A stretch of 64,000 nucleotides of DNA, taken from the IMG/VR virus record IMGVR_UViG_3300045988_149624; one strand, given 5' to 3'. Origin of the DNA: a virus. The translations under genes and the position numbers were made by a program. The notes beneath the pieces were generated by a model. That model did not search any database. It was not told the origin of the DNA and was given only the letters and a program-made list of their open reading frames with translations. Position 1 is the stretch's first letter. Each line of letters starts with the position of its first letter. Positions 1-64,000 of this stretch are shown piece after piece.

Positions 1-1
1 A

Positions 2-3000
2 TTGTTAACAAATACGGCAGAAGCCTCTTTGCCTAATTATAATGTTACGGTATCTTTTAGAACTCAAGATAATACTCCTATAAAATTTTCACAATCTAAT
101 AATCTTTATATGGTTGGAGACGATTGCCTATTTGGAGCATTAATACCTAGAGTATCAACAGATTATAGGATAGAAATTACTTATGGTGGAACAAGACTAC
201 TAGGGAAAGTTTATGGTGCTAATTATGGATATGTAGCTAATTTATCTAACTTTTCTGGTGGGGCAAATATTTCAGCCGTAGCAAAAACATATTTTGATGC
301 ATCTTCTGATTTTTGTTATGGGTCAACTACAATATTATCTGGTAACGCTACTTCAAAATCAAGCGTAACAGATTCTAGTGGGAAATATTATATTGATTGT
401 TCTACTCTTACTTCACTAGCTTATAGAGGAATAACTTATTCCGATTCAAAATATAGTGATTGGTCAAAAACTAACTCTGCGAGAACATCTAAATACTCTT
501 ACGCTATAGAATTACCTAGAACCTCAGCAGAACAAGCTAGATATTGTATTGAAAAAGGATGGATTTTACCTAAAGAATATTGGGGAGAAAACTTCTCCAA
601 CTTACAAGCAGGAGATTTAATATTCTATTCTGAAAGACCTGTTAGTAAAGCTAGTACATGGGGAACAAGATTTATGAGAGCAGGGCACGTAGCTTTAGTA
701 TCAGGGGTAGAAGGAGGTACTGTTTATGTATATGAATCAACAAGTAGTTCTTCTGTTGACGGACTAAGAAAAATAAACATACTAGATAATACCCCTGAAA
801 AAATAAGTATAATTGCTAGACCGCAGTTAACAGTAGGTTCTTCTGGAGGACAAGACGGTTGGGATATTGAGGATGACCCTTCTGAAAATATGTTAGAAAA
901 TGGTGGGATATCTACTTCTACAGGAAATAATATAGCTTCTTCTATTTATGTTAGAAATAGAGGATATATTAATTTAGGAAATGTAAAAGGTGTAAAGCTA
1001 TCTGTCTCTAATAAAAATATGGTAATAGCTAATGTTTATTATTATAATTCAAACAATAGCTTAGTGTCTTATCAAAATGTGGGTGATACTTCTTATAATG
1101 GAACAGTACCATCAGGTGCTACTAAGATTAGATTTACTTTTAGAAAAACAGATAATAGTACTATAAATTATTATGAGGTAGATTATGATATTACTTATAC
1201 TATGAATGAAAACGTAGATGTTAAACCAACTCCTTCTATTATGGGATTTAGAGATTTTCCAAGAGTAACAGGAAAAATAACTAACCAATATGAACTTGTA
1301 GCAAAATTAAATGAACTAATTGAAGATTACAATACAATGTATGTTTATGGAGCAATAGGACAACATTTAACTGCTTCATTAATTTCTGACAGAGCAAAGG
1401 CTTATCCTAATTTTTATACCTCTTCAAGACTAAGAGTATACGAAAAGGCTATATCAAGCGGAAAATATATTTGGGGATTTGACTGTGTAAACGTTATAAA
1501 ATCTGTCCTTTGGGGTTGGAATGGAGATAAAAGTAAGTCTTATGGTGGAGCGGTTTATGGTAGTAACGGAGTTTCTGATGTAAGTGCAGATGGATGTATT
1601 AAAATTTGTAAAAACGTAAAAAGTTATTATGGCTCAAATGACAATGTAGACCCTTGGGATGATATACAAATAGGAGAAGCAGTTTGGACGAATGGACATA
1701 TAGGAGTCTATGTAGGAGAAGGTTTAGCAATAGAATGTACTCCTAAATGGGATAATAAACTCCAAATAACAGGCATAGGGAATAAACCTTTTAATAAAGC
1801 TTATGATGGCAAAAAAAGAACATGGAAAAAACATGGTAAATTACCTTGGATTACTTATCTTGATAAATGTCCTTGGGGAGAAACATCAGGAGATAATCAG
1901 GTTTCCGAATTTAAAAGTAAAACATATAATGCGAGTATATCTACATATTATCCTACTGCAACTTCAACAGATACAACTTCTAAATCAGGGGCAAAAAAAA
2001 TTCTTACCGATTTAAACATGGGGAAAGGATTAACTTATTCAAATTATAAAAATGCTATAAAATGGCAGTCTTTAGTTGATGAAATTGCTCCTAAATTTGG
2101 AGTAGACCCTGCTGTAGCAATAATGATAATTGCTGCAGAAAGTGGAGGAGACCCTAATCAAAAAACTGGTTCAAATGGTGGTTATGGGTTAATGCAATGT
2201 GAGAGAAGTGTATATATAAAAGGATTTAAAAACCCAAATACAGGTAAAACAAATTCCGGAGTACATACTATAAAATATTTAGATGGAACAACTAAAAGGG
2301 TAACGTTATCTATGACCACAATGGATGGGAACACAGAAAGTGGTAGAAGACTACAGGTAGAATTCGGTTGTCATGAACTTAGAGATAGAGCTAGAAATTA
2401 TTATTGGAATATTATACACTCTTTAGTCGCTTATAATATGGGAGCAGGAGCATTTAATCTTATATGTAGTAAATATATCTGTGAAAAATATGGATACAAA
2501 TTAGTTCGTAGTGGTTCTTTATCTAAACAAAGTTCTCAGGTTCAAAAGAAAGTTAAAGAAATGCTTAAACAAGGAGACTTGGGATATTTAAAATATAGAA
2601 AATGGTATACAACAACAGGACATAATTATCTTAATGCTGGTCCGGGAACTGCTAATAATATAGAACTTTATTTGCAATATTATAAATCAGTTAATGGGCA
2701 ATTACCATATTTCTATGACGATGATAATAAAAAATTAAATTTTGAAGATGTAATATCTGTAACTACAAGTTCAACAACTTCTTCAACTACTACTTTAACC
2801 GATGCTATGGGAAATACTTGTATAGGATATCCTACTGAATTAATTTGTTCTGCTCCTGAAAGTATTCCTTTGGGTAGCAAAGTATTTGTGCAAGGAACAG
2901 GGTCAGATTTAGATGGCAAAATGTTTACTGTAGTAGACAGATGTGACGAATTAAATGATTCGTTAAATATAAAATTATGTATGGAAAACAAAACTATTGC

Positions 3001-3253
3001 AGACACCTATGATGAAATGACAGGAAATGTTCTAGTTGGAGATATTGTAAATGATGGAAAGATAGTAGTTACAACAGCAGGAGTTAATATAAGAACTGGC
3101 ACAAGTAGTTCTTATCAAAAAGTTGGTCATGCAATAAAAGATTGCCACTTTACATGGTTGAAAACATTTAAAAATGGGTGGCATAAAATAGATTTTAAAG
3201 GAAAAGAATGTTATATGTCAGGAATGTATTCAGAAGTTAAGGATGTGAGCTAA
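2..3253 (+). CDS. Tail-associated multidomain peptidoglycan hydrolase (5' partial): two NlpC/P60-like peptidase domains, SLT lytic transglycosylase, 3D/DPBB-like domain, SH3b
   Basis: ORF is open from the window edge. Motifs: GDLIFYS..AGHVALVSG and GFDCVNVIKS..GHIGVYVGEG (Cys/His peptidases); AAESGGDPNQ..GGYGLMQ..AYNMGAG (SLT); IPLGSKVFVQGTG..MFTVVDRCD (3D-like); C-terminal VNIRTGTSSSYQKVG..GWHKI (SH3b-like). Confidence 0.85.
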   Translation: MLTNTAEASLPNYNVTVSFRTQDNTPIKFSQSNNLYMVGDDCLFGALIPRVSTDYRIEITYGGTRLLGKVYGANYGYVANLSNFSGGANISAVAKTYFDASSDFCYGSTTILSGNATSKSSVTDSSGKYYIDCSTLTSLAYRGITYSDSKYSDWSKTNSARTSKYSYAIELPRTSAEQARYCIEKGWILPKEYWGENFSNLQAGDLIFYSERPVSKASTWGTRFMRAGHVALVSGVEGGTVYVYESTSSSSVDGLRKINILDNTPEKISIIARPQLTVGSSGGQDGWDIEDDPSENMLENGGISTSTGNNIASSIYVRNRGYINLGNVKGVKLSVSNKNMVIANVYYYNSNNSLVSYQNVGDTSYNGTVPSGATKIRFTFRKTDNSTINYYEVDYDITYTMNENVDVKPTPSIMGFRDFPRVTGKITNQYELVAKLNELIEDYNTMYVYGAIGQHLTASLISDRAKAYPNFYTSSRLRVYEKAISSGKYIWGFDCVNVIKSVLWGWNGDKSKSYGGAVYGSNGVSDVSADGCIKICKNVKSYYGSNDNVDPWDDIQIGEAVWTNGHIGVYVGEGLAIECTPKWDNKLQITGIGNKPFNKAYDGKKRTWKKHGKLPWITYLDKCPWGETSGDNQVSEFKSKTYNASISTYYPTATSTDTTSKSGAKKILTDLNMGKGLTYSNYKNAIKWQSLVDEIAPKFGVDPAVAIMIIAAESGGDPNQKTGSNGGYGLMQCERSVYIKGFKNPNTGKTNSGVHTIKYLDGTTKRVTLSMTTMDGNTESGRRLQVEFGCHELRDRARNYYWNIIHSLVAYNMGAGAFNLICSKYICEKYGYKLVRSGSLSKQSSQVQKKVKEMLKQGDLGYLKYRKWYTTTGHNYLNAGPGTANNIELYLQYYKSVNGQLPYFYDDDNKKLNFEDVISVTTSSTTSSTTTLTDAMGNTCIGYPTELICSAPESIPLGSKVFVQGTGSDLDGKMFTVVDRCDELNDSLNIKLCMENKTIADTYDEMTGNVLVGDIVNDGKIVVTTAGVNIRTGTSSSYQKVGHAIKDCHFTWLKTFKNGWHKIDFKGKECYMSGMYSEVKDVS

Positions 3254-3637
3254 ATGAAAAAATGGCTTAAAAAAGAATTTTTTATTTTTATAATATTTGG
3301 TATATCTTATTTTACATTAGAAATTCTTTATAGAGGATATTCGCATTGGACTATGATATTTTTAGGTGGAATAGTAAGCGTTCTTATAGGATTAATTAAT
3401 GAAATAACTCCAAATATGAGAATGTGGAAACAAATGCTTTTAGGAACAATACTTATTACTGTTTTTGAATTTATACTTGGATATATTCTGAATATAAAAT
3501 TAGGATTAGGGATATGGGATTATTCTAATATCCCTTTTAACATTATGGGACAAATATGTTTGCCGTTTTCTTTTTTATGGTTTGTATTATCTTATTTTAT
3601 AATTATGTTAGATGATATATTAAAGGAAACATTTTAA
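3254..3637 (+). CDS. Small polytopic membrane protein (resembles the PF06541 'putative ABC-transporter type IV' family)
   Basis: ATG abuts the lysin stop (TAAATG). About four hydrophobic helices. Motif GIWDYSNIPFN..GQICLPFSFLW. Confidence 0.6.
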   Translation: MKKWLKKEFFIFIIFGISYFTLEILYRGYSHWTMIFLGGIVSVLIGLINEITPNMRMWKQMLLGTILITVFEFILGYILNIKLGLGIWDYSNIPFNIMGQICLPFSFLWFVLSYFIIMLDDILKETF

Positions 3638-3694
3638 ACATATCAAATATAATATAAATTAACAAGGTATTTTAAGAAAAAGGAGATGGTCAAG

Positions 3695-4186
3695 ATGGCA
3701 ATATTTGTAGGCGTTGGAAGAACAGATGAGTGTTCTAACAGTAAAAAAGAAGAAAAAGAAAAAAAATGGAAACTTTTATCGGAAATTAAATTAACAGCGA
3801 ATAATCCAAAAATACTTATAAAACAAGATGCAGAAGGAAATGGATTTAGCTGTGAAAGAATAATAATTATTGGTAAAATTGTTTCTAACACAACAAGTAA
3901 ACCTATGTGTAAAATAAATAATACTATGGAATTTTCAGGAGTAAATTCGACTTATGTGAATGGGACTAGATATATTTATGAGACATATGAAGACAAAGGT
4001 TTTTTTATAGAAAGAGACACCAAATATCTTACTCAAGACATACTTGAAAGTTCAGTCTTATTTGATAATGGATTCTTTAGGGTAGTTAAAGGTCAAGCTA
4101 ATGGTATAAAATCTATTGAATTATATGGAGATTCACCTTCTTTTGTATTTAAAGCAGGAACAGAGTTGGAAATTTATGGATTCTAA
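3695..4186 (+). CDS. Hypothetical tail/baseplate-module protein
   Basis: Start moved to the second ATG, which has AAGGAG 9 nt upstream. The N-terminus MAIF matches the next two structural ORFs. Confidence 0.6.
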   Translation: MAIFVGVGRTDECSNSKKEEKEKKWKLLSEIKLTANNPKILIKQDAEGNGFSCERIIIIGKIVSNTTSKPMCKINNTMEFSGVNSTYVNGTRYIYETYEDKGFFIERDTKYLTQDILESSVLFDNGFFRVVKGQANGIKSIELYGDSPSFVFKAGTELEIYGF

Positions 4187-4502
4187 TACATATACAATAT
4201 CTTTGGAATTAGTATTTTCATGTATAGCCATGATAATAGGAGTTGGGTCATTTTTAGCTTCTAGAAGTAAAGAAAGTGACAAAATTGGAAGAGAACGAGC
4301 GACTGTTGAAGTTAAATTAGATTATATAGCCCAATCATTAGATGATTTAAAAGCTCAAATAAATGAATCAAGAGAAGAAGATGAAAGAAATAAAAACAAA
4401 ATATCCGAAATGGAAAAGATAATGCTTAAACATTCAATGAGATTAAATACAATAGAAAATGAATTAAATATTGACTATAAAGAATTTAAAGAAGATGAAT
4501 AA
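4176..4502 (+). CDS. Membrane-anchored coiled-coil protein
   Basis: The in-frame ATG at 4176 overlaps the upstream stop. One N-terminal TM (LELVFSCIAMIIGVGSFLA) is followed by a charged helical region and then a terminator. Confidence 0.5.
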   Translation: MDSNTYTISLELVFSCIAMIIGVGSFLASRSKESDKIGRERATVEVKLDYIAQSLDDLKAQINESREEDERNKNKISEMEKIMLKHSMRLNTIENELNIDYKEFKEDE

Positions 4503-4506
4503 TATG

Positions 4507-4535
4507 ACGAGGGGTTTCCCCTCGTTATTTTTTTT
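4507..4535 (+). terminator. Rho-independent terminator
   Basis: ACGAGGGG-TTT-CCCCTCGT stem followed by a T-run. Confidence 0.8.
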
Positions 4536-4553
4536 ATAAGGAGGTGATTTCGT

Positions 4554-4976
4554 ATGGCAATATTTTATGACTATACGATAACCGTAGATGGAGATAAAGC
4601 TAAATTAGATAAAAATATATATTTATACAAAAATAATAAAAATATAACTTATTATTTTAAGATACAAAATGCTCCCTTTAAATTTATTAATGCAGTAGAT
4701 ATGGTAGAAAGCTTAAATGCTTCTACGGCAGATATAAAAATATTAAAGCCTAACGGAGTAAAGAAAAGAATAAAAAATATTCCTATTGAAAATGGGAAAG
4801 TAAAATTAGAAATAGATGATAGTTTTATGGATGAGATATCTGAAATAGGCAAATATACTTTTCAAATAGATTTATATGATAACGCTACAAATAAAGGTAG
4901 GGTAACAATACCTCCTGTTATAGAACAATTTTGTGTACTTGCACCTATCTTTGAAGATAATGAAGCGACAGAATAG
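4554..4976 (+). CDS. Baseplate/tail-fibre module protein, short paralog of the next gene
   Basis: AAGGAGGTGA RBS. Its ~135 aa align along the N-terminus of ORF 4987 (MAIFYDYTITVDGDKAKLDKNIYLY vs MAIFYNYTITVNGNKASMDKNIYLY; FQIDLYD..ITIPP shared). Confidence 0.75.
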   Translation: MAIFYDYTITVDGDKAKLDKNIYLYKNNKNITYYFKIQNAPFKFINAVDMVESLNASTADIKILKPNGVKKRIKNIPIENGKVKLEIDDSFMDEISEIGKYTFQIDLYDNATNKGRVTIPPVIEQFCVLAPIFEDNEATE

Positions 4977-4986
4977 GTGATATTGT

Positions 4987-6153
4987 ATGGCTATTTTTTA
5001 TAATTATACAATAACAGTTAATGGTAATAAAGCTAGTATGGATAAAAACATTTATTTATACAGAAAAAATAAAAATGTAGATTATTATTTTGAAATTAAA
5101 AATGCTTGTTTTAAATTTGAAGATGAAATCAATTATATAATTAGTTATAACGCTAAATATGCTAGATTCAGAGTTATAAAACCCGATGGAACAAAATTTT
5201 TTACAGAAAAAAGAGAAGTAGAAAACGGATATGCAAAATTTTCTGTCACAGAAGACTTAATAGATGAAAGAGCAGAGGTTGGTACATACGTTTTTCAAAT
5301 AGACTTATATGACGGAAGCAATGGATTTATTACTATACCTCCTATCTATAATCAATTTCATGTTTTAGAACCATTATTTGACGAAGACGAATCAGGAGCA
5401 GGACAAGTAGACATATCTAGCGTAGATGTAGCGTACATAGGAGATACACTAGAGAAGGTTACAATTTTTGATGAAAACGGTGTATATGTTAAAACGTTTT
5501 GGAAACCAAAAGAGATAATTTCGTCTGTAAGAATGAATAAAATAGAAGAAGGAATATATTCTTTAAGTCAAAAAGTCGCAGATTTAACATTCAAACCGAT
5601 ATCTATTACTTCCTTTAAGAGTAATTTATCTAAAACAGTATATGAAAAAAATATAGAAACTATAAATAGTTGCAAGTTTACATGGAGTACAAGTATGATT
5701 CCAAAATCAATTAGTCTAACCGATTGTACTGTTGAGACTAGCGATACAAGTTATACATACAATAAGACAATTTCAGACACAAAGACCTTTACACTATCGG
5801 TGACTGATAGTAAAAATAATGTAAGAAGTTCTAGTATTACTTTTACATTTGTTTATCCTTTTTATTATGGAACATTTACCAACTCACTAACAGAAGCAGA
5901 TATAAAAAATGAAGTTAAATTAGTTGAATTAAAAAACAACAAAACATTAACTTTAACATATAATGACATGAAAGTTTTTTATGCTTATCCCAAGGCTTAT
6001 GGAGAATTAAAAAGTATAAAAGATGGAAATGGGTTTGAATATTTAAACGACTTTAATAAAGAAGAGATGAATATTAATAGTATTCCTTATTATGTTTATA
6101 AAATAAAAAATAAAGCAAGTGTATCTCAAATAAAATATACATTTAGCTTTTAG
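4987..6153 (+). CDS. Baseplate/tail-fibre module protein (long paralog)
   Basis: Good RBS. The N-terminal domain is shared with 4554..4976 and is followed by a unique ~250-aa C-terminal part. Confidence 0.75.
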   Translation: MAIFYNYTITVNGNKASMDKNIYLYRKNKNVDYYFEIKNACFKFEDEINYIISYNAKYARFRVIKPDGTKFFTEKREVENGYAKFSVTEDLIDERAEVGTYVFQIDLYDGSNGFITIPPIYNQFHVLEPLFDEDESGAGQVDISSVDVAYIGDTLEKVTIFDENGVYVKTFWKPKEIISSVRMNKIEEGIYSLSQKVADLTFKPISITSFKSNLSKTVYEKNIETINSCKFTWSTSMIPKSISLTDCTVETSDTSYTYNKTISDTKTFTLSVTDSKNNVRSSSITFTFVYPFYYGTFTNSLTEADIKNEVKLVELKNNKTLTLTYNDMKVFYAYPKAYGELKSIKDGNGFEYLNDFNKEEMNINSIPYYVYKIKNKASVSQIKYTFSF

Positions 6154-6168
6154 AAAGGAGAGATATAA

Positions 6169-6744
6169 ATGATTATTGGTAGCAATTTTGATTTGTCTTC
6201 AAGGTTATATTTAGACTCGAGACAGTTATGTGATAGTTATGCAGACCTTATAGAGAACAAAAATAATATCTTATATCCTCCCGGATTTGAAGTTTATTGT
6301 TTTAAGGAAAAAACAAAGTATTATAATGCTTGTGAAAATATAGAAGATAAACCAGTATGGAAAGAAGCAGCACGAGGTAGTATTGCAGAAGTTTTTATAG
6401 AAAGTGATACTATTCCGGAGAATAAAGACCTTTATTGGATTGATACAGGAACAGTAGATACTTTAGGGAATCAATCTGCTCACGAAGGAATAATTAAAGA
6501 GCTTTTAGAAACAGTTAGAAATCTTCAAAAAAGAATATTAGTTTTAGAAGAGAAAGTTGGCTCAGGAATAATTTCTCCAACAACAGGAGACTATTTACAA
6601 TTAGCAGATGGAACAAATTTACAATTAGCAGACGGAACATTTTTAGAACTATCTTCAGGAGATTCTTCGAGTAAAAAATATTTACAATTAGCAGATGGAA
6701 CATTCTTAGAATTAGCAAATAATACTTTCTTAGAAATAAATTAG
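6169..6744 (+). CDS. Tail-fibre-like protein with C-terminal LQLADGT(F/N)L(E/Q)L repeats
   Basis: AAAGGAGAG RBS. The peptide repeat YLQLADGTNLQLADGTFLEL...YLQLADGTFLELANNTFLEI is encoded by DNA repeats at 6595, 6619 and 6682. Confidence 0.7.
   Translation: MIIGSNFDLSSRLYLDSRQLCDSYADLIENKNNILYPPGFEVYCFKEKTKYYNACENIEDKPVWKEAARGSIAEVFIESDTIPENKDLYWIDTGTVDTLGNQSAHEGIIKELLETVRNLQKRILVLEEKVGSGIISPTTGDYLQLADGTNLQLADGTFLELSSGDSSSKKYLQLADGTFLELANNTFLEIN
6595..6702 (+). repeat. Three copies of TTACAATTAGCAGA(T/C)GGAACA inside the CDS
   Basis: Copies read directly at 6595..6615, 6619..6639 and 6682..6702. Confidence 0.9.
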
Positions 6745-6754
6745 AGGTGATAAG

Positions 6755-8671
6755 ATGACTAAATTTAATGAACTTAATAAAACTATTGTCATTAATGACA
6801 CAGACTATTTATTGTTGGGAACAAATTTAGATAGTGGATTTGAAAATAAAATAGCTAGTATAGAAACTTTAAAAAAAGCATTATTAGGAGATACTTCTAA
6901 TCAATATTTAAACTTATTATCTTCTGACGGGAAGAAAGAATTTAGATTAACATTAGATGGAAATGGTAAAATGCATATTTTTCCTATAGAAGCTTATACT
7001 AGCACTCCTTATACAGAAGGACAGAATTTAGAATCCCCTTTAAAAATAGTTCCAAGTAATAAAATAGATTCGGAAAACAATAGTGGCTTAGTTATTCAAC
7101 AAATATACGGCGGTGGTTCATTAACCACAAAAGAAACAGCAGTAAGTCATAATTTTGTTGAGTTATATAATTGTAATACCGTTGATATAAATTTAAATGG
7201 TTTATATCTTTGGTATAAACCTAATGGTGGAAGTTGGAGTTCTTTAGCTTTAAGAGGAATAGTCCCTGCCGGACATTCTTTTTTAATTAGGGGTAATGCA
7301 CTTTATAATATAAATAGTGATATAGTTAGATGTAAAATAACAGAGTATGACCAAGAATGGAATATATCTTTTTCGGAAAATGGATTCACAATATATTTAT
7401 GTGTAGGAGAAAAAGAACCCGAGGCAACGCCAGTTAAATATATAAAAAATGAATTAGGAGCAATAACATCTACTGACCAAAGATGGGTTGATATGCTTGG
7501 TGGTGGCGGAGCAGAAGATTCTCACACTATCGCAGTATATGAAGGCGGATATTATAATATGGGAATGAGTAGATATTGTTCTTTAAGAAGAATGAATTTT
7601 AATAATGGTAAAAATAATAGAGACGATGCAAGTATTATAGATTATCAAACTTGTGAAGTTGAAAAATTTAGACCAAGAAGTTTAGCAGACGGATATTGGA
7701 ACTCAAGTGCAGAAACAATACAATTTAATAAATATAGTCCTTCAATGGTTAATATGTGTTATGGGGAAAATGGTGATACTTCAAGAACTTTTACTTTTGA
7801 AACTCCAGTAACAGATTATGATGGAATTATTAAATACAGAAAACAAGGAGAAACAAAGTGGATAAAGAAAAAAACAACTAAAGATATTGTAAATCTTTAT
7901 GACCAAGTAGTTAATATTCATAGAGTAATTATACATGATTTAACTTATGGAACTTACGAATATCAACTAGGCGTAGAAGGTATGCTTACAGATATAGAAA
8001 CATTTGAAATAAAACAATATAACCAATCTAATAGCTTAAAGATGCTATGGACTACTGATGAACAGGGATTTACAGAATATGAATACAATGCAGTAAGAAC
8101 AGCCCGTGATGCTATTGAGCATTATGAATATTCAAATAGCACTCCTAATTTTGATTGTCATTTAAACACAGGCGATATTTCACAAAATGCAAACAGACCA
8201 CAGGAATGGCGATACTATTATAAATATCATGAAAATAATCTTAAAACTATGCCACATATACTTAATTGCGGAAATAACGATTTAATAGATAAAAAATTTG
8301 GTACAGCTTTTGAATATTACGGCACTTTTGAAAATCAACCATTACTAAATACCTATGAACCTCATACAGAAGGAGAAAGAGCAGTTCCAATGGTTTCTAG
8401 TTATAGCTTTGATGTTGGTTTTGTACATTTTGTAGTGATTAATTCTAATACAGAATATATGTACCCAGAAGTAAATACAGATGAATTTTTAAGAAAACAA
8501 ATAGAATTCTTAGATGATGATTTAACTAAGGTTGAAGCAAGAGCGACTAAACCTAGATGGGTAGTTGTTACTTGTCATTTAAGTCCTTTTACAATAGTTA
8601 GAACTAAGAGATTACAACAATGGATTCCTTATATAGAAAAACATAAAGTGGATTTTGTATTATGCGGGTAA
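6755..8671 (+). CDS. Tail protein with lamin-tail domain and calcineurin-like metallophosphoesterase domain, exon 1 (the stop codon belongs to the intron)
   Basis: LTD-like SHNFVELYNCNTVDINLNGLYLWY. MPE motifs GDISQNANR, CGNNDL and VVVTCHLSP. The ORF stops right after VDFVLCG, in the middle of the expected GHxH motif. Confidence 0.8.
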   Translation: MTKFNELNKTIVINDTDYLLLGTNLDSGFENKIASIETLKKALLGDTSNQYLNLLSSDGKKEFRLTLDGNGKMHIFPIEAYTSTPYTEGQNLESPLKIVPSNKIDSENNSGLVIQQIYGGGSLTTKETAVSHNFVELYNCNTVDINLNGLYLWYKPNGGSWSSLALRGIVPAGHSFLIRGNALYNINSDIVRCKITEYDQEWNISFSENGFTIYLCVGEKEPEATPVKYIKNELGAITSTDQRWVDMLGGGGAEDSHTIAVYEGGYYNMGMSRYCSLRRMNFNNGKNNRDDASIIDYQTCEVEKFRPRSLADGYWNSSAETIQFNKYSPSMVNMCYGENGDTSRTFTFETPVTDYDGIIKYRKQGETKWIKKKTTKDIVNLYDQVVNIHRVIIHDLTYGTYEYQLGVEGMLTDIETFEIKQYNQSNSLKMLWTTDEQGFTEYEYNAVRTARDAIEHYEYSNSTPNFDCHLNTGDISQNANRPQEWRYYYKYHENNLKTMPHILNCGNNDLIDKKFGTAFEYYGTFENQPLLNTYEPHTEGERAVPMVSSYSFDVGFVHFVVINSNTEYMYPEVNTDEFLRKQIEFLDDDLTKVEARATKPRWVVVTCHLSPFTIVRTKRLQQWIPYIEKHKVDFVLCG

Positions 8672-10173
8672 TGTTGCCCTAGTTATCGAGTAATCGGTTT
8701 CAAAAAATTACAAATTTAATTGCAGGTAATTCCTAAAGCCTTACACCACAATAACCCTGAAAAGAGGTTATGAAGGTACGAAAGTAGAAAAAACGTAAGG
8801 ATAAGTATATGGTTAAACCCTAAGTACTTGGATATAATGATAATAAGTAAGTTATATCAAAATGGATGTTCATGCAGGTAAGATTCTAAATTTATTTATT
8901 TAAGCTCGAATAATTTTACGAGGTGAGTAAAATAGGAAAAAAATTAAATTATAATAACGTAAAAGAATATATAAATTCTCATGGTTATATATTATTAGAT
9001 AATGAATATATCAATATACATAAAAAAATGAAAATCAAATGCCCAGAAGGACATATTTTTGAAATGTCTTTTAATAATTTTAAGAAAGGACAAAGATGTT
9101 CGATTTGTTCCTTAAATAAACAATATAAATATACATATTCTCAAATTAAAAATATTTGTAAAAATAACAACTTGATACTTTTAAATGAAAAGAAAAATTT
9201 AAATATGCGAGATATAATTAAATTTAAAAACGAAAAAGGAAATATCGAACAAGTAACACTATACACTTTTGAAAGAAGATACATCAATACAAATAAATCA
9301 GCATCAAAATCAAAATATTCTAATAAAAAACATTCTCAAGAATATATACAATCTTTGGTAAAAAAAAGAGGGTATAAGTTGTTAGAGCCATATAAAAATA
9401 AAAAAACTAAATTAAAATTGCAATGCCCTAATGGTCACTATCACGAGATTCGTTTAGATAGTTTTATAAAAGGGAGTGGATGCAAACAATGTATGATTGA
9501 GAATATGACTAACGATGTAAAAGATGTGATTACAAATCTTCAAAAAAAAGGATTTCATTTATTATCTAAATATAAAAATAATCAAGAAAAAATTGTTTTA
9601 CAATGTGAAAAAGGACATATATTTAACGCCACCTACGATAATGTAGTTAATAACAATAGTGGATGCCCTGTTTGTAATGAAAGCAAAGGAGAAAAGAATA
9701 TAAGAAAAATATTAAAAAAATATAATATTAAATATATTCCTCAATATAAATTTGATAATTGTAAATTCTATAAATGTTTGCCTTTTGATTTTTATTTGCC
9801 TGATTATAATTGTTGTATTGAATATGACGGAATACAACATTATAAAATAATAAAGCATTTTGGAGGCTATGAAACATTTATAGATAGAAAAATAAGAGAC
9901 ACAGTTAAAACCAAATTCTGTGTAGACAACAATATTAAAATAATAAGAATTTCTTATTTGGAATTTAATGATATTGAAAAAATATTAAAAAATGAGCTTA
10001 AAATAAAAGAATAAGAATAAACTTCAAAGACTATCTCGCAAGAGAGTACGACAAAGTATGTCGGATAAGGTTTGCCCCTATATAGGGTGAAGAAATAGTC
10101 TAATATCCTAATGAAAGTTAGGGCGAGAGAAATTCTCGATTTATGAAGTAACGTTCATAAAAACAATATAATG
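8669..10173 (+). mobile_element. Group I intron (boundaries +/- a few nt) carrying a homing-endonuclease ORF
   Basis: P1-like pairing GGGU(8666-8669)/GCCC(8676-8679) with U.G at the exon end. GNRA-capped hairpins at 8685-8698 (GUAA) and 10034-10045 (GCAA). AGACUAU(10028-10034)/AUAGUCU(10095-10101) pairing and a hairpin at 10124-10138. G10173 lies directly before the exon-2 codons CAC AAC CAT. Confidence 0.7.
8923..10014 (+). CDS. Intron-encoded homing endonuclease candidate: three zinc-ribbon modules plus a C-terminal Vsr/PD-(D/E)XK-like nuclease domain
   Basis: GTG start. Three repeats of GY.LL..Y.N...K...C(P/E).GH....F..G..C..C. C-terminal motif LPFDFYLP..CIEYDGIQH...RD..K. Confidence 0.65.
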   Translation: MSKIGKKLNYNNVKEYINSHGYILLDNEYINIHKKMKIKCPEGHIFEMSFNNFKKGQRCSICSLNKQYKYTYSQIKNICKNNNLILLNEKKNLNMRDIIKFKNEKGNIEQVTLYTFERRYINTNKSASKSKYSNKKHSQEYIQSLVKKRGYKLLEPYKNKKTKLKLQCPNGHYHEIRLDSFIKGSGCKQCMIENMTNDVKDVITNLQKKGFHLLSKYKNNQEKIVLQCEKGHIFNATYDNVVNNNSGCPVCNESKGEKNIRKILKKYNIKYIPQYKFDNCKFYKCLPFDFYLPDYNCCIEYDGIQHYKIIKHFGGYETFIDRKIRDTVKTKFCVDNNIKIIRISYLEFNDIEKILKNELKIKE

Positions 10174-10710
10174 CACAACCATACATACAGTAGAAGTATT
10201 CCACTATACACAGGATATAAAGGAGCGACATATGATTCTTCTACTAGAAAGTTCACACTTGCACCATATAACAATTATGTAGATGTTGTATCTACTGGTT
10301 CTACTCAATTAAAAATAGTAGATGAAAGTATAACAAGAACAGCTAATAAGGCTGATGGAACGTATTATATAATGTGTCAAGCGACAGGCTATAAGCAAAA
10401 GGGTAAGGAAAAAGCTATTAATTTACCTAGTGGACAAAATTTATTAAAAACTGAAAATCCAAGCTCTATACATGACAATGGTAATGGTCAACCTTGGTGG
10501 TATGCTTATACAGGTACTCTGCCAGTACAACCAACATACATTATGGTGGACTTTGGATATGATAAAGTCACATTTAATATGTATTATATTAAAGATGTAC
10601 TTACTAAAGATTTAGAAGAAAAAATTACAGTAAATGATTTTGACCCTACTAAGAATGAAAGAGTTTTATTTGATACACTTACTGTTAATTATTCAGACAG
10701 AAATAAATAA
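10171..10710 (+). CDS. Metallophosphoesterase tail protein, exon 2
   Basis: Begins (M)HNHTYSRS, which completes VDFVLCG|HNH = GHxH. The ATG at 10171 is probably intron sequence rather than a real start. Confidence 0.7.
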   Translation: MHNHTYSRSIPLYTGYKGATYDSSTRKFTLAPYNNYVDVVSTGSTQLKIVDESITRTANKADGTYYIMCQATGYKQKGKEKAINLPSGQNLLKTENPSSIHDNGNGQPWWYAYTGTLPVQPTYIMVDFGYDKVTFNMYYIKDVLTKDLEEKITVNDFDPTKNERVLFDTLTVNYSDRNK

Positions 10711-10721
10711 GAGGTGATTAA

Positions 10722-13700
10722 ATGCCTACAATAAGAAAATATAATAAAGAAACAGAGAAATATAAAAGAATAGCTACCTCCGATGCGTTGGAGGTGGCTA
10801 TTTTAGACGCAGAAGGAAATTTTGAATCTGATAATGTAGAAGGTGCTTTAAGAGAATTAGGAGACGCTAAGGGGCAAATAGAAGTTAATAGAGGCATTAT
10901 AGACGCTGTTAATTCTACTCTTACTGACCATATTAAAAATCACCCAAGTGGTGGGGGTGGCGGAGGCACAATGCCTACTATAAGCACCGACTGGAACGAA
11001 ACTTCTATTGACGGAGATAAAGACTTTACAATTCCTATTTATTTTACATCTCCCAATTTAGGAGAAGGTACTTTATATGTCTTAATTAATAATGTAGAAA
11101 CATCTATACAGACAATTTCTCAAGGTAACAATACTATTAAAATACCTGCTTTAGGGAGTGGTAAAAAAAGACTTTCTATTTATGTAAGAGATAGAGGACA
11201 ACTTATGTCTAATCAATTAACATGGGATATTGTTTGTGGTGGTATCAAACTAACTGTAACGATGAACACAGATATAGATTATACTCTTAAAGATAGAATA
11301 TTATTAACTTACAATATAGACTGTGATTTACAAACTGATATAAATACGATTATTACTATTGACGGAACAGAATATACAGTTAAATCCAATAAAGGGTATA
11401 ACTCTTATGAAATTAAGGGTTTAACAGTAGGGGTTCATAAAGTTGAAATATATGCAACCGCTGATGTTTATTCTACTCCTTCTCAAGTATTTAATGTTAT
11501 AGTTGTTGCTACAGAACAATTGTTTATAACCTCAACATTTGACACAACTAAACAATATGAAAAGGGTCAGCCTATGAATATTAATTACAGAGTCTCTATA
11601 GCAAACACAGATTATTATACTATTAATATGTATGTTGATGATTTTGAAAAACCTATTAAGACATTATCTCAACAACCCGGAAACTACTATTGGACTTTTA
11701 CTCCTGAATTTGAGTTAGGAAAACATACTTTAAGAATAGAAGCTTATAACTCTGATAAGAGTAAAACTGCCACATTAGATTTGCCTTTTGAATTAGTTGC
11801 TTCTAGTTATCAAGCTATGGAATATGTTAGTACAGGTCTAATAGCTTCTTTCAATGCGAAAAATAGAACTAATTCAGATGTTGACAGAGGGTATTGGGTA
11901 GACGATATAAATGGATATATAGGAAGATTGTATAATTCAAATTATGGTACTAACGGTTGGATAGACGGAGAATTAGTATTAAATGGTAACACATATGTAG
12001 AGATTGATATGACTCCTTTTAGTGATAATGTAACTAGAGGATTCACTTTAGACATGGTATTTAGTGTGGAGGATATAGGTAATCCTTTAGCTAGAGTTAT
12101 AGACTGCACAAGTCTTTCTGCTCCTTATCCGGGGCTATATGTTAATCCTTATAAGGCTAATTTGGCTACTGTATCTCATAAGACAGAATTAGATATAGGG
12201 CAAGGAGAAGATATACAGATTACTTTTATGATTGATAGGGTTTCTAAATTTGGTAAGGTATTCATCAACGGAGTATGTTGTGACCCATTCCAATTATCAG
12301 ATTCATCTTCTGGTAGCCAAATAATATATGAGCAAATTAAACACGAAGAAAAAATATATTTAAATAGTGAAAAAGGGACAAGTAATTTTGGCTCTTGCAA
12401 AATAAAAAGAATAATGATGTATGAAAGAGAATTATCAGACGAAGAGGTTCTTCAAAATAGAATAGCAGATATGAAAATAGAAGAGCAAGAAGAAGAATAT
12501 AACAAAAACTATAATGATGCTTATATGCCTTGTATGTACATTTATGGAGATATAAGCAATATGACTTTAACAAATAAAAAAGAAGTTAGAATAAAATATG
12601 TTTCACCTAATGCTGATTTATATGGGTCATCTTTTGAATATCCTAGATGTAAAATGTATTGGCAAGGGACTTCTTCTATTCAATATGCTAATAAGAATTT
12701 TAATATAGAACTAGGAGATAGTGACGGAAATCAAGTATTTTATACTCCTTTTAAGAATGGTATTTTAGAATATTTATTCTGTTTAAAATGTAATCAAATG
12801 GAATCTTCTAATGTTATGAATACAGGGTCTGCTATGTTTGTTAATGACAACTTATATGTAGAAAAGAATCCTGCCCAATTAAAGAATGATAAAGTTAGAC
12901 AGGCTATTGAAGGTTTCCCTATACTTTTATATATAAATGATGAATTTGTCGGACTGTATGATTTCAACTTAGATAGATATAGTTATCGTTCTTATGGATA
13001 TAACTTATTTGATAAGTGTTTAGCTTATGAAGTATCAGCCAACTCTGACACAACAGCAGGTGCTTTTAATTCTTGGACTTCTTCTAGTGGTAAGACAGAA
13101 CAAAATTATTATGCTTCTGATTTTGAATGTTTATATCCTCCAAGTAGACAAAATGGTAATGACAACTTTGCAGAATTAAAAACATTAGTTGATTTCGTAA
13201 GTGGTGCAGATGAAGATTTATTTAAAGAACAGTTTGATACTTATTTTGATAGACAGTCTGTATTTAGATATTATTTATTTGTACAAGTATTTGGGGGAAT
13301 AGATTCTCTGGGAAAAAATATGAAAATAGTTACATTTGATGGTATAAAATGGTATTTGCAAGTATATGACTTAGATAGTTTAATGGGGTTAGACAATACT
13401 GGTGCATTAACGTTTGATGTTGACATAGAAGTTGAAAGTGGAGTATTTAATACATCTAATTCTAAACTATGGAGTAAAATTAGACTTTATTTTGCTAATG
13501 AATTAAAACAAGAATATATTAATATGAGAAATGGTGTATTCACACTTGAAAATATGTATAAATATTTTTACGATAATCAGATGGATAAAATACCTGTAAG
13601 ATACTATAATAAATCTACTGAATATAAATATTTAAGATTTGGTGCAAAATATTTATATGCCTGTCATGGTAATAGATATTTCCAAATAAAAAGATGGTTA

Positions 13701-16700
13701 AAAGAAAGATTGTTATATTGTGATACTTTATTCGGATATGAACCTTCTACTTCTAATTTTGTTACTGTTCGTTGTAATAAACAAGGTAAGGTTTCGATGA
13801 ACATATCGACTTATAGTCCTATGTATTTATCTGTAAAATGGAGAGACGAAGCAGATGGCAGCGGAACACAAACATTAAAAATACCTAGAAATAAATCAGT
13901 TAAATTTAGTTATACGATTCCTACTGCTACAGATCAGGAAGTTATTATATATGGGGCAGAATACATCAAGTCTTTAGGAGATTTAAGTACCTGCAATCCA
14001 ACTCACTTACTTTTATCAAATGCTACGAGAATAAATGAGGTAATATGTAGAAACAGTTCAAAATTAGTAAATGCAGAAATAAATGGTTGCAGCTATTTAC
14101 AAAAAATAGATTTTAACGGCTGTTCTAATTTAGGTAGTTTAACCAGTTATCAGGTTATGGAATTAGCTACCTGTCAAAACTTGAAATATTTAGATATAAG
14201 AGGAACAAAAATGACAGGGGTAAACTTTGATAATAATGGTGGTAACTTAGAGGAAATATATCTTCCTAAAACAATAACATCATTATACTTGAGAAACCAA
14301 TATGCTTTAAAAATTGTAGGTTTGACAAGTGTTAGTTGGTATTCTCCATTTCATACAGAAGCTTTAAGTGGAGCAAGTGATATAACATCATTTACATTAA
14401 TTAATTGTCCTTTAGTAGAAAGACTTACTACCCGTTCAGATATAAGTATGAGTGGATGGAATCAAACATTTTATGATTTTAATGGGAATGCAAGGAATGT
14501 GGATACATTAGGAGATTATGAAGACGCTACTAAGTTTAGAAAGATGGCTCTTTTTGGACTAGGATTATGTAATGCAACTTCTATTCATATAGAAAACAGT
14601 ATGTTATCTACTAGATATATGTCTTTTAGATTTAATTATAGACTAGAAGAATTAACATTAAAATACCTACCTAATCTTCAAGAGTTGACTATTGGAGAAA
14701 CTCAAACAGGACATAGATGGAATGTAACAGATGATATGTGTGGTTCTTTTGATTTTAATAATATTAATATCACAGAATGTCCTAATATAAAAACATTTAG
14801 AATACATCAATATGATGAGAGACAACCTAAATGGTTTAATAGTGGAACTAATGTAATAGATTTAACTAAGTTTGAAAATCTTGAAACATTTACTTGTAAT
14901 ATTACTACTCAAGATTTAAACACGATAATTCTTCCTTCTACATTAAAGATGATATGGATTAAGCCGATGTGTGGATTCTCTAGTACTAATTATCCTAATA
15001 ATTGTTTAAAATCAAAATGCACTCTAAAGAATATATATTTTAAGGAAGACCATCCAAACGGATATGAAGGAATAGACTTTGGAAATAGGGAATTAACAGA
15101 ATTATGTTTATCTGGGGTAATACAGTCAACAGGAACAATAACTGGGGTAAATACTAAAAATACTTATGTTAGTCCTGTATTTAATAATATGAATGAAAAA
15201 GAAAGAGGTTCTGAATCTTATCCTGAAGTAAAAGTCCAAGGGAAAATAGACTTATCTAATTATGATTGGACGGAAGCATACTGGTGGTTCACAAATGTTA
15301 ATTTTACTTCTGATAATTTAGAATTTATTATGCCTAATGACTGGGATTATCTAATAGATACTCGCTTGAAAAGAGTAAGAGGGGTATTCTTTGATTGTAC
15401 AAACCCAAATTTTACTTGGGAATTTGCAGGTAGATTTTTTAAATTATTACAAGACAGAGATGATTTAGGAAAAACATATAAATATGCAACACTTCAAGAA
15501 CAATCTTCTTATGAAGAACAGGCAGTTACAATAGAAAATAATTATGATATAGCAGATTATAACTATGGAGACACACCTTTTGTTGGTTCTAATCTTAAAT
15601 ACATTAGAGAATGTAATTTTAAAGGAAATGCTATAGCATATGGTACTTTCAGAAATTCAAATCTTGTAAAAGTTGGAACAATTACTTGTAGTGGCTCAAA
15701 TGTATGGTGGAGTTCCGAAAGTTTATTCCAAAACAGTAAAAACTTAGAAGAAGTAGAGTGTATCAATATGACTGGAGCTAATAGTACTACAAACTGGTTT
15801 GCTAGTTGTCCTAAATTAAAAAGAGTTGGAACAGTAAATGTAAATGCTAAGAATATAAATCAAATGTATGCTTATTGTCCTCAGCTAACAGAATTAGCAT
15901 TACCTACTTTAACTAATTTAGAGAGAATGAGTGGGTTTGTTAGAGGGTGCACTTCTTTAACTGAATTACATCTTAATGAAATAACAGAAAACACTCCTTT
16001 AGAATATATGGACTGGGCATTTAGAGATTGCCCTAATTTAACTTCTGTAACTATTGGAGGAACTACTCTACCCCCAACATTGGTAACAATGGAGGGAGCG
16101 TATTATGGAGATAAAAAGCTTACAAAAGTAATTCCTTTACCTAATGATTTTAGTAATAAATGTAGTATGCGTTCTTGTTGTTATGGTTGTTCTTCATTAA
16201 CAGATGATAATATATATAAAACTCTTCCATATAATGTAAGTAATATGGATTATATTTATTATGCTTGTCATGGATTGACAAATCCGTCTATAGTAGTCAA
16301 TTCTGACAGAACAAGTTCTCAATCTTGTTTTGAGGGGTGTGCAAACATAAAATCTGTTAGAGCAGAATTTAATGGTACATATTCTTATGGATTTAATAAT
16401 TTCTGTAATAACTGTGGAGAACTCACAGATGCTTATATTAAATTCCCTTATTCTCTATATTTTAATGATGATGCACAGACTTGCTCTGAAAATGGGAATA
16501 TATTTGCTTATTGTAAAAAGCTTATAAACGTAGAGTTGAATATGACTAGATTAGAAAGTAAATCAGATTTTAGAGCAATGTTTAGACAGGATAAATATAT
16601 AGAATCTATAAAAGGATTTGATTTAAGCAATCTTCATAGAGATGATAGAAGACCAAATGATAACGCTTGGTATTTTACTTATGATACATCTTTTGAATTT

Positions 16701-16928
16701 ATGAAGGATTGGGTATTTGCGACAGACGAAAATGGTAATACTAAAAAATTAACAAATTCATATAAGATGTATAATTTAGAATTAACTCCTGCTGCTACTA
16801 TAGAATCTCTTATGAATGGGTTAGGAACAGTACAAGCAGAAACATTAACATTAGGTCAAGCAACCTTAAATAGGCTATCGGAAGAACAAAAAGCTAATGC
16901 AGTAGCAAATGGTTGGACTTTAGCGTAG
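10722..16928 (+). CDS. Giant tail fibre/receptor-binding protein: Gly linker, Ig-like repeats, LamG-like domain, CotH-kinase-like domain, BspA-type leucine-rich repeats
   Basis: AGAGGTGA RBS. LVLNGNTYVEIDM..GKVFINGVC (LamG-like). FRYYLFVQVFGGIDSLGKNMKIVTFDGIKWYLQVYDLDSLMG (CotH-like). Repeated F..C..L..V......(M/F)..C..LT in the C-terminal third. Confidence 0.75.
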   Translation: MPTIRKYNKETEKYKRIATSDALEVAILDAEGNFESDNVEGALRELGDAKGQIEVNRGIIDAVNSTLTDHIKNHPSGGGGGGTMPTISTDWNETSIDGDKDFTIPIYFTSPNLGEGTLYVLINNVETSIQTISQGNNTIKIPALGSGKKRLSIYVRDRGQLMSNQLTWDIVCGGIKLTVTMNTDIDYTLKDRILLTYNIDCDLQTDINTIITIDGTEYTVKSNKGYNSYEIKGLTVGVHKVEIYATADVYSTPSQVFNVIVVATEQLFITSTFDTTKQYEKGQPMNINYRVSIANTDYYTINMYVDDFEKPIKTLSQQPGNYYWTFTPEFELGKHTLRIEAYNSDKSKTATLDLPFELVASSYQAMEYVSTGLIASFNAKNRTNSDVDRGYWVDDINGYIGRLYNSNYGTNGWIDGELVLNGNTYVEIDMTPFSDNVTRGFTLDMVFSVEDIGNPLARVIDCTSLSAPYPGLYVNPYKANLATVSHKTELDIGQGEDIQITFMIDRVSKFGKVFINGVCCDPFQLSDSSSGSQIIYEQIKHEEKIYLNSEKGTSNFGSCKIKRIMMYERELSDEEVLQNRIADMKIEEQEEEYNKNYNDAYMPCMYIYGDISNMTLTNKKEVRIKYVSPNADLYGSSFEYPRCKMYWQGTSSIQYANKNFNIELGDSDGNQVFYTPFKNGILEYLFCLKCNQMESSNVMNTGSAMFVNDNLYVEKNPAQLKNDKVRQAIEGFPILLYINDEFVGLYDFNLDRYSYRSYGYNLFDKCLAYEVSANSDTTAGAFNSWTSSSGKTEQNYYASDFECLYPPSRQNGNDNFAELKTLVDFVSGADEDLFKEQFDTYFDRQSVFRYYLFVQVFGGIDSLGKNMKIVTFDGIKWYLQVYDLDSLMGLDNTGALTFDVDIEVESGVFNTSNSKLWSKIRLYFANELKQEYINMRNGVFTLENMYKYFYDNQMDKIPVRYYNKSTEYKYLRFGAKYLYACHGNRYFQIKRWLKERLLYCDTLFGYEPSTSNFVTVRCNKQGKVSMNISTYSPMYLSVKWRDEADGSGTQTLKIPRNKSVKFSYTIPTATDQEVIIYGAEYIKSLGDLSTCNPTHLLLSNATRINEVICRNSSKLVNAEINGCSYLQKIDFNGCSNLGSLTSYQVMELATCQNLKYLDIRGTKMTGVNFDNNGGNLEEIYLPKTITSLYLRNQYALKIVGLTSVSWYSPFHTEALSGASDITSFTLINCPLVERLTTRSDISMSGWNQTFYDFNGNARNVDTLGDYEDATKFRKMALFGLGLCNATSIHIENSMLSTRYMSFRFNYRLEELTLKYLPNLQELTIGETQTGHRWNVTDDMCGSFDFNNINITECPNIKTFRIHQYDERQPKWFNSGTNVIDLTKFENLETFTCNITTQDLNTIILPSTLKMIWIKPMCGFSSTNYPNNCLKSKCTLKNIYFKEDHPNGYEGIDFGNRELTELCLSGVIQSTGTITGVNTKNTYVSPVFNNMNEKERGSESYPEVKVQGKIDLSNYDWTEAYWWFTNVNFTSDNLEFIMPNDWDYLIDTRLKRVRGVFFDCTNPNFTWEFAGRFFKLLQDRDDLGKTYKYATLQEQSSYEEQAVTIENNYDIADYNYGDTPFVGSNLKYIRECNFKGNAIAYGTFRNSNLVKVGTITCSGSNVWWSSESLFQNSKNLEEVECINMTGANSTTNWFASCPKLKRVGTVNVNAKNINQMYAYCPQLTELALPTLTNLERMSGFVRGCTSLTELHLNEITENTPLEYMDWAFRDCPNLTSVTIGGTTLPPTLVTMEGAYYGDKKLTKVIPLPNDFSNKCSMRSCCYGCSSLTDDNIYKTLPYNVSNMDYIYYACHGLTNPSIVVNSDRTSSQSCFEGCANIKSVRAEFNGTYSYGFNNFCNNCGELTDAYIKFPYSLYFNDDAQTCSENGNIFAYCKKLINVELNMTRLESKSDFRAMFRQDKYIESIKGFDLSNLHRDDRRPNDNAWYFTYDTSFEFMKDWVFATDENGNTKKLTNSYKMYNLELTPAATIESLMNGLGTVQAETLTLGQATLNRLSEEQKANAVANGWTLA

Positions 16929-16936
16929 GTGATTAT

Positions 16937-17518
16937 ATGAATAATATAGAAATAATAGAAAAAAAAGGTTATAGAATATTAAGACCAAAAGAGGGTTATA
17001 TCCTTTATAAAGATGGAGAAATCTTTGAAGGAGATGTGATACTAGGAGTCAATGCGACTCCTAGTGCTTATTCTACTATAGAGGATGTAAATTATAAAGA
17101 AATACAAAAGAAAATTGAAGAATTAGACCCTCTTAAAGAATTAAAAGAACAGAGAATTGAGTTGAGCAAAAATAATTTAGCACAATATCTTAAAGATAAT
17201 CCATTATTTTCTACTGTTAAGTATGAAGAAGGAAGATATTATAATGTGACAATGGAGAAACAACAGTTGTTAACAAGTACTTTGCTTTCATATCAGTTAG
17301 ATAATATCTTTGGAACAGAATCAAACTTGAAATGGAATGACACCAAAAATGTATGCGAACCTTATTCTTTTGAACAGTTAGGGAGATTGTCTAAAGAAAT
17401 AAAATTATATGTTGAGCCATTAGTAGAAAAACAACAACAAATGGAAGTTAATATTAGAAATTGCAAAACAGAAGAAGAAGTGTTTAGTATTAAATTAGAT
17501 TTTGAAGGAGTTGATTAG
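16937..17518 (+). CDS. Hypothetical protein (possible fibre-assembly factor)
   Basis: Start set to the ATG 6 nt after AGGTGA. No recognisable motif. Confidence 0.55.
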   Translation: MNNIEIIEKKGYRILRPKEGYILYKDGEIFEGDVILGVNATPSAYSTIEDVNYKEIQKKIEELDPLKELKEQRIELSKNNLAQYLKDNPLFSTVKYEEGRYYNVTMEKQQLLTSTLLSYQLDNIFGTESNLKWNDTKNVCEPYSFEQLGRLSKEIKLYVEPLVEKQQQMEVNIRNCKTEEEVFSIKLDFEGVD

Positions 17519-18316
17519 ATGAAAGAGTTAATTGATTATTTTAATGAAAAATATACTAAAAAGAAAGAGTATATTTGTAAAGATTTAAACCCTATTAAAT
17601 TATTAAATAGCGATGAATACGATAATTTTAGGGGTGAAGCTGGTTTAATAATCCTACAAAAACTTCAATATTATCCATTATTTAAAGTGCCGAAGATAAA
17701 AAATAATAGACCAGCATCTATTGGTTATATTTTAAAAACGGATAATGAAGAATATAAAGGGAGCATGAAACAAGTTGTAAGAAACGGGCATAAACTAAAT
17801 GCATATAGCAATCCTTATATTAGAATTGCAATAAACGGAGACGAGGTTGCTTTAGATAAAAATAATATATCTATAAACGTAAATAACTGTTCTTTAACAT
17901 TATATATAGATTCTCCTGAGCTACCTAAATTAGAATATCCTAAAAATAAAATGGATATGTATAGAGCGTTAAATTTTATAGAGGCAGTATGCTATTCTAT
18001 TTATGACATTAATTTATTTGGGCTTTTTAATGAGGCAATGAATGATATCTTCTCCCCTAATAATATAGATGAAATTGATTTATTTTTAGAAAATTCTCTA
18101 TTTTGTGTTGGTTTTAACATTAGAAACAATGCTTATTTTGTAAATCCTGATAAAGATAATTACTATACAATATTAGATGCAATCAAAAAAGGAAAAGCAA
18201 TATATAAAGATTTAGAGACACCCCTTGTTAATTGGAAGATAAATAAAGAAGAAAAAGTAATATATTTAGGAGAGCTAATGGCTACCGAAAAAGGTTTAGG
18301 ACTACCACCAAACTAG
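17519..18316 (+). CDS. Member A of the shared N-terminal-module family (divergent)
   Basis: MKELIDYFNEKY at the N-terminus and a later EYPKNKMDMYRALNFIE segment resemble the MN.LIKYFNE.Y..YPRTT.QIYR.YQ.IK module. Confidence 0.6.
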   Translation: MKELIDYFNEKYTKKKEYICKDLNPIKLLNSDEYDNFRGEAGLIILQKLQYYPLFKVPKIKNNRPASIGYILKTDNEEYKGSMKQVVRNGHKLNAYSNPYIRIAINGDEVALDKNNISINVNNCSLTLYIDSPELPKLEYPKNKMDMYRALNFIEAVCYSIYDINLFGLFNEAMNDIFSPNNIDEIDLFLENSLFCVGFNIRNNAYFVNPDKDNYYTILDAIKKGKAIYKDLETPLVNWKINKEEKVIYLGELMATEKGLGLPPN

Positions 18317-18329
18317 AAAGGAGTTTAAA

Positions 18330-18677
18330 ATGAACGAATTAATTAAATTATATAACAATAAATATTCTAAAATAGAATATCCAAAAACTAAATTAGATTT
18401 TTACTATGTTTATTTATTTTTACAAAATAAAATAAATGAATATGATGATGGTGAATTAAGAAAATTATTTGAAAAAATAGAAATTCCAAAACCAACAACT
18501 CTTAAAGAATTGGATATATATAGAGAGTGTGTTGACTTTATTAATGGTATTAGAATTTCTAAAACAGGAAACAAAAGTACTCATTCTCTTAGTGATACTT
18601 CCTATAGATTGGGGTTTCATGAAGTTTATGAAGAAAATGGATATTTATATTATTATCTTGAAGGGGGAATGGAGTAA
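18330..18677 (+). CDS. Member B of the shared N-terminal-module family (short, 115 aa)
   Basis: MNELIKLYNNKYSKIEYPKTKLDFYYVYLFLQ...EKIEIPKPTTLKELDIY. Confidence 0.6.
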   Translation: MNELIKLYNNKYSKIEYPKTKLDFYYVYLFLQNKINEYDDGELRKLFEKIEIPKPTTLKELDIYRECVDFINGIRISKTGNKSTHSLSDTSYRLGFHEVYEENGYLYYYLEGGME

Positions 18678-19093
18678 TGAAAAAAATAATAGATAAATAT
18701 AATGAAAAGAATCTTTTACCATTTCCACTGCCATATCCAAAAACAGATTTACAAATATTAAAAACATATAAATTTTTATCTATGATTCAAGATGATGAAA
18801 TACAAAAAATGTTAAAAGATATTAAATTGCCTAAAATAGATTCTTGGAAAGATTATTTTTCTTTAAATGAAGATGGGAACGAATATTATACTATAAGTGT
18901 GCCAAAAGAAACAAATGAGTGGGAAAATGAAATAGACGAGATAGAAGAAGCTATAAGAAAAGGTAAGATTATTCTAGTAGAAAACGATGAGGGTATAATA
19001 TGTACTGCTGAAAGTGTGGAAATAAAATTGGAGACCAAAAAGATACAGATTACAACTAAAGATTCTGATTATGGGAATATGGGACCCGTATAA
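18677..19093 (+). CDS. Member C of the shared N-terminal-module family (short, 138 aa)
   Basis: MKKIIDKYNEKN..YPKTDLQILKTYKFL...KDIKLPKIDSWKDY. TAATG overlap with the upstream gene. Confidence 0.6.
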   Translation: MKKIIDKYNEKNLLPFPLPYPKTDLQILKTYKFLSMIQDDEIQKMLKDIKLPKIDSWKDYFSLNEDGNEYYTISVPKETNEWENEIDEIEEAIRKGKIILVENDEGIICTAESVEIKLETKKIQITTKDSDYGNMGPV

Positions 19094-19131
19094 AGAACTA
19101 ATTAAATTAATTAAACACTTATAAATAATTT

Positions 19132-19159
19132 AGAGTAGGGGTTGCCCTACTCTTTTTTT
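19132..19159 (+). terminator. Rho-independent terminator (copy 1 of a duplicated terminator/RBS cassette)
   Basis: AGAGTAGGG-GTTG-CCCTACTCT followed by T7. Confidence 0.85.
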
Positions 19160-19179
19160 AATATAAAGGAGATGGTTTT

Positions 19180-19965
19180 ATGGTATCAAAACCAAAAATG
19201 ATAGAAAGTTTTATTACAAAAAATAAATATAGTAGACCCGGAACAAAACGTTCAAGAACTACTAAAATAGCATGGCATTATACTGGTGCGCATGATGTAT
19301 CTGCTAAAGCAACCATGAATTACTTTAAAAACTTAGCAACAACACATACAACTTATGCAAGTTCTCACTTTGTATGTGGACTTGATGGAGAAATATATTA
19401 TATAGTTCCTATGAGTGAAATAGCATATACAACTAACAGTGCAAACTATTATTCTATCGGTATAGAATGTGCAACTACTGGAACTGATGACCATTATTCA
19501 GATAAAGAATACGTGTCTATGGTTAAATTAGGAGCTTGGTTGGCTCAATATTACGGATTAGACCCTAGAAAAGACTTTATAAGACATTATGATGTAACTA
19601 GAAAGGTATGCCCAAGATACTTTGTTAATCATAAAGATAAATGGAATCAGTTTAAATTAGATTGCTATAATCTTAAAGAAGGTAAAATAAAAGTATCTGA
19701 TATTGTGAATTGTACTAATGGAAAAAAACATACTTCTAAAGTCCCTAGCACTACAACTAAAAAACAATATTTAAGAGTGCTTCAAGATGTTAATGTACAT
19801 AGCACTCCTGACTTTAAGTCTAGTTCTGTTTGTGGTAAAGCAGAAAAAGGAGAAGCGCTTACTATTGTTAAAAAGATAGAGAGACCCGGAACAGATATGT
19901 ATTTAGTGAAGGCAGGTTATTATATAACTGCTAGTAGTAAATATGTAGAAGTATTTGAGAGATAG
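19180..19965 (+). CDS. Endolysin: N-acetylmuramoyl-L-alanine amidase (Amidase_2/PGRP type) with C-terminal SH3b-like domain
   Basis: IAWHYTGA..SSHFVCGLDGEIYY..YSIGIECA..RHYDVTRKVCPRYF. C-terminal LRVLQDVNVHSTPDF..GEALTIV. Confidence 0.85.
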   Translation: MVSKPKMIESFITKNKYSRPGTKRSRTTKIAWHYTGAHDVSAKATMNYFKNLATTHTTYASSHFVCGLDGEIYYIVPMSEIAYTTNSANYYSIGIECATTGTDDHYSDKEYVSMVKLGAWLAQYYGLDPRKDFIRHYDVTRKVCPRYFVNHKDKWNQFKLDCYNLKEGKIKVSDIVNCTNGKKHTSKVPSTTTKKQYLRVLQDVNVHSTPDFKSSSVCGKAEKGEALTIVKKIERPGTDMYLVKAGYYITASSKYVEVFER

Positions 19966-19973
19966 GTGATTAA

Positions 19974-21545
19974 ATGAATAAATTAATCAAATATTTTAAT
20001 GAAAATTATGGGAAAGAATATGGAAAAATCTCTTATCCAAGAACAACAATTCAAATATATAGAGCGTATCAAGCCATAAAGAGTTACGGTATAGATGATG
20101 AAAAGTTGATAAGTTTATTACACGACATTAAACTTCCTCAGCCTAAAACAATAGAAGAAAAAGAATTATATGCCGATTGTTTATATGATTTAGATGATAG
20201 CGAATTATTAATGGGAGTCCCTTATACACAAAAGATAAAAATTTTGGAAAATTCAATTCCTGTAGAACAATATAATGGGAATTATGGTTATCGCTCTAAT
20301 ACTTTTGATTATAATATAAAAAATTTAAATATTAAAAATCCATCACATATAGAAATAGATATTTATTATGGGGAAAATTTAAATACAGAAATAGAAGAAA
20401 GCGATTATCATTTCAACGGAGTTTTACTTTTGAAAGAAAGTAACGATAGTACTTATGACTTTTGGTTTCCTGCGTTAGAAATAAAAAATGATGACTATGG
20501 GGATTCTTCAATATATTTAGTATTGTGGATATATAAACATGGAGGGAAAATAGCAGTAAGTCATAGACTTCATGATGATACATATATTTCTATGTTTTTT
20601 ATTAAAAAAATATCTTTAAGTTTTTACGAAAATAAAGGAGGCACAATTCAAGCACCTCAAATTGGAAGCGTAGATGCCAGAGCTTTAATTAACAAAGAAG
20701 ATGGATTGAGTGATTACGCCACATCTTCTAATCCTGTATTTACAGGAAAAGTAGTTCAATATAAGGATAATGCCCAATCTTATGAGGGAGGGAATGGTAG
20801 TGCTAGATTTGGATATAGTAGTTCAGGAGAAAACAGTTTCTCAAGTAACTGGGGTTCTGCATCTGAAAAGTATAGTTTTGCAGCAAATACAGCGTGTGCT
20901 TTTGGAGAAGGTTGCTTTGCTATTGGTAAGGGCACTCATGCTTGGGGAGAGAATCAATTTGTATTTGGTTCTAATAATATATATGATAAAAAAAATAAAT
21001 ATATGTGTATAGCAGGGAATGGAATAGATGCAGATAATACCAGTAATGCTTATACGTTAGACTGGAATGGTAATGCTTGGTATAAAGGTAATATAAGTAT
21101 AGATGGCGCTCCAACTAATGACAAAGATTTAACTACAAAAAAATATGTAGATGATTATTTAAGTCCTTTAGTGAAAAAAGTCGGAGAAGTTACAACTCAA
21201 GTAGCACAAGAACACGTTCCAACTGCAACAACTACATATCTAAATAATATGTTTAATTTAGTTGAAATACCTATAACAAATTCTACTTTAACATTAACTT
21301 CTGCTAGAAATCAAACTCCTACTGGTGGAGTAATGGTTGATGGAACTACTATTGTATTACCTGAAATAGATTATTTTACAGAAATACATTTATTTTTTAA
21401 AGCAGATGCAAATATGAATTTAACATTACCCGATATTAAATATCAAATGACTACGGATATAGTTGGAGGTAAAATATATGAATTTATCTTTACTCATTTG
21501 AATGGATTAAATGAATGGATAGGAGGATATGTAGCTTATGTGTAG
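19974..21545 (+). CDS. Tail fibre, member D of the shared N-terminal-module family
   Basis: Strong N-terminal module. Gly/Ser/Ala-rich head-like repeats (GENSFSSNWGSASEKYSFAAN..GEGCFAIGKGTHAWGENQFVFG). NAYTLDWNGNAWYKGNISIDGAPTNDKDLTTKKY is shared with ORF 27753. Confidence 0.75.
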   Translation: MNKLIKYFNENYGKEYGKISYPRTTIQIYRAYQAIKSYGIDDEKLISLLHDIKLPQPKTIEEKELYADCLYDLDDSELLMGVPYTQKIKILENSIPVEQYNGNYGYRSNTFDYNIKNLNIKNPSHIEIDIYYGENLNTEIEESDYHFNGVLLLKESNDSTYDFWFPALEIKNDDYGDSSIYLVLWIYKHGGKIAVSHRLHDDTYISMFFIKKISLSFYENKGGTIQAPQIGSVDARALINKEDGLSDYATSSNPVFTGKVVQYKDNAQSYEGGNGSARFGYSSSGENSFSSNWGSASEKYSFAANTACAFGEGCFAIGKGTHAWGENQFVFGSNNIYDKKNKYMCIAGNGIDADNTSNAYTLDWNGNAWYKGNISIDGAPTNDKDLTTKKYVDDYLSPLVKKVGEVTTQVAQEHVPTATTTYLNNMFNLVEIPITNSTLTLTSARNQTPTGGVMVDGTTIVLPEIDYFTEIHLFFKADANMNLTLPDIKYQMTTDIVGGKIYEFIFTHLNGLNEWIGGYVAYV

Positions 21546-21954
21546 GCTAAATTTAATGATGTATAACCCTAAAAGAGTTCCTAAAATGAGTGCCAAACTT
21601 GAAGCAGATGGAAATAAAATATATTTCTATGGTATATTTAATGACTTTAAAAATAAAGATAAATATTATTTTAAAGAAGTTAAGCATGGAATAATTTATA
21701 TTAATTCTACAAGAATCACTGATAAAGGAAGCTTAACTGACGAGACTGAAGGTAGGACAAGAGTAAATTTTGGAACATATAAAGAAGATGGAAGTGTTAA
21801 ATATAGTATGAAACCTTATAATAAATCGTTGAATTATTTGGCAGTTGCTTTTTGTTCTTATGTAGATGAAGATGGTAAAACAAAATATGCCTATTCGGAT
21901 GTGGTAGAAGGTAATGCAACAGATGGATTCGTTCAAAGATATCCTCATAAATAA
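21538..21954 (+). CDS. Hypothetical protein
   Basis: The ATG overlaps the upstream stop, with AGGAGGA upstream. No motif recognised. Confidence 0.5.
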   Translation: MCRLNLMMYNPKRVPKMSAKLEADGNKIYFYGIFNDFKNKDKYYFKEVKHGIIYINSTRITDKGSLTDETEGRTRVNFGTYKEDGSVKYSMKPYNKSLNYLAVAFCSYVDEDGKTKYAYSDVVEGNATDGFVQRYPHK

Positions 21955-21977
21955 AATTTTATAAAATATAATAATTT

Positions 21978-22005
21978 AGAGTAGGGACTTCCCTACTCTT
22001 TTTTA
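21978..22005 (+). terminator. Rho-independent terminator (copy 2 of the duplicated cassette)
   Basis: AGAGTAGGG-ACTT-CCCTACTCT followed by T6. The stems are identical to 19132..19153 and only the loop differs. Confidence 0.85.
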
Positions 22006-22028
22006 TTAAATACAAGGAGATGTAAAAT

Positions 22029-22292
22029 ATGGATAACAAAAATAAGGTTAAGAAAAAACGTAGTACTAGAAAGTGGGTAATACCTTTAGTAATCACATCT
22101 ATATTTGCTTTCACAGGTATTGCGATATGGTTACAATATGCTACTAGCACAGAGTTATCTTCAACTTTAATAACTTGTTTCTACGGATTTTGTGGTGGTG
22201 AGCTTTGGCTATTAGCATCTATCACAAAAACAAAAACAAAGAATAATAATAGTGAAAATATAAATACTGATGATTCAGAAGGAGAGGAATAA
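22029..22292 (+). CDS. Holin candidate (two TM helices, charged C-terminus)
   Basis: AAGGAGA RBS. Basic N-terminus, TMs WVIPLVITSIFAFTGIAIWL and LITCFYGFCGGELWLLASI, acidic tail DDSEGEE. Confidence 0.6.
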   Translation: MDNKNKVKKKRSTRKWVIPLVITSIFAFTGIAIWLQYATSTELSSTLITCFYGFCGGELWLLASITKTKTKNNNSENINTDDSEGEE

Positions 22293-22295
22293 AAA

Positions 22296-22631
22296 ATGGA
22301 TGTTCAAACTATTTTAATATCATTTATAATATCTATAGCTGTTATATATACAGTATACAAATTTATTAGTTTAAGTAAAGAAAGACAAGTAGAAAATATC
22401 AAACAATGGCTTATATTTGCCTGTCTTGAAGCTGAAAAAATGTTAGGCAGTAAAACAGGTAAAGTAAAATTAAGATATGTGTATGATTTATTTGTTAGCA
22501 AATATAAATTTATATCTTGTCTTATCCCATTTGATACTTTTAGTAAATGGGTAGATGACTCATTAATAGATATGAGAAATATGATAAACACTAATAAAGC
22601 TATCAAAAAGATAGTAGAGGGAGTTGATTAA
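22296..22631 (+). CDS. Holin candidate, LL-H-family-like (one N-terminal TM)
   Basis: N-terminal TM ILISFIISIAVIYTVYKFI followed by IFACLEAEKMLGSKTGKVKLRYV, which resembles the LL-H holin family. Confidence 0.5.
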   Translation: MDVQTILISFIISIAVIYTVYKFISLSKERQVENIKQWLIFACLEAEKMLGSKTGKVKLRYVYDLFVSKYKFISCLIPFDTFSKWVDDSLIDMRNMINTNKAIKKIVEGVD

Positions 22632-25600
22632 ATGAATGAATTAATAAAATATTTTAATGAAGAATATAGTAAAGAATACGGAAAGGTTTCTTATCCTAGA
22701 ACTACTCTACAAATATATAGAGTATATCAAGCTATAAAATCTTATGGAATAAATGATGATAAATTGGTTGAGTTGCTACATAACGTAAAATTACCTAAAC
22801 CTAAAAATACAGAAGAATGGGAGTTATATGTTTATTGTTTATATAATATGGATGATAGTGAATCAGAAAGAAAGATTAAAGATATTTCGAACAAACTAGA
22901 AATACTTCCTGTAAAAAATACACATCAGGTTATCCGAGATGGAGTACCAGTTTCTCAACAAAATATAACTTTAGATGGAAATAACTATAAAGCATATATA
23001 TTTAATGACGAACAAATAACAATACCAGACAGCTTAGTATTAGAAGATTTTGAAAATAAGTTTTTAGCCATAGCTTCTCACTCTAAAGGAGTGTTAAATG
23101 CCGTCATTTCATATAATGATGGTGTAAATGATATAACAAAAGAAATAGAATTGACACGTGACGAAAATTTTACTTCAAACTATTTTGATTATAGTGACTA
23201 TACTGAATCTAGTATATTGAATATAACATTTGGATTTGACTATGGTATTAACAAATTTTTTATATACGTTTATTATATGAAACAACCTATGAAATCTCCG
23301 ATTTTTTATGAGGTGAAAAAAGTTTCACTTTCATATTCGTATATTACCAACTTACTAGATGACGATTATTTAAAAAGTATTGATTATTCTAAAATTAATA
23401 ATGTCCCTTATAAGTTAACTGCTCTTGTAGAGGGTTCAACAAAAACACTAAAGACTGGGGAATATGCATCTTTATTCGATAATTTATTTATTTGGGATGC
23501 CAATAAAATAAATGAACGATTAGATGATACAAGTGGAGTAAAAAAGAATGAATATTATGAGCATAATATAAAAGTTAAACAAAAAGATAGTGAAGGAATA
23601 GGTTACGGTCAATATATTCCAGCCGAGTCCATGTCTGAATATAAATTATTTATTAAAGCTGGTCCCGATGTTATAGTAAGGGTTTACCAACATAAAACAA
23701 AACAATTATTAAATAAAATAAAAGATTTCCCTCTTGGAGAATACAAAGAAATTATGGTAAGAGACGGCTTAAATAGAAGTGACGGAATATTTATTGCTTT
23801 TACTGTCAAAGATGATGTAACAGATTTTTATGCTAATACTTATGTTAGTGATTTAGTTTTATGTAAATCAGATGGATTTTTAACTAAACAAGAAGTAGAT
23901 AATAAAGTTGATAAAGTAGAAGGCAAAGGATTATCTACAGTAGATTTTACTACTGCTTATGAAACTAAACTTAAAGGATTGTCTAATTATAATGATACAA
24001 TTATTAAAAACGATATACAAACAATTAATACACAATTAGGAGATATTGCGAACACAGGTAAATTGACAGATTTAAATACAACTGAAAAATCTAGCATTGT
24101 CGGTGCAATAAATGAGGTTTTTCAAAATGCCAGTAATGGTAAAACTTTAATTGCTCAAGCTATTACTGGCAAAGGTGTATCAACGAGTAATACAGATACA
24201 TTTCAAACTATGGCAACTAATATAAACAGTATACAGACAGTTTCTGATGCGAGTGGCATTATATTTACTTTAAATAATAAAAAATACAAGCTATCCAAAA
24301 ACGATAAAGGAGAATATATTGCCACTTTATTAGCTTATTCCGTAACAAGTAATTTAACTCACTGCACTTTAGATAATACTAATACTTCTATTGATTATGG
24401 AAATAAATATACTTGTAATATTTCGGTAAACAAAGGTTTTATTATAGATTCTGTCGTTATTACTATGGGTGGAACAGATGTAACCAGTACTGTTTTAAAA
24501 GGTAACATTATTACTATAAATTCTGTTACAGGGGATGTTATTATAACTGTGAATTGTGTTGAAGAACCAGCTAACCCTGTTTATGGAAATATAAAGGCAA
24601 CTCCTAACTATACTTTTAAAATAAATGAAATTAAAGGAAAACTTGACCCCGATTTACAGGTTAGCTTAGCAACAGCTCCTAACTTAAACCAAACAATTAC
24701 TATAACAAATAATACTCCCGAATATATTACAATATCTCCTAACACTCTTACTTTTACTCCCGATAATTATTCAGTACCACAAAAAGTTAGTATTTCACCT
24801 ATAAGAAAAAATAATGATTATTTAGATAGACGTGGTGAATTAGTATTAAGTAGTAAGGGGGTTACTGATTATACAGCTAAATGTACTATAATTAATACAG
24901 ATAATTACATCCATCCCTCAAATTGTACTTTAAGTGATAAAGTACTTGATATACACGCTTATGGATTAAATAGTGTTCCTACAACATTGGAATCAAGTGT
25001 TAATAATATTTCCTGTGCAGTTACACCAATTTCCAATGAAGGTGACGATAATGTTAGTAAAGCTACAGCTAATGGATTACAATATGTAACTATTGATGTT
25101 CCTAGTTTAAAACCATATCTTAATGAGTCTAAAGGCATAACTGCTATTTATGTTAGTATGGGGTATCCTTTTGTAGATAAGAATTTAAACTCTTATCTTA
25201 ATTTGTTAGGTATTAATTCTACTAAAATGAATAATTCATCATATCTATTTGGTTATACAAAAAAACCTTCTACAAAAGGGTATGAAGCTTTAAACTCATA
25301 TTTTTATACTTCATTTAATGAAAAGACTACAAGTGCCGATTTACATTTTAATGTATTTATGTTTAATCCTTCTGATGCACCTGTCGGAATTACTTATATG
25401 ATTGATGATACTAATTATACAAGCATAGGAAGTACTGGTTGGTTTGATTATGGTAAGGATTTAACTAGCAAAATTAGTTCTTATAAAAATGTATCTAAAG
25501 AATCGAACACAACTTTTGTTGCATATCAAGTATATAACGGAATACTTAGTTTAGATGATATAAATACTATTAAAAATGGGATATTGGAAAATTTAGTTCC

Positions 25601-27647
25601 TAGTGAGGTTACAAATACAATAGACAACATGACTGTAAACGTTGGCGATACTATATTATCTACAGCTACTGTTCTTCCTACTGCATTAGAACCGATGTGT
25701 ACTAAATCTATAACATTAAAGGATGATAAACTTATAAAAAATAAAAATGAGGTAATTGCCAAAGCAGAGGGTCAATCTTCTTTTACTACAACTATTTCTA
25801 AACCTCTCGCAGGTGGAAAAACTTATGATTATAATTTTGATACTAATGTAACTATAGCCCCAAGTTATATAAAGGATTTAACTGTTACCAAAGCAGAAGA
25901 AGGTGTAGTTATATCTAATCCTATTAGTGAATTAACTGTAGGGCAAGAATATTTATTGATTGGAACAACACTTCCACCTCGTTTTGATGAAGAAAATATT
26001 GTTTATTATGAATCATCTAATATAGAAGTTGCTAGAGTTAGATATGGGCTTGTAGAGGCGTTAAAGGAAGGTTCTTGCACTATAACTGCTTATAATCATG
26101 ATAAGACATATAGTTACCAAATGCCTCTTACTATAAAACCTAAAAAAGAACGTATTTTTACAAATATAAAAACTATCAATCCTTCTGATTATTCTTTTAG
26201 TGCTACTGATTATGAAGGTAATTATAGATTAATGAAACAAATTATAGAAGAGGATAGTGCTGGTTATGATAAAGTTGTTTTTCCTAAAGGTTCTGTTTTT
26301 AAATTAAAAATGCCTCTAGGTACTACATATAATGAAGATGGTAGTGTTAATAGTTATCAAGCAGAAAGTAGTATAATTCCTAACAGTAATACGGTTTATG
26401 ATTTTAATAATTCTCGTATCGAAATGCAATTCTCTGAATATTTATCATTGGATTCAGTTTATAAAGATGGAATAAAAGTTACGCGTGGATATAATTTGTT
26501 TAATTTTACAACCAAAGATAACCCAGAATCTTCTATTGGACAATATCAAACGGTTCTTGAAGACTCCGAAATACGAAATTTAACTATAGTAGGTGAAAGA
26601 CAATTATTCCCCGAACAATATAATGATAGTGATGGTGGTTGGCAAATACGTTATGTGAATTTTGCTACTTGTAAAAGATGTGGTATAGTTAATTGTGACA
26701 TTGGTTGGTGTACTGGATTTAATATAGGAAGTGTTCATGGGCAACAATCATGGTCACCTATTATACAGGGAAGTCATATTGAATGGGGAGCAATAAATTA
26801 TGAAACTGGTGAAGATGATACTACAACTTATACAGATAGGGTTAGAATTAAAAAGGCTAATATTTGTCAGTTACATAAACGAGTTATAAATAAATATACT
26901 AATGACAATAGTTATTCTGTCGGCATATGGGCTGGATATTTAGGTTATGATTATATGGGAGCTAGATTTTATGATATATTCTTTTATAAACATGATGAGG
27001 CTACTGATACATATGAGTATCTTGGTTGTCATAAATATGAATATTTATATGGTATATATGAATTTCCTAAAGATGCTACTCATTGTAGACTTGTGTTTTA
27101 TCAAAAACGTCTACCCCCTAGTGGTGGATTAAATTATTTAGGTGGTGGAATAATGATGATAACACATCTTCCAACAAGTGTTGATTGTTATATTGAGAAT
27201 TGTTATATACACGATAATTATGCTAGTGGATTTGCTTGTTGTGGTGGACAGAGATTCTTAGTTAAAAATTGTAAATTTGAACGTAATTATGGAAGAGATG
27301 GATTAGGTTGTCATGTAGATTTTGAAGATGGTAGAGAAGGTGCAAACTGTTGTATAGTTAGTAACTGTACTTTTGACGATAACTATTACGGATTTATAAT
27401 GCCTTCGGGATTATACGAAGTATTACATGATAATGAATTTAATGGTTGTGGTGTAAAAACAACAACTGAAAGTATTTTGATGTTTAATAATATTCATAAA
27501 AATACGCATTTTACTAGACAAGAAATAGGCGAGGCTATTGTAGCAAATAGTATTTTTAGTAATGTTACTATGAATGAAGTTGCTAGAAGTGATTGGGAAA
27601 AGGATTATAAGTGGAAAATGCACATGATTAATAATCATATGATATAA
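22632..27647 (+). CDS. Large tail fibre/tailspike, member E of the family: fibre repeats, Big_2-like domains, C-terminal right-handed beta-helix (pectate-lyase-like depolymerase)
   Basis: Strong N-terminal module. DKVEGKGLSTVDFTTAYETKLKGL and TEKSSIVGAINEV fibre motifs. Big_2-like VGQEYLLIGTTLPP..SSNIEVARV..EGSCTITAY. PbH1-like NCYIHDNYASGFACCGG..VKNCKFERNYG..SNCTFDDNYYG. Confidence 0.8.
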   Translation: MNELIKYFNEEYSKEYGKVSYPRTTLQIYRVYQAIKSYGINDDKLVELLHNVKLPKPKNTEEWELYVYCLYNMDDSESERKIKDISNKLEILPVKNTHQVIRDGVPVSQQNITLDGNNYKAYIFNDEQITIPDSLVLEDFENKFLAIASHSKGVLNAVISYNDGVNDITKEIELTRDENFTSNYFDYSDYTESSILNITFGFDYGINKFFIYVYYMKQPMKSPIFYEVKKVSLSYSYITNLLDDDYLKSIDYSKINNVPYKLTALVEGSTKTLKTGEYASLFDNLFIWDANKINERLDDTSGVKKNEYYEHNIKVKQKDSEGIGYGQYIPAESMSEYKLFIKAGPDVIVRVYQHKTKQLLNKIKDFPLGEYKEIMVRDGLNRSDGIFIAFTVKDDVTDFYANTYVSDLVLCKSDGFLTKQEVDNKVDKVEGKGLSTVDFTTAYETKLKGLSNYNDTIIKNDIQTINTQLGDIANTGKLTDLNTTEKSSIVGAINEVFQNASNGKTLIAQAITGKGVSTSNTDTFQTMATNINSIQTVSDASGIIFTLNNKKYKLSKNDKGEYIATLLAYSVTSNLTHCTLDNTNTSIDYGNKYTCNISVNKGFIIDSVVITMGGTDVTSTVLKGNIITINSVTGDVIITVNCVEEPANPVYGNIKATPNYTFKINEIKGKLDPDLQVSLATAPNLNQTITITNNTPEYITISPNTLTFTPDNYSVPQKVSISPIRKNNDYLDRRGELVLSSKGVTDYTAKCTIINTDNYIHPSNCTLSDKVLDIHAYGLNSVPTTLESSVNNISCAVTPISNEGDDNVSKATANGLQYVTIDVPSLKPYLNESKGITAIYVSMGYPFVDKNLNSYLNLLGINSTKMNNSSYLFGYTKKPSTKGYEALNSYFYTSFNEKTTSADLHFNVFMFNPSDAPVGITYMIDDTNYTSIGSTGWFDYGKDLTSKISSYKNVSKESNTTFVAYQVYNGILSLDDINTIKNGILENLVPSEVTNTIDNMTVNVGDTILSTATVLPTALEPMCTKSITLKDDKLIKNKNEVIAKAEGQSSFTTTISKPLAGGKTYDYNFDTNVTIAPSYIKDLTVTKAEEGVVISNPISELTVGQEYLLIGTTLPPRFDEENIVYYESSNIEVARVRYGLVEALKEGSCTITAYNHDKTYSYQMPLTIKPKKERIFTNIKTINPSDYSFSATDYEGNYRLMKQIIEEDSAGYDKVVFPKGSVFKLKMPLGTTYNEDGSVNSYQAESSIIPNSNTVYDFNNSRIEMQFSEYLSLDSVYKDGIKVTRGYNLFNFTTKDNPESSIGQYQTVLEDSEIRNLTIVGERQLFPEQYNDSDGGWQIRYVNFATCKRCGIVNCDIGWCTGFNIGSVHGQQSWSPIIQGSHIEWGAINYETGEDDTTTYTDRVRIKKANICQLHKRVINKYTNDNSYSVGIWAGYLGYDYMGARFYDIFFYKHDEATDTYEYLGCHKYEYLYGIYEFPKDATHCRLVFYQKRLPPSGGLNYLGGGIMMITHLPTSVDCYIENCYIHDNYASGFACCGGQRFLVKNCKFERNYGRDGLGCHVDFEDGREGANCCIVSNCTFDDNYYGFIMPSGLYEVLHDNEFNGCGVKTTTESILMFNNIHKNTHFTRQEIGEAIVANSIFSNVTMNEVARSDWEKDYKWKMHMINNHMI

Positions 27648-27648
27648 A

Positions 27649-27672
27649 TTCGTAATTTAAAAATATTACGAA
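27649..27672 (+). terminator. Hairpin/weak terminator after the tailspike gene
   Basis: TTCGTAAT-8 nt-ATTACGAA followed by ATTATTTA. A second 8-bp hairpin AAGAGTGG/CCACTCTT lies at 27695..27720. Confidence 0.45.
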
Positions 27673-27752
27673 ATTATTTATCAAACTGAAATTCAAGAGT
27701 GGTAACAAACTGCCACTCTTATCATACAAAAATCAATAAAGGAGTTGATTAA

Positions 27753-28682
27753 ATGAATAAACTAATTGAGTTTTTCAATGAAAAATACGGAGACAAATAT
27801 GGGAAGATTCCTTATCCAAGAACAACAATGCAGATATATAGAGTATATCAGTCTATAAAAAGTTATGGGATAAAGGATGAAGAGTTAGTTAAATTGTTAC
27901 ATAATATTAAATTACCTAAACCAAAATCTATAGAAGAAAAAGAGTTATATACAGATTGTTTATACAACAAAGATGATAGTGAGATGGTAATAGATACAAG
28001 TAATTTAATTTCTAAAGAAAACCCTGTATTTACTGGTAGTATGAGTATGAATAGGAAAGAAGGGGCAACTATAGGAGAATATAGCGTTGCTATCGGGAAA
28101 ACTGTTGAAGCGTCAGGAGAATGTTCTTATGCAGAAGGTAAGAATACAACTGCTAGTGGATGGAGTTCTCATGCAGAAGGAGAGGAAACGAAAGCTAAGG
28201 GGCAAACTTCCCACGCAGAAGGAGATAATTCAATCGCTGAAGGCATAAGTTCCCACGCAGAAGGCAGTTATGCAGTTGCCAGTGGAATAACTTCTCATGC
28301 AGAAGGAGAGGGAACAAAAGCTTATGGAAAATCATCTCATGCAGAAGGTAGTTTTACAACTGCCTCTTCAAATTATCAACACGTTCAGGGTAAATATAAT
28401 ATAGAAGATAAAAGTAATAAATATGCCCATATAGTTGGTAATGGTAAAAGTGGTATGGAAAGAAGTAATGCACATACATTAGACTGGGAAGGTAATGGTT
28501 GGTATGCTGGTAAATTATCTCAAGAAGGTACGCCTACCGAAGATAAAGATTTAGTTACTAAAAAATATGCAGATGCTTCTTTAGAAAATAAAGTAGATAA
28601 ATCTCAATTATCATTTAATTCTGACGGAGAACTTGTTGTAACTATAGATGGAATTAGTAAAACATTCGTACCTAAAGCCTAA
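27753..28682 (+). CDS. Tail fibre, member F of the family, with SHAEG head-like repeats
   Basis: Strong N-terminal module. The motif (S/Y)(H/Y)AEG recurs about 7 times at ~14-aa spacing. NAHTLDWEGNGWYAGKLSQEGTPTEDKDLVTKKY is shared with ORF 19974. Confidence 0.8.
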   Translation: MNKLIEFFNEKYGDKYGKIPYPRTTMQIYRVYQSIKSYGIKDEELVKLLHNIKLPKPKSIEEKELYTDCLYNKDDSEMVIDTSNLISKENPVFTGSMSMNRKEGATIGEYSVAIGKTVEASGECSYAEGKNTTASGWSSHAEGEETKAKGQTSHAEGDNSIAEGISSHAEGSYAVASGITSHAEGEGTKAYGKSSHAEGSFTTASSNYQHVQGKYNIEDKSNKYAHIVGNGKSGMERSNAHTLDWEGNGWYAGKLSQEGTPTEDKDLVTKKYADASLENKVDKSQLSFNSDGELVVTIDGISKTFVPKA

Positions 28683-28714
28683 TTTAAATTCACAATTTTA
28701 AAAAAAATAAACAC

Positions 28715-28743
28715 TTGACAACGTTATTACAAAGTAATATAAT
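28715..28743 (+). promoter_or_regulatory. Consensus sigma-A-type promoter
   Basis: TTGACA (28715-28720), 17 nt spacer, TATAAT (28738-28743). The spacer start AACGTTATTA resembles the early-promoter family. Confidence 0.7.
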
Positions 28744-28770
28744 ATTCTTATAAGATTGGAGGATATTAAA

Positions 28771-28824
28771 ATGAATAATAAAAAAATGATAAAAGAAATA
28801 CTAAAGAAAATATTGAAGGCATAA
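28771..28824 (+). CDS. Micro-ORF, 17 aa (MNNKKMIKEILKKILKA), cationic amphipathic peptide
   Basis: GGAGGA sits 6 nt before the ATG, downstream of the consensus promoter and upstream of the terminator at 28905. Confidence 0.4.
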   Translation: MNNKKMIKEILKKILKA

Positions 28825-28904
28825 TTTTTAAATATAATAAATATTTTAATATATAAATGCGAATAATATAGATAAGTTATTCTATTTGTATTATTTATGG
28901 ATTA

Positions 28905-28940
28905 CCCTCTAGTCTTATGGCTAGGGGGTTGTTTTTATTT
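28905..28940 (+). terminator. Rho-independent terminator
   Basis: CCCTCTAG-8 nt-CTAGGGGG (one G.U pair) followed by TTGTTTTTATTT. Confidence 0.7.
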
Positions 28941-28976
28941 ATAGTCCATTTTAAGTGGAAAATTTTTAAAAAGTAG

Positions 28977-29005
28977 TTGTATTTTTGTAATATTTATCAT
29001 ATAAT
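28977..29005 (+). promoter_or_regulatory. Candidate parMR promoter flanked by GTCCA(T/C)TTTAA(G/A)TG boxes
   Basis: TTGTAT, 17 nt spacer, TATAAT. Related 14-mers at 28944..28957 and 29026..29039. Confidence 0.45.
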
Positions 29006-29054
29006 AATATCAGAAAGGGCAAAAAGTCCACTTTAAATGATATGGAGGGTTAAT

Positions 29055-29975
29055 ATGAATAATGTAAGTATATGCAGTGCTGACATAGGCAATATCACAA
29101 GTATCTTCATGGGAGATAAAAGTAGTGACATTTTAATAATTGAAAGTAGAATAGAAAAATATTCTACGATTAAAGAACTTGGAGATAATGAAATATTTGA
29201 AACAGATGAAAAATGGATAGTAAATCAAGGAGAATTTAAAAACGAACATTTAAAATTTAAAAAAGATAACTTCTTTAATTTACTTTATTATGGATTGGCT
29301 AAAGTAAGTAAAAATAATAGAATCAAACTTGTATTAGGAATTCCCGCAGGACAATATAATGAATACAGTCAGGAATTAAAAGCATTAATAAAACAAAATA
29401 ATATGAAAAAGATAACTCTTGGATCAGGTAAAGATAGAGGAACTAGAACAATTTATATTGAAGATGTGATAATTCGTCCTGAAAGCTATGGAATTAAAAA
29501 TTTAAAGTCCGTAAATAAGGCACAAGTAGAAGCAAAAACTCTTATCGTAGATATAGGTGGAGGAACAACAGATATAGCTATATTTAATGAGAAGAATAAA
29601 TTTATAGACGGAGAATCTTTAGACATAGGACTATTAGAGTTATATCATAATGTAAAGAAGTATATCTCTATGAAATATTGTAAGATTAGTCTTGAAGATG
29701 CTAAAAAAGTATTTGACGGAGAAATTAAAATGATTAATATACAAGATTATTCTTTTCTTAAAGAGTTCCAAGATGACTTTATGAATAAATTATTAAATGA
29801 ATTTAAGGGGAGTTTCCCAAGTGCTATTTCATGTAATTTAATTCTTGCAGGGGGTGGGGGAGAAATAGGTATCGACTACTTTAAGGAAGAATATCCTCAA
29901 ACTATTTTAGTAAATGATATTGGAGTAAATGCAAAAGCCTTTCGTTTAATGGGGTTAAAGAAATGGCAAAAATAA
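29055..29975 (+). CDS. Actin-like segregation ATPase (ParM/Alp family)
   Basis: Start at the ATG after GGAGGG. Actin-fold motifs SADIGNITSIF (phosphate 1), LIVDIGGGTTDIAIF (phosphate 2) and LILAGGGGE (adenosine). Confidence 0.75.
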   Translation: MNNVSICSADIGNITSIFMGDKSSDILIIESRIEKYSTIKELGDNEIFETDEKWIVNQGEFKNEHLKFKKDNFFNLLYYGLAKVSKNNRIKLVLGIPAGQYNEYSQELKALIKQNNMKKITLGSGKDRGTRTIYIEDVIIRPESYGIKNLKSVNKAQVEAKTLIVDIGGGTTDIAIFNEKNKFIDGESLDIGLLELYHNVKKYISMKYCKISLEDAKKVFDGEIKMINIQDYSFLKEFQDDFMNKLLNEFKGSFPSAISCNLILAGGGGEIGIDYFKEEYPQTILVNDIGVNAKAFRLMGLKKWQK

Positions 29976-30253
29976 AAGAGATTAGAATTAGATTTTATGA
30001 AAATGAAATAGCACTATATGACTATGTAATCTCTAAAAGAAGTGCATCAGGGTTTCTTAAAGATTTAGCAGAAGTAGAAAGGAAACGTGAACAAAATTAT
30101 GTAAACAACAATATAAATATAGATATGTTATTGGGGAAAATAGCAGGATTAAATACTTCTAATAGTATACAAAAATCTTCTCAAATAGAAAATGAAGTAG
30201 AGAATAATTTAGACGATTTTATAGATAATTTTGATGATGAGTTTGATGATTGA
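29963..30253 (+). CDS. ParR-like adaptor (RHH-like N-terminus, acidic C-terminus)
   Basis: Overlaps the parM-like gene. N-terminal beta-strand plus helices (IRIRFYENEIALYDYV). C-terminal DDFIDNFDDEFDD. Confidence 0.5.
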   Translation: MAKIKEIRIRFYENEIALYDYVISKRSASGFLKDLAEVERKREQNYVNNNINIDMLLGKIAGLNTSNSIQKSSQIENEVENNLDDFIDNFDDEFDD

Positions 30254-30278
30254 CAAACTGTTTACAATATTGTATAAT
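30250..30278 (+). promoter_or_regulatory. Consensus sigma-A-type promoter overlapping the ParR-like stop codon
   Basis: TTGACA (30250-30255), 17 nt spacer, TATAAT (30273-30278). Confidence 0.6.
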
Positions 30279-30309
30279 ATAAATATAGTTCGATATTTTT
30301 ATATATATG

Positions 30310-30367
30310 ACCACCGTAACCCTAATTATAAGCTCAACTTAATAGTCTTATTACGGTGGTTATTTTA
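30310..30367 (+). terminator. Long-loop hairpin plus U-rich tract (parMR terminator and/or leader attenuator)
   Basis: ACCACCGTAA (30310-30319) pairs perfectly with TTACGGTGGT (30351-30360) and is followed by TATTTTATT. Confidence 0.5.
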
Positions 30368-30385
30368 TTAAAGGAGGAAATACAA

Positions 30386-30667
30386 ATGGAGGAAAGAAAT
30401 CCTTATGAACTCCCTATTGTTCCTCGACAACATCAGATTAAAGTAGAGGAAGCTAGAGAATTAAGGCTTATTGATTTATTTATTGATGAAGGGAATCACG
30501 AGAAGCAACTAAGTAGAGCAGACCTTATACTTATTTATTCCCTATATGAAGATGGATTAAAGGAATTTTTAGATGATTATTTGGACTATGTAGAGAGAGA
30601 AGTAGACACAAAGGGATATAAAGTTGTTAATAAACCTCACTTCTATCTCAAATCAACAGTAGGATAA
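30386..30667 (+). CDS. Hypothetical protein
   Basis: AAAGGAGGAAA RBS 6 nt before the ATG. No motif recognised. Confidence 0.6.
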   Translation: MEERNPYELPIVPRQHQIKVEEARELRLIDLFIDEGNHEKQLSRADLILIYSLYEDGLKEFLDDYLDYVEREVDTKGYKVVNKPHFYLKSTVG

Positions 30668-30697
30668 TCACTCTTAGTAGGGTGATTATTTTTTTTT
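30664..30697 (+). terminator. Rho-independent terminator
   Basis: ATAATCAC-10 nt-GTGATTAT followed by T8. Confidence 0.8.
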
Positions 30698-30768
30698 ATA
30701 TATTTTTAATAAAAAGTGTAATATTTTCCATACTTTTTCATATAATGAAGTAAAAGGAGGGAAAAATA

Positions 30769-30948
30769 ATGAAAGGAAATAAAACAGTTATACCTGTAAG
30801 TTTTAAAAATAATATGGAGGATAAATTACTATTCTCTTGGTTAGAAGATAAATTCGAAGAATATGGTAATAAAAGTAATTATATAAAATATATTTTAAGA
30901 AAACAAATGTTATCTGAATCAAATCAATTTACTCAAAAGGTCAAATAA
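30769..30948 (+). CDS. Small ribbon-helix-helix-like protein (59 aa; below the ORF-track length cutoff)
   Basis: AAAGGAGGG RBS. TVIPVSFKNNMEDKLLFSWLEDKFEEYGNKSNYIKYILRKQM fits a beta-alpha-alpha pattern. Confidence 0.55.
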   Translation: MKGNKTVIPVSFKNNMEDKLLFSWLEDKFEEYGNKSNYIKYILRKQMLSESNQFTQKVK

Positions 30949-31046
30949 CATTGCAAGTCCAAACCAAAATAAAGCTTCATTCATTTTTGTCACCTCGGTT
31001 ATTCATAATTATATTATTAGTGTTAACTAAAAGGAGGATATTATAC

Positions 31047-31427
31047 ATGAAATCTTATACTTTCAAGGAATATAGACAAATGACAGAGAATAAATGTACA
31101 GTTGTAGAAAAATGCTTAAATGTTTTAAAGAAAAATAAAAAAGAATATAAAAAGATGGTTATACTAATAGCAATACTAATGCACAAAGGATTATTTTGTT
31201 ATGCAGCTACTACGGAAGCAGAAATATCTAATGTAGCAACACAAATCTTAAACCTGCTAATGATATTTGCACGATATGGATGTATGTGTATGGGCATAAA
31301 AAGTATTATAGAAAATGCATTACAAGGAGCGAACTTCCGTCAAGCTACTAATTCAGGTGTTCAATATTTTTTAATCTATATACTTTTAACATTCTACCCA
31401 AAATTATTCACAATGATTAAATTATAG
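31047..31427 (+). CDS. VirB2/TrbC-pilin-like membrane protein (called from topology)
   Basis: Start at the ATG after AAAGGAGGA. Signal-like TM ending CYAA, then two hydrophobic helices separated by a polar loop (ILNLLMIFARYGCMCMGI...VQYFLIYILLTFY). Confidence 0.45.
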   Translation: MKSYTFKEYRQMTENKCTVVEKCLNVLKKNKKEYKKMVILIAILMHKGLFCYAATTEAEISNVATQILNLLMIFARYGCMCMGIKSIIENALQGANFRQATNSGVQYFLIYILLTFYPKLFTMIKL

Positions 31428-31438
31428 GAGGGTTTATT

Positions 31439-31711
31439 ATGGAAGAGAAAATAGATAAATTAATAGGTGTCATGGATAAACTGACAGATATAGGAGATAA
31501 TCTTTTACATCCGATAGAATTTCTACAAGAAGCTGGTTATAAACTATTAGTAGCCATACAAGATTATTCATTTAATATATGTCTAGTCGCAGGATTTATT
31601 GCTCTTATATTATATGTGTTCGGTTATGACAAAGGAAAACGTTGGGCGTTTGTTATACCTTGCATATATTTAATTTTAAATATTATAGTAGGAGTCCTTA
31701 CAAATGCTTAA
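31439..31711 (+). CDS. Small two-TM membrane protein (VirB3/PrgI-like by position)
   Basis: GGAGGG RBS. Two C-terminal TMs. Overlaps the downstream ATPase gene. Confidence 0.4.
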   Translation: MEEKIDKLIGVMDKLTDIGDNLLHPIEFLQEAGYKLLVAIQDYSFNICLVAGFIALILYVFGYDKGKRWAFVIPCIYLILNIIVGVLTNA

Positions 31712-33956
31712 AAGTATACCTATCTCAAAGTATTTTGAGATTAAAAATCAAGAATATATATATTTAAAATTAATCCCAACAAAATCTATCAGAAATAATC
31801 GAACATTTTCAATTCTATATCTTGTGAATAAGATGTTTGTAAACTTAAATAACCTTATACAAATCGAAAATAAAAAAGTTATTCTAAAAACACAATTCAA
31901 AGCAAGTTATTATATACACATCACAAATGATAAAATTAATTTTTATTTTATCGTACCTAAATTATTCTATTCTAAATTCAAAGTTAAATTCAAAGAAATA
32001 TGGAAGTCTGTAGAGATAAAAGAAGTTGATAATATTCCTTTAATAGAAGGCGGATCTAAATATCAACTTGTCTATAAAAATAGAGACTTTTTATCTAGCG
32101 ATACAGATATGAGAAATAATGATTTATTAAATGCAAATATGAATGTAATTGAATTACTTCAAGATGAAGAAGAGGCAGGGATATTTTATAACTTCATTCC
32201 TGTATCAGAAAAGCAATCAAATTATTTTAGAGCATCTTGTCAAAAGTTTATAAAAGAATACAGAAACACTTCTGTCAAATATACTTCAAATAAAATGATG
32301 AATATTGTTATTAAGATATTAGATTTTACTGTGGATTTTTTTAATTCAACTTTAGACTTAATGTTTGGAGTTAAACAAAATAAATCAGAAAAAGTTGTTA
32401 ATTTTGATTCTTTAAGTAACAATACTTTAAAAAAGGGAATGAGTGATTTATGCAAAACCCAAATCCTAATTTCTACAAAAGGAGAAAATAAGAGAAGAGA
32501 TAAGATTATAGCAGATGCTATTGTTGGTTCTTATGGAGAAATAAAAGATGATAATGAATTTATATGTAGGAGAGTGAAAAAAGAAATGGATATTTTGAAA
32601 CCTGTGTTAAGCAATATTAATCAATTAAATACATCTGTACTTGAATGTAGTAATTTTATTGCACTTCCGGGAGAAGAATTAATTCAACAATTCCCTAATA
32701 TAGAACATAATAGTGTATATAATAAAAAATTCCCTAGATGTTTGGCTAATGGTGATATACTTATAGGAACATCTTTAAAGAATGAACCTATCTATTATTC
32801 TACAGATAAAGAATTAAGCCGTCTAGGAAGGATTCTAATGGGTGGTATGGGTTGTGGTAAAACTTACTACATGACAAACCTTGCTAAATCTATAATAGCT
32901 AAAGGAGATGGATTAGTAGTATTAGATATTATTAGAGATTGTAGTCTGTCAGAAACCATAAAAAGGGTAATTCCTAAAGATAGGCTTATAGAAATTGATT
33001 GCAGTAATTATAATCAACTACAAGGATTCTGTTTTAATGAATTAACTTGTGATGATAGTGAGGATAAATATAAGAAATTAGCTAAATGTATGGAAAAGGC
33101 TACACAATTACACATCTTATTAAACACTATTAATGCAGATACTAAATTAACTCCTAGAATGCTAAGATATTTTTATTCTGCTTGTACGGTAGCCTTTTAT
33201 AAAAATTTTAATGCCAGTTTTAAAGATATAATAGGTATACTTATGTATCCTAATGCAAGAAGAAAAGCCTTAGAATGGCTTACAGAAGGTCAAAAAAAAT
33301 TACTTGAAGATGAAATAAACGATTTAAGTGAGTTAGATAAAGAAAATAAAGATGGGGAAGTGGAAAATTACGATAGCAAGATAGATGGCATAATAGATAG
33401 AGTGAGCTTATTAAAAACTAATTTATATACTAAACTAGCCTTCAATAAGTCAGCAGAAGAGAATATAAATTTTGTGAAAGCATTAGATGAAAATAAAGTT
33501 ATATTAATAAAGGCTAGAGAAGAGGATTTTACTAACAGAAATATAAGAGACTTAATTGCTACATTTTATTTAAGTAAAGTTTGGTTGTCAAAACAAATCA
33601 GTTCAAATACTAGAACAGAAATATTCTTTGATGAAATCAATCTATTTCCAACGGCACAGACAATTCTTCAAGATATATTAACTGAATGTAGAAAGTATTC
33701 TTTTATACCTACGATATCTTTACACTTCTTAAATCAATGTAATAAAAAATGCAAAGACGCAATTTTGAGCAGCGGTTGCAGTTTTATCCTCCTTGCAGGA
33801 GCTGATGTAAAGTGTTTTGAAGAACTAAGGGGATTATTCTATAAAGAAGGGTATACAGAGACGGATATGCTTAATTTGAAGCGATTTCATGCATTGTGTT
33901 TAATCAGAAATGAAGAGAAAGGATATTCGGCATTTATTGTAAAGTTGCCAAAATAA
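31704..33956 (+). CDS. VirB4/VirD4-type (FtsK-HerA superfamily) secretion/DNA-translocation ATPase
   Basis: Walker A MGGMGCGKTYYM. Walker B EIFFDEINLF. CRKYSFIPTISLHFLNQ plus AILSSGCSFILLAG resemble the RK..v..atQs / tkifl motifs of T4SS ATPases. Confidence 0.55.
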   Translation: MLKSIPISKYFEIKNQEYIYLKLIPTKSIRNNRTFSILYLVNKMFVNLNNLIQIENKKVILKTQFKASYYIHITNDKINFYFIVPKLFYSKFKVKFKEIWKSVEIKEVDNIPLIEGGSKYQLVYKNRDFLSSDTDMRNNDLLNANMNVIELLQDEEEAGIFYNFIPVSEKQSNYFRASCQKFIKEYRNTSVKYTSNKMMNIVIKILDFTVDFFNSTLDLMFGVKQNKSEKVVNFDSLSNNTLKKGMSDLCKTQILISTKGENKRRDKIIADAIVGSYGEIKDDNEFICRRVKKEMDILKPVLSNINQLNTSVLECSNFIALPGEELIQQFPNIEHNSVYNKKFPRCLANGDILIGTSLKNEPIYYSTDKELSRLGRILMGGMGCGKTYYMTNLAKSIIAKGDGLVVLDIIRDCSLSETIKRVIPKDRLIEIDCSNYNQLQGFCFNELTCDDSEDKYKKLAKCMEKATQLHILLNTINADTKLTPRMLRYFYSACTVAFYKNFNASFKDIIGILMYPNARRKALEWLTEGQKKLLEDEINDLSELDKENKDGEVENYDSKIDGIIDRVSLLKTNLYTKLAFNKSAEENINFVKALDENKVILIKAREEDFTNRNIRDLIATFYLSKVWLSKQISSNTRTEIFFDEINLFPTAQTILQDILTECRKYSFIPTISLHFLNQCNKKCKDAILSSGCSFILLAGADVKCFEELRGLFYKEGYTETDMLNLKRFHALCLIRNEEKGYSAFIVKLPK

Positions 33957-33959
33957 CTA

Positions 33960-33988
33960 TTGACAAAATATGTAATTTATTATATCAT
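33960..33988 (+). promoter_or_regulatory. Sigma-A-type promoter of an ORF-less unit
   Basis: TTGACA (33960-33965), 17 nt spacer, TATCAT (33983-33988). Confidence 0.55.
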
Positions 33989-33994
33989 ATAATT

Positions 33995-34089
33995 GCAATG
34001 GACATTTATATGTGCCTATATGAATAATTCGTATAGGTTAATTAACCCAAAATAAGAGTTGAAATATCTCCAACTCTTATTTTTTTTTA
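33995..34089 (+). ncRNA. Candidate ~95-nt small RNA
   Basis: Lies between the promoter and a strong terminator. Internal hairpin CCTATAT/GTATAGG (34015-34037). Only a 9-codon ORF, with no RBS. Confidence 0.4.
34048..34089 (+). terminator. Rho-independent terminator
   Basis: AAAATAAGAGTTG-9 nt-CAACTCTTATTTT plus a T-run. Confidence 0.85.
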
Positions 34090-34192
34090 TACATTTTTAT
34101 GTAATTTTATTTATTTTTATATACTTTTAAAAAAGGGGCGTATTTCACCTAAATTGCTATAACCGATATGAACATTCCGCATATATTTCAGT

Positions 34193-34268
34193 TAGCTATT
34201 TTATAGCTATTACATATATGCTACATATATCATAGCATATGCAAATTGGTATTAAAAATATTCCAATT
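34193..34268. repeat. Cluster of three inverted repeats in the AT-rich convergence region
   Basis: TAGCTAT-TTT-ATAGCTA (34193-34209). ATATGCTA-9 nt-TAGCATAT (34216-34240). AATTGG-13 nt-CCAATT (34244-34268). Confidence 0.8.
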
Positions 34269-34299
34269 TAACAAAGTTTTAATAATTTTAATAATGTTG

Positions 34300-34524
34300 T
34301 TAACTGTTTTGCTTTTCATATTCTAGTATTTTATTGAGTATATCTATCTGCATTTCTTGAGAAATATCTAATCTAATTTTTAACTTCTCTATTTCTTTAT
34401 TTAAACATTCTCTTAATTCACTCGATATACTATAACCTAAAAGATTCTCCATAGCCCTTATTTTGTTTTCTATTGGACTGTGTTTCCTCTCAAATAAACT
34501 ACTCATTTCGTTATATAAATTCAT
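34300..34524 (-). CDS. Hypothetical protein
   Basis: ATG after AGGTGA. The track's upstream start is a GTG inside the RBS. Confidence 0.55.
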   Translation of the reverse strand: MNLYNEMSSLFERKHSPIENKIRAMENLLGYSISSELRECLNKEIEKLKIRLDISQEMQIDILNKILEYEKQNS

Positions 34525-34533
34525 ATTATTCAC

Positions 34534-34731
34534 CTATCCATTATACTGTTGTTCCAGTATTTCTTTTATTTTTAATAATTCATTATATAAATCTTGATTT
34601 AATTTCATTCTAAATTCCTCTGCATCAGATACAAGAGAGCCAGTAGAAGTAATCAAATGTTCTTCTGCTTTAATTGAACGTAACTCGCTAACTACTAGCT
34701 CAATCAATATAAGAAGCTGTTCTTTATTCAT
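34534..34731 (-). CDS. Hypothetical protein
   Basis: AGGAGA RBS. Helical and acidic. Confidence 0.55.
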   Translation of the reverse strand: MNKEQLLILIELVVSELRSIKAEEHLITSTGSLVSDAEEFRMKLNQDLYNELLKIKEILEQQYNG

Positions 34732-34740
34732 ATTATTCTC

Positions 34741-35313
34741 CTATCTAGTACCAGTACTACCAAAGCCGCCTCTGTCTTCATTTTCTAAAGAATCTACTTC
34801 TATAAATGTTGGCATTTTCATAGCATCTACAATTTCAAATTGTGCTATTTTATCACCTTTTCTTATCCAAGTGCCAAATACAGTTTCAGAACATAATTCA
34901 TCAACAGGCATTGATTCACTATTTTTAGGGTTAATACATACAAGAGGTGCTAACCATTCATCATTATCTCCACAATATGTATCATCTATAATACCAACGG
35001 AATTAGTTAACATACAACCCCAAGTTTTAAATGTACTACTTCTAGGATATAATTTAGCTATTTTACCTTTGGGTAACTCCATAGCAAATCCTAAATGTAC
35101 TAATCCCATTTCAAATTGAGGTATAAATATATCTTCTCTCGAATAAACATCAATTAAATTTCCTTTTGGGTTTATTTTTAATTTAGTTGCTCCTTCAAAA
35201 TATTTAATCTTTATATCCATACTACCACTCCATTCTATTTTATTCATATATTTTAAAAATTTATTTTTATATTTTGTTATATAATCATAATTTTCAAATT
35301 CAAATTTACTCAT
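34741..35313 (-). CDS. dut: dUTPase (trimeric type) with N-terminal extension
   Basis: C-terminal motif V EDRGGFGSTGTR. GIIDDTYCGDNDEW (motif III-like). GGAGTGA RBS. Confidence 0.8.
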   Translation of the reverse strand: MSKFEFENYDYITKYKNKFLKYMNKIEWSGSMDIKIKYFEGATKLKINPKGNLIDVYSREDIFIPQFEMGLVHLGFAMELPKGKIAKLYPRSSTFKTWGCMLTNSVGIIDDTYCGDNDEWLAPLVCINPKNSESMPVDELCSETVFGTWIRKGDKIAQFEIVDAMKMPTFIEVDSLENEDRGGFGSTGTR

Positions 35314-35533
35314 ATTTATTCACTCCAACTACTGCATCTGCATACCAATAATATCTACCCATATCTAAATCTATTTTAAACTTTACTATAGGATTAGAAC
35401 TACACATTTTTGTTATAGTAGCAGTTTTACCTGCATACTGAAACATACCTTCTGTTAAATCAGTATATCTACCATAATCTAAATTACAGGCTATTCTAAT
35501 CTTGTCTCCTACTTTAAGTCTTCTTATTTTCAT
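35306..35533 (-). CDS. Hypothetical protein
   Basis: ATG 5 nt after AAGGGTGA. Confidence 0.55.
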   Translation of the reverse strand: MKIRRLKVGDKIRIACNLDYGRYTDLTEGMFQYAGKTATITKMCSSNPIVKFKIDLDMGRYYWYADAVVGVNKYE

Positions 35534-35538
35534 ATTTA

Positions 35539-35962
35539 TCACCCTTTCCTTTCAATATTATCAAACCCTTCAATTATACAAGGTGGTTCAATATTTTCAG
35601 ATTCATTTAGTAACCAATGTGAAGATACAAATTTCTTCTTAAAATAAACACAATCAATTTCTACATCTTTTACATCTTCCTTAACATAAGAAATTATATT
35701 TTTCCTTCCTTCTCTAGTAAGATTACGCCCATCATATATAACAGAGCAACCTTTCTTTAAGTTATCAACTATTTCTTGTTTTGCTTTATCTATTATAACA
35801 CTAGATTTGCCATCAGTAAGTCTTTTTAAATAACCAAATTCTTTTACTTCTAAAACATCATAAGAAACAATTACCGTATCTTTATTTCCAAATACATATT
35901 GTTTAGCATAAGTAGTTTTACCAGTGTTCGGTAATCCTACTAACATTATAAATTTATTCAAA
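35539..35962 (-). CDS. P-loop kinase (polynucleotide/nucleotide kinase-like, AAA_33-type)
   Basis: TTG start 5 nt after GGAGGGG. Walker A LVGLPNTGKTTYA. The track's upstream extension overlaps the preceding ORF. Confidence 0.6.
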
Positions 35963-36202
35963 TTATCCCCTCCTATAGAAATTGCAAGAGACTGAATGAA
36001 AACTTCTATTTTTACCTTTAGTGCATATCTGCCCTGAAGGCTTAGAGAAATCATAATATTCACAAAATCCACAACATTTAGTATTTATATTCCATTCTTT
36101 AGCCTTCAAGCAGATACCTAAAGCATCTATTATTTCGCAATCATTACACTTTCTTCTCTCACAATATTCTTTAATTTCTGAAAGTGATTGATAAATGCTC
36201 AT
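35963..36202 (-). CDS. Cys-rich small protein
   Basis: 9 Cys in 79 aa (EYCERRKCNDCE..CCGFCEYYD). Confidence 0.55.
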   Translation of the reverse strand: MSIYQSLSEIKEYCERRKCNDCEIIDALGICLKAKEWNINTKCCGFCEYYDFSKPSGQICTKGKNRSFHSVSCNFYRRG

Positions 36203-36205
36203 ATT

Positions 36206-36370
36206 TTAATCCATATCCTCACAATGTTCACAATCATTACAGTTTAAATATCTCCCATGAGTATCAACAAATATATTTTCGTCACATTTATGGAATATGG
36301 TTTCTTCATCGTAAATATCAAATAGGTCGTCAATCCAACAGTCAAAGTAGTTACACCATTTCATATTCAT
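36206..36370 (-). CDS. Cys-rich small protein, 54 aa (not in the ORF track)
   Basis: AAGGGTGA RBS directly downstream of promoter P1. MNMKWCNYFDCW...LNCNDCEHCEDMD. Confidence 0.55.
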   Translation of the reverse strand: MNMKWCNYFDCWIDDLFDIYDEETIFHKCDENIFVDTHGRYLNCNDCEHCEDMD

Positions 36371-36393
36371 CACCCTTTCCTTATTATATTTAT

Positions 36394-36422
36394 ATTATAT
36401 CATATTTTAATATTGTTGTCAA
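36394..36422 (-). promoter_or_regulatory. Conserved early promoter P1
   Basis: Minus-strand TTGACA, 17 nt spacer, TATAAT. Spacer ACAATATTAAAATATGA. Confidence 0.75.
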
Positions 36423-36439
36423 GTAATTTTATAAACTTT

Positions 36440-36712
36440 TTATCTCCTTCTTTCATACTTACGCTGAACATTAACTCCATCTATGAGTGCCCATTGATAT
36501 ATTCTTGCTAAATATATTTCTTTATATTCATTTAGGTCAATATTATTTTTTTCTATATATTTATCTATTACTTCTTTTTGCTCTGAAATTTTCTTTTCAT
36601 TTTCTTTCATCTTTTTCTTCCTGCCTTGAATACAAAACATCAAACCGTCAGATAATAATTGACATAAATCATCAAGCATAGATGTTATTTCTCCGTAATG
36701 TTCCGTTTTCAT
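36440..36712 (-). CDS. Hypothetical protein
   Basis: AAGGAG RBS after promoter P2. Confidence 0.6.
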   Translation of the reverse strand: MKTEHYGEITSMLDDLCQLLSDGLMFCIQGRKKKMKENEKKISEQKEVIDKYIEKNNIDLNEYKEIYLARIYQWALIDGVNVQRKYERRR

Positions 36713-36736
36713 ATTATTACTCCTTTCTATATTTAT

Positions 36737-36765
36737 ATTATATCATATTTTATTAATGTTGTCAA
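36737..36765 (-). promoter_or_regulatory. Conserved early promoter P2
   Basis: TTGACA, 17 nt spacer, TATAAT on the minus strand. Confidence 0.75.
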
Positions 36766-36770
36766 CCTTA

Positions 36771-36875
36771 CTACTTAAAAATTTTAAGTAGGCTTATTAA
36801 AAGTTTTAAGTAACTCACTTAATTTTTTTAAAACTATAAATACTTATATAAATACTTATATATAAATACTTATAT
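36771..36875. repeat. Palindromes plus three tandem AAATACTTATAT units (iteron/operator candidates)
   Basis: 21-bp perfect palindrome CTACTTAAAAATTTTAAGTAG (36771-36791). TTAAGT-5 nt-ACTTAA (36806-36822). Tandem units at 36838, 36850 and 36864. Confidence 0.85.
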
Positions 36876-36913
36876 ACTCACACAAGAAAACTTGTATGAA
36901 ACTAAATTTCATT

Positions 36914-37354
36914 TTATTCTTCTTTATTAAAAGTAAACGTATAAATTTTCCCTTCTGTTTCTTTAACTATAGAATCCAAAACTTCTCTTATTTCTTTTTC
37001 TTCTTGGTCTTCCATTTCATCTTGAACTATTATAGGAATAAAAATTTTATAAATATTATTTGTATATTTACTAAGTTTACATTCAAATTTGCTTATTTTT
37101 ATTAATCCCAATTCTTCTAAATTTTTAATACATTTTGTAACTGTAGGGATGCTCATATTAATATTTTTAGAAATAGTATTAAGACTAGGAAAGGCATATC
37201 CCAGTTCTCTGTTGTAATTACTACATAGATAACAGTAAACCTTAAATTCGTTTCCGTTGGTTAATTTAAAAATATCATTACTTATTTGTGTAAAATTTCC
37301 ATCTAACCTATCGTACCTTCTTAAAGAATATTTAATGCAACCTGCCCTTTTCAT
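36914..37354 (-). CDS. Winged-helix/HTH DNA-binding protein (replication-initiator- or regulator-like)
   Basis: ATG after AAGGAG. FPSLNTISKNINMSIPTVTKCIKNLEELGLIKI is a typical HTH segment. Confidence 0.6.
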   Translation of the reverse strand: MKRAGCIKYSLRRYDRLDGNFTQISNDIFKLTNGNEFKVYCYLCSNYNRELGYAFPSLNTISKNINMSIPTVTKCIKNLEELGLIKISKFECKLSKYTNNIYKIFIPIIVQDEMEDQEEKEIREVLDSIVKETEGKIYTFTFNKEE

Positions 37355-37379
37355 ATCTATCACTCCTTTCTATACACTT

Positions 37380-37408
37380 ATTATATCATATTTTACTAAT
37401 GTTGTCAA
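37380..37408 (-). promoter_or_regulatory. Conserved early promoter P3
   Basis: TTGACA, 17 nt spacer, TATAAT on the minus strand. Confidence 0.75.
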
Positions 37409-37414
37409 GTATTT

Positions 37415-37651
37415 TTATAAAATTTCTTCAAATTCAAATTTATTAAGTGTATTGCTTATAACAGTAAAATATTTATAATCTTCTTCTCCAGTAGCAAGAT
37501 TTTTTACCTTTAGCATCTTTTGATAACCTGCATAGTTATCAAGGGTAGAAGATAAAAGAATTTCATCTCCTACTTTTAAGTCTTTAAAAACTTTTGCTTG
37601 TGTTCTTTTCTTAATTTTTGTAACTCTTAATTTTAATTTTAATTCAAGCAT
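37415..37651 (-). CDS. Hypothetical protein
   Basis: AAAGGAG RBS. Confidence 0.55.
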   Translation of the reverse strand: MLELKLKLRVTKIKKRTQAKVFKDLKVGDEILLSSTLDNYAGYQKMLKVKNLATGEEDYKYFTVISNTLNKFEFEEIL

Positions 37652-37654
37652 ACC

Positions 37655-38146
37655 TTACTCCTTTATATATTTTAAAATATCCAAGTCATTAACCTTAATA
37701 CAGTTATCTTGTAACCATTTTAAAGGAATACTCTTTCTGTTATAGACTTCTTCAAAATTTAAAAGCAATTTAGCATTAAATAAAAAGATTTCGTTCGTTT
37801 GTCTCATTTCTACAATCATATAAACTCTATCTGTATAGTTTAGATATTCCTCTATTAATTCAAATTGATAAGGTTTTATATTGGATAGAGGGAAAGAGGT
37901 GCTATTATTACAACTTTTAGCTTCAATAAATACTACTTCTCCATTCTTTAAGCAACCACAATAATCAAGGAAATGAGACTTATCCTTAGGATAAGCCGTA
38001 ACTATTTTTCCTTTTGCCCCTCTAATAACTACCCAATCAGTAGGTACTTTAGATATAAAAGCTAATTTATTTTTTCTATATTCATTAAATTTATCTGATA
38101 ATCTTATTTCAAAATTTTTACCTATTTTATTACTATTTTTTGCCAT
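37655..38146 (-). CDS. recU: RecU-like Holliday-junction resolvase
   Basis: GKNFE..YRKNKLAFISKVPT...LDYCGCL..GEVVFIEAKSC..FPLSNIKPYQ matches the RecU pattern. Confidence 0.65.
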   Translation of the reverse strand: MAKNSNKIGKNFEIRLSDKFNEYRKNKLAFISKVPTDWVVIRGAKGKIVTAYPKDKSHFLDYCGCLKNGEVVFIEAKSCNNSTSFPLSNIKPYQFELIEEYLNYTDRVYMIVEMRQTNEIFLFNAKLLLNFEEVYNRKSIPLKWLQDNCIKVNDLDILKYIKE

Positions 38147-38459
38147 TAAAATTCTCCGTTTCTTTTAATTCTTTTGATATTTCTTTTATCACTTCAGGGT
38201 TTTTCTTTTCATATATAATACAAAGAATCATCATTACTGCTAAATAACAATGATATATAGGTATAAAGCATTTTAGAATTTCTTTTAAACATGGATTTGC
38301 CATCTCTTTTACGGCTTCCTTTGCTAATTCTTCTGTCATATAAAGTGAAAAAATATCTTTAGAATAAATATTTTTAGATAACTTTACAGTGAATATTTTC
38401 AACAAAACTAAAGCTATTAACGATACTAAAAGATAAATTAAAAATATTGTTCTTATCAT
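38133..38459 (-). CDS. Membrane protein
   Basis: ATG after AAGGAGAG. Hydrophobic helices at the N-terminus and mid-protein. Confidence 0.5.
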   Translation of the reverse strand: MIRTIFLIYLLVSLIALVLLKIFTVKLSKNIYSKDIFSLYMTEELAKEAVKEMANPCLKEILKCFIPIYHCYLAVMMILCIIYEKKNPEVIKEISKELKETENFNGKK

Positions 38460-38460
38460 A

Positions 38461-38763
38461 TTACTCTCCTTTCGCAGCACTTAAAATACAAGTTTTATAA
38501 TAACCATAATCCTTTTTCATCATTATGAACCCCCATGTAAAACCAACTAAGGGAACAAAATGAACAAGAGGTATCATACAAGTAAGGGCTATACTAAAAG
38601 TATTCCCAAAAGATAAGATTAAATCTTTACCTCTTTCTGTTTTTATTAATTCCTCTATAAAGTCTCTATCACTGGCAGTTTTTCTTATAACATATTCTCC
38701 TATAAAGAAACTAACAATACTTATTATTATCCATACAGCTACAAGTACTTTAATTATCACCAT
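38461..38763 (-). CDS. Membrane protein
   Basis: Second ATG, 9 nt after AAGGAGA. About three hydrophobic helices. Confidence 0.5.
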   Translation of the reverse strand: MVIIKVLVAVWIIISIVSFFIGEYVIRKTASDRDFIEELIKTERGKDLILSFGNTFSIALTCMIPLVHFVPLVGFTWGFIMMKKDYGYYKTCILSAAKGE

Positions 38764-38768
38764 TTTTA

Positions 38769-39344
38769 TCATTCTCCTTTTAAAATATTTTCTATTACTT
38801 TATCTATATTATTAAAAACCTCTTCTAAAGGTTTATTAGTATCTATTTCATAATCTGTTTTAGGTCTTCTTTCTATAAAATCGAGTTCATCTCTAATTTC
38901 TCTATCCAAAACCTCTTTTACATTGACATTTTCGTCCCTATTTAAGCTTCTAATTAATCTAACTCTAGCATCGCAATTAAGCATAATTGATACTAAATTA
39001 TCTTTATATTGAGATTTATTAAATTGATATAACCCATGAGGATTTAATATTGTCAGTATATAGTCGCCTTTTTCAAACTCTCCTACAACATTTGCATATG
39101 TATAAGATACATCTTCTGATTGAATATAATAAGAAGTATATTCAATAACTTCTCCGTTTTTAAATTTTTCGTGCATTTCATCATCAGATATAAAAAAATA
39201 CTCTACCCCTTGGGTTTCGTTTGACCTCATAGGTCTTGTAGTATAAGATATTGCTATTGGTATATTATATTTTTCAGATATGTGTTTGGCTACTGTATCT
39301 TTTCCAGTAGCAGATGCTCCTAATAAAACTATTATTTTTTTCAT
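38769..39344 (-). CDS. Guanylate-kinase-like nucleoside monophosphate kinase
   Basis: P-loop LLGASATGKDT. SYTTRPMRSNETQGVEYFF matches the Gmk family. Confidence 0.7.
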   Translation of the reverse strand: MKKIIVLLGASATGKDTVAKHISEKYNIPIAISYTTRPMRSNETQGVEYFFISDDEMHEKFKNGEVIEYTSYYIQSEDVSYTYANVVGEFEKGDYILTILNPHGLYQFNKSQYKDNLVSIMLNCDARVRLIRSLNRDENVNVKEVLDREIRDELDFIERRPKTDYEIDTNKPLEEVFNNIDKVIENILKGE

Positions 39345-39358
39345 ATCATCACCCTTTC

Positions 39359-39535
39359 TTAATCATCAACGGTTAATGTATATAATATAAAAGCCAACAT
39401 TGTGCAAGTTATTGAAATTATTAGTATATTATCGGAATAAGGAAGTATAGTTGGGAAAAAGATTAATCCCAACGTATAGATTCCTAATAAAATTGCAATT
39501 ATTAAATATATACTTGATAATTTTATTTTCTTCAT
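39359..39535 (-). CDS. Small membrane protein
   Basis: Internal ATG after AAAGGA. Two hydrophobic helices. Confidence 0.45.
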   Translation of the reverse strand: MKKIKLSSIYLIIAILLGIYTLGLIFFPTILPYSDNILIISITCTMLAFILYTLTVDD

Positions 39536-39539
39536 ATCT

Positions 39540-39878
39540 TTATCCTTTCTTAACAAATTCATACAACATACATATTAATTCTTCTCCAAGTTCCCAAGAA
39601 ACATTTATTGCAATATAATTTTCTACCTCTTTATTGATTCTACAATTTATACCATCATTTGCTAATAATCTTCTTGCGACTCTACCTAACTCGCCACATA
39701 TTGCAGTTTTACTCTCTGTTGCAAAAGGGTGTGACCATAAGCTCATTTCTGTTATAGAAAGAGGCAAAGAGGTATGAGTACTTTTAACTTTTCTAACTTC
39801 AATTTTTGTGACTAAAGTCCACTCGTTTAAATCTATTCCTACGGCTTCGTTAAATACATTTCTTATGCCATAAAACAT
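39540..39878 (-). CDS. Hypothetical protein
   Basis: GGAGAG RBS. Confidence 0.55.
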   Translation of the reverse strand: MFYGIRNVFNEAVGIDLNEWTLVTKIEVRKVKSTHTSLPLSITEMSLWSHPFATESKTAICGELGRVARRLLANDGINCRINKEVENYIAINVSWELGEELICMLYEFVKKG

Positions 39879-39880
39879 AT

Positions 39881-40120
39881 TTACTCTCCTTTTAAATTAT
39901 TGTTATTCATATCTTTAAGAATAAATATACTATCTTCGTCTCTTAAAACCGCATATTCTCCTGTATACACTAAGTCTCCACTCTTTTTTAATTTGATATA
40001 TTTTTCACTTCTAAAGAAATGTAGCAATATTCTCCCGTCTTTATCAAAATTAAAGAAACAGCGTTCTCCTATCAATTCTTTAAAGTATTCATGTTTGCTA
40101 TCTACAAATAATAAAACCAT
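39881..40120 (-). CDS. Hypothetical protein
   Basis: AAAGGAGTGA RBS. Confidence 0.55.
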   Translation of the reverse strand: MVLLFVDSKHEYFKELIGERCFFNFDKDGRILLHFFRSEKYIKLKKSGDLVYTGEYAVLRDEDSIFILKDMNNNNLKGE

Positions 40121-40132
40121 AAAATCACTCCT

Positions 40133-40636
40133 TTATATATCTAATAAAACAACCTTATGTTCTTTTAAGGTTTTTGGTACATCTATAATTCTTTGATTAG
40201 ACGACCCTCTTAATTTTAAGGTTACATCTTTCTCTTTCATTTCAAATCTTCCATCTATTAATACATCTATATTCTTAAATATTTTTTCTCCATATTTTTT
40301 TAATAAGTCTTCATATAAATATCCAGTCCATACATATATCTTTATAGAATTGTCAAATGTTTTAATCTCATTTATTATAGTTGTTACTTCTTTTATATTA
40401 TTAGAATGTAACGGCTCTCCACCTAAAATACTGAAATTTCTTTTTATTCCATTAGCAGTTAATGAACGTTTAATATATTGTAATTCTCTACCACCAAAAG
40501 GCTTTCCACCATTAAAATTCCAAGCTTCTTTATTAAAGCAATCTGGACATTTCCCCTCACATCCTTGAACAAATAATGAAACACAAACTCCTTCTCCATT
40601 TATTGAGTCATTAGGTTTAATACTTGAATATCTCAT
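40133..40636 (-). CDS. nrdG: Anaerobic ribonucleotide reductase activating protein (radical SAM)
   Basis: CVSLFVQGCEGKCPDCFN cluster motif. Lies directly downstream of nrdD. Confidence 0.8.
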   Translation of the reverse strand: MRYSSIKPNDSINGEGVCVSLFVQGCEGKCPDCFNKEAWNFNGGKPFGGRELQYIKRSLTANGIKRNFSILGGEPLHSNNIKEVTTIINEIKTFDNSIKIYVWTGYLYEDLLKKYGEKIFKNIDVLIDGRFEMKEKDVTLKLRGSSNQRIIDVPKTLKEHKVVLLDI

Positions 40637-40673
40637 TTTATCACCTCCTTAGAAGGGACGAATCCCTTCTAAT

Positions 40674-42824
40674 TTATAAATGTTTAACTCTATTTAATAT
40701 ATCCAATACTCTTCCCTTAGTCCATTGATTTTCTCCAAGATAGCCACAAGTTCTTCTTACAACAGAAAGTTTATTTTGATTGCTATTATGACATTGAGGA
40801 CACACCCATATATCGTTATCTAAATCATACTCCATAACTCCCCTATAATGGCACTCTCCACAAACATCAGATTCAAAATTTACTTCTGCATATATATTAT
40901 GAAGATACATAAAATCAACTAATTGCTCTAATGCTTTTGGATTTTTGCTCATATTATAAGTTTCTACATATGACACAACTCCACCTAATGAATGGTCTTG
41001 TAGAGTTCCTTCTAATTCTAGTTTGCTAAAGGCATCAATTTCTTCCCTAACATCTACATGATAAGAATTTGTAATAAAACCTTTATCTGTTATATCTTTT
41101 ATTTCTCCGAACTGTTGTTTAATTTTATTAGCGAATAATCCACCTGTTGATTCTTGAGGACTTCCATATAAAGCAAATAATAAGCCTGTTTCCTCTTTCC
41201 ATTCTTTTACTTTGTTTTCTAAATGTTTCATTATTTCTAATGCTAATACATATCCTTTATATGTTGTATGTGATTCCCCTGTAAGATATTTAACTGTTTC
41301 ATATATTCCACTATATCCTAAAGATACTGTAAAATTTTTCTTTATAGTTGGAAGAACTTCATCTTCAGGATTTAATCTTGCAAATACTCCATGTTGCCAC
41401 AAGATAGGAGCGACACTTGCTTTAACCCCTTTAAACTTATCATATCTTAATATACCCATTCTTTTACATAAGTCTAATTTTTCATCTAATATTTTCCAAA
41501 ATTCATCTATATCTCCATTGGAAAGTATAGCTATATAAGGTAAATTTATTGTTTGGACTCCAACATTACCTCTACCATAAAAGAAAGGTTTTCCTTTTTC
41601 ATCAAATATAGGAGATAAGAAGGAGCGACATCCCATGCATGGAAAGGCATATCCGTATTTTTCTTTCATTTTTTTTACAGAAATATAATCCGGAGCCATT
41701 CTTAAAGATGTAGATTTAATTGCTAATTGTTTTAAATAATAATATTCAGAAGTAGGGTACATATTATCTTCATCTAAAAAGAATAATAATTTAGGGAAAG
41801 TGGGTGTGCTTTTAACCCCAAATTCATTTTCCATTCCTTCTATTCTTTGATTTAAAAATTCTTCAATTAACATAGCAGTTTCTTTTTTATATTCAGGGTT
41901 TTCATCTAAATACATACAAAGAGATATAAATGGAGACTGTCCATTAGTGGAATTCATTGTAGATATTTGATAATTAAATGTCTGTACGCTATCTTTGATT
42001 TCTTTTTTTAATCTTTTTTCTACTATTTTATTAATTTCATCATCAGATAAAACTTTATGTATTAAATTCATTTCTTCTAAAAGTTCTTCTTTTATTTTTT
42101 TTTCACTTACTCTAACATAAGGTGCTAAATGGGATAAACTCATTGTTTGCCCTCCATAAGTGAAAGAACTTATCTGTGTAGCTATTTGTGTTGCTAACGT
42201 ACTAGCAGTTCTTAGAGATTTCGGAGTTCTTATTAGCTTTTTATTTATTACTGTTCCTTCTTCAAACATCTTATCTAATGGTACAAGTTCGCAATTTGAG
42301 ATATTTTGTACATAATAATCCAAATCATGTATATGAATGACACCTTCATCATGTGCCTTTACTATATCTTGAGGTATCATTTGTGTTTTTGCTATATACT
42401 TACTTATTTCACCTGCAATTAAATCTCTTTGAGTACTAACTATTTGCCCTTGTTTATTAGAGTTTTCTGTTAAAACCTCTTTATTAGAATAATCTATTAA
42501 ACCTAAAACACTTTTATCTAATGGATGTTGATTTCTAATTCTGTTTCTCTCTGCTCTGTAAAGTATATAGGCTTTTGCAGTATTCTTTAATCCTCTTTCC
42601 ATAAGTTTAAATTCAACTAAATCCTGTATATCTTCTATTCCTATATATTCATCATCAATTTCTTCACAAACATCATCTGCTACCAATTTTGATAAAGCCA
42701 CTATTTGTGAGTTTTTACATTCCTTTGTCTCAACTAATGCTTTTCTTATAGCTACCTCAATTTTTTCTTTATCAAATTCTTCAATAGAACCATTTCTTTT
42801 AATCACAAACATTGATAATTTCAT
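40674..42824 (-). CDS. nrdD: Anaerobic (class III) ribonucleoside-triphosphate reductase
   Basis: ATP-cone VIKRNGSIEEFDKEKI. C-terminal CGEC..CPQC zinc ribbon. Glycyl-radical motif RRTCGYLG. The start is uncertain (42824 or 42812). Confidence 0.85.
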   Translation of the reverse strand: MKLSMFVIKRNGSIEEFDKEKIEVAIRKALVETKECKNSQIVALSKLVADDVCEEIDDEYIGIEDIQDLVEFKLMERGLKNTAKAYILYRAERNRIRNQHPLDKSVLGLIDYSNKEVLTENSNKQGQIVSTQRDLIAGEISKYIAKTQMIPQDIVKAHDEGVIHIHDLDYYVQNISNCELVPLDKMFEEGTVINKKLIRTPKSLRTASTLATQIATQISSFTYGGQTMSLSHLAPYVRVSEKKIKEELLEEMNLIHKVLSDDEINKIVEKRLKKEIKDSVQTFNYQISTMNSTNGQSPFISLCMYLDENPEYKKETAMLIEEFLNQRIEGMENEFGVKSTPTFPKLLFFLDEDNMYPTSEYYYLKQLAIKSTSLRMAPDYISVKKMKEKYGYAFPCMGCRSFLSPIFDEKGKPFFYGRGNVGVQTINLPYIAILSNGDIDEFWKILDEKLDLCKRMGILRYDKFKGVKASVAPILWQHGVFARLNPEDEVLPTIKKNFTVSLGYSGIYETVKYLTGESHTTYKGYVLALEIMKHLENKVKEWKEETGLLFALYGSPQESTGGLFANKIKQQFGEIKDITDKGFITNSYHVDVREEIDAFSKLELEGTLQDHSLGGVVSYVETYNMSKNPKALEQLVDFMYLHNIYAEVNFESDVCGECHYRGVMEYDLDNDIWVCPQCHNSNQNKLSVVRRTCGYLGENQWTKGRVLDILNRVKHL

Positions 42825-42849
42825 TTCCTTTCTACTTATTTTATTTATT

Positions 42850-43116
42850 TTAGCCTTCATATTTCTCCACCAATTCATCGAAGTCCCTCTCTAAAATGTC
42901 ATAATTTCCTTTTAACTCGTCATAATCTTCTTTCAGTCTATCATAATTCCATTTTAAGTCATCATACCTTTCCTCCAATTCACCATGTACTTCTTCTAAA
43001 GATTGCATTTCATAACTTAAATCTATATAGTCTTTCTCCATCTCTTTGTATTCGTCTAATTCAATATATAGCTCATTAAGTTTTTCTAATAGCTGCTCTC
43101 TTGATAATCCGTTCAT
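42850..43116 (-). CDS. Highly acidic coiled-coil protein (88 aa)
   Basis: First gene after promoter P4. Repeats of the YD(D/E)LK type. Roughly a third of residues are D/E. Confidence 0.6.
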   Translation of the reverse strand: MNGLSREQLLEKLNELYIELDEYKEMEKDYIDLSYEMQSLEEVHGELEERYDDLKWNYDRLKEDYDELKGNYDILERDFDELVEKYEG

Positions 43117-43139
43117 ATCATCACCCTTTCTATATTTAT

Positions 43140-43168
43140 ATTATACCATATTTTAATAATGTTGTCAA
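43140..43168 (-). promoter_or_regulatory. Conserved early promoter P4
   Basis: TTGACA, 17 nt spacer, TATAAT. The -35 box contains the dam stop codon. Confidence 0.75.
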
Positions 43169-44028
43169 CTATTTTTTATATTTGTTATTAATACTTCTTT
43201 GATACTTTTAACGCCTTTTCTATTTTGACCTGTCCCTGTTGTGTTAGATAATTCTATTACTTGATAATCATTCTTATTGATTATATCATTTAGCTCTTTA
43301 TACATAACACCATCTCTTTCAAGATAATTAAAATATATAAAATCACATTTATTTTCATCTAATAGAGTTAGTAAATAATCATTATGTTTTTTGCTAAAGT
43401 CCATATTATACATTTCATCCATTAAAATATATGGCGGATCTAATATAAATAAATCTTTCTCATTAGGAGAAATATTTAATATGTCTTCTGTAAAAAATTC
43501 ATAATTATTTTTATTTAATTCTATATTCAAATCATTTAATCCATTTACTATTATTTTCTTCATAGTATCTGTAAAAAATTCAGTCTTTTTACCCAATCCT
43601 CTAAATCCTTGGTTAAATTCTCCTTTAGAATTAAATCTAACCATAGAATTACTACACATTTTTAATAATAAGGCTGTTTCATATATAAAAGCATCATCAA
43701 ACCTGTTATTTTTATATTTTTTATTCCAGTATTCTCTAAAGTTATAATAATCCTCTTTGCTACTAAATCTATTCCATTGATTCAATGTAATTTCAATTTG
43801 ATGTATATTAAAATTATCTATAACTCTAATACGTTCATATATATATGGTAATAACCTATTTTTATCATTTCCAATAAATCTATTAGCAGTACATTCTAAA
43901 TTTAAAAGTATATTCCCTGACCCCATAAAACAATCTACAACATCATTATACTTTTTATCTCTTACTAAATCATTTATTGTCCCTATATATTTATATTTAT
44001 TCCCTACCCAATTAAACGGTGATTTCAT
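43165..44028 (-). CDS. dam: DNA N6-adenine methyltransferase (Dam/D12 class)
   Basis: Start at the ATG after AGGAGGA. SPFNWVGNKYKY, FMGSGN (FxGxG) and ILDPPY (DPPY). Confidence 0.8.
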   Translation of the reverse strand: MKSPFNWVGNKYKYIGTINDLVRDKKYNDVVDCFMGSGNILLNLECTANRFIGNDKNRLLPYIYERIRVIDNFNIHQIEITLNQWNRFSSKEDYYNFREYWNKKYKNNRFDDAFIYETALLLKMCSNSMVRFNSKGEFNQGFRGLGKKTEFFTDTMKKIIVNGLNDLNIELNKNNYEFFTEDILNISPNEKDLFILDPPYILMDEMYNMDFSKKHNDYLLTLLDENKCDFIYFNYLERDGVMYKELNDIINKNDYQVIELSNTTGTGQNRKGVKSIKEVLITNIKNS

Positions 44029-44095
44029 AGTAAGTCCTCCTATTAACATTATATTTATTTTTATAATATAATTTATCACCTCCTTTCTTATTTAT

Positions 44096-44124
44096 ATTAT
44101 ATCATAAATTAATACTATTGTCAA
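44096..44124 (-). promoter_or_regulatory. Conserved early promoter P5
   Basis: TTGACA, 17 nt spacer, TATAAT on the minus strand. Confidence 0.7.
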
Positions 44125-44126
44125 CC

Positions 44127-46007
44127 CTAAATAACAAAACAATTATTTTTCTTATTTATGATTCCTATTTTTTTACTTATCCCACTAAATAAGAAATCCT
44201 CTTCTGCCGTAAATTTTAGTTGAGCCTTTGCATCCTCTGAGCCGTGATGAACGAATATTCTACTACAATTCATACCTTTCATATAAGAAATTAATTCTTT
44301 TCTTTGTATATGTCCCGTAAAGCTATTATATACATTAACTTCACATCTTATAGGAACGCTCTTATTCTCTATTGTTACAGATTTAGCACCTCTTTGAATT
44401 TTGCCACCTAGAGTCCTGTCAGAACAATATCCTATAAAACATATGCAATCTTGTTTTCTAGGAAGAATATGTTTAGCATATGCAACAGAATGCCCACCTG
44501 CCAACATACCTGAAGAAGATATTATAACACAAGGATTCTTCGTTTGTCTTGCCATCAATTCTGTTTTCTTATATTCATCAATAAATATGAAATTATCCCA
44601 AGACACTACTTCTTTCCAACGGTTTAATAATTCTCCTTGTAGCGTCTTTTCGTATACTTTATTAATCTCATTTGTTAACCTTGAATCTACTATAACTTTA
44701 ATATTTTTAAATTCTTCTTCATCTTTAAAAGTATGATACAATAAATCCATTATAGACTGACTTCTGTCAAAGCTAAAACAAGGTATAAGTATTCTATTTC
44801 CTTTATAAGTAACTTCTCTAATCTTATTAAGCAACCCTTCTACATCTTTTTCTACATCCTTTTTTGAAAACCCTCTATCTCCATAAGTACTTTCAAAGAT
44901 TGCGATATTTGCCTTAGAAACATTTCTTCTTTCATCACAATAAGGTTTATACTGTTGATTATAGCTAGAACCTAAATCAGATGAATAAAATATTTTTACT
45001 ATTCGACCACTTGGCTTTTTAATAAATATCTCTAAGGAAGTGCTACCAAAACAATGGTTATTAGAAACAAACCTAAAAGATAAATTAGAATTAATTTTAT
45101 GCATTACTTCCTTATCATATATTTTAATTTTATCTAAAATTCTAAATACATCAGATTCGTCATATAACATTTCGTATTTTTTACCTTTGTTATTCATACT
45201 TATTATGTTTCTTTTTTGTATAAAAGCCGAGTCAAGCAACATAGGACTTAATAGTTGAGCAGTTTCATAAGTAGTAACAACATTTCCGTCAAACCCTCTT
45301 GTAATCCCACTAGGTATATTGGCAACATGATCAGCATGACAATGACATACAAATATATTACTTGCTAGATTAAAAGGTATGTTATCTACCATTTTTTTAT
45401 TGGCATTAAAATCTTCTACCATTCTATTTGTTTGTATACTTCCACACTCTAACAGAATTAGGTCTCTTCCTCCGTTATCTAATGGATATTCTATGGCAAA
45501 ACATGAACCTGTAACATCTTCTGTTGAGCCACCTAAAGAAGTAATAATTATTTTATTTTTATATTTTTTGTTATTAGCAAAATGATGCTTGAATTTTTTC
45601 TTTTCAACTATCATTAAATTTTCTTTTCTATTGTCCAATATATTTCCGTTTACATATTCAATTTTATTATCTGTATCCATTAAAAGGCTAGGCAAATCAA
45701 ATGTATATCTATCTGTAGAACCAACTATATGTTTGCCTACCTTTTTCCAAACCACATTCTTTACTATATCTATATCTTCAATATCTATTAAGATTTTTTC
45801 TTCTATCTCTTCTTGATAAATATCGTATAGAACAATTTCTGCATAATCATTGTGGATTCTAATTTCATTAGGTTCATTTTCTGTTCTATCACTTGTTGTT
45901 ATACAGAACCCAAATTCATTATATTCATTTAAATGTTTGGCGCATAACATCTTTTTATTTTTATGTTTTAACTCTCTTCCACAAACTTTACATACTAATT
46001 TGTTCAT
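44127..46007 (-). CDS. Metallo-beta-lactamase/beta-CASP-type nuclease fused to an N-terminal Zn-ribbon and a degenerate HNH_3-like domain
   Basis: CKVCG..CAKH. IEYVNGNILDNRKENL (HNH_3 pattern with Tyr in place of the first His). MBL motif HCHADH. Confidence 0.65.
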   Translation of the reverse strand: MNKLVCKVCGRELKHKNKKMLCAKHLNEYNEFGFCITTSDRTENEPNEIRIHNDYAEIVLYDIYQEEIEEKILIDIEDIDIVKNVVWKKVGKHIVGSTDRYTFDLPSLLMDTDNKIEYVNGNILDNRKENLMIVEKKKFKHHFANNKKYKNKIIITSLGGSTEDVTGSCFAIEYPLDNGGRDLILLECGSIQTNRMVEDFNANKKMVDNIPFNLASNIFVCHCHADHVANIPSGITRGFDGNVVTTYETAQLLSPMLLDSAFIQKRNIISMNNKGKKYEMLYDESDVFRILDKIKIYDKEVMHKINSNLSFRFVSNNHCFGSTSLEIFIKKPSGRIVKIFYSSDLGSSYNQQYKPYCDERRNVSKANIAIFESTYGDRGFSKKDVEKDVEGLLNKIREVTYKGNRILIPCFSFDRSQSIMDLLYHTFKDEEEFKNIKVIVDSRLTNEINKVYEKTLQGELLNRWKEVVSWDNFIFIDEYKKTELMARQTKNPCVIISSSGMLAGGHSVAYAKHILPRKQDCICFIGYCSDRTLGGKIQRGAKSVTIENKSVPIRCEVNVYNSFTGHIQRKELISYMKGMNCSRIFVHHGSEDAKAQLKFTAEEDFLFSGISKKIGIINKKNNCFVI

Positions 46008-46035
46008 ATAATTATCAACTCTTTCTTATTTATAT

Positions 46036-49000
46036 TTATGCTACTTCAAAATCTGTAATATAATAATCAACAATATTGTTTTTCTTTCTTTTCTTAGGGA
46101 TAAACCCATATAAATATAACACCTCTCCCATTACAAATGGGCATTGGTTATATAATTGCTTATCCATTTTAAATATTTTTGCATTTCCACTATAGAAACA
46201 AAACAATTCAACTTCAATATTATATTTAAAGATTTTTAAATCAGATATAAAACAAGCATTTTTATCCATTTGTTTATAAGCTACTTTGTTAAATCCACCT
46301 GTATATTCTATTTCGTTTTTTATTAATTCTATAACATCATCTTCTACATCTTCTAAAGATAATTCTACATCTCTTATGAATGAATGATAGTCCATATTTA
46401 AGACTTTGGCAGTCTCTTTAGTTGCATTTCTTTCTGCTAATTCCTTATAAGTCATATATAATTCAATATCTTTAGTTTTAGACATTGTTTTTTTATTACC
46501 TTTATCTTTATATAATTCAAATACTTTAAGAAGTTTGCTTATACAACCAAATTCAGAAAAATATCCTAATTTAATTAAAATTTCAAGACATCTATTACCT
46601 ATTTCTTTAGTATCAAATAATACATCTGTAAAGGTTTCGTATTTTTTACTTTGACTTAATTCATATAATATATTAGCTTTTTGTCCATTTAGATATTTAA
46701 TAGAGCCGACACCTTTATATATTGTATTAGTTTCTTTATTGAAGAAATATTCTGCTTTAGAATACCCAAATTTAGGAGATTGTAATTTAATACCAAGTAA
46801 CTTTGCTAATTTTTCTCCATTAACAAAGTCTTCATTATTGGCTGCATTATTTAAGTAGGCACAAGTAAACTCTAGTGGATAATAATATCTTAAATAAGCA
46901 CAGTAATATCCTATCATAGAATACCCTGTAGCATGATTTTTACCAAATTGATAGTTGGCTGAATCTTCTATTATTTGTAAAAATTCTTGTGCTTCTTTTT
47001 CAGCTACATCTCTTGGTTTATTTGATTTAGAACAATATCCTTCTAATATTTGTGGCATAGCTTTTTCTAGTCTATCTCTTTGTTTTCTTCCTATCGCCCT
47101 TCTTATATTATCTGCATCTGACCCACTTAAACCACATATATCTTGAAGAAACGCTATGGTGTCTTCTTGAAAAACAAGATATCCATTATTTTGTTTTAAT
47201 AAATTATCTATGATTTCAGATGGGTTTTTGTTAGGAATTCCTGCAATTAAATTATCTCTATAACTTTCACCACTAGGACGAAGACTTGCATTAACTAGAT
47301 TCATGTCATTTATTCTATGAGGATTAAATTGTCTTAATAATTTATTAGCATAATCACTTTCAAATTGAAATATACCATAGGGATATTTAACCATGTCTTC
47401 CCATACATTATCATCATTAAAATCTATATTATATGACTTAGGATATGGAATATTTGCATATTCACAGCAATCTTTTATTATTCCAATATTTTTTAATCCT
47501 AAAATATCATATTTTACTAAAGATACTTCATGAACTTCTTCCATGTCAATTTGTAATATCTTCATTCCGTCCTTCCAAAACGTACCATAATTATCTGTCA
47601 AGGTTACTGGACTTGCTACAATACCCGCAGGATGAACTGATTGAGATACAACTGAATTTAAAATTCCATCAAAGTAATAAAATAACTCACTATATTTCAA
47701 CCTTGTTTCTTCGGGATTTTCTTCATATTCTTCTTTTATTATCTTTACTTGGTCTAAAGAATATGGAGATTCTAAACCCTTGTCTTTATATTTTTTATCT
47801 AAGGCTCTGCCTATATCATCTATTGTCCCTTTATCTGATACAGTTCCTATAGATAATATATATGCCGTTTTCTCTTGTCCAAATCTGTTAATTATATAAT
47901 TATAAACAAGCTCCCTTTGATCAGGTGAGAAATCTACATCTATATCCCCAATTTCTAACCTATCTTCATTTGCAAATCTTGAGAATATAGTTCCCCATCT
48001 AATTGGGTCAACATCTGTAATACCTATTATATAAGCTAATGTACTTCCTCCGACCGACCCTCTGCAAGGGCAAGTCGGGATATTATTTTTTTCACACCAC
48101 TCCATCATTTCGCTCATAAACAACATAAATGATATCATATTAAGTTTTTTAAATACTCTTAATTCTTCTTTTAAATTTTCCTTATACTTTTCATTGTTTC
48201 CATCAATTATTCCTCTATCTACTTTATCTTTATACATTTTTTCAATTCTATCTATCAAAGTTTTTTCATCATCTTTACTAAGTATAGGATATTTAAAAGA
48301 TGTATCTAGCTTAATTTCTTCACACATATCTGCTATTTTATTAGTATTTTCTATCGCTTCTAATACTACATCCATAGGTAAACAATTTTGTTCTTTAAAC
48401 ATTTTTACTAATTCTTCATAGCTTTTAAATGTTAAATCAAAAGTGTCTTCATTAGAAAATGTTATATTTTTAGATAATTGTCTAATATATCTGCATTCAG
48501 CTTTATATTCATTTATACTATGTGTATCTGTTCCTACTATAAGAGGCTTGTTGTATTTTTTTGATAATTTATATAGTTTTCTATTAAATTCTTTTTGTTC
48601 TTCACAATTATGATATTGTATTTCAAAAAAGTCATAATGTTTTGCTAACTTATCATAATATGGGTTACCTTCGTCAAGTTTCTGTAAAGGACTCGCCAAA
48701 CAGGCTGATGTTTTTATTATATTATCAGATATATTTAAAAATTCATCAAATGAGATTCTATTTTTATAATATACATGAGAAGGATGAGTTGATAAGTCTA
48801 ATAAAGTATGCAATTCTTTTAATCCTTCTTGATTTTTTGCTAATAATACAGTGTGGTAATTATCTCTTATTTTTTCATCTAGCGTTTCAGTTAAATATAC
48901 TTCGCACCCATGAATATATTTAATTCCTTTTTCTTTACAATATAAAAACCTTTCTATCCATTTATAAACATTTCCGTGATTAGTACAAGCAATAGCCTTC

Positions 49001-49101
49001 ATATTATATTCAACTGCCTTATCAACATATTCTTTAAAGTCTGTTACGCTATCTAATAAAGATAATTGGTCGTGTATATGATATGGAACATAATTATTCA
49101 T
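46036..49101 (-). CDS. dnaE: DNA polymerase III alpha-type replicative polymerase (PHP plus Pol IIIA core)
   Basis: YVPYHIHDQLSLLDS (PHP). RGSVGGSTLAYIIGITDVDP. IGDIDVDF. GIFQFES. Confidence 0.85.
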   Translation of the reverse strand: MNNYVPYHIHDQLSLLDSVTDFKEYVDKAVEYNMKAIACTNHGNVYKWIERFLYCKEKGIKYIHGCEVYLTETLDEKIRDNYHTVLLAKNQEGLKELHTLLDLSTHPSHVYYKNRISFDEFLNISDNIIKTSACLASPLQKLDEGNPYYDKLAKHYDFFEIQYHNCEEQKEFNRKLYKLSKKYNKPLIVGTDTHSINEYKAECRYIRQLSKNITFSNEDTFDLTFKSYEELVKMFKEQNCLPMDVVLEAIENTNKIADMCEEIKLDTSFKYPILSKDDEKTLIDRIEKMYKDKVDRGIIDGNNEKYKENLKEELRVFKKLNMISFMLFMSEMMEWCEKNNIPTCPCRGSVGGSTLAYIIGITDVDPIRWGTIFSRFANEDRLEIGDIDVDFSPDQRELVYNYIINRFGQEKTAYILSIGTVSDKGTIDDIGRALDKKYKDKGLESPYSLDQVKIIKEEYEENPEETRLKYSELFYYFDGILNSVVSQSVHPAGIVASPVTLTDNYGTFWKDGMKILQIDMEEVHEVSLVKYDILGLKNIGIIKDCCEYANIPYPKSYNIDFNDDNVWEDMVKYPYGIFQFESDYANKLLRQFNPHRINDMNLVNASLRPSGESYRDNLIAGIPNKNPSEIIDNLLKQNNGYLVFQEDTIAFLQDICGLSGSDADNIRRAIGRKQRDRLEKAMPQILEGYCSKSNKPRDVAEKEAQEFLQIIEDSANYQFGKNHATGYSMIGYYCAYLRYYYPLEFTCAYLNNAANNEDFVNGEKLAKLLGIKLQSPKFGYSKAEYFFNKETNTIYKGVGSIKYLNGQKANILYELSQSKKYETFTDVLFDTKEIGNRCLEILIKLGYFSEFGCISKLLKVFELYKDKGNKKTMSKTKDIELYMTYKELAERNATKETAKVLNMDYHSFIRDVELSLEDVEDDVIELIKNEIEYTGGFNKVAYKQMDKNACFISDLKIFKYNIEVELFCFYSGNAKIFKMDKQLYNQCPFVMGEVLYLYGFIPKKRKKNNIVDYYITDFEVA

Positions 49102-49116
49102 GTAACCACTCCTATC

Positions 49117-49710
49117 TTATTTCTCTAATGCTTTTATCTCTGTTCCTAAAGACATTAAAAGTTGCATTGTTTTTATTAAATCATCTGCTTCTTCAAAACT
49201 ATAAATTCTTCTTTCATCTTGAATCCCTTTATTATGTTGTGCCGTCATTAATAAATCCATTCCATATGGGTTATGTAAACTCCATTTTTCGAGATTGTCT
49301 AAATTATCATCAATTAAAACATCTCCACTTATAACATATTTTTCTTTGCAAGGTATAAAATGAGATAAATCAAATTTTGGAATATAAGTTTTTAACCATT
49401 TAAGCTTATCTCTGTAGGACTGATAACGATTACAACAATCTGATACTATAAATACATCATATCCCTCATCAATCCATTTATTTATATACTCTATACTATC
49501 TAACTTGGGGGTAATCATAGTTAAAATATTTGTTAATTCAAGTACTGAAAATAATCCATATTCAAAACTACTAGGTATAACCCATTCAGTAACTTCATCT
49601 ATTGAATGACTTGTTCCGTATGTTTTATTATATTCATTAATGACTTCTTCTAAGAAATTAGTTATTGTATCATCCATATCAATTAAAATTCTAAATTTTT
49701 TATTTTCCAT
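49117..49710 (-). CDS. 5'(3')-deoxyribonucleotidase (HAD/NT5C family)
   Basis: RILIDMDDTITNF (DxDxT), and VSDC / IDDN further downstream. Confidence 0.65.
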   Translation of the reverse strand: MENKKFRILIDMDDTITNFLEEVINEYNKTYGTSHSIDEVTEWVIPSSFEYGLFSVLELTNILTMITPKLDSIEYINKWIDEGYDVFIVSDCCNRYQSYRDKLKWLKTYIPKFDLSHFIPCKEKYVISGDVLIDDNLDNLEKWSLHNPYGMDLLMTAQHNKGIQDERRIYSFEEADDLIKTMQLLMSLGTEIKALEK

Positions 49711-49741
49711 ATTTTTTCTCCTCTCCTGTTTCTATATTTAT

Positions 49742-49770
49742 ATTATACCATATTATAACAATGTTGTCAA
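49742..49770 (-). promoter_or_regulatory. Conserved early promoter P6
   Basis: TTGACA, 17 nt spacer, TATAAT on the minus strand. Confidence 0.75.
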
Positions 49771-49775
49771 GTACT

Positions 49776-51470
49776 TTATTTAATTTTTTCCCAATCTTTA
49801 ATAATAATTTTTCTTCCAAATTTATATCTAAATTCTACTAAAGCATCTAAAGTAACATAATCATTATCTTGTTTTTCTTCTACTAATTCCTCAAATGCTT
49901 TTTTGCTACAGAAATATTTAGTTATTTTTATATCTTTATTTTCAAACTCATAAGTACTATTACCTATCTTTTTAATATCTCCTACTTTAAACATAGCATT
50001 TTTAATTAGGTATAGAGGTGGCTTAATATCATGACTCCATAAGTTTTCATAACTAACTATCTTTTTAACATCATCTTTAGGAACAAATTCATCATAAATT
50101 TTTTCCACATTGATACTTTTTTCTTTTATGGTAATATTGTCATTAACATATTTTAAAAATTCTTCTACTTTTCCTTCCTCAATACTAAAACCAAAACTAT
50201 TATCATGACCTTTTGTATATTCAAATAATCCTGTTCTTTCACATATATCCTTGAAATCCATTTCTCCATATCCTCTAGCACTACCACTTATAAATCCATT
50301 CTTATCAATACTTCCAAGCAATATAGGTCTTTCATAATAATCTAATAATTGATTACAGGTTAATCCTCTTAAAGATTTATCTATCTTTTTCTCTCTGTCT
50401 ATATATATGATAACAGTGTTATTTTGAGAACCTTCTTCCTCAATTTCTTTTTTAATCATTTCTGCTATTTTAACTTTTCCTTCTTTTTGTTTCTTTTGAA
50501 GGTTAGCACCAATTAATCTAGCTTTAGAGGGATAAGATATTGCCTTCCCTCTATGTGCTATTAAATCATTAACACCTATTAAGGCGTTAAACAGATTTTC
50601 TTTATCTTCTTTTTTTCCTATTCTAATAGTAGCATTTATAATGGGAGCTATAGAAAACCCAAAATCTTCAATAGAAAACCTATCTTTTTTACTTTTCTTC
50701 ATGCTTCTAGCCATTTCTGTTAAAAAAGGATTGGTTATATTATCTATTTTAGAACCAATATTTAAATAATATCTATTCTCATAAGAATATTTCATATCGC
50801 ACATATCAGATATTAATGAAGCCGCTACCAAATCTAAATATTTATTTCCTATTGCCCCTTCACAACATTCTACGAGTTCCTTGCAGAATTTATAACTAAC
50901 TCCACAACCACTTAAATAAATATTTTCAACACTTCCATCTTGATTGTTAATAAGTGCTACGTTTTCTTCTATCTCTTTTAGCTCTTCCCCTATTTCTATA
51001 ATATGGTGGTCTAAGATTAATACTTTGATACCTTTATCCGTAACCTGTTTTAAAGGTTCAAACTCAACACTTCCGCCATCAGGAATTATTAACAATTTAA
51101 TATCATTTTCAATTAAAGTATCTAAATTTTTAAGTTGAAAGCCATGCTCTCTTCCTTCGTTTAAAATAAATGTTACGTTTTCATATTCAAAGTCATCATA
51201 TATAACCTGATATACTAATGAACCCGAGAAATAACCGTCAGCATCCGAATCTACTTGTATTGATATATTTTCATCATTAGCCATAGCATTTAATAAGAAG
51301 TCAATACCTTTGTTTAAATTCTTATAATGCTCTACACTCTCTTCAAATTCTCCACTCGCTAAAAGTAAACTAAGGGCTTCTTTTTTAGTTAAATCTCTTA
51401 TTTCTAACATATTCTTTTCTACATCTTCTGAAAAACTGTTTAAAAATACCTTATTTCTTATATTTTTCAT
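49776..51470 (-). CDS. RecJ-like DHH-family ssDNA exonuclease
   Basis: DSDADGYFSG, IIPDGGS and VLILDHH motifs. Confidence 0.7.
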   Translation of the reverse strand: MKNIRNKVFLNSFSEDVEKNMLEIRDLTKKEALSLLLASGEFEESVEHYKNLNKGIDFLLNAMANDENISIQVDSDADGYFSGSLVYQVIYDDFEYENVTFILNEGREHGFQLKNLDTLIENDIKLLIIPDGGSVEFEPLKQVTDKGIKVLILDHHIIEIGEELKEIEENVALINNQDGSVENIYLSGCGVSYKFCKELVECCEGAIGNKYLDLVAASLISDMCDMKYSYENRYYLNIGSKIDNITNPFLTEMARSMKKSKKDRFSIEDFGFSIAPIINATIRIGKKEDKENLFNALIGVNDLIAHRGKAISYPSKARLIGANLQKKQKEGKVKIAEMIKKEIEEEGSQNNTVIIYIDREKKIDKSLRGLTCNQLLDYYERPILLGSIDKNGFISGSARGYGEMDFKDICERTGLFEYTKGHDNSFGFSIEEGKVEEFLKYVNDNITIKEKSINVEKIYDEFVPKDDVKKIVSYENLWSHDIKPPLYLIKNAMFKVGDIKKIGNSTYEFENKDIKITKYFCSKKAFEELVEEKQDNDYVTLDALVEFRYKFGRKIIIKDWEKIK

Positions 51471-51474
51471 TTAA

Positions 51475-51750
51475 TCACTCTCCATAATTTATCCCACGAT
51501 GTTTTTTTCTTAAATGATTTGCCCAACAAACATAACAAGATGCAACTTCTTCTTCATTTATTTCACACTCACATTCGGGGTTTTCTCCATTAAATTTATA
51601 TGCAGATATACAATAGCAACTATCTGCTATTAGTAAATATAATAAATCATCTAATTCATAAATTTTATGTTTATAATGACTAATTATTACCTTAAAGTAT
51701 TCATTTTCTTCCATTAATTGTCTGACATTTTTATCAATTATATTTTTCAT
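51475..51750 (-). CDS. Cys-rich small protein
   Basis: CYCISAYKFNGENPECECE..ASCYVCW. Confidence 0.55.
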   Translation of the reverse strand: MKNIIDKNVRQLMEENEYFKVIISHYKHKIYELDDLLYLLIADSCYCISAYKFNGENPECECEINEEEVASCYVCWANHLRKKHRGINYGE

Positions 51751-51773
51751 TTAATCACTCCTAAAATAGTTTT

Positions 51774-52013
51774 TTATTTCTTCTTTAAACTTATTTCTAA
51801 ATCTCTATTTTTATAATGGTTTAAAATATTTCTCTTTTCTAACAACTCTTCTATAGAACTATAATAAGATGTTGTAGTCTGACCTTCCATATTTATTAAA
51901 TAATAGTGATTATTACTATTATTTTTTATTATCATTCTAAATCCAAATCCACTAATTTCTAATAAATCTCCAACCTCATAAGGTTCTCTTTTACTATTTA
52001 TATTAACTTCCAT
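51774..52013 (-). CDS. Hypothetical protein
   Basis: GGAGG RBS. Confidence 0.55.
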   Translation of the reverse strand: MEVNINSKREPYEVGDLLEISGFGFRMIIKNNSNNHYYLINMEGQTTTSYYSSIEELLEKRNILNHYKNRDLEISLKKK

Positions 52014-52015
52014 AT

Positions 52016-52612
52016 TTATACCTCCTGTTTAGGCGAAACATTATAATTATCTAATACCCACGCCAATATACAAGATAAACTTCCATAGTAACCACATTCA
52101 GTCGCACATCTTTTACCCTTACAGTATTCTGCAAATTGGTTCTCTATATCTTCTATGTTTTCGTTTTTTACTTTTTTATTTTCTACTAATTTAGCATATT
52201 TCCAAGAGACTAAAATAGGATTATTTGAACGAGAAGTACTCCAAGAAGTCATTCCATTTGAAAAGGTTGTAACTTCTCCATTTATGAATCCAGCAAAGTA
52301 TCTTCTATTCCATTCTCCATTTTCGCCATTCTTTACTAAAACTTTTGTATCGACTGGTATTTTACTCCAATCTATTTCTTCTCTTTTCCATATTAATTTA
52401 TTATCACAATCATATATCTCCATAATATCCCATTTTTTATTGCTACTCCATTTAAAATCTTCATCATAATATTCTAACTCTTGATATAATTCTCTATGGT
52501 AACGTAATGTAATTATATCTGCTTTAACAAATACTTTATCATTTATTATATAAAATATTTCATCATCCCTGTTTTTATAACTCATACCATTTTTTAAATC
52601 TTCAAGTCTCAT
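52016..52612 (-). CDS. Hypothetical protein, paralog of 63375..63932
   Basis: DIMEIYDCDNKLIWKREEIDWSKIPVDTKVLV aligns with DIMKVFNEVGKLVWDREKE..TDWSKVELGTDVEF. Cys-rich C-terminus. Confidence 0.6.
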   Translation of the reverse strand: MRLEDLKNGMSYKNRDDEIFYIINDKVFVKADIITLRYHRELYQELEYYDEDFKWSSNKKWDIMEIYDCDNKLIWKREEIDWSKIPVDTKVLVKNGENGEWNRRYFAGFINGEVTTFSNGMTSWSTSRSNNPILVSWKYAKLVENKKVKNENIEDIENQFAEYCKGKRCATECGYYGSLSCILAWVLDNYNVSPKQEV

Positions 52613-52669
52613 ATTTATACCTCCATTCCATTCTTATTTATATGATTTAATTTATTTTTATTCATATTA

Positions 52670-53125
52670 TCATTCTCCTTTTATATCATCTATATGGATT
52701 ATGTGTATATTTGTGGGATTTTCTATACTTATATATCTAGCGTAACCATAATACCATTCTGTATCAAAATCATATAATTCTATATTTTCTCCATCTTTAA
52801 AATCCAATATAGTATAAATTCTATTTTCATTTCTTTTATATTTTCCGATAACAGGAAATTCATCTTTAATATACATTTTTCTCTCTTTAGGCTTGTACTC
52901 TAAAGCCTTTTCCCAACATTTTTTACAATCTGAATCACAATAATCATCTTTACTTATAATAGGACAATTATTCCCTACATTCTCTATAAGTTTTTTAAAA
53001 GATATTTTACCTTCAAAATAAAGTTTTAAATTTATATATTGATTAATTACATCAGATATATATTCTAAATCATCTTTAACCGTAAAAACTATGTTTTCAT
53101 ATTCCTCTAATAAAATTTTATTCAT
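52670..53125 (-). CDS. Hypothetical protein with DYCDSDCKKCW motif
   Basis: RBS GAGGTAG. Overlaps the primase stop. Confidence 0.55.
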   Translation of the reverse strand: MNKILLEEYENIVFTVKDDLEYISDVINQYINLKLYFEGKISFKKLIENVGNNCPIISKDDYCDSDCKKCWEKALEYKPKERKMYIKDEFPVIGKYKRNENRIYTILDFKDGENIELYDFDTEWYYGYARYISIENPTNIHIIHIDDIKGE

Positions 53126-54195
53126 ATTACTACCTCAAAGTCCTTAAAATCTATTCTATCATTAAACAATTCTAAATATATTTCTTTACCTTTATCGGTA
53201 GGAGAATCTTTATAGTCTAATAATCCATTCTCTAAAGAATCCCATATAACCGATACTTTTACACTAGGGGGAATTCTATAAGCTAATTTCATTATTTTAG
53301 CTCTCCACTGCAACTCTTCTTGTTTATTCTCATATTGCTTATCGAATGCAAATACTATTTCTTCAACTCCTAAAGATATAAGCATTTTAATTTGTTCATA
53401 ACTTAAATTAGAACCACATACTGCAACAGAATTATTATCTTTAAGATAACTATTAAGTTGCATAGTCCCCTTTTCTCCTTCGAAAAGTACTGCCACTTTC
53501 ATTTTTTTTATTGATTCTTTATTCTGCCAATAACCATACAAATTATACTTCAAGCTATGAGAATACATTTGTCCTTTAAAATAAAATGGAACGTATTTAC
53601 CAAATTTTTCTGCAACTTCTTTATCTAAATTCCTAACTCTTACCCCTACAATTTCTCCTGTGTCCCAAGCAAAATGAGGAATAATAATTTTTTCTCCTAT
53701 TTCGTCATACCTTATATCATATTTTTTTAATGTTCTGAAAGTTATTCCTTCATCCTCCCACATAGGCAATCTTTTAATAGGAAATCTTCTATAAGCAAAC
53801 GGCTTCTTTTGTTTAGGTAAGGACGGAACTTCAAGTTTATCTATATCTATTTCTCTTCTTTGTGGTCGATTTCTTGATTTTCTACCAACTCCATGTCTGT
53901 GATACTTACCATTAACACCAAAGTAAGAATTTATTATATTCATAGCCTCTTTAAAGTCGCATTCTTTAATTTTCATAGTTAAATCAGCTAAACTATTAAT
54001 TGCACCACAGTGAGAGAAGCAATAAAAATTATGAGTATCTTCGTTATAATATAATTTAGGGGAAGTGCTACCATGACAAAATGATTCAAATATAGCGTTA
54101 TTATTATAACCTTCACGAGTTACACATTTACCTTGAAGAATTTCCTCCACAAAATTTATTACTTGGTCTTTATTTAAATCTTGTAAGATACTCAT
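53122..54195 (-). CDS. dnaG: DNA primase (CHC2 zinc finger plus Toprim)
   Basis: FCHGSTSPKLYYNEDTHNFYCFSHCGA. VLFEGEKG (Toprim E). Confidence 0.75.
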   Translation of the reverse strand: MSILQDLNKDQVINFVEEILQGKCVTREGYNNNAIFESFCHGSTSPKLYYNEDTHNFYCFSHCGAINSLADLTMKIKECDFKEAMNIINSYFGVNGKYHRHGVGRKSRNRPQRREIDIDKLEVPSLPKQKKPFAYRRFPIKRLPMWEDEGITFRTLKKYDIRYDEIGEKIIIPHFAWDTGEIVGVRVRNLDKEVAEKFGKYVPFYFKGQMYSHSLKYNLYGYWQNKESIKKMKVAVLFEGEKGTMQLNSYLKDNNSVAVCGSNLSYEQIKMLISLGVEEIVFAFDKQYENKQEELQWRAKIMKLAYRIPPSVKVSVIWDSLENGLLDYKDSPTDKGKEIYLELFNDRIDFKDFEVVI

Positions 54196-54209
54196 AACTT
54201 TCTCCTTTC

Positions 54210-54419
54210 TTATACTATTTCTTCAACCAATCTTTTGAGTTCATTAAAATTTTTTTCTATACAGTCTATATCCATTTGTATAATACATTCTTCATTTATC
54301 TCGTTTAAGCAATAATCACAAGAGTAGAATACTCTCATATAACAATTTTCAATGTCTACAAGTTTAATAGTTTCTTTTTTTAACTTCTCAAGATTGTCTA
54401 ATATTTCATTTTTATTCAT
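54210..54419 (-). CDS. Cys-rich small protein
   Basis: GGAGGG RBS. CYMRVFYSCDYC...EEC..DIDC. Confidence 0.55.
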   Translation of the reverse strand: MNKNEILDNLEKLKKETIKLVDIENCYMRVFYSCDYCLNEINEECIIQMDIDCIEKNFNELKRLVEEIV

Positions 54420-54433
54420 ATTATCCCTCCATT

Positions 54434-54517
54434 TTAAGAATCACCTTTAAAAATGATTTTCTCAATTATAAATAATATTAAATAGACCACTAATAAAATG
54501 CATATTAAACCTATCAC
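54434..54517 (-). CDS. Hydrophobic micro-protein, 27 aa (not in the ORF track)
   Basis: GTG start at the same spacing from GGTGATGAT as the ATG starts in other promoter cassettes. (M)IGLICILLVVYLILFIIEKIIFKGDS. Confidence 0.35.
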   Translation of the reverse strand: MIGLICILLVVYLILFIIEKIIFKGDS

Positions 54518-54545
54518 ATCATCACCTTTTCTTTATTATACTTAT

Positions 54546-54574
54546 ATTATATCACACTTTAATAATGTTGTCAA
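54546..54574 (-). promoter_or_regulatory. Conserved early promoter P7
   Basis: TTGACA, 17 nt spacer, TATAAT on the minus strand. Confidence 0.75.
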
Positions 54575-54580
54575 GTACTT

Positions 54581-56200
54581 TTAGTAAAATAATCCTGTAT
54601 AAACGTTATCTACATATGCAACATCTTTAATTCTACCATAGTCTCCGTTGAATTCTTGCAAAATAATTATATTTGAATCACTGGCTTCCCTACACTTATC
54701 TAAGAAAGCCAATATATAATGTTTATTTTTATCTAGTGTAAGTTCATCATCAAAATCTCCTTCTAATCTTCTTCTAGTAGGAGCAGTTTTATCTACTATC
54801 TTAAAATATTTTTTCTTAAAGTTGCCATTCCTATCTTTTCTCCAAACATACGGCTTTAAAAACATTCTATCATCTTCTTCGTCTAATTCTTTTGGATTTA
54901 CTTTCCTAGTTAATAAAAGAAGTCCTGCAACATCTTTAACGTGTTTTGACCCTGCTAGTAAACTAGATGTTAAGAAACTTGCTTTGCCAGTCATAGAACC
55001 CATAAGTTGCATAGGTAATAATATTTTACAATTCATTTCTTTTCCAAATTTATCTAAGGCAACTGAATTAGCCATTAATTCTTTAACACTATCCTCTTGT
55101 GATTCGGCTTTAAACGTTTCTACAATTAATGTTGAGAAACCTTCTGCTAGAATTAACTTCTTAGCCTCTCTCATTATTTTATCAACAGAAAACTCACTAA
55201 CACTATAAAATGCAATAGTATCTTTATATCTTTCTTTAATAAATTTATTGGCTTTTAAAAAAACTTTCTTTTCTTCATCGTTAAAATTAAAATGTTTAAT
55301 CTTTGTTCTATTTAATGTGAAACAACCAAATACATATGCAGAAATATAAGATAATAACATTGTTCTAAAATATTTAATCTGTTGTTCATTACTTACTAGA
55401 ATTACTTTTTCTCCATTCTCTACAAGGGACATAGCGATATTTGTTATAAGCGTAGTTTTTCCGACTCCACTAAAAGCTCCAAATATAGCTACACCATTTC
55501 CGCTACTTAATCCATCAGTACTTTTACTAAGAAGTGGAAAATTCTTATGATATTTAAACTCTCCATTTTCTGTCTCCCAAGTTAAAGTAGTATCATAATA
55601 AGTTGTGTCATCATCTACTTCTCCTTCTTCAATTTGCTCAAGTTCTTCATCAGAATAAAATAAATATTCTCTTATCATATCTGTTGCAACACTTCTTACA
55701 TTTACACTTGATAACTGCATATCAAAGAAATCTAAAACTTGTTGACTGCTCATAGAAGTAAATTTATCGGCAGGTACAATTTTCTTATCTCCTACCAATA
55801 TCTCCTTATTTATATCAATAGCTAACTTCTCTGAAACTTCTTCTATTAGATTATATTTGATTACTTCATCCAAATGTGAATAGAAATTTTCTACATTGGC
55901 TAACTCCTTAATCTTTTTAAACTCTTTTGCTCCTCCATAGTCCTCAAAATCTTGAGTTAATGCTTCTGAAAGTTTAAGGAAATTAATAACAGTAAATTCA
56001 TTAACTTCCCTATATCTTGTAGATAATTCAGAAACTAATTTAAAATAAAATTTATTCTTAGGAGTAGAAAAATCATCTTCTATTAAGGGTGTTTCACTTA
56101 TTAAACTTAAATCTTGAAGAAGGCATGATATTAACATTTTTTCAGCAATCTCTTTTTGTTCATTCATTACTTCACATTCTACATCTAATGTTCTCGCCAT
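54581..56200 (-). CDS. dnaB: Replicative DNA helicase (DnaB-like)
   Basis: Walker A GAFSGVGKTTL. RecA-like core (ILVSNEQ, LIVETFK). Adjacent to primase. Confidence 0.75.
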   Translation of the reverse strand: MARTLDVECEVMNEQKEIAEKMLISCLLQDLSLISETPLIEDDFSTPKNKFYFKLVSELSTRYREVNEFTVINFLKLSEALTQDFEDYGGAKEFKKIKELANVENFYSHLDEVIKYNLIEEVSEKLAIDINKEILVGDKKIVPADKFTSMSSQQVLDFFDMQLSSVNVRSVATDMIREYLFYSDEELEQIEEGEVDDDTTYYDTTLTWETENGEFKYHKNFPLLSKSTDGLSSGNGVAIFGAFSGVGKTTLITNIAMSLVENGEKVILVSNEQQIKYFRTMLLSYISAYVFGCFTLNRTKIKHFNFNDEEKKVFLKANKFIKERYKDTIAFYSVSEFSVDKIMREAKKLILAEGFSTLIVETFKAESQEDSVKELMANSVALDKFGKEMNCKILLPMQLMGSMTGKASFLTSSLLAGSKHVKDVAGLLLLTRKVNPKELDEEDDRMFLKPYVWRKDRNGNFKKKYFKIVDKTAPTRRRLEGDFDDELTLDKNKHYILAFLDKCREASDSNIIILQEFNGDYGRIKDVAYVDNVYTGLFY

Positions 56201-56212
56201 TTAATCACCACC

Positions 56213-56755
56213 TTATAGAATATCCATTAAACCTCTTTTTACTTTCTTTCTTTTAACAATAGGTTTTTTAACTTCTGTGTCTACTTCTATATTAGCACCG
56301 ATATCTTCATACTCTGTTGTATCTTTAGTTGGTTTACCTGATCTACTAAAATAATCTTTTATCTCTGAACGTATAATTGCAAATATATATAAAATCTTTT
56401 GATACTCATTCATATCTCCGTTGACCAATTTCTTGTCTAAAGACTCTTTTATATATTCTCCTTTATCTAAAAGAAATTTATTTACCTGTCTCCTAGAATA
56501 TCCTACATCGTATATTTTTGCAAATTCTTTATTTTTTGTATTATTAATACAGGTATATCCTATAATCTTGTCAAAAAGAATTTGATTTTCTCTAAGCAAC
56601 TCTGTATTCTTTTCATGTTCTCTATATTCTTCTTCTGAACAATAATATTGATTTTTCTTTTTACCATTTTTATCTATCTTAGGGAAATTAAACGCTACAT
56701 CTGTTGTTAAAGGTTTCCCACATAATTTACATTTACATTTATAAACTCGAGCCAT
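56213..56755 (-). CDS. Hypothetical protein with N-terminal Zn-ribbon (possible helicase loader, by position only)
   Basis: CKCKLCGK...YYCSEEEY. Immediately upstream of the helicase gene. Confidence 0.5.
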   Translation of the reverse strand: MARVYKCKCKLCGKPLTTDVAFNFPKIDKNGKKKNQYYCSEEEYREHEKNTELLRENQILFDKIIGYTCINNTKNKEFAKIYDVGYSRRQVNKFLLDKGEYIKESLDKKLVNGDMNEYQKILYIFAIIRSEIKDYFSRSGKPTKDTTEYEDIGANIEVDTEVKKPIVKRKKVKRGLMDIL

Positions 56756-56765
56756 ATAACCCCTC

Positions 56766-57149
56766 CTACTCCATTTCTCTATATTTTAGCTCATCTAAAG
56801 TGTGTATCTTTCCGTTATTAAATCTACATACAGAACATCCCATTTCATCAGCAGCATTATAACATTGAACGTCCCAACATCGGATTCCATGTTTCTTTAT
56901 TTCGCTTAAAGGTAATTCTGATGCACCCCAATAATTCCCCCATAAATTTACTTCTATTAATCTCTGATTACATTCTATAATATCTAATTTTTCTTCTTTT
57001 ACTTTATGAAAAATAACGGGGCAAATATGACAATCTATATCATATGTGGAACATAAAATATCATCACAATTTACATAATTTTCTTGTTGTCTATATTTTT
57101 TAGGTAATATTGGAATGAACATTTCACCTATTCTAACTTTCTCACTCAC
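56766..57149 (-). CDS. Cys-rich protein, tandem paralog 1
   Basis: GTG start 6 nt after AAGGAGAG. Aligns with 57253..57633 (IPI(L/V)PKKY, DILC, IDC..CP, EMxC..C(R/K)FN). Confidence 0.6.
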   Translation of the reverse strand: MSEKVRIGEMFIPILPKKYRQQENYVNCDDILCSTYDIDCHICPVIFHKVKEEKLDIIECNQRLIEVNLWGNYWGASELPLSEIKKHGIRCWDVQCYNAADEMGCSVCRFNNGKIHTLDELKYREME

Positions 57150-57174
57150 ATTAATCTCTCCTTTCTATATATTA

Positions 57175-57203
57175 ATTATATCATATTTTAACAATGTTGT
57201 CAA
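57175..57203 (-). promoter_or_regulatory. Conserved early promoter P8
   Basis: TTGACA, 17 nt spacer, TATAAT on the minus strand. Confidence 0.75.
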
Positions 57204-57252
57204 GTATTTTTTTAATTTTTATTATTTCCATTTTCTAGGCATTTTAATCTCG

Positions 57253-57633
57253 TTAATCTATTTCTCTCCAAATTATTTTTTCTAAAAAATAAGTTCTATC
57301 ATCATTAAATTTACAACGTTCACAATCCATTTCTTTTTTCATGGAGCAACATTGTATATCACAACAATTTATTCCATTTTCTACTATATCTTTTAAAGTT
57401 TTATTTGTCATGCTCCAAAATCCCTCACACAATCTTATTTCTACCAATTTTCCATTAGTCTCAATAATACTCATATCGTCATCATGGATTTCCCCAAAAT
57501 CCATAGGACAGTCTCCACAATCTATGTGAAAACCTTCGCATAAAATATCCTCGCAGCATATAAATCCTTTTTTAAATTGATATTTCTTCGGTACTATAGG
57601 TATTAATTTTCCATTTATTTCAATCTTTCTCAT
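57253..57633 (-). CDS. Cys-rich protein, tandem paralog 2
   Basis: AAGGAGA RBS. 12 Cys in 126 aa. Confidence 0.6.
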   Translation of the reverse strand: MRKIEINGKLIPIVPKKYQFKKGFICCEDILCEGFHIDCGDCPMDFGEIHDDDMSIIETNGKLVEIRLCEGFWSMTNKTLKDIVENGINCCDIQCCSMKKEMDCERCKFNDDRTYFLEKIIWREID

Positions 57634-57659
57634 ATTATTTTCTCCTTTCTTATGTGTTA

Positions 57660-57688
57660 ATTATATCATATTTTAACATTATTGTCAA
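57660..57688 (-). promoter_or_regulatory. Conserved early promoter P9
   Basis: TTGACA, 17 nt spacer, TATAAT on the minus strand. Confidence 0.75.
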
Positions 57689-57828
57689 CTATTATTTAAA
57701 AATATTGTATCAATTATATCAATAAGCGATATAATCATTAATGTTGTAGCAATATCAATATAGTTCCATTTTATATATAGAATAGCTATAATCATTAATA
57801 TTAAATCTTTCCTAATTTCTTTAAACAT
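57685..57828 (-). CDS. Small hydrophobic protein, 47 aa (not in the ORF track)
   Basis: AAGGAGA sits 5 nt before the ATG. MFKEIRKDLILMIIAILYIKWNYIDIATTLMIISLIDIIDTIFLNNS. The stop TGA lies inside the -35 box of P9. Confidence 0.45.
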   Translation of the reverse strand: MFKEIRKDLILMIIAILYIKWNYIDIATTLMIISLIDIIDTIFLNNS

Positions 57829-57842
57829 ATTTTCTCCTTATT

Positions 57843-57869
57843 AAAAAGGGTAGATATTTCTACCTACCC
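57843..57869 (-). terminator. Rho-independent terminator after erf
   Basis: Minus-strand GGGTAG-10 nt-CTACCC followed by TTTTT. Confidence 0.6.
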
Positions 57870-57877
57870 AATTTATA

Positions 57878-58462
57878 TTATAAACTTCTTCTTGATGATT
57901 TTGGTTTAGTAACAGGTTTTGTTTCCTCTTCCTCTATTATTAAATCACTCGCATCGGTATCATCTTCTGAGAAACTTAATCCTAATAATGAAGTTATTTG
58001 ATATCTTTTTAAATATGTCATTAGAGAACCATAACCCTGTGCTTCTAATTTAGGGGGTATTAAAGATATTGAATTACTCTCTATAAATTGCCCTGTTTCA
58101 ACATGAATTAATCTAGTTTTAATACATATAGAGTTTTCTTTTGTTCCACTTATAGGAAGTTGTATTAAAATTAATCCTTGGTCATTTAAAATAGGTCTAG
58201 TTACATTTAATATTTGAGATAAACTAGCGTAACTAGATTCGTGAAATGGATTCTCTGCATCCTTTTCTACTGTTGTAAAATGCTTATGAAATCCTGCCAA
58301 AGCCTTGTATAGCTCTGTAGTATTATCGCTAGAATAAAACTGAACATCTGAATTACCTATTTGTTTATTAACATTAAATTTACATTTACACTCCATATTT
58401 GCCTCCTTTAAAGAGTGAGGAATTTCCTCACCTAATATTTTTTCATTAATTACATTTTCCAT
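57878..58462 (-). CDS. erf: ERF-family single-strand annealing protein
   Basis: NPFHESSYASLSQILNVTRPILNDQGL..IQLP...GSLMTYLKRYQITSLLGL matches the ERF pattern. Confidence 0.7.
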   Translation of the reverse strand: MENVINEKILGEEIPHSLKEANMECKCKFNVNKQIGNSDVQFYSSDNTTELYKALAGFHKHFTTVEKDAENPFHESSYASLSQILNVTRPILNDQGLILIQLPISGTKENSICIKTRLIHVETGQFIESNSISLIPPKLEAQGYGSLMTYLKRYQITSLLGLSFSEDDTDASDLIIEEEETKPVTKPKSSRRSL

Positions 58463-58483
58463 AATTATCTAACTCCCTTCAAA

Positions 58484-59488
58484 TTAAAATGGCACTTCGT
58501 CTTCGGCTACTTCTACTTCTTCACCTTCTACTTCTTCACCTTTTTCTTTTTTAATATCATCTACTTTTTCTTGAAGTCTTTCAATTCTTTCGTCTATTGC
58601 TTGATGCATTAATTCTATATAATGAGAAGTGAATGGGAAGTCCTCTTGACTAGGAACAGTATAGCAAAATTCTTCTTCTTCTCCTTCTTCAAGGTCGTCA
58701 TATACTGGTTTTATATATTCATCATTGTCGTCTAAAGTCATAATTGGAGCAGAACAATTAGTTAATTCAAAATAAGTTTCAATCTGAACCCTATTTTTAA
58801 CAGATTTACCTATACCTCTGCTTTTCTTAGCTTTAGCTACAGATTTAATAAAATCAAATTCTATATAAAGTATGTCTCCTACTTTAAGTTCTTCTTTAAT
58901 ATATTCGGCATATTCTTCATTATGAGTTCTTATTTTCATTATAAATCCATTTACTTTATCCTCTTTTTCTTCCTCGTTATAATAAGCATAATTATTAACT
59001 AATACACTTAGTTCTAAAGCATTACCATCAATATCAGTCACATCTTCATAACCTTCAAGCATACAATAAATCATACCTTTAGAACCTTTAGTAATAGGGA
59101 ATTTGCTATCTTCTTGAGTGGTACAGAATACTCCTCCTACTCTAGTTCCTCTGTCAACAAACTCTCCTTCTTTGGTAACATATTTATTTTCGTCAAATCT
59201 TACTAAACAGTTAACTATTTCGCCTTCTCCGTCATCTTCAACTGTCCTACACTCTGAATAGAGTTTTTTCATTTTAGCATATGTTTTATTTGTATTTCCA
59301 TTACCAGAGTATTTTCTAATAAAGAAATCAACATCAGTTGACTTTCCTTCTTCTGTTTCAACCTCCATAACAAATCTAATAGCTTCATCTTTTTTACCTT
59401 TATTAGTTATTGCTCCGTTTTTAATTGCTAAAACTTCACCATTTACATATCCTTCGGAATATCTCACTCTTTTCTCTTTATCTGCCAT
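58484..59488 (-). CDS. Atypical SSB-like protein (acidic C-terminal tail ending EDEVPF)
   Basis: C-terminal ...EEVEVAEDEVPF resembles the SSB D-D-D-I-P-F tip. Operon partner of Erf. Confidence 0.5.
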   Translation of the reverse strand: MADKEKRVRYSEGYVNGEVLAIKNGAITNKGKKDEAIRFVMEVETEEGKSTDVDFFIRKYSGNGNTNKTYAKMKKLYSECRTVEDDGEGEIVNCLVRFDENKYVTKEGEFVDRGTRVGGVFCTTQEDSKFPITKGSKGMIYCMLEGYEDVTDIDGNALELSVLVNNYAYYNEEEKEDKVNGFIMKIRTHNEEYAEYIKEELKVGDILYIEFDFIKSVAKAKKSRGIGKSVKNRVQIETYFELTNCSAPIMTLDDNDEYIKPVYDDLEEGEEEEFCYTVPSQEDFPFTSHYIELMHQAIDERIERLQEKVDDIKKEKGEEVEGEEVEVAEDEVPF

Positions 59489-59519
59489 ATTATCATTCTC
59501 CTTTCATATTTACATCTTA

Positions 59520-59548
59520 ATTATATCATATTTTAATAATGTTGTCAA
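59520..59548 (-). promoter_or_regulatory. Conserved early promoter P10
   Basis: TTGACA, 17 nt spacer, TATAAT on the minus strand. Confidence 0.75.
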
Positions 59549-59551
59549 GTA

Positions 59552-59962
59552 CTATTCACAAGATTTTTCAATTTCTTTTTCTATTATCTTTTTAGCCATT
59601 CTTAATTTACAAAGTCTATACCCTTTATTAACATCAAAAGTGTCACTAGGGTGGACTTTTGAGGACACCTTACCATAAGTAGGAGACTCCATCACCACCA
59701 TTTCTCTGTTATATCTCCACTTAACAGGGACTTTTTTATTAGCTATATTAATTACGTCTGTTTTCCAATCTGTCCAAGCTATCTTAAACAGTTTATCTAC
59801 CATATCTCTATCTACCAACATAAGTTCTACAGAATTCTCTTTTTTTAAAGTTAATTCATACCCACAACAATGATTAAACGTTTCTACCATTTTGAAATCA
59901 TGTAATACATATGTTTCTTTAGTAATAACATTCACTAATTTGTCTCCACACTTAAATTTCAT
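59552..59962 (-). CDS. Hypothetical protein
   Basis: AAGGAGA RBS. Confidence 0.55.
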   Translation of the reverse strand: MKFKCGDKLVNVITKETYVLHDFKMVETFNHCCGYELTLKKENSVELMLVDRDMVDKLFKIAWTDWKTDVINIANKKVPVKWRYNREMVVMESPTYGKVSSKVHPSDTFDVNKGYRLCKLRMAKKIIEKEIEKSCE

Positions 59963-60002
59963 ATTAATTCTCCTTATCTTTTATTTTTTTTATATACAAA
60001 TA

Positions 60003-60134
60003 TTATTCTTCATAAGAAAATTCCCAACATATATCAAAAAAATCTGTTTCTTCATTCCATTTTAAACAATAATATTCATATCCTTTATAATTTCTTCTAC
60101 AATAATCACAATTTGCACAATAGTGTTCTCTCAT
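60003..60134 (-). CDS. Cys-rich micro-protein, 43 aa (not in the ORF track)
   Basis: MREHYCANCDYCRRNYKGYEYYCLKWNEE.. First ORF after promoter P11. Weak RBS. Confidence 0.4.
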   Translation of the reverse strand: MREHYCANCDYCRRNYKGYEYYCLKWNEETDFFDICWEFSYEE

Positions 60135-60167
60135 TTTATCAGCTCTCTTCTCGTTTTCTATACTTAT

Positions 60168-60196
60168 ATTATACCGTATTTTAATAATGTTGTCAA
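60168..60196 (-). promoter_or_regulatory. Conserved early promoter P11
   Basis: TTGACA, 17 nt spacer, TATAAT on the minus strand. Confidence 0.75.
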
Positions 60197-60198
60197 CC

Positions 60199-61347
60199 CT
60201 ATTTAAATAAGTTTTTAAAAATATTTTCTAACACTGGAACGGCAATACTATTACCTATTTGTTTATATAATTGAGTATCAGAAGTTGGTACATTTTTAGC
60301 TTTATAAAAATCATCATCACTAAATCCCATCAATCTCCAACATTCAAGTGGAGTTAATCTCCTAATTTTAAAGTTAGTAACAACTTCCCCATCTATTACT
60401 AACGGTTGTCTCCAACCTCCTTGCATAGTGTCTAAAGTAGGAGATATAAATTCTTTATCATAAATGCTTCCTGCTTGATGTCTTCTGCCTTCTTCATCAA
60501 ATACTCCACCTAATCTAACTGGAAGAACTTCTATAATCTGTTTAGGTTGCTTATAGTCTCTCGCAGAAAGAGTTGAGATACATTTATTGGGATTATATAC
60601 CCAAGCAGAGGTACAATTACGATATTTAACATTACCATTTTCATCACATGGATGTGGAGCAGTTGTCCCTAAAACCTCTAAACATTCATTATTTAATCTA
60701 TCTTGAGGGAATTTAAAAAATCTGTCTTGCATTTCTTGAGATAAATAATATTTGTCTTCAACTGAATCTTCTAATATATCTTTAAGTTTTAATTTTAACG
60801 GAAATCCTTGAGGAAATTCAAAGGTATGCTTATCATCTAATATGCTAATAACATAAATACGTTCTCTGTTTTGAGGCAAACCAAAATCTTTCGCATTTAA
60901 TATTTTATAATAAGAAATATATCCAACTTCTTTTAAATCTTCTATATACTGATTAAAATTATGTATATGTTTTTTACTCATTACGTTTTTAACATTTTCC
61001 CAAATAACATATTTGGGCTTAACTTTTTTAATTATATCTACACTGTACCACATAAGACTACTTCTAGTGCCACTTCCTTTATCTCCACCTTTGCCCTTCC
61101 CCGAAACAGAGTAGTCCTGACATGGGCTTCCTGATACGATAATATCAATATTTTTAGGTAATAACTTTACATCTATTGAACTTACATCGCCCAAATTTAA
61201 ACTTTCATCTACTCCATGTATCGCACAGTAACTTTTAATCGCAAATTTATCTATCTCACTAAATCCAACTAAATCATAATCCACATTAGCATTTTTAAGT
61301 GCTTTTTCAAATGCACCTATACCACTAAAAAGACTAAGTAATTTCAT
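60199..61347 (-). CDS. dcm: DNA cytosine-5 methyltransferase
   Basis: Start at the ATG after AAGGAG. LFSGIGAFE (motif I), GSPCQDYS (IV), WENV (VI), QIGNSIAVPV (X). Confidence 0.85.
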   Translation of the reverse strand: MKLLSLFSGIGAFEKALKNANVDYDLVGFSEIDKFAIKSYCAIHGVDESLNLGDVSSIDVKLLPKNIDIIVSGSPCQDYSVSGKGKGGDKGSGTRSSLMWYSVDIIKKVKPKYVIWENVKNVMSKKHIHNFNQYIEDLKEVGYISYYKILNAKDFGLPQNRERIYVISILDDKHTFEFPQGFPLKLKLKDILEDSVEDKYYLSQEMQDRFFKFPQDRLNNECLEVLGTTAPHPCDENGNVKYRNCTSAWVYNPNKCISTLSARDYKQPKQIIEVLPVRLGGVFDEEGRRHQAGSIYDKEFISPTLDTMQGGWRQPLVIDGEVVTNFKIRRLTPLECWRLMGFSDDDFYKAKNVPTSDTQLYKQIGNSIAVPVLENIFKNLFK

Positions 61348-61348
61348 A

Positions 61349-61377
61349 GCATCACTCCTTTTTAATAATGTTGTCAA
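61349..61377 (-). promoter_or_regulatory. Truncated copy of the early promoter (-35 box and half the spacer only)
   Basis: TTGACAACATTATTAAAAA is followed directly by GGAGTGATGCTATG (the dcm RBS and start). No -10 box. Confidence 0.4.
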
Positions 61378-61407
61378 GGGGAGTTATCCCCTCAACAAAA
61401 CCTATCC

Positions 61408-61560
61408 TTAATATAATTCTAACCTTGTAATATTCATGATATTTTCACTACTCTGATACAAGTTAGTGTTAAATATTATATCATCTACGGAATAAGCAAC
61501 AACTATTTGTGTTGAATAATCACTATAAACTATCAACCATTTAAATCTACTAGAACTCAT
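61408..61560 (-). CDS. Possible small ORF, 50 aa (not in the ORF track)
   Basis: GGAAGGAAGG upstream of the ATG. Coding status uncertain. Confidence 0.3.
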   Translation of the reverse strand: MSSSRFKWLIVYSDYSTQIVVAYSVDDIIFNTNLYQSSENIMNITRLELY

Positions 61561-61579
61561 ATTTTATACCTTCCTTCCT

Positions 61580-62089
61580 TTATCTTTTATAATAAATTAC
61601 ATAGCAAGTTCTTTTCTTCACACCCATTCGGTTAACTCTTTTCTTATATTGTCTACTAGACTCACCTTTAATTCTAGGAACATATACATCTAATTTATAA
61701 GGAGTGTTTAATCCTCGTCCTCCCCTGTCAGCCACTTTTTTCATACCGTAACCTTCGATATATATGTTTCTTCCTAACGCCCAATAATTATTTGCTATTG
61801 TCTTACTATTTAGTTTCCCTAAAGAGCCATAACCTGCATAACCACCATTTTCACTAGCTAAAGAAGTATAGTGGTATATTTTGCAAGTTATCTTTTTAAC
61901 TTTTCTAACTTTTCTTCCTGTTTTTTTAGTCCAATATCGTGTGCTTGTTTTTGAATAAGCATCTACATAACTACTGTCCGTGGGGCAATAAAAAGTACTT
62001 CCAAGCACTACTCCTACTGCTAATCCTACTGCTAATATTTTCTTTTTAATTCTTCTCATTCTATCACCTCTATTTAAAATTCTTCTCAT
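61580..62089 (-). CDS. Secreted 3D-domain (MltA/RlpA-like) protein
   Basis: Signal-like KKKILAVGLAVGVVLGS. ASENGGYAGYG..IANNYWALGRNIYIEGYGMKKVADRGG..LDVYV. Two equivalent starts (62089 and 62059) arise from a 30-bp duplication. Confidence 0.65.
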   Translation of the reverse strand: MRRILNRGDRMRRIKKKILAVGLAVGVVLGSTFYCPTDSSYVDAYSKTSTRYWTKKTGRKVRKVKKITCKIYHYTSLASENGGYAGYGSLGKLNSKTIANNYWALGRNIYIEGYGMKKVADRGGRGLNTPYKLDVYVPRIKGESSRQYKKRVNRMGVKKRTCYVIYYKR

Positions 62090-62101
62090 CTAATCACCTC
62101 T
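62048..62101 (-). repeat. 30-bp tandem duplication of the RBS and first codons, abutting the TnpB element end
   Basis: + strand AATTCTTCTCATTCTATCACCTCT (62048-62071) and AATTCTTCTCATCTAATCACCTCT (62078-62101). Confidence 0.85.
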
Positions 62102-62280
62102 TTGAACCTCTCACAGCTTTAGCCATGAGATTCTTGGGAATTCCTTTCTACTGAAAAGATATTTACCAAGCTATCCCGATAATTCCTACCGTTCTTTTTT
62201 TATATTCGTTATTCGTCTATTCTATTTCTAATATTCTTAATCCTTCTTTTAATATATTCTTACTTGCATTTATATCTCTA
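62101..62280 (-). ncRNA. Candidate TnpB omega (right-end) RNA scaffold; extent approximate
   Basis: Structured non-coding tail after the tnpB stop: CUUGG...CCAAG pairing, GGAAUUCC, hairpin CUCAUGGCU-AA-AGCUGUGAG. It ends ...GGTTCAA just before the duplicated flank. Confidence 0.4.
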
Positions 62281-63320
62281 TCGTGATGAGCGTGACAACA
62301 AGGACAGTCCCATTCTCTTACTGAAAGATTTTTCGTGTCCTTATTCACATAACCACACACATTACAAGTTTGAGAACTTGCATAGAATTTATCTACTTTA
62401 ATAACTTGTCTACCATACCAATTTGCTTTATACTCAAGTTGTCTTACAAATTCTGACCATGATACATCTGTGATAGACTGTGCAAGTTTATGATTCTTAA
62501 TCATGTTCTTTACTTGTAAATCCTCTAAGCAGACAACATCATTGTTTCTAATTATTTCAGTAGATAATTTCTGTAAAAAGTCTTTTCTCTGATTTGCAAT
62601 ATGTTCATGAAGTCTTGCGGCCTTTATTCTTGTTTTATTACGATTTGAACTACCTTTTGATTTTCGAGATAATTCTCTTTGTAATTTTACAAGTTTATCC
62701 AATGACTTCTTTAAGTATTTTGGATTTTGAATTATTTCGCCATCAGATGTAATACAAAATTCTTTAATTCCTAAGTCAATTCCAACTGTATTATTAGTCT
62801 TTTCAAATGGTTCAATATCCACCTCAGTACAGCAAAGCGACACAAAATATTTTCCACTTGGTTCTTGTGATACTGTTGCATTAAGAATCCTACCTTGTGG
62901 TATTAACTTGTTTTTTGTCTTTACCATTCCAAGTTTAGGCAACTTGATGTATTTATCACAATATTGGATGTTTCCATTCACACATTTTGACTTGTAAGAA
63001 AATTTATATGTTTTCTTTGACTTAAATTTAGGATAACCAGAATGTTCTTTGAAGAATTTCTGATAAGCCATATCTAAATCTCTAAGCGAAGATTGAAGAG
63101 CAGTAGAATCGACTTCTTTTAACCATTCCAGTTCTGATTTTAATTTTTTCATATCGTTTGCACATTGAACATATGAAAATGTTTCTTTATTTTGTTCATA
63201 CATTTTAATTCGCTTTGCAAGATATTTATTATACACAAATCGGCAACACCCAAAAGTCTTAGAAATTATTTCTTGTTGTTTTTTATTTGGATAAATGCGA
63301 TATTTATAAGCCTTTTCCAC
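62217..63320 (-). CDS. tnpB: IS200/IS605-family TnpB (OrfB) RNA-guided nuclease
   Basis: GTG start after [19 protein letters not shown]-terminus. RuvC residues in [18 protein letters not shown] and HDRDINAS. Zn finger CNVCG...CPCC. Confidence 0.85.
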
Positions 63321-63374
63321 TACTTGTCACCTCTATAAAAATATTTTCCCACCCACCAATCCCATAAATCTTAT

Positions 63375-63932
63375 CTATCTTTTTACATTTCTTAGCTCAT
63401 TAATTATATCATCAAAGAAATCATCTATTCCTGTTTCTGAGACTCTAATTACACCAAAAGGAGTTACAAAACGTTGCATATCTTTTTTATTAGATTTTTT
63501 AGATTTACCAACGAGTCTAACACTATTTTCTGTATGATTACAAATCAATTCTTTCCCATCAGTCATTAATATAACTCCACTTTTAGGTTCGAATAATACA
63601 AATTTTGCCTTTTTCCATGTATCATTGCCTACAGAAAATTCAACATCTGTTCCTAATTCTACTTTACTCCAGTCGGTCTTGCTTTCTTCTTTTTCTCTGT
63701 CCCATACTAATTTCCCAACTTCGTTAAATACTTTCATTATATCTTTTTTGTTATCAAGTTTATGATTCATCTTTTTATCATATTCATTTTTAAAGGCTTT
63801 AAAGTATATATCTTTACCTTCTTTTAAAGGCTCTCTTATTGCCATTATATCTCCATTAAATATAAAGCATTTTTCATTTGCCTCTTCTTCTCTTAATACC
63901 ACTCTAAAATTTCTTCCATAAGTTTCTATCAT
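63375..63932 (-). CDS. Hypothetical protein, paralog of 52016..52612
   Basis: AGGTGA RBS after promoter P12. Shared KL(I/V)W.RE...DWSK(I/V) segment. Confidence 0.6.
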   Translation of the reverse strand: MIETYGRNFRVVLREEEANEKCFIFNGDIMAIREPLKEGKDIYFKAFKNEYDKKMNHKLDNKKDIMKVFNEVGKLVWDREKEESKTDWSKVELGTDVEFSVGNDTWKKAKFVLFEPKSGVILMTDGKELICNHTENSVRLVGKSKKSNKKDMQRFVTPFGVIRVSETGIDDFFDDIINELRNVKR

Positions 63933-63965
63933 ACTATCACCTATCCCTTTCTTTATTATACTTAT

Positions 63966-63994
63966 ATTATATCATAAACTCATATTGTTGTCAA
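63966..63994 (-). promoter_or_regulatory. Conserved early promoter P12
   Basis: TTGACA, 17 nt spacer, TATAAT on the minus strand. Downstream leader CTTTATTATACTTATATTATATCA is identical to that of P7. Confidence 0.75.
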
Positions 63995-64000
63995 GTGTTT

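What the first reader, a model, noticed from the sequence alone, without database searches (positions are those of the whole stretch)
8660..10180. Group I intron interrupts the GHxH catalytic motif of a metallophosphoesterase tail protein
ORF 6755 ends ...KHKVDFVLCG-TAA and ORF 10171 begins (M)HNHTYSRS. Joining them gives VDFVLCGHNHTYSR, the GHxH motif of calcineurin-like phosphoesterases. The earlier motifs (GD..R, GNND, CH) are all in exon 1. The 1.5-kb gap has group I hallmarks: GGGU/GCCC P1 with a U.G pair, an in-frame stop right after the exon, GNRA-capped hairpins, a 7-bp long-range pairing (10028/10095), a free-standing endonuclease ORF, and a G directly before exon 2. One caveat is read from the sequence: splicing after U8669 and after G10173 would shift the frame. 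In-frame options are G8668 joined to C10174 (restores GHNH), or U8669 joined to U10154 after G10153 (inserts FHKNNIM). I cannot choose between them. Introns in structural or tail genes are less common than in nucleotide-metabolism or polymerase genes.
Basis: partly seen in the sequence, partly recalled or inferred. Interest (0 to 1): 0.65.

Follow-up and report, generated by a model that had tools for sequence, protein, structure and literature searches.

The report
Self-splicing intron in phage tail gene
A 1.5-kb mobile group I intron carrying its own homing endonuclease gene splits a phage tail-module phosphoesterase gene inside its last catalytic motif, which is an ordinary kind of element, but the exon it must be cut from ends in G rather than the near-universal U.

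Summary
ORF 6755-8671 (…VDFVLCG-stop) and ORF 10171-10710 (M-HNHTYSRS…) are two halves of one 816-aa metallophosphoesterase. A 98%-identical intron-less allele reads TGTGGG|CACAAT, so the insertion is exactly 8669-10173 (1505 nt).

It is a group I intron of IA2-like architecture. Its 363-aa endonuclease ORF sits in the P6a loop and has three CapR-type zinc fingers and a Vsr-like nuclease domain. Rfam misses the window copy because of that ORF. ORF-less relatives pass RF00028's gathering score, including one at the same site of the homologous gene (53.4 bits) and one with the identical P1 (54 bits). On six relatives, 96% of cells pair, against 32-46% for slid controls, and 22 pairs show compensatory changes.

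The "hallmark" U8669·G8676 pair is therefore intronic (+1), and the cleavage-site pair is G8668-C8677. At the same site relatives have U-A. Related introns follow G, C or A, in four cases confirmed against intron-less alleles. This suggests a phage intron clade that dispenses with the U·G wobble, though no splicing was observed.

The gene is an intron hot spot, with up to four introns, one at each metal-ligand motif.

The parts
6755..8668 (+). Exon 1 of the metallophosphoesterase gene (638 codons). It contains an LTD-like domain, a purple-acid-phosphatase N-terminal-like domain, and Metallophos motifs up to ...VLCG.
   Evidence: ORF list; Pfam; DNA alignment with intron-less alleles L001-L004.
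8669..10173 (+). Group I intron, 1505 nt. It starts UAAUG (an in-frame stop UAA at 8669-71) and ends ...UAAUG, with the terminal guanosine (omega-G) at 10173.
   Evidence: Exact insertion relative to the 98%-identical intron-less allele. This is the only junction that restores CGHNH and leaves an intron-terminal G. The intron is identical in independent contig L007.
8666..8679 (+). P1 hairpin. G8666-C8679, G8667-C8678 and G8668-C8677 are the exon pairs, with G8668-C8677 being the -1 pair. U8669.G8676 is the +1, intronic pair. The loop is AAUGUU. The internal guide sequence is UGCCC 8675-79.
   Evidence: Sequence. The -1 pair covaries G-C to U-A in L131/L017/L133. The identical P1 occurs in the tape-measure intron of L127, whose intron-less allele is L132.
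8685..8698 (+). P2 hairpin AUCGA-GUAA-UCGGU.
   Evidence: Three of five pairs show compensatory changes (helix 2).
8711..8717 (+). P3 5' strand CAAAUUU. It pairs with 10068-10074 across the ORF.
   Evidence: 100% paired; two pairs have changes on both sides (helix 3).
8721..8876 (+). P4 (UGCAGG 8721-26 / UC(A)UGCA 8870-76), enclosing J4/5 UAA, P5 (8731-33/8864-66) and a P5 extension. The extension comprises P5a 8739-44/8795-800, P5b 8751-71, P5c 8777-86, a receptor hairpin 8803-29 and P5e 8831-58.
   Evidence: helices 4-11; the MFE fold recovers them; aligns to the P4/P5 positions of RF00028 in relatives.
8807..8825 (+). Conserved 19-mer AUAUGGUUAAACCCUAAGU, a hairpin holding the UAUGG/CCUAAG halves of an 11-nt GAAA-tetraloop receptor.
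   Evidence: Exact matches in at least 120 viral-contig stretches. Its identity as a receptor is my reading of the sequence (inference).
8877..8886 (+). P6 (GG 8877-78 / CU 10022-23) and the P6a 5' strand (AUUC 8883-86 / GAAU 10015-18). The ORF lies in the P6a loop.
   Evidence: Alignment with ORF-less relatives, helices 12-13 (invariant).
8923..10014 (+). Homing-endonuclease ORF (363 aa if it starts at GTG 8923). The Shine-Dalgarno GAGGTGA at 8920-26 points instead to ATA 8932. It has three CapR/DUF4379 zinc-finger modules and a C-terminal Vsr-like nuclease domain.
   Evidence: Pfam. PHROG 559 at 4.8e-73, plus 'homing endonuclease' and 'intron encoded nuclease' families. Invariant E300, D302, G303, H306, D326, K329. 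AF2 pLDDT 89. Foldseek: Vsr 1cw0_A prob 1.00, 1vsr 0.98, 3hrl 0.92.
10015..10034 (+). P6a and P6 3' strands, J6/7, and the P7 5' strand (R-like element CUUCAAAGACUAU).
   Evidence: Matches the RF00028 consensus UUCAaAGACUA as aligned in relatives.
10034..10063 (+). P7.1 (UCUC-GCAA-GAGA 10034-45) and P7.2 (CGAC...GUCG 10049-63), the IA-type insertions between P7 and P3'.
   Evidence: P7.1 has 3 of 4 pairs compensatory (helix 15).
10068..10074 (+). P3 3' strand AGGUUUG.
   Evidence: helix 3.
10076..10101 (+). P8 (CCCU-AUAU-AGGG 10076-87), J8/7, and the P7 3' strand (S-like element GAAGAAAUAGUCU 10089-101).
   Evidence: matches the RF00028 consensus AAGAUAUAGUC.
10107..10161 (+). P9 (10107-22, loop UGAAAG), P9.1 (10124-38) and P9.2 (10140-61). 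G10153 lies in the P9.2 loop.
   Evidence: Compensatory changes between the window and L009-B/L131-B (helices 18-21); MFE fold.
10174..10710 (+). Exon 2 (178 codons plus stop), starting CAC AAC CAT = HNH.
   Evidence: dN/dS is 0.17 between the window and L009, both intron-containing, and 0.19 between the two intron-less alleles L001 and L003.

Best explanation
Window 8669-10173 is a mobile group I intron of IA2-like architecture: P1-P9.2, with P7.1/P7.2 and an extended P5. It sits in the metallophosphoesterase gene of the tail/baseplate module of an uncultivated ~146-kb phage of a low-GC anaerobe. Its closest cultured relatives are large Clostridioides phages.

The intron lies between the Gly and His codons of the GHxH metal-ligand motif. 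The pre-mRNA folds into the ribozyme. The 5' exon end GGG pairs with the guide sequence CCC (8677-79). Guanosine-initiated splicing joins G8668 to C10174 and releases the intron after its terminal G10173. This restores ...VLCG-HNH... and an 816-aa protein. These splicing steps are inferred, not observed.

The 363-aa protein encoded in the P6a loop is a homing endonuclease. It has three CapR-type zinc-finger DNA-binding modules and a Vsr-like nuclease domain. It presumably cuts intron-less alleles near TGTGGG^CACAAT and spreads the intron by double-strand-break repair (inferred).

One property is unusual. The cleavage-site (-1) base pair is a Watson-Crick G-C, not the near-universal U.G wobble. 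The adjacent U8669.G8676 pair is intronic, and G8676 is positioned to pair with C10174 in P10.
For: **Shown here**

1. *Intron-less alleles.* Alleles with the same synteny exist (P0001 at 98%, P0002 at 73%, P0003 at 57%; loci L001-L006) and define the insertion to the nucleotide.
2. *Uniqueness of the junction.* G8668^C10174 is the only junction that restores CGHNH and ends the intron in G.
3. *Rfam on relatives.* RF00028 passes its gathering score on ORF-less relatives. L133 8891-9225 is at the same site of the homologous gene (53.4 bits, E 1.6e-11). L127 1815-2154 has the identical P1 (54 bits). Twenty-four further hits fall in loci sharing the intron's 19-mer or its 5'-half sequence.
4. *Base pairing.* The named structure of 95 pairs is 96.2% paired on six sequences, against 32-46% when slid. 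Twenty-two pairs carry both-side changes, against 0-5 when slid, and 0/500 shuffles reach this. P3, which spans the ORF, is included.
5. *Thermodynamics.* The MFE of the ORF-deleted intron recovers most helices, with z = -3.6.
6. *Endonuclease.* PHROG 559 and homing-endonuclease families match. The fold is Vsr-like. PHROG 559 proteins are intron-encoded in Bacillus phage terminase introns and carry a VSR signature (PMC11878797).
7. *Selection on exon 2.* dN/dS is 0.17 between two intron-bearing lineages.
8. *No independent start for exon 2.* ATG10171 lacks the Shine-Dalgarno that neighbouring genes have.
9. *Non-U at -1 recurs.* At the same site L131/L017/L133 read GGU|CAAGUUGACC, a U-A pair that compensates for the window's G-C. 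Intron-less alleles confirm G at -1 for the tape-measure intron with the same P1 (L127 vs L132), C at -1 for L132 vs L127, and G or A for the site-A introns.
Against: - No RNA data: splicing, its exact junction and self-splicing are all inferred.
- Rfam finds nothing in the window itself, at gathering or at E <= 10. I attribute this to the 1.1-kb ORF in P6a.
- A G-C pair at the cleavage site contradicts the rule that virtually all group I introns follow a U in a U-G pair (PMC2504315). A perfectly canonical-looking U.G sits one nucleotide downstream. A ribozyme that obeyed the rule would leave an extra U and shift the frame.
- The insertion begins with TAA and ends with ATG exactly in frame, which would also allow a two-polypeptide reading.
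- The endonuclease ORF has no ATG at the position its Shine-Dalgarno predicts (ATA 8932), so its expression is uncertain.
Confidence: 0.85

Rival explanations
1. The ribozyme obeys the canonical rule. It cleaves after U8669 (the U.G pair) and ligates to C10174, giving ...UGC GGG UCA CAA..., an mRNA shifted by one nucleotide. The full-length protein is then either lost (a truncated phosphoesterase ending ...CGSQPYIQ*) or rescued by a +1 ribosomal slip on GGG-U.
For: The GGGU/GCCC helix with U8669.G8676 looks exactly like a canonical P1. Canonical relatives in the same contigs all place the exon's last U in such a pair. GGG-U could in principle allow tRNA-Gly to re-pair on GGU (inference).
Against: - Exon 2 is under purifying selection in intron-bearing lineages (dN/dS 0.17).
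- The same one-nucleotide offset occurs at site A (GGAG|U...), where no simple slip can restore GD.
- It also occurs in a tape-measure gene.
- At the same site, L131/L133 have U-A at -1 and C-G at +1, with no wobble at all, yet a clean in-frame junction.
Confidence: 0.06
2. There is no splicing. The insertion behaves as a gene cassette that splits the enzyme into two separately translated chains. Exon 1 terminates at TAA 8669, exon 2 starts at ATG 10171, and the two chains reassemble non-covalently.
For: An in-frame TAA immediately follows the Gly codon, and an in-frame ATG immediately precedes the His codon. The same TAATG...TAATG ends occur in L009-B.
Against: - There is no Shine-Dalgarno before ATG10171, whereas the flanking genes have GAGGTGA-type sites.
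- About 410 nt of non-coding flanks keep a group I fold with compensatory changes.
- ORF-less copies of the intron interrupt the same site (L133).
- Sister introns at sites A and C, and in the tape-measure gene, offer no start codon for the downstream part.
Confidence: 0.05
3. The intron is a decaying, splicing-dead relic, and the phosphoesterase gene is a pseudogene in this phage.
For: The -1 pair is non-canonical. The endonuclease lacks an obvious ATG start. Many more database sequences belong to the intron-less allele's cluster (695 members) than the four contigs found carrying the window's exon-1 protein.
Against: - Both exons and the endonuclease ORF are intact.
- The intron sequence is identical or >=98% identical in several independent assemblies (L007, L008, L098, L136).
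- The structure is maintained by compensatory changes across 76-93% identical copies.
- Exon 2 dN/dS is 0.17.
Confidence: 0.03
4. The 3' splice site is after G10153 and the 5' site after U8669.
For: It is in frame, it uses the U.G pair, and it follows a G.
Against: - Every full-length homologue whose junction was read (L001-L004, and L010) has G immediately followed by H-N-H, with no insert.
- G10153 is the last loop nucleotide of hairpin P9.2, which is conserved with compensatory changes.
- All relatives end with a 9-12-nt tail after P9.2.
Confidence: 0.01

Closest known systems
Phage T4 td intron and other IA2 phage group I introns (T4 nrdB/nrdD, SPO1 DNA polymerase, Twort); comparison from my own knowledge of those introns
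   Same: Both are group I ribozymes with P7.1/P7.2 between P7 and P3'. Both carry the endonuclease ORF looped out of P6a. Both start with UAA, giving an immediate in-frame stop, have a short P1 of the GGGU/GCC type and a terminal G, and sit inside a conserved catalytic motif of the host protein.
   Different: The host gene belongs to a tail/baseplate module, not nucleotide metabolism. The exon ends in G paired to C, instead of U paired to G. J4/5-J5/4 reads UAA/UGU instead of the A-rich loop. The endonuclease is Vsr-like with CapR zinc fingers rather than GIY-YIG or HNH.
Introns in terminase genes of Bastillevirinae Bacillus phages that encode PHROG 559 proteins (PMC11878797)
   Same: The endonuclease family is the same: the window ORF hits PHROG 559 at 4.8e-73. 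That paper reports PHROG 559 as intron-encoded with a VSR endonuclease signature. Both are IA-type phage introns with the nuclease in a loop that splits the ribozyme and defeats covariance models.
   Different: The host gene (terminase vs phosphoesterase), the phage lineage and the host organism all differ. Whether those introns also follow a non-U nucleotide was not stated in the text I read.
Staphylococcus phage Twort orf142 (three introns in a tail-tube gene) and Cluster J mycobacteriophage introns in capsid and tail genes (PMC11878797 discussion; PMC3706429)
   Same: These are self-splicing introns in phage virion-structural genes, with several introns in one short gene.
   Different: The gene and intron lineage differ. 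Here up to four introns sit one at each metal-ligand motif of an enzyme domain (L017/L133), and the window copy carries only the last.
[quoted passage not shown]
   Same: The C-terminal ~110 aa of the intron protein superposes on Vsr (1cw0_A prob 1.00, TM 0.54 of target; 1vsr) and on the DUF559-like 3hrl (TM 0.64). It has an invariant E-x-D-G-x-x-H...D-x-x-K signature.
   Different: Sequence similarity to Pfam DUF559 is not significant (E 0.085), and there is no PDB sequence match. The N-terminal three CapR/DUF4379 zinc-finger repeats are not part of Vsr. Cleavage activity and target were not tested.

Membership tests
Group I catalytic intron (Rfam RF00028) | Covariance-model match at or above the gathering score (50 bits) | tested here: inconclusive
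   The window itself gives no hit, at gathering or at E<=10. A 1.1-kb ORF splits the core. Natural ORF-less copies do pass: L133 8891-9225, at the same gene site and ~76% identical to the window intron, scores 53.4 bits; L127 1815-2154, with the identical P1, scores 54 bits.
Group I catalytic intron (Rfam RF00028) | Conserved core helices P3-P8, including the P3/P7 pseudoknot and the P/Q/R/S-type sequence elements | tested here: met
   AAUUGCAGG (P-like), UCAUGCAGG (Q-like), UUCAAAGACUA (R) and GAAGAAAUAGUCU (S) are present. 96.2% of cells are paired, with 22 compensatory pairs, against 0-5 in slid controls. The intron aligns column by column with Rfam-validated relatives.
Group I catalytic intron (Rfam RF00028) | Intron ends in a guanosine (omega-G) directly before exon 2 | tested here: met
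   G10173 is that residue. It belongs to the only junction compatible with the intron-less allele.
Group I catalytic intron (Rfam RF00028) | 5' exon ends in U, paired with G of the internal guide (near-universal, PMC2504315) | tested here: not met
   Exon 1 ends in G8668, paired with C8677, and the U.G pair is at +1. Relatives show the same departure: U-A in L131/L133, G in L127 (intron-less L132), C in L132 (intron-less L127), and G/A at site A.
Group I catalytic intron (Rfam RF00028) | Guanosine-dependent self-splicing | not testable with these tools
   This needs an in-vitro transcript with GTP/Mg2+, or cDNA from infected cells.
Subgroup IA2 (Michel-Westhof classes; criteria from memory) | Extra hairpins P7.1 and P7.2 between P7 and P3', peripheral P9.1/P9.2, and an ORF commonly in P6a | tested here: met
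   P7.1 is at 10034-45 and P7.2 at 10049-63, both with covariation. P9.1 and P9.2 are present, and the ORF is in the P6a loop. No subgroup-specific models were available, so the assignment is by architecture only.
Homing endonuclease with a Vsr-like (PD-(D/E)XK-related) nuclease domain, PHROG 559 | Profile match to the family and a Vsr-like fold with conserved acidic/His residues | tested here: met
   PHROG 559 matches at 4.8e-73. E300, D302, H306, D326 and K329 are invariant in 35 sequences. The AF2 model has pLDDT 89. Foldseek finds Vsr at prob 1.00/0.98. Literature: PMC11878797, Table 2.
Homing endonuclease with a Vsr-like (PD-(D/E)XK-related) nuclease domain, PHROG 559 | Site-specific cleavage of the intron-less allele and intron homing | not testable with these tools
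   Only indirect evidence exists. Intron-plus and intron-minus alleles coexist at 97% nt identity, and ORF-containing and ORF-less copies occur at the same site.
Calcineurin-like metallophosphoesterase (Pfam PF00149), host gene | Ordered metal-ligand motifs D / GD / GN(H) / H / GHxH | tested here: met
   Pfam Metallophos scores 25.6 bits (cut-off 21.5) on exon 1 alone. The motifs are TTD, TGD, CGNND, VTCH and, after joining, CGHNH. Motif III is GNND rather than GNHD/E throughout the family.

The most novel reading that the evidence does not exclude
The window intron may belong to a sizeable clade of phage group I introns that has given up the U.G wobble as the 5' splice-site determinant.

- **Size of the clade.** It accounts for 27 of 61 distinct 5' halves recovered from viral contigs. 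It is recognisable by J4/5 = UAA and a J5/4 that lacks the usual adenosines.
- **What replaces the wobble.** The last exon nucleotide can be G, C, A or U. It is Watson-Crick paired to the guide sequence. The next guide nucleotide pairs alternately with intron +1 (in P1) and exon-2 +1 (in P10).
- **Consequence.** Such introns would not be restricted to sites after U. That could explain how the same ribozymes colonise GGG^CA and GGAG^ sites in unrelated genes, namely the phosphoesterase and the tape-measure gene.
- **Caveat.** One intron type with a canonical A-rich J4/5 (L127-2) shows the same offset, so the link to J4/5 is imperfect.
Probability: 0.45. Interest if true: 0.7.

Novelty: new variant of a known kind. 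Interest (0 to 1): 0.5.

Why it matters
**As an annotation.** Two ORFs, an "orphan" endonuclease and 400 nt of "intergenic" DNA become one 816-aa tail-module enzyme. The case also shows why covariance-model scans miss endonuclease-bearing phage introns.

**As biology.**
- A single 2.4-kb enzyme gene can be colonised at every one of its metal-ligand motifs, with up to four introns in related phages.
- The same ribozymes hop into a tape-measure gene at sites sharing only 3-5 nt.
- The splice site that the DNA comparisons force is not after a U.

If the non-U junction is confirmed by cDNA, this clade offers natural ribozymes that select their 5' splice site without the G.U wobble and its J4/5 receptor. 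That would bear on how group I introns choose and change target sites. It would also bear on designing trans-splicing or circularising ribozymes free of the "must follow U" constraint.

Tried and rejected
**Searches that found nothing**
- Rfam on the whole window (gathering) and on 8600-10260 (E<=10): no group I hit, only chance-level matches such as rseX, snoR29, manA-II and CRISPR-DR54. I attribute this to the ORF rather than to absence of a core.
- megablast of the gene against 50,697 phage records: no match. The best phage-database protein relatives are only 32% identical (Bacillus phage G gp352; crAss-like "phosphatase").
- PDB sequence search with the endonuclease: nothing. NCBIfam: nothing for either protein. 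Pfam on the C-terminal domain alone: DUF559 at E 0.085, not significant.
- Literature searches for natural group I introns without the U.G pair returned nothing relevant. Absence from this open-access library does not prove novelty.

**Analyses dropped or adjusted**
- A covariance model of the 3' half built from Rfam-validated relatives was prepared (alignment A3). I dropped it because P7.2 and P9 are too heterogeneous in a MAFFT alignment. The evidence from ORF-less orthologues made it unnecessary.
- MAFFT places the P1 of L131/L017 one column out of structural register. The -1 pair was therefore analysed by hand and by junction enumeration, not through the count of structure pairs.

**Readings rejected**
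- Group II intron or intein. There is no reverse-transcriptase ORF, stop codons lie in the exon frame, and the group I core is present.
- A sequencing error in the GGG run. The same GGG|UAAUG junction occurs in the 82%-identical L009, in L098/L136 and in a different gene.

Full report
**1. The observation**

ORF 6755-8671 ends ...KHKVDFVLCG followed by TAA. ORF 10171-10710 starts ATG CAC AAC CAT. Pfam's calcineurin-like phosphoesterase model matches residues 454-638 of the first ORF and runs out at profile position 186 of 191, immediately before the terminal GHxH motif. The first ORF also has weak LTD and purple-acid-phosphatase N-terminal matches.

I joined G8668 to C10174 and searched with the 816-aa product. 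The search returned 499 homologues (120 listed). Most of those listed are full-length proteins of about 740-880 aa.
- P0001 is 816 aa, 98% identical at 100% coverage.
- P0002 is 73% identical and P0003 is 57% identical.
- All three read ...(V/F)LCGHNHTYSRS... without interruption.

Their contigs share the window's gene order: a 388-aa ORF, a 191-aa ORF, the phosphoesterase, then a ~2,060-aa CotH-domain protein.

At the DNA level the intron-less allele reads GTATTATGTGGG|CACAATCATACA. The window reads GTATTATGCGGG[TAATGTT...ATATAATG]CACAACCATACA. The insertion is therefore 8669-10173, 1505 nt. Because G8668 and G10173 are the same base, it could equally be written 8668-10172.

**2. What the insertion is**

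*Rfam on the window.* Rfam finds nothing in the window. The insertion, however, contains a 1.1-kb ORF between two non-coding arms of 254 nt and 159 nt.

*Relatives in viral contigs.* A 19-mer from the 5' arm (8807-8825) has exact matches in at least 120 stretches of IMG/VR viral contigs. Scanning 20 of those loci with Rfam gave 21 RF00028 hits at 56-104 bits, all of them short ORF-less elements.

Two relatives are decisive.
- L127 1815-2154 is 80% identical to the window's 5' arm and has the identical start GGG|UAAUGUUGCCC. It scores 54 bits, with a gathering score of 50 and E 7e-11.
- L133 8891-9225 is an ORF-less intron at exactly the same Gly|His position of the homologous phosphoesterase gene. 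It scores 53.4 bits, E 1.6e-11.

*Structure.* The window's arms, with the ORF loop removed, align along their whole length with these validated introns. I read off the structure from that alignment and from the Rfam consensus lines; the coordinates are in the parts list. The helices are:
- P1 and P2 (GUAA loop)
- P3, which spans the ORF
- P4 with a bulged A
- P5, with an extension that includes a UAUGG/CCUAAG receptor-type hairpin
- P6 and P6a, with the ORF in the P6a loop
- P7, P7.1 (GCAA loop) and P7.2
- P8, P9 (GAAA in the loop), P9.1 and P9.2

*Test of the structure.* I counted pairs on six sequences: the window, L098, L009-B, L131-B, L017-B and L127-1.

| Measure | Named structure | Slid controls |
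|---|---|---|
| Cells paired | 96.2% | 32-46% |
| Pairs changed on both sides | 22 | 0-5 |

None of 500 shuffles reached the observed values for cells paired, both-side changes or the covariation score.

The minimum-free-energy fold of the ORF-deleted RNA recovers P2, P4, P5-P5e, P6a, P7, P7.2, P8, P9, P9.1 and P9.2, with z = -3.6. P7.1/P7.2, the ORF in P6a and the P9 periphery are the architecture of phage IA2 introns such as T4 td. That assignment rests on my knowledge of the classes; no subgroup models were available.

**3. The intron ORF**

- It has three CapR/DUF4379 treble-clef zinc-finger modules.
- Its best PHROG family is 559 (E 4.8e-73). It also hits families named "homing endonuclease" and "intron encoded nuclease".
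- It has 1,975 homologues at E<=1e-5. One source names a homologue "very-short-patch-repair endonuclease".
- An alignment of 35 sequences shows invariant E300, D302, G303, H306, D326 and K329.
- The AlphaFold model has a mean pLDDT of 89.
- Its C-terminal domain matches Vsr (1cw0_A, probability 1.00; 1vsr, 0.98) and a DUF559-like protein (3hrl).
- The Bastillevirinae intron survey lists PHROG 559 proteins as intron-encoded in terminase genes, with a VSR signature (PMC11878797).

Cleavage and homing were not tested.

**4. Where it splices**

I required only that the conserved peptide be restored and that the intron end in G. Exactly one junction remains: exon 1 ends at G8668 and exon 2 starts at C10174.

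It cuts after U8669 and after G10153 and inserts FHKNNIM. No homologue has such an insert. G10153 is also the last loop base of P9.2, a hairpin supported by compensatory changes.

Three further observations argue that exon 2 is expressed through splicing rather than translated on its own.
- The two intron-bearing lineages (window and L009) show dN/dS = 0.17 in exon 2. The two intron-less alleles L001 and L003 show 0.19.
- ATG10171 lacks the GAGGTGA-type Shine-Dalgarno of its neighbours.
- Sister introns at other sites provide no start codon.

**5. The unexpected part**

The helix GGGU/GCCC looks like a textbook P1 with its U.G wobble. The junction, however, puts U8669 inside the intron. The cleavage-site pair is G8668-C8677.

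[quoted passage not shown] The departure seen here is not an assembly error and not a one-off.

| Intron | Junction | -1 pair | How the boundary was set |
|---|---|---|---|
| L009-B (82%-identical gene), L098, L136 | GGG\|UAAUG | G-C | same junction as the window |
| L131, L017, L133, L134 (same site) | GGU\|CAAGUUGACC...AAUG\|CAC | U-A (+1 is C-G) | peptide plus terminal G; no wobble present |
| L127 tape-measure intron | GGG\|UAAUGUUGCCC...AAACG\|CAAAAA | G-C | intron-less L132 reads ACTGGA\|CAAAAACG |
| L132 tape-measure intron | GGC\|UAAAUUUAGCC...UUCG\|UAAAG | C-G | intron-less L127 reads AAAGCC\|AAAGAA |
| Site-A introns (L009-A, L017-A) | GGAG\|UAAC...GCUCC | G or A | U is intronic, given the intron-less alleles |
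| L135 | GGC\|AAAUGUUUGCC | C-G | reading frame plus terminal G only |
| L095 | GGCA\|AACAAAAUUGCC | A-U | reading frame plus terminal G only |

The L131-type junction (second row) is a compensatory replacement of the window's G-C by U-A at the structurally equivalent position.

Five of these seven intron types (all except the site-A introns) share a further feature. The guide nucleotide just 5' of the -1 partner can pair both with intron +1 and with exon-2 +1 (window U/C with G; L131 C/C; L132 U/U; L135 A/A; L095 A/A). This is the normal P1-to-P10 exchange, in register with the inferred junction.

By contrast, sister introns in the same genes are fully canonical. L010-C, L017-C, L017-I, L087 and L029 have an exon-terminal U in a U.G pair, a terminal G and an in-frame junction.

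I also surveyed 61 distinct intron 5' halves from the fetched loci.
- 27 share the window's P4/J4/5 type: J4/5 is UAA, and the P4 3' strand is preceded by UGU or AGU instead of UAA/CAA.
- Three of these (in L049, L090 and L135) have no U at all in the exon strand of P1.
- The ~18 with the usual A-rich J4/5 and J5/4 all show the exon-U.G pair.

In canonical ribozymes the J4/5 adenosines recognise the wobble pair; this is established knowledge, cited from memory. The co-variation of the two features is therefore suggestive. It is not perfect. The L127-2/L073-2 intron has an A-rich J4/5, yet it is in frame only with a junction before its U, given a terminal G.

All of this is inference from DNA. 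No splicing product was seen.

**6. Context**

The gene lies in a tail/baseplate module.
- Upstream is a >1,083-aa protein with SLT and NlpC/P60 domains, a tape-measure/tail-lysin type.
- Downstream is a 2,068-aa CotH-domain protein.
- In the relative L003 the neighbours carry YomV, YomW and BppU_N domains.

The contig holding the identical sequence is 146 kb. Its DNA polymerase III alpha is 45.6% identical to that of large Clostridioides phages. An anaerobic ribonucleotide reductase is present and G+C is 28%. "Tail protein" is thus an inference from synteny.

The phosphoesterase gene is an intron hot spot.
- L009 has two introns (sites A and B).
- L010 has one (site C).
- L017 and L133 have four: after TTD, after TG (before D), after CG (before NND) and after CG (before HNH).

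That places one intron at each metal-ligand motif. The window carries only the last.

No other intron was detected in the window by Rfam, by the 19-mer or by the R...S pattern.

**7. Verdict**

It is a new member of the phage group I intron family, in an unusual host gene, with a Vsr-type homing endonuclease.

What lifts it above routine is the inferred non-U 5' splice site. It is shared by a whole set of related phage introns and confirmed against intron-less alleles at four sites in two genes. I rate the element a new variant of a known kind, of moderate interest. The splice-site claim awaits a simple cDNA experiment.

Noticed in passing
window 8807-8825 (and 10112-10117): The most conserved stretch of the intron family, AUAUGGUUAAACCCUAAGU, is a hairpin carrying the UAUGG/CCUAAG halves of the classic 11-nt GAAA-tetraloop receptor. 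The P9 loop UGAAAG offers a GAAA. A likely L9-receptor tertiary contact follows. The 19-mer alone retrieves at least 120 viral-contig stretches.
   Followed up: partly
window 8920-8937: The endonuclease ORF has a strong Shine-Dalgarno (GAGGTGA 8920-26). The codon at the proper spacing is ATA (8932), as it is in L009-B, whereas relatives L073/L057 have ATG there. The GTG 8923 reported by the ORF finder lies inside the Shine-Dalgarno. The ORF may have a non-canonical or weak start.
   Followed up: partly
L017 (reverse strand, ~3460-6430) and L133 6468-9300: Homologous phosphoesterase genes carry four group I introns, one after each metal-ligand motif (TTD|, TG|D, CG|NND, CG|HNH). L009 has two and L010 has one. 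ORF-containing and ORF-less versions occupy the same sites.
   Followed up: partly
L127 (reverse strand 4507-5408), L073, L057, L132 2270-4400: Tape-measure-like genes of related phages hold up to three introns. Their P1/guide sequences are the same as those of the phosphoesterase introns (GGG|UAAUGUUGCCC; GGAG|UAAAUUAGCUCC). This suggests ectopic spread between unrelated genes at sites sharing only GGG^CA or GGAG.
   Followed up: partly
window 8669-8673 and 10169-10173: The pentamer TAATG is repeated at both ends of the intron. It supplies an in-frame TAA after exon 1 and an in-frame ATG before exon 2. The repeat is also in L009-B, but not in the L131-type intron at the same site.
   Followed up: no
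window 8664, 10179, 10188 vs L001: Against the 96.9%-identical intron-less allele there are three synonymous differences, at -4, +6 and +15 of the junction (about 0.9 expected in 30 nt). C10179 would extend a possible P10 (CAAC 10176-79 with GUUG 8673-76). The cause could be endonuclease-site divergence, co-conversion or a pairing constraint.
   Followed up: no
window 40674-42878, 46036-49101, 54581-56200 (minus strand): The classic intron and intein targets in this window show no intron by Rfam, the 19-mer or the R...S pattern. These are the anaerobic ribonucleotide reductase NrdD, DNA polymerase III alpha and a DnaB-like helicase. The only intron found in this 64 kb is in the tail-module gene.
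   Followed up: partly
window 8220-8240 (CGNND) and homologues: Motif III of the phosphoesterase is GNND rather than the usual GNHD/E in the window, L010 and L017. The general-acid histidine is replaced, so the enzyme's chemistry or substrate may be atypical.
   Followed up: no

Follow-up and report, generated by a model that had tools for sequence, protein, structure and literature searches.

Why should six neighbouring genes of one phage begin with the same module of about 75 residues? Receptor-binding proteins set phage host range, and a first-pass annotation of this locus, made from the sequence alone, had read the six as an array of alternative receptor-binding proteins that plug onto one virion site through a common docking domain. 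With a conserved plug of this kind in hand, all such proteins of a lineage could be found and new specificities engineered. We considered the array in its setting, a 64 000-nucleotide stretch of the IMG/VR record IMGVR_UViG_3300045988_149624 (the window), and in related genomes.

The carrier, a phage of the human gut with a genome of about 145 kb, is uncultured and probably a phage-plasmid; amongst cultured phages it stands closest to clostridial phage-plasmids. GenBank phages and PLSDB plasmids contain no close relatives of the module or of the region, the only matches there being distant phage-plasmids of clostridia and Bacillus, found through the DNA polymerase, and the lineage of the window itself is seen in metagenomes only. 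Candidatus Melainabacteria was rejected as a host assignment, since it derives from a single match to a metagenome-assembled genome amongst the isolate and metagenome-assembled genomes and binning cannot be trusted with phage contigs that resemble plasmids.

Genomic setting of the array

The module genes occupy the distal end of a tail operon; every feature given below with two end coordinates is on the + strand. Upstream of the array are a protein with SLT, NlpC/P60 and SH3 domains, of the tape-measure or tail-lysin type, and an HNH-carrying insertion, for which an Rfam search for a group I intron gave no match at E <= 0.01. Adjoining the array are the gene for a giant CotH-domain fibre-like protein (10722-16928; 2068 residues; CotH E = 2.4e-10) and p201 (16913-17518), the stop codon of which abuts the start codon of the first module gene, o17519. 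p201 matches phrog_1348 ('tail fiber protein') with E = 4.5e-5 and, below threshold with E = 0.026, DUF4376, a marker of fibre chaperones (PMC7289586, PMC10579305). Because of these weak similarities we regard p201 as probably the chaperone of the giant fibre, a reading preferred to that of a docking platform, which was set aside.

A terminator scan divides the block into units. The first, from the giant fibre to o18677, ends at an intrinsic terminator at 19132-19153, the hairpin of which is nearly identical to that at 21978-21999, where the second unit (an amidase, o19974 and an ORF of 138 residues) ends. The amidase, interleaved in the array at 19180-19965, is an endolysin with Amidase_2 and DUF5776 domains (Pfam E = 1.5e-22; PHROG endolysin E = 5e-33). 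Two small membrane proteins of 87 and 111 residues (ORFs 22029 and 22296; 22029-22631) are present in all relatives, immediately 5' of the variable fibres. Their resemblance to holins is confined to size, position and transmembrane segments; neither has a significant Pfam holin match and the holin annotation was not adopted. The array and the late operon end at a third terminator (28904-28929), after which a ParM-like partition gene begins at 29037.

A common N-terminal module

All six ORFs (o17519, o18330, o18677, o19974, o22632 and o27753) are present where the first-pass annotation had placed them, and BLASTP and HMM comparisons confirm that they share an N-terminal module of about 75 residues. 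The three full copies, in o19974, o22632 and o27753, are 57-73% identical over 77-111 residues (BLASTP E = 1e-35 to 1e-39). The alignment statistics of the weaker copies also hold: in BLASTP o18330 is 35-39% identical to the full modules (E = 1e-10 to 1e-12) and o18677 is 29-41% identical (E = 1e-6 to 1e-9). An HMM made from the five collinear copies, with o17519 left out, returned E-values of 5.5e-31 for o18330, 5.8e-28 for o18677, 9e-41 for o19974, 5.8e-40 for o22632 and 7e-42 for o27753, and matched no ORF of the window outside the six.

The sixth copy had been described as split by an insertion of about 120 residues, and so it proves. The five-copy HMM matches o17519 in two pieces (whole-sequence E = 1.9e-8), HMM positions 1-15 corresponding to residues 1-15 (17519-17563; module helix 1) and positions 15-67 to residues 134-191 (17918-18091; helices 2-4). 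In the AlphaFold2 model (mean pLDDT 80) a helix at residues 2-12 and further helices at 144-189 flank a beta insert at 17-130; we place the beta-rich insert at residues 16-133 (17564-17917). Match and model together indicate that this module is genuinely split. Relatives of the split type were retrieved with E = 7e-6 to 8e-4 against the entire library of 1.84 billion proteins; a split module joined to a fibre of the o19974 type (P0175) and an unsplit relative (P0177) also occur. In Foldseek searches of the PDB and BFVD, o17519 with its insert gave nothing below E = 0.03; the generic beta-sandwich matches at E = 0.03 or worse were not accepted as a fold assignment.

The module is modelled by AlphaFold2 with confidence as a domain of four helices, with pLDDT > 90 at residues 1-70, followed by a disordered linker at residues 75-110. 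No known relative was found. Profile searches of Pfam, PHROGs and NCBIfam gave no match, the best PDB profile match had an E-value of only 0.06, and Foldseek comparison of the model with the PDB and BFVD returned nothing with E < 2. A tblastn search of GenBank phages and PLSDB plasmids was likewise negative, and neither a signal peptide nor a cell-wall-binding family was detected in the module. The first-pass annotation could not assign the module to a family, and in Pfam, PHROGs, NCBIfam, the PDB and BFVD it fits no known family, regulatory or otherwise; it is a new, previously undescribed domain family.

The three short paralogs

Three of the six proteins are short and conserved. The split-module paralog o17519 (17519-18316; 265 residues) is found in every main-clade locus that covers its position and ends in a small alpha/beta domain (residues 192-265), delimited by the AlphaFold2 model and by hhalign comparison with the o18677 family. 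o18330 (18330-18677; 115 residues) carries the module at residues 1-76 (18330-18557) and then an extension of about 40 residues that ends ...YEENGYLYYYLEG; its orthologs are 90-99% identical across the relatives. o18677 (18677-19093; 138 residues) likewise has its module at residues 1-76 (18677-18904), and its C-terminal domain displays the motif AIRKGK...ENDEGII.

The description of two of these proteins as little more than the module itself was mistaken. Comparison with hhalign reveals that all three share added C-terminal sequence, o17519 aligning with the o18677 family through both module and C-terminal domain (96.8% probability, E = 3e-10) and o18330 aligning with the same family at 97.4% probability. 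Their modules are diverged subtypes, each conserved on its own, which argues against simple competition for the site used by the fibres. None of the three matched Pfam, PHROG or NCBIfam, including the chaperone families Caudo_TAP and DUF4376; the DUF4376-like neighbour is p201.

The variable fibres

o19974 (19974-21545; 523 residues) consists of the module at residues 1-78 (19974-20207) and a Gly/Ser-rich fibre. It is an optional cassette, missing from three of the related loci (L003, L004 and L006), of which L003 keeps a seven-codon relic. Overlapping its end is an ORF of 138 residues (21538-21954) with no family match in Pfam, PHROG or NCBIfam. In L001, L002 and L011 this ORF occurs together with M523 or M*624, and loci that lack those proteins lack it too; travelling as it does with the o19974-type C-terminus, it is a candidate cognate fibre chaperone.

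The longest of the six, o22632 (22632-27647; 1671 residues; module at residues 1-78, 22632-22865), shares its first 470 or so residues with shorter variants in the relatives, and residues 452-599 match a PHROG tail fibre (E = 1.4e-13). The proposal of a Big_2 plus beta-helix depolymerase is matched only below threshold, with Big_2 at 17.1 bits (cutoff 22.8) and para_beta_helix at 19.3 (cutoff 19.45); on these borderline scores a parallel beta-helix is possible for the C-terminal region. A search against PDB sequences gave no match.

In o27753 (27753-28682; 309 residues) the module at residues 1-78 (27753-27986) leads into a shaft of trimeric-autotransporter-like head repeats (residues ~95-236; Pfam YadA_head), which has a homologue in the head of the trimeric autotransporter BpaC (PDB 7o23, E = 1e-15). 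The protein ends in a conserved tag (residues 290-309; 28620-28679) with the consensus ...NGELVVTI..K.FVPK. The C-termini of the array had been called unrelated, which does not apply to o19974 and o27753: these share 35% identity over about 230 residues (BLASTP E = 4e-26).

Distribution and exchange

Searching 1.84 billion proteins placed the module in 116 clusters at 50% identity. It lies at residues 1 to about 78 in nearly all of the 116 representatives, the lengths of which run from 46 to 1598 residues. Partner domains were surveyed in 44 representatives, a subset of the 88 long ones. They include Phage_fiber_rpt, YadA_head, Big-like, CotH, the lectin Laminin_G_3, pectate-lyase beta-helix, polysaccharide lyase, BNR sialidase, GH16, GH30 and NAGPA, and many PHROG tail-fibre and tail-spike families also occur amongst the 44. 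As judged from these profile matches, the partners of the module are overwhelmingly receptor-binding or glycan-degrading domains. In one cluster (P0131) an integrase catalytic domain is fused to the module with a short stretch of shaft; this fusion comes from a single 3.7-kb contig and was treated as an outlier. Two retrieved proteins were discarded as false positives, namely an EF-hand protein with seven weak repeated matches (P0178) and a repeat protein from the exhaustive search (P0217).

Around 20 related gut phage contigs of about 145 kb have one layout: the giant CotH fibre, p201, the three short module paralogs, the amidase and one to four variable module-fibres. Comparison of these genomes for exchange between module and C-terminus located the junctions right after the module, at residues 78-85. 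Module pairs that are at least 95% identical carry unrelated C-termini, the identity collapsing at residues 78-85; conversely, there are pairs in which the modules are 73% identical and the C-termini more than 80% identical. DNA breakpoints between genomes start 12-16 nucleotides 5' of the start codons of modules. The end of one of them coincides precisely with that of the module (position 20197 of the window), and those of o22632 lie at 24017-24052. All of the fibre modules belong to one subtype (56-99% identical, median 72%).

The first-pass annotation had also remarked that about 15 nucleotides before each start codon are conserved and that the repeated DNA could allow cassette exchange. 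The conservation is exact, as GGAGTTGATTA(A/G)ATGAA, at 17519, 22632 and 27753, but the version at 19974 is degenerate (ATAGGTGATTAAATGAA) and at 18330 and 18677 it is limited to the Shine-Dalgarno sequence. The three full-module copies of the window genome are only 76-77% identical as DNA, with saturated synonymous sites (dS 1.4-2.7) and a longest common run of about 18 nucleotides. Their likeness therefore reflects protein constraint, and recent duplication or gene conversion is ruled out as the origin of the repeat. With dN/dS of 0.05-0.13 amongst these copies, the substitution pattern identifies the module paralogs as old and under purifying selection. The exchange that had been proposed is real in the related genomes, with junctions at the module end, but recombination between genomes with near-identical modules explains it better than recombination between the intragenomic copies.

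A second clade has the module in a diverged version, there too in several copies. In L020 the module resides solely on a protein of 138 residues that adjoins fibres without it, so a covalent link between fibre and module is not obligatory. This arrangement and that of M108+519 both place small module proteins directly 5' of module-less fibres. In a distant clade (L021/L022) a gene for a tyrosine recombinase lies within the array.

Proposed role of the module

We consider that the module is probably a new all-alpha N-terminal domain for particle binding or assembly, borne by the members of a multi-receptor-binding-protein array. The array reading of the first-pass annotation is thereby supported in part, by the N-terminal position of the module, its receptor-binding and glycan-degrading partners and its place in the distal tail operon; that the proteins attach to the virion, that several are displayed at once and that the short paralogs belong to the attachment apparatus are elements that we infer. 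In this scheme a flexible acidic linker would join the four-helix module to interchangeable fibres, adhesin-like shafts and glycan-degrading enzymes, and each genome would express one to four fibres from separate complete genes with their own ribosome-binding sites. Because all of the fibres have one module subtype, they would be mounted in parallel on equivalent sites, and one particle, or one burst, would thereby gain several receptor specificities. The short paralogs (265, 115 and 138 residues) would most likely be fixed parts of the attachment apparatus, such as a hub, socket or adaptor. Since co-circulating genomes have the module in common, recombination just past it, at residues 78-85, and at a few deeper points would exchange the specificity-determining parts.

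Some observations count against this explanation. Lysis genes lie amongst those of the fibres, an uncommon arrangement in a purely structural block, and there are the integrase fusion and the L020 arrangement. The module might instead be an assembly handle, a chaperone tag or a trimer-nucleating oligomerization domain, with attachment located elsewhere and the short paralogs acting as chaperone-like partners. Like fibre chaperones, the short paralogs are conserved, small and adjacent to fibres; the difference between fibre and short-protein subtypes is what heterotypic pairing would predict, and in the L020 and M108+519 arrangements the small module proteins directly precede module-less fibres. 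Known fibre chaperones, however, act on C-termini and are encoded 3' of the fibre gene (PMC7289586), the short proteins match neither Caudo_TAP nor DUF4376 nor any other chaperone family, and p201 and the 138-residue ORF at 21538 already fill the role of chaperone candidates. An N-terminal domain followed by a flexible linker is, moreover, the canonical layout of an anchor, and we judge a handle of this kind unlikely.

The shared transcription units of the endolysin and the two small membrane proteins, together with the many glycan-degrading partners, could also indicate that the module proteins are not part of the virion and are soluble or cell-associated enzymes and adhesins, such as free depolymerases or accessories of lysis, produced late, released at lysis and tethered by the module to a host or envelope structure. 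This is very unlikely in our estimation, given that typical fibre shafts with no enzymatic character, heads of adhesins and PHROG families of tail fibres or tail spikes are also amongst the partners, that the block stands at the end of the tail operon, that the module has no signal peptide and belongs to no cell-wall-binding family, and that hypervariability and mosaicism are typical of receptor-binding proteins. Least probable, to a degree that we would call remote, is a store of cassettes used one at a time, with the module as a substrate for programmed recombination in the manner of the Mu G segment or a shufflon. Each cassette does begin with conserved DNA of the ribosome-binding site and module, and the recombinase gene of L021/L022 and the integrase fusion would suit such a system. 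Yet all of the copies in the window are complete and directly oriented genes that have a start codon and a ribosome-binding site of their own, no recombinase occurs amongst the annotated ORFs between 16.9 and 34 kb of the window, and the low DNA identity, short common runs and saturated dS give no sign of ongoing conversion.

Returning to the particle-binding domain that we favour, a more specific plug-and-socket version can be offered tentatively, as a conjecture that we think rather doubtful. The three short paralogs would form a hetero-oligomeric hub of diverged four-helix copies, fibre-type copies would fill equivalent sockets, and the particles would show stochastic mixtures of one to four receptor-binding proteins; M108/M138 could recruit module-less fibres non-covalently, possibly via the NGELVVTI..K.FVPK tag. 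If true, receptor-binding proteins would be displayed in parallel and in combination, by a mechanism other than the hierarchical branching that is discussed below for CBA120 and RaK2. In the same reading, the insert of o17519 would be a beta-sandwich within the module.

Relation to known systems

The module family displays several attributes of modular anchored receptor-binding proteins, namely N-terminal position, linker, receptor- or glycan-directed partners and exchange at the domain boundary. The depolymerases of Klebsiella phages (KP32, KP34 and Przondovirus types) are similar in having a conserved N-terminal domain, a linker and a variable, often enzymatic, receptor-binding part, trimeric in the Klebsiella proteins and possibly so here, and in exchanging the distal part between related phages. 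They differ in the anchor, here an all-alpha domain of four helices for which no relative in sequence or fold was detected, and in that the Klebsiella systems belong to phages of Enterobacteria, whereas the lineage of the window is a low-GC, clostridial-type large phage or phage-plasmid. Known anchors of receptor-binding proteins are rich in beta structure (T4 gp10-like, D1 beta-sandwich, triple beta-helix), and those that we checked offer no documented precedent for a four-helix domain of monomeric appearance heading a trimer, a point that also counts against our explanation.

In TSP1-4 of the Ackermannviridae phage CBA120 and gp526-534 of Alcyoneusvirus RaK2 the genes are in tandem and the conserved N-termini are thought to assemble many specificities per particle (PMC10253068). 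The tandem receptor-binding-protein genes with conserved N-terminal domains are the point of likeness. Assembly in those phages is hierarchical, distinct N-termini (a triple beta-helix anchor, the T4 gp10-like XD and the D1 beta-sandwich) placing each protein uniquely, whereas here there is a single fibre subtype, which implies parallel docking, along with three short paralogs that bear diverged copies. Neither a T4 gp10-like XD nor a D1 beta-sandwich fold was found at the module by Foldseek against the PDB and BFVD, the module being all-alpha. The invertible tail-fibre segments of Mu and P1 and the plasmid shufflons also combine a constant N-terminus with alternative C-terminal specificity parts, but the window has no single common N-terminal exon, inverted segments or adjacent invertase.

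The strategy of carrying several receptor-binding proteins is already known from CBA120, RaK2 and Klebsiella phages, and what is added here is a new domain family, an incremental extension and no conceptual surprise. The module is nevertheless of use as a sequence-searchable marker, retrieving about a hundred fibre and enzyme architectures from a prevalent, uncultured group of human-gut phages of about 145 kb, with a naturally used swap point at residues 78-85. It contributes an all-alpha fold, missing from the databases searched, to a short list of anchor solutions. The question raised is how several identically anchored fibres and three anchor-bearing small paralogs share one particle.

Amongst cultured phages, the big plasmidial siphophages of Clostridioides difficile (phiCD5763, phiCD2955 and phiCD211-like; LIBA6276) differ from the window lineage in having no module at the tblastn level. 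They resemble it in a size of about 130-145 kb and in having a lysis module, a ParM-like partition protein, a Pol III alpha subunit (45% identity) and several tail fibres within a structural cluster.

The shared N-terminal module

The first-pass annotation described six genes that share an N-terminal module of about 75 residues, and all six exist: o17519 (17519-18316, 265 aa), in which the module is split; the short module proteins o18330 (18330-18677, 115 aa) and o18677 (18677-19093, 138 aa); and o19974 (19974-21545, 523 aa), o22632 (22632-27647, 1671 aa) and o27753 (27753-28682, 309 aa), each with a full module. In BLASTP comparisons the full modules are 57-73% identical to one another (E 1e-35 to 1e-39), and o18330 and o18677 are 29-41% identical to them (E 1e-6 to 1e-12). 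When the five collinear copies were made into a profile, with o17519 left out, it matched o17519 as two segments: model positions 1-15 fell on residues 1-15 and positions 15-67 on residues 134-191 (whole-sequence E 1.9e-8). The similarity of the three weak members is thus statistically significant, the module is common to all six genes and chance resemblance is excluded. Beyond the six, the profile matched no ORF on either strand of the 64-kb window.

The two-piece match bears out the proposed splitting of the o17519 module by an insert of about 120 residues. We consider the split genuine because two relatives and the predicted topology agree: P0177 (144 aa) has the module unsplit, P0175 (624 aa) carries the same kind of ~120-residue insert joined to an o19974-type fibre, and the AlphaFold2 model of o17519 (mean pLDDT 80) places helix 2-12 before a beta-rich insert (17-130), which is followed by helices 144-189 and, at the C-terminus, a small alpha/beta domain.

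The module could be assigned to no known family, as first reported: Pfam, PHROGs and NCBIfam gave no match, a PDB profile search reached a best E of 0.06, and neither GenBank phages nor PLSDB plasmids yielded a tblastn match. Using a 31-sequence family alignment, AlphaFold2 predicts a compact four-helix module (helices 2-16, 25-37, 43-51 and 60-70; pLDDT >90 for residues 1-70), followed by a stretch (75-110) predicted to be disordered. In Foldseek searches of the PDB and of BFVD this model had no neighbour (best E >2, TM <0.35). The invariant residues, Met1, Ile5, Asn9, Tyr21-Pro22, Tyr32, Asp42 and Pro55, include the loop motifs YP(R/K)T and LP.P. The module is therefore an unannotated domain family, with a predicted fold that is unmatched, in a prevalent lineage of uncultured gut phages.

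Partner domains and C-terminal regions

Searched exhaustively with the module profile, 1.84 billion representative proteins yielded 116 clusters at E <=0.001. In nearly all of them the module occupies residues 1 to about 78, protein lengths range from 46 to 1598 residues and a few show the split form. Two of the matches, P0217 and the EF-hand repeat protein P0178, are clear false positives. The C-termini of 44 diverse long representatives include Phage_fiber_rpt, YadA_head, pectate-lyase-like beta-helix, Laminin_G_3 lectin, Big-like, CotH, BNR sialidase, polysaccharide lyase, GH16, GH30 and NAGPA domains, together with many PHROG tail-fibre and tail-spike families. The shaft of o27753 and the head of BpaC, a trimeric autotransporter adhesin, are homologous (E 1e-15), so that the module of o27753 would sit at the head of an obligate trimer.

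The C-termini in the window had been called unrelated, which does not hold for o19974 and o27753 (35% identity over about 230 residues, E 4e-26). Nor are o18330 and o18677 little more than the module, since profile-profile alignments extend past it: the alignment of the o17519 and o18677 families runs across the module into an additional C-terminal domain that bears an AI(K/R)KGK motif (96.8% probability, E 3e-10), and that of the o18330 and o18677 families covers about 100 residues (97.4%, E 1.4e-11). The Big_2 plus beta-helix label of o22632 is backed by sub-threshold matches only, and this protein has no sequence match in the PDB.

A conserved C-terminal tag of about 20 residues, ...N.G(E/D)L(V/I)(V/I)T..(V/I)(S/T)K(T/I)F.PK, lies at 28620-28679 (residues 290-309 of o27753). 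It recurs in the related contigs L008, L011, L015, L017 and L018, ending one or two residues from the C-terminus. Of the 64 module proteins in the related loci 13 have it, as do 8 of the 99 cluster representatives and a few neighbouring ORFs that lack the module (518 and 206 aa). P0009-P0012 consist of the module, a short linker and the tag region, nothing more. A conserved distal tip is unusual in a receptor-binding protein.

Related loci

The window lineage is found in metagenomes only, mostly of human gut, on contigs of 140-148 kb; one locus, L001, is identical (100%) to window 8330-28677. Judged by DNA polymerase III alpha, its closest relatives in culture are phage-plasmids of clostridia, from Clostridium botulinum (49%), C. 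difficile (LIBA6276, 45.6%) and C. tetani (41%), the 'big plasmidial siphophages' of PMC5786514. The sole match among 185,579 species-representative genomes, L008 (CALEJY010000250.1, 81.6 kb), lies in a MAG labelled Candidatus Melainabacteria. We do not regard this bin as a reliable host call; by replication genes, the cultured phages nearest to the lineage are Clostridium and Clostridioides phage-plasmids.

About 20 related loci share one order: a 2068-residue CotH protein, p201 (the ORF ending directly before o17519), the split-module protein (262-283 aa), module proteins of 115-116 and 135-150 residues, an amidase, an optional cassette (o19974 in the window), two small membrane proteins, one to four variable module-bearing proteins (236-1895 aa) and ParM. 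Modules group into distinct subtypes by identity: fibre modules are 56-99% identical to each other (median 72%) and orthologs of the 115-residue protein 90-99%, against 38-49% between fibres and the 115-residue protein, 24-42% between fibres and the 138-residue protein and 23-34% between the two short proteins. In a more distant clade (L021/L022) a diverged module (MKKLIKMYNEKYGDTLGVIDDDF…) again heads several proteins per genome, long and short, so the multi-copy arrangement is an old one. L020 has the module only on a 138-residue protein, whose gene immediately precedes large fibre-like genes devoid of it, and in several genomes a 108-residue module protein precedes module-less ORFs of about 95-250 residues and a protein of about 519.

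In the distant clade a tyrosine recombinase gene sits inside the module array (L021 11894-12895, L022 9500-10519, L023 1865-2884), directly upstream of a module-bearing gene. P0131, another match of the profile search and known from a single 3.7-kb contig, joins the module and about 85 residues of shaft to an integrase catalytic domain. Either arrangement may reflect site-specific rearrangement or an assembly artefact. Some fibres are broken into a module ORF and a continuing next or overlapping ORF (110+358, 244+304, 85+317 and 236+~500 residues; L007 3731-5126, L011 10001-11815, L015 2074-3235, L005 17147 onward); frameshift pseudogenes, errors of assembly and programmed frameshifting are all conceivable causes.

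Exchange and age of the copies

The suggestion that repeated DNA allows cassette exchange stands for swaps between genomes and falls for ongoing conversion among the window copies. The three full copies are 76-77% identical in DNA, with longest common runs of about 17-18 nt, dS of 1.4-2.7 and dN/dS of 0.05-0.13. They are therefore old paralogs under protein-level selection, and the identity and dS values rule out recent duplicates or conversion tracts.

Comparison of related genomes at the module/C-terminus junction did reveal swaps. Among 98 non-identical long proteins, four pairs have modules at least 95% identical and unrelated C-termini, identity collapsing at residues 78-85, straight after …CLYN(K/M)DD(S/N)ELE; four others pair modules of about 73-75% identity with C-termini more than 80% identical. 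Between-genome homology blocks start 12-16 nt upstream of module start codons (22620, 27737) and end at the module end (20197, residue 75 of o19974), inside the module (22816) or deeper in the fibre (24017-24052, residues 462-474 of o22632). The N-terminal 254 residues of o27753 type occupy another slot in L004 at 94.5% DNA identity. Such exchange is best explained by recombination between co-infecting relatives with near-identical modules. At L003 11647-11682, corresponding to about window 19974, ATGAATGAATTAATTAAATAT (MNELIKY) follows straight after the amidase stop and runs into a terminator hairpin. These seven codons are kept in genomes that do not have the o19974 cassette, as a relic of a module start marking its loss or replacement.

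Conservation before the start codons had been claimed for every copy. It is exact at o17519, o22632 and o27753 (GGAGTTGATTA(A/G)ATGAA), degenerate at o19974 and absent at o18330 and o18677. At 17504-17521 and 22617-22634, GGAGTTGATTA(G/A) also encodes the end of the preceding gene (…EGVD-stop), p201 and a 111-residue membrane protein respectively, its stop abutting the ATG. The overlap suggests translational coupling, and from this double use the duplicated or exchanged unit takes in about 15 nt upstream of the start.

A role for the module

The shared module is a real feature that was rightly noticed, and the earlier reading of an array of receptor-binding proteins with a common docking domain was largely reasonable. 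We think it probable that all the interchangeable receptor-binding proteins of the lineage share the module as an N-terminal domain for particle binding or assembly, through which one phage would mount one to four specificities in parallel. Established features underlie this reading, namely the homology of the copies, their position, the predicted fold and linker, the partners, the place in the operon, an architecture kept across loci, the junctions of the swaps and purifying selection; we infer physical docking by the module and simultaneous display of the fibres. The three short paralogs are more likely to be fixed hub or adaptor parts than competitors, because they form distinct, individually conserved subtypes with a common C-terminal domain. 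That paralogous copies of the module domain build a parallel plug-and-socket hub is a more doubtful proposal.

An unlikely alternative is that the module serves as a handle for a chaperone or for oligomerisation. We give still less weight to the module proteins being released, non-virion enzymes tethered via the module, and least of all to a programmed alternative-cassette system. A Mu/P1 or shufflon-type arrangement was rejected, as the genes are complete and directly oriented; no recombinase was found near the array in the window.

Klebsiella phages, Ackermannviridae (CBA120 TSP1-4) and the Alcyoneusvirus RaK2 provide well-documented examples of the principle, which combines an N-terminal anchor that is conserved with a distal part that varies, tandem sets of receptor-binding proteins and complexes that branch. 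However, the anchors and branching domains of those systems are beta-rich (triple beta-helix anchor, T4 gp10-like XD, D1 beta-sandwich) and differ between proteins of one complex, whereas here a single, predicted all-alpha domain heads every fibre, and three small paralogs bear it as well. By analogy, the array would work like these systems from outside their domain families; the strategy is known and the part, the domain family, is new.

Genomic context

With about 28% GC, the window is AT-rich; its structural and lysis genes form a rightward arm that reaches about 34 kb, beyond which lies a leftward replication arm. The first ORF (2-3253, at least 1083 aa, running off the window start) has SLT lytic transglycosylase, NlpC/P60 peptidase and SH3 domains. 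It fits a tape-measure protein, or a lysin of the tail, that can hydrolyse the cell wall by two activities. The CotH-domain protein and p201 lie upstream of the array, and a ParM-like actin (ALP_N) comes after it. p201 shows weak similarity to phrog_1348 and to DUF4376, which marks fibre chaperones (PMC7289586; PMC10579305). Intrinsic terminators at 19132, 21978 and 28904 define three units: the giant fibre to o18677; the amidase, o19974 and a 138-residue ORF; and the two small membrane proteins, o22632 and o27753. The hairpins closing the first two (19132-19153 and 21978-21999) are nearly identical, AGAGTAGGG(GTTG/ACTT)CCCTACTCT then a T-run, and form a second repeated element in the block. 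Lysis genes sit between fibre genes in common transcription units: an Amidase_2 plus DUF5776 endolysin (19180-19965) and the two membrane proteins (22029-22631), holin-like in appearance with no Pfam support.

A 1.5-kb insertion (8668-10173) with an HNH homing-endonuclease ORF (8923-10014; phrog_559, E 5e-73) breaks one gene into ORFs of 638 (6755-8671) and 179 residues (10171-10710); Rfam detected no group I intron there at E <=0.01. In L002 and L003 this gene is a single 816-residue ORF (LTD plus metallophosphatase), and in L004-L006 it carries a different insertion, a 308-residue ORF, about 400 nt further upstream.

Follow-up and report, generated by a model that had tools for sequence, protein, structure and literature searches.

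A phage-borne module of the SPP1 gp31–gp32 type with a ParR-like RHH protein, two small membrane proteins and a predicted VirB4-like ATPase

The described system that is closest to the locus studied here is that of phage SPP1. Genes 31.2 and 32 of SPP1 are early and non-essential, and gp32, the C-terminus of which is similar to TrwB, VirB4 and FtsK in HHpred, has been proposed to form a translocon together with gp31.1 and gp31.2, with no further T4SS-like parts described in SPP1 by the same authors (PMC6316719). The module as such is already known, as it was flagged in 2018 as non-essential and as a "possible translocon" (PMC6316719), whereas the restriction of its hosts to endospore-formers, its proximity to ParM and the ParR-like nature of its RHH protein, as judged by homology, are new. 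The stretch of DNA that was analysed (the window) comprises 64,000 nucleotides of the IMG/VR record IMGVR_UViG_3300045988_149624, part of a genome of roughly 110-145 kb, and is phage DNA that encodes an endolysin, a tail-fibre protein, DNA polymerase, NrdD, RecJ, DnaB and a primase. At 30769-33956 its + strand carries four co-oriented genes for an RHH-like protein, two small membrane proteins, here called A and B, and an ATPase, which are the counterparts of SPP1 gp31, gp31.1, gp31.2 and gp32, respectively. Order and sizes of the genes (RHH-like, about 126 aa, about 105 aa, about 800 aa) match those of SPP1, the ATPases share a PHROG family, the RHH proteins are homologous, the A proteins are joined by iterative search, and gene B overlaps the ATPase gene in both. 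However, identity between the window ATPase and that of the SPP1 type (from Bacillus phage 049ML003, 98.9% identical to SPP1 gp32) is only about 21%, the B proteins show no demonstrable homology, and the window module resides in an apparent large gut Peptostreptococcaceae phage-plasmid, where it adjoins parMR. The set also occurs in further phages, with SPO1 gp27.4, JL gp150, Tsamsa gp257 and phage G gp156 as family members, as well as in Clostridium phages and in plasmids. A first-pass annotation made from the letters of the window mentioned neither the match to the SPP1 gp31-gp32 module nor the ParR likeness of the RHH protein.

The four-gene arrangement given in that annotation was borne out by the ORF scan: all ORFs are intact, and the quoted motifs, the TM segments and the gene overlap were seen as described. 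The module is opened by the gene of the 59-aa RHH-like protein (30769..30948), which is preceded by the Shine-Dalgarno-like sequence AAGTAAAAGGAGG at 30748-60. The gene of the 126-aa A protein (31047..31427) follows, the mechanical ORF of which opens at TTG 30951; because the Shine-Dalgarno-like sequence AACTAAAAGGAGG at 31025-37, almost identical to the copy at 30748-60, precedes ATG 31047, the latter is the likely start. The gene of the 90-aa B protein (31439..31711) is coupled to that of the soluble 750-aa P-loop ATPase (31704..33956) by an overlap of 8 nt, which amounts to 4 nt in SPP1 and in the related loci L023, L027 and L030. The 5' boundary of the cassette is a terminator-like hairpin at 30661..30692 on the + strand, which ends the upstream unit, and its likely terminator is a perfect 9-bp hairpin followed by T9 at 34053..34088, between convergent operons; the latter was read directly from the letters, since its loop of 9 nt places it outside the reach of the hairpin scan. 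The cassette is located where gene strand and GC skew switch from + to -. Its arrangement is more than chance: 16 related viral contigs, which are 66-100% identical, have it intact, and it is seen again in dozens of more distant loci.

The motifs GGMGCGKT, FFDEINLF and RKYSF..ISLHFLNQ are all found in the translation of the ATPase gene, and in a family alignment of 74 diverse sequences the Walker A residues G385 and K386, the Walker B residues D643 and E644 as well as R519 and R566 are invariant. In the profile searches the ATPase matched phrog_5156 (E 2.4e-78), which is common to SPP1 gp32, JL gp150, Tsamsa gp257 and the ATPase of TPDSL_ph2, whereas no curated VirB4, VirB2, VirB3 or PrgI model reached its threshold with the cassette proteins or their family. 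Matches to the Pfam family TrwB_AAD_bind were obtained below threshold in 20 of the 53 ATPase family members, those to AAA_14 and STAND are weak and those to terminase PHROGs marginal. The AlphaFold2 model of the ATPase (pLDDT 90.6) contains a VirB4-like N-terminal domain (approximately residues 1-350), followed by a C-terminal motor of the RecA type that has an all-alpha insert, and no TM segment was found in the protein. When the model was compared to the PDB with Foldseek, full-length TrwK/VirB4 came first (E 7e-13, about 900 aligned columns), followed by TrwB (E 5e-11), the VirB4 C-terminal domain and HerA, and the N-terminal domain alone (pLDDT 90.3) had TrwK/VirB4 as all of its top 13 matches among 350,542 chains. 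As the best full-length match is TrwK/VirB4 and the N-terminal half retrieves only VirB4 at the top, the ATPase is, judged by its predicted structure, a remote VirB4-architecture protein with both VirB4 domains that belongs to the T4SS ATPase clade, the likeness being remote with TM-scores of 0.3-0.4 and a sequence identity of 8-10%. Of the earlier designation as a VirB4/VirD4-type ATPase, the VirB4-like two-domain fold can be kept.

Protein A has a basic N-terminus, a long leader with a hydrophobic segment ending in ..CYAA, and, according to hydropathy, two hydrophobic helices with a polar loop between them, a topology like that of VirB2/TrbC. A jackhmmer search from SPP1 gp31.1 retrieved the window protein (1.4e-45), and one from the window protein reached Tsamsa, JL, L023 and Nachito. 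For the 113 members of the A family the best Pfam matches are those to TrbC/VirB2 and T4SS_pilin, all of them below threshold (best E 3.7e-4), and the window protein itself has no Pfam pilin match. The signal-like segment is missing from some A proteins, namely the Tsamsa type and a 76-aa form in L023, which argues against uniform pilin processing. The topology fits the pilin-like character claimed at first, and protein A may be pilin-like, although no profile match in its family reaches threshold. In protein B, a soluble N-terminal part of about 45 residues precedes a C-terminal hairpin of two TM segments joined by a short basic loop (hydropathy peaks 2.5 and 2.65), and the B proteins encoded by Clostridial loci and plasmids are its homologues. 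Between the B proteins of Bacillus phages and Clostridial phages homology was not demonstrable in sequence searches, and SPP1 gp31.2 is an equivalent by position and topology only. Protein B is presumed to be the membrane anchor of the ATPase. It had been read as VirB3, an identity that is not supported, as there was no match to VirB3 or PrgI profiles and as the soluble part is N-terminal to the TM hairpin, the reverse of VirB3, where it is C-terminal.

The RHH protein that had been placed at the start of the cassette fits the pattern of this family: an RHH fold can be inferred from the strand-helix-G-helix pattern in the alignment, with no match of the 59-aa protein in Pfam or the PDB. It matches phrog_4223 and phrog_14312, the two families that are also matched by SPP1 gp31, and jackhmmer searches led from it to SPP1 gp31 (3.5e-11) and to an L023 ORF in the ParR position behind an actin-like gene (1.4e-10). 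By these homologies, the RHH protein is ParR-like and a conserved part of the module, usually the first in the operon, although it could also be a simple autoregulator. Upstream, on the same strand, lie a ParM/actin-like gene (29037..29975; Pfam ALP_N 6.4e-10, phrog_691 "partition protein" 7e-30) and, overlapping its end, the gene of a 96-aa ParR-like protein (29963..30253; phrog_4223), which is a paralogue of the 59-aa protein. Because parM and a parR-like gene are located just upstream of the cassette, the element looks like a phage-plasmid, as had been suggested before. Of 24 ATPase lineages, 10, the virulent myovirus JL included, have a ParM-like ORF no more than about 5 kb away from the ATPase gene, and in nine of these 10 it is located 1.7-2.7 kb upstream on the same strand; one further lineage has a TubZ-like gene near the ATPase gene. 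The repeated occurrence of ParM near the module may point to a functional link, but could also be accounted for by mere co-location of plasmid-type genes.

In nearly every locus with upstream DNA the ATPase is accompanied by A and B, such as those in SPP1-like phages, phiCp-D, TPDSL_ph2, Nachito, a C. tetani plasmid and 25 Clostridia genomes. The ATPase gene is always preceded by one or two genes for small membrane proteins, the last of which is coupled to it in translation. The module is carried by phages, both virulent and temperate, by phage-plasmids and by plasmids, and in temperate relatives it is placed between the lysis genes and the integrase. Neither the scan of window ORFs nor the examined flanks of relatives, including SPP1, TPDSL_ph2 and phiCp-D, revealed any other T4SS genes, in agreement with the earlier view that this is not an ordinary conjugation locus. 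In PLSDB, 37 of the 38 ATPase-carrying plasmids are typed as non-mobilizable, and pCLJ is typed as MPF_T by MOB-suite. Three queries yielded 65, 107 and 145 phages carrying relatives of the module, the hosts of which belong to Bacillus, Geobacillus, Lysinibacillus, Brevibacillus, Alicyclobacillus, Clostridium and Terrisporobacter, with one Microcystis record as the sole exception. Microcystis apart, we take the host genera named in the matching records to be endospore-forming Firmicutes. A control with the JL portal yielded 837 phages, including 343 of Staphylococcus, 69 of Enterococcus, 54 of Listeria and 26 of Lactobacillus. The host restriction could reflect a gene-pool boundary instead of sporulation, and no Spo0A box is present within the window.

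We tentatively propose, with a probability of about 0.45, that the cassette, neither a conjugation locus nor a remnant, is a membrane machine of the SPP1 gp31/gp31.1/gp31.2/gp32 type, which derives from a T4SS, is complete in itself and would act as an ATP-driven, membrane-anchored translocon for the DNA of the element. The two-TM protein B would dock the ATPase ring onto the cytoplasmic membrane via the VirB4-like N-terminal domain, and the pilin-like protein A would provide the part in the membrane or outside the cytoplasm: either the ATPase would extract and polymerise it, comparable to VirB4 with VirB2, or it would line a small conduit. ATP hydrolysis would then move a macromolecule across or along the membrane. 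Our guess is that this substrate is most likely DNA of the element itself, which the ParR-like RHH protein would mark and which, in many lineages, the neighbouring ParM filaments would put into position. In classical T4SSs, VirB4 itself is not known to be a DNA pump. The cassette would probably help the element to persist or spread in sporulating hosts and not serve the production of virions, an accessory role because the SPP1 genes are non-essential.

Alternatively, the membrane complex could be an anti-phage "moron" or act in superinfection exclusion, blocking or reversing the entry of phage or plasmid DNA or aborting infection, with autonomous expression in the prophage state or at an early stage of lytic infection. 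The autonomous cassette with terminators on both sides, its place between lysis genes and integrase, which is the usual site for accessory cargo, its presence on plasmids and the early, non-essential SPP1 genes (PMC6316719) are consistent with this, and HerA/FtsK-type ATPases are known in defence systems, with a weak PADLOC match to mad8 (E 4.9e-5). However, there is no convincing PADLOC family match and no nuclease or other effector domain, and exclusion or defence, which we regard as unlikely, leaves unexplained the ParM/ParR linkage, the ParR-like first gene and the absence from portal-related Staphylococcus, Listeria and Enterococcus phages. It is rather unlikely that the cassette is a minimal pilus, filament or protein-secretion module that does not handle DNA, in which the ATPase extracts A and polymerises it into a surface fibre, or exports a protein, for adhesion, cell-cell contact or a change of the envelope. 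Pilin dislocation and pilus biogenesis are the established biochemistry of VirB4 (general T4SS knowledge; PMC9259494), and the VirB2-like topology of A, the best Pfam families of its relatives and the matching virB2-virB3-virB4 order point in the same direction, but a VirB6-like platform, a VirB5-like tip and a cell-wall hydrolase for thick peptidoglycan are missing from the flanks examined and the window ORFs scanned, the pilin matches stay below threshold, the signal-like segment is lost in some lineages, and neither the ParR-like protein nor the ParM linkage is accounted for.

Homologues bear names such as "type IV secretion system DNA-binding domain", "TraD" or "conjugal transfer protein" (PGAP, depositors), and together with the MPF_T typing of pCLJ these would suit a piece of a conjugative element that a phage has captured and that is decaying, or a part of a full conjugation system elsewhere in the genome. 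This is very improbable, and the remnant considered in the first-pass annotation has to be given up: the four ORFs are intact in the 16 close relatives, the catalytic residues are invariant, the translational coupling is conserved, the ATPase family spans about 490 clusters at 50% identity, and the compact sets of SPP1, TPDSL_ph2 and phiCp-D have flanks devoid of T4SS genes as far as examined. Moreover, the profile comparison with TcpD, TcpE and TcpF of pCW3 was blank for the small proteins and gave E 0.002 with a probability of 14% for the motor domain. The ATPase might finally have been misread, being in truth a packaging ATPase, KAP NTPase, helicase or ABC-type protein, which we consider next to negligible. 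Depositors did name homologues "lipid A export ATP-binding/permease" ("MsbA") or "DNA helicase or translocase", and there are the weak AAA_14 and STAND matches, but VirB4, TrwB and HerA rank far above all other classes in Foldseek, the top matches of the N-terminal domain are VirB4 only, the terminase matches are marginal and the gene is not within the packaging module. A packaging ATPase or KAP NTPase, the non-T4SS clades named at first, was ruled out by the VirB4-first ranking and by the N-terminal half, which has VirB4 alone at the top.

The preferred reading, a translocon for element DNA, can be set against several known systems. With VirB2-VirB3-VirB4 of T4SSs (TrwL-TrwM-TrwK of R388) the cassette shares the gene order, as had been claimed, both VirB4 domains by predicted fold, a first small protein with pilin topology and a second one coupled translationally to the ATPase. 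In contrast to this core, it lacks VirB6, VirB8, a VirB1-type hydrolase, VirB11, VirD4 and a relaxase, reaches the threshold of no curated T4SS profile, has a B protein with inverted topology and is phage-encoded, strictly virulent phages included. The order is likewise that of tcpD-tcpE-tcpF of pCW3, from the same host phylum, where two small membrane proteins are followed by a VirB4-like ATPase of about 800 aa, and pCW3 also carries a ParM/StbA family gene. Similar triads of Gram-positive conjugation are ConC-ConD-ConE of ICEBs1 and Orf17-Orf16 of Tn916. However, in hhalign neither A and TcpD nor B and TcpE are similar, TcpF gives a weak match of the motor domain only, and the Tcp triad lies inside a full transfer locus with coupling protein, VirB6-like protein, hydrolase and relaxase. 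TrwB with its partner TrwA, Streptomyces TraB and SpoIIIE/FtsK are membrane-associated hexamers of the same motor superfamily, and TrwB, the second-best fold match, has a small RHH DNA-binding partner, too, but the window ATPase carries the VirB4-type N-terminal domain and has neither an N-terminal TM anchor nor a winged-helix gamma domain. The archaeal Ced/Ted DNA import systems consist of the VirB2-like pilin CedA1/TedC, small membrane proteins and the VirB4/HerA-like CedB; they differ by having a membrane protein that is polytopic and VirB6-like, and by their location on archaeal chromosomes. Ced/Ted is a reduced VirB4-plus-pilin-like set that moves DNA without relaxase or coupling protein, and therefore minimal VirB4-plus-pilin sets can function.

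The cassette has the anatomy that the first-pass annotation had given it, namely four closely spaced genes on the + strand, which code for a 59-aa RHH-like protein (30769-30948), the 126-aa pilin-like protein A (31047-31427), the 90-aa two-TM protein B (31439-31711) and a 750-aa ATPase (31704-33956). For A, the start codon ATG 31047 is preferred over the mechanical TTG 30951, because it is preceded by AACTAAAAGGAGG, which nearly repeats the ribosome-binding sequence 5' of the 59-aa gene. Upstream of the cassette lies a terminator-like hairpin (30661-30692), and downstream a perfect 9-bp hairpin with a T9 tail can be read from the sequence (34053-34088). The switch of coding strand and GC skew coincides exactly with the position of the cassette in the surrounding low-GC (~28%) genome of a tailed phage, which carries an endolysin and a tail-fibre protein on the + strand and DNA polymerase, NrdD, RecJ, a DnaB-like helicase, primase and methyltransferases on the - strand. 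Directly upstream of the cassette, the genome encodes a ParM/actin-like protein and a small ParR-like one. Near-identical ATPases are encoded by viral contigs with lengths of 71-145 kb, and the source names on relatives of 72-75% identity are Romboutsia timonensis and Intestinibacter bartlettii. No match was obtained when 28000-36000 was compared with phages and plasmids by megablast or when 28600-34800 was searched with Rfam, and a search for centromere-like repeats around the cassette returned just short AT-rich repeats at chance level.

Several further features of the window were recorded. A near-consensus promoter (TTGACA-17-TATCAT, 33960-33988) is followed ~65 nt further on by the downstream hairpin with neither an ORF nor an Rfam match between them, and the segment 33960-34088 is either a candidate small RNA or merely the bidirectional terminator of convergent operons. 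Between the ParR-like gene and the module lies a 103-aa ORF (30356-30667, +) with a perfect TTGACA-17-TATAAT promoter (30250-30278) and the terminator at 30661-30692, which is restricted to the closest relatives and has weak HEPN-type Pfam matches (E 0.008). The late region contains an HNH homing endonuclease (8923-10014, +; phrog_559, E 5e-73) and a 2068-aa protein (10722-16928, +; phrog_9915) with a CotH kinase domain (Pfam E 2.4e-10), the name of which derives from a spore-coat kinase, and an IS200/IS605 TnpB-type transposase (62217-63320, -; phrog_506, E 5e-139) is located among the early genes. An ORF of at least 1083 aa, truncated by the window edge (2-3253, +), combines SLT transglycosylase and NlpC/P60 peptidase domains, a pair also found in Gram-positive T4SS cell-wall hydrolases; since it belongs to the tail region, 27 kb from the cassette, a role as tail lysin or tape-measure protein is probable.

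The ATPase belongs to phrog_5156 (E 2.4e-78, residues 6-748), a family annotated as 'unknown function' in PHROGs, to which gp32 of phage SPP1 (1.4e-288), gp150 of Bacillus phage JL (0), gp257 of Tsamsa (3.6e-244) and the ATPase of Terrisporobacter phage TPDSL_ph2 belong as well. An exhaustive HMMER search resolved the family into 490 clusters at 50% identity, and all members of the distant-homologue clusters are metagenomic. In an alignment of 74 sequences G385/K386 (Walker A), D643/E644 (Walker B), E446, R519 and R566 are invariant, as are K244 and E314 in the N-terminal half. Curated profiles did not recover the T4SS identity: none of the four cassette proteins scored above threshold in Pfam or NCBIfam, and for the ATPase, Pfam returned AAA_14 and TrwB_AAD_bind only, both sub-threshold, NCBIfam returned a TraD fragment with nothing above threshold, and the Pfam CagE_TrbE_VirB/AAA_10 and NCBIfam VirB4 models had 0 matches among the window ATPase and 53 family members, where AAA_14 and TrwB_AAD_bind were again the only sub-threshold matches. 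The single sequence found nothing useful in the PDB, and the family profile gave weak P-loop-centred matches only (TrwB 0.003; VirB4, 4ag5, 0.049). The structure prediction, which the first-pass annotation had proposed as a check, was more informative. For the AlphaFold2 model built from the 74-sequence alignment (pLDDT 90.6), the best Foldseek match in the PDB was full-length TrwK/VirB4 of R388 (E 7e-13, ~900 aligned columns), followed by TrwB (E 5e-11), the VirB4 C-terminal domain of Thermoanaerobacter (4ag6, E 1.5e-9) and HerA (E 1.7e-9), which places the C-terminal RecA-type NTPase with its intact Walker A and B motifs in the VirB4/VirD4/HerA clade. As the TM-scores of the full-length match did not exceed those of the motor domain, residues 1-350 were modelled alone (pLDDT 90.3), and the best 13 of 350,542 PDB chains were all TrwK/VirB4, with the whole domain aligned and a best E of 2.6e-4, a match that is weak in absolute terms (TM 0.30-0.41, 8-10% identity). 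Judged from these models, the similarity to VirB4 is remote yet specific, and the ATPase is a distant protein of predicted VirB4 architecture. No segment of TM-grade hydropathy was found in it, and residues ~200-220 were rejected as a TM helix (amphipathic, with acidic content and a family median hydropathy of 1.25); therefore it does not count among the coupling proteins, in which an N-terminal anchor would be expected. Precomputed annotation puts two distant homologues (6001-8262 of locus L027 and 6001-8316 of locus L025, both fetched from relatives) in Pfam DUF8128 (PF26449), which may already cover the ATPase clade; DUF8128 was absent from all Pfam scans here, possibly since the Pfam copy used omits it.

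Protein A begins with ~36 basic leader residues, followed by hydrophobic segments at ~37-53, 67-83 and 108-124, the first ending in ..CYAA before TTEAE and the last two lying around a polar loop. Read from the sequence, this layout of a leader and two hydrophobic helices with a short polar loop is that of VirB2/TrbC pilins, although the leader is missing in the A forms of the Tsamsa type and of locus L023 and is thus not universal in the family. Window A has no Pfam match; across the family the top Pfam family was TrbC (PF04956; 3 of 113 members, best E 3.7e-4), next to T4SS_pilin (PF18895; 2 of 113, best 0.014), both below the gathering score, and the alignment of SPP1-like gp31.1 to the TrbC model spans 9-88 of its 98 positions. 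The A family profile found no pilin in the PDB, and tblastn of window A against phages gave no significant match. 'Pilin-like' can be regarded as a supported analogy and a putative homology, and A may or may not be processed by signal peptidase and polymerise into a fibre. The connection to SPP1 comes from jackhmmer, which starting from gp31.1 reached window A at 1.4e-45 with 64 common matches, in an iterative search with a small membrane protein; such searches joined the A proteins of Clostridial and Bacillus phages in both directions, and window A itself has no direct match to phrog_5422.

Protein B has ~45 soluble residues at its N-terminus and ends in a TM hairpin whose loop is short and basic. 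Its gene directly precedes the ATPase gene, as virB3 precedes virB4, and overlaps it by 8 nt (4-nt overlaps in relatives), so that the two are translationally coupled. The VirB3 of the R388 structure has an N-terminal TM hairpin and a cytoplasmic C-terminal part, so that the topology of B, with the soluble part first and the hairpin last, is the opposite. VirB3/PrgI models gave no match at E <= 1 with nine B proteins, and hhalign of B against TcpE yielded nothing. Window B and SPP1 gp31.2 are alike in position, size, C-terminal TM hairpin and overlap; iterative searches drew no link between these two, nor between Clostridial and Bacillus B proteins in general. The T4SS reading of the first-pass annotation is therefore borne out for the ATPase by its VirB4 fold and is plausible for A, whereas the VirB3 identity of B is unsupported.

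The 59-aa protein shows the strand-helix-G-helix pattern of RHH proteins and has no Pfam or PDB match; among the PDB structures found with the A, B and RHH family profiles none was relevant. It has phrog_4223 in common with the ParR-like protein beside ParM, both it and SPP1 gp31 match phrog_4223 and phrog_14312, and jackhmmer led from it to SPP1 gp31 at 3.5e-11 and also to the ORF of locus L023 that takes the place of ParR. On the basis of these sequence relationships it is best described as ParR-like. As the 96-aa (29963-30253) and the 59-aa protein (30769-30948) both match phrog_4223, the locus has two paralogous ParR/RHH-type proteins; in L023 a single ORF of this type, located where ParR is expected, precedes the module.

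The first-pass annotation had recognised neither how widespread the module is nor that it had been annotated before in SPP1. Using the window ATPase as tblastn query, the ATPase was found in 65 sequenced phages, among which Clostridium phage phiCp-D, Terrisporobacter phage TPDSL_ph2 and the SPP1-like Bacillus phage 049ML003 have the same layout as the window, with proteins of ~120-140 aa and ~80-105 aa followed by an ATPase of ~800 aa. In SPP1 the module corresponds to genes 31, 31.1, 31.2 and 32, a set of accessory status. Genes 31.2 and 32 are non-essential, TM segments are predicted in gp31.1 and gp31.2, HHpred ties the gp32 C-terminus to TrwB, VirB4 and FtsK, and gp32 was suggested to work together with gp31.1 and gp31.2 as a possible translocon (PMC6316719, the 2018 genome paper). 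This annotation was the only literature found on a function of gp32-type proteins. The window ATPase is ~21% identical to the SPP1-type ATPase, and the window is a divergent member of a module that had been noticed before and never characterised. HMMs and iterative searches covered 58 loci, and wherever upstream DNA was available the trio of A, B and the ATPase was present almost without exception, also on a plasmid of C. tetani and in 25 genomes of Clostridia; a related-locus search by 16-sequence alignment reached Clostridia only. As already noted for the window in the first pass, VirB6, VirB8, hydrolase, coupling-protein and relaxase partners were not seen: VirB6, VirB8 and hydrolase genes were found neither among the scanned ORFs of the window, which is part of a genome, nor in the flanks of SPP1, TPDSL_ph2, phiCp-D, 049ML003, Tsamsa, JL and Nachito, the same window ORFs and the flanks of relatives showed no relaxase, and none of these genes, nor one for a coupling protein, lies near any locus examined. 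Furthermore, 37 of the 38 plasmids with the ATPase were typed as non-mobilizable.

Two deviating arrangements were observed. The large neurotoxin plasmids of C. botulinum have the ATPase with a single A-like ORF ahead and no B (pCLJ, 61728-64528 of NC_012654.1); MOB-suite types pCLJ as MPF_T, yet as non-mobilizable, and transfer has reportedly been seen for plasmids of this group. In phage JL the best A-like ORF (462-986 of its fetched locus, gp156) lies upstream of the StbA/ParM gene and not directly 5' of the ATPase, and the A/B position is filled by three very small membrane ORFs of 44-66 aa, which shows that the small-protein complement of the module is plastic.

The host range of the carriers is narrow. 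The window, 049ML003 and JL queries returned 65, 107 and 145 phage records, respectively, with the hosts Bacillus, Geobacillus, Lysinibacillus, Brevibacillus, Alicyclobacillus, Clostridium and Terrisporobacter, all of which we take to be endospore formers, and one Microcystis record. As a control, the JL portal protein returned 837 records, among them Staphylococcus (343), Enterococcus (69), Listeria (54) and Lactobacillus (26); phages with a JL-type portal that infect non-sporulating hosts are thus plentiful in the records, and the module is absent from all of them. Moreover, a ParM/actin-like ORF is located within ~5 kb of the ATPase in 10 of 24 lineages (60% identity clusters), in nine of them 1.7-2.7 kb upstream on the same strand, and these lineages include the virulent myovirus JL and the siphovirus Tsamsa. 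In one further lineage (L025) a TubZ-type tubulin gene (2340-3741, -) with a small downstream ORF lies beside the A-B-ATPase triad and takes the place that ParM/ParR hold in other lineages. The ParM/TubZ linkage and the ParR-like first gene point towards DNA handling. We did not find the host-range pattern or the segregation-gene linkage reported before.

The explanation that we favour, with a probability of roughly 0.45, is a membrane-anchored ATPase machine that moves a macromolecule, most plausibly the DNA of the element. B would anchor the ATPase ring at the membrane via the VirB4-like N-terminal domain, A would form a membrane or extracytoplasmic element, and ATP hydrolysis would power the movement of the cargo, with the RHH protein most plausibly marking the element's own DNA as the substrate; the identity part of this explanation is much firmer than the substrate. 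That the module is superinfection exclusion or defence cargo is unlikely: its moron-like position and autonomy fit such a role, but the ParMR link and the host pattern would be left unexplained. A DNA-free pilus or secretion module, for which the pilin-like layout of A could speak, is quite unlikely in view of the linkage to segregation genes. It is scarcely credible that a non-T4SS NTPase has been misread as T4SS; a packaging or KAP NTPase was rejected, as Foldseek and the N-terminal domain favour VirB4. The first-pass annotation had also considered a remnant, and a remnant of conjugation is very improbable: the genes are intact, coupled and widely conserved, and the lack of T4SS genes near the loci examined together with the 37 non-mobilizable plasmids leads us to reject both a remnant and a conjugation-locus fragment. 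Restriction of the module to phage-plasmids was likewise rejected, since integrative prophages and strictly virulent phages are also carriers.

A long shot, put forward as a hypothesis only, is a device specific to spore formers, in which a ParR-like adaptor and a membrane motor derived from VirB4, in many cases working with filaments of ParM or TubZ, would carry element DNA across or to the asymmetric septum for forespore capture or passage to the sister cell. Such a device would be an element-encoded counterpart of SpoIIIE made from T4SS parts, and, if true, it would account for virulent phages such as SPP1 and SPO1 keeping genes that are dispensable in vegetative culture as well as for plasmid carriage and the absence from related phages of non-sporulating Firmicutes. 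Spo0A boxes (TGTCGAA) are not present in the window (0 versus 2.5 expected). As for the module itself, it would, if functional, be the most reduced VirB4-based machine known in bacteria and would show the re-use of T4SS parts outside conjugation. It is borne by viruses and not by conjugative elements, and since it occurs in two tractable classical model phages, SPP1 and SPO1, its role is directly testable in Bacillus subtilis, where it may reveal how phages and plasmids secure a place in the spore or exclude competitors. For annotation, the 'hypothetical protein' family of ~490 clusters receives a defensible name, and the misleading labels 'MsbA lipid A export', 'TraD' and 'VFDB virulence factor' are corrected.

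Compared with known systems, the four cassette proteins have no significant defence-system match in PADLOC, the best being mad8 with the ATPase (E 4.9e-5, 21 bits) and all others having E > 0.005. The pCW3 proteins TcpD and TcpE gave no hhalign signal with A and B, and TcpF gave a weak motor signal only. In contrast to VirD4/TrwB, the window ATPase has no N-terminal TM anchor, and no relaxase accompanies it in the regions scanned. B resembles VirB3/PrgI/TcpE in position and coupling but differs in sequence and topology, whereas A is similar to VirB2/TrbC in topology, with no above-threshold pilin match. Like VirB4, the ATPase has by fold both the C-terminal motor and the VirB4-type N-terminal domain, although no curated VirB4 model matched, and unlike VirB4 it stands without the mating-pair-formation genes (VirB6, VirB8, hydrolase) in the regions scanned. 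The closest system is the gp31-gp32 module of SPP1, of which the phrog_5156 ATPase, the RHH head gene and a gp31.1-like A are all present in the window. Set against the T4SS core, the module is a variant that has been drastically reduced and is carried by viruses.
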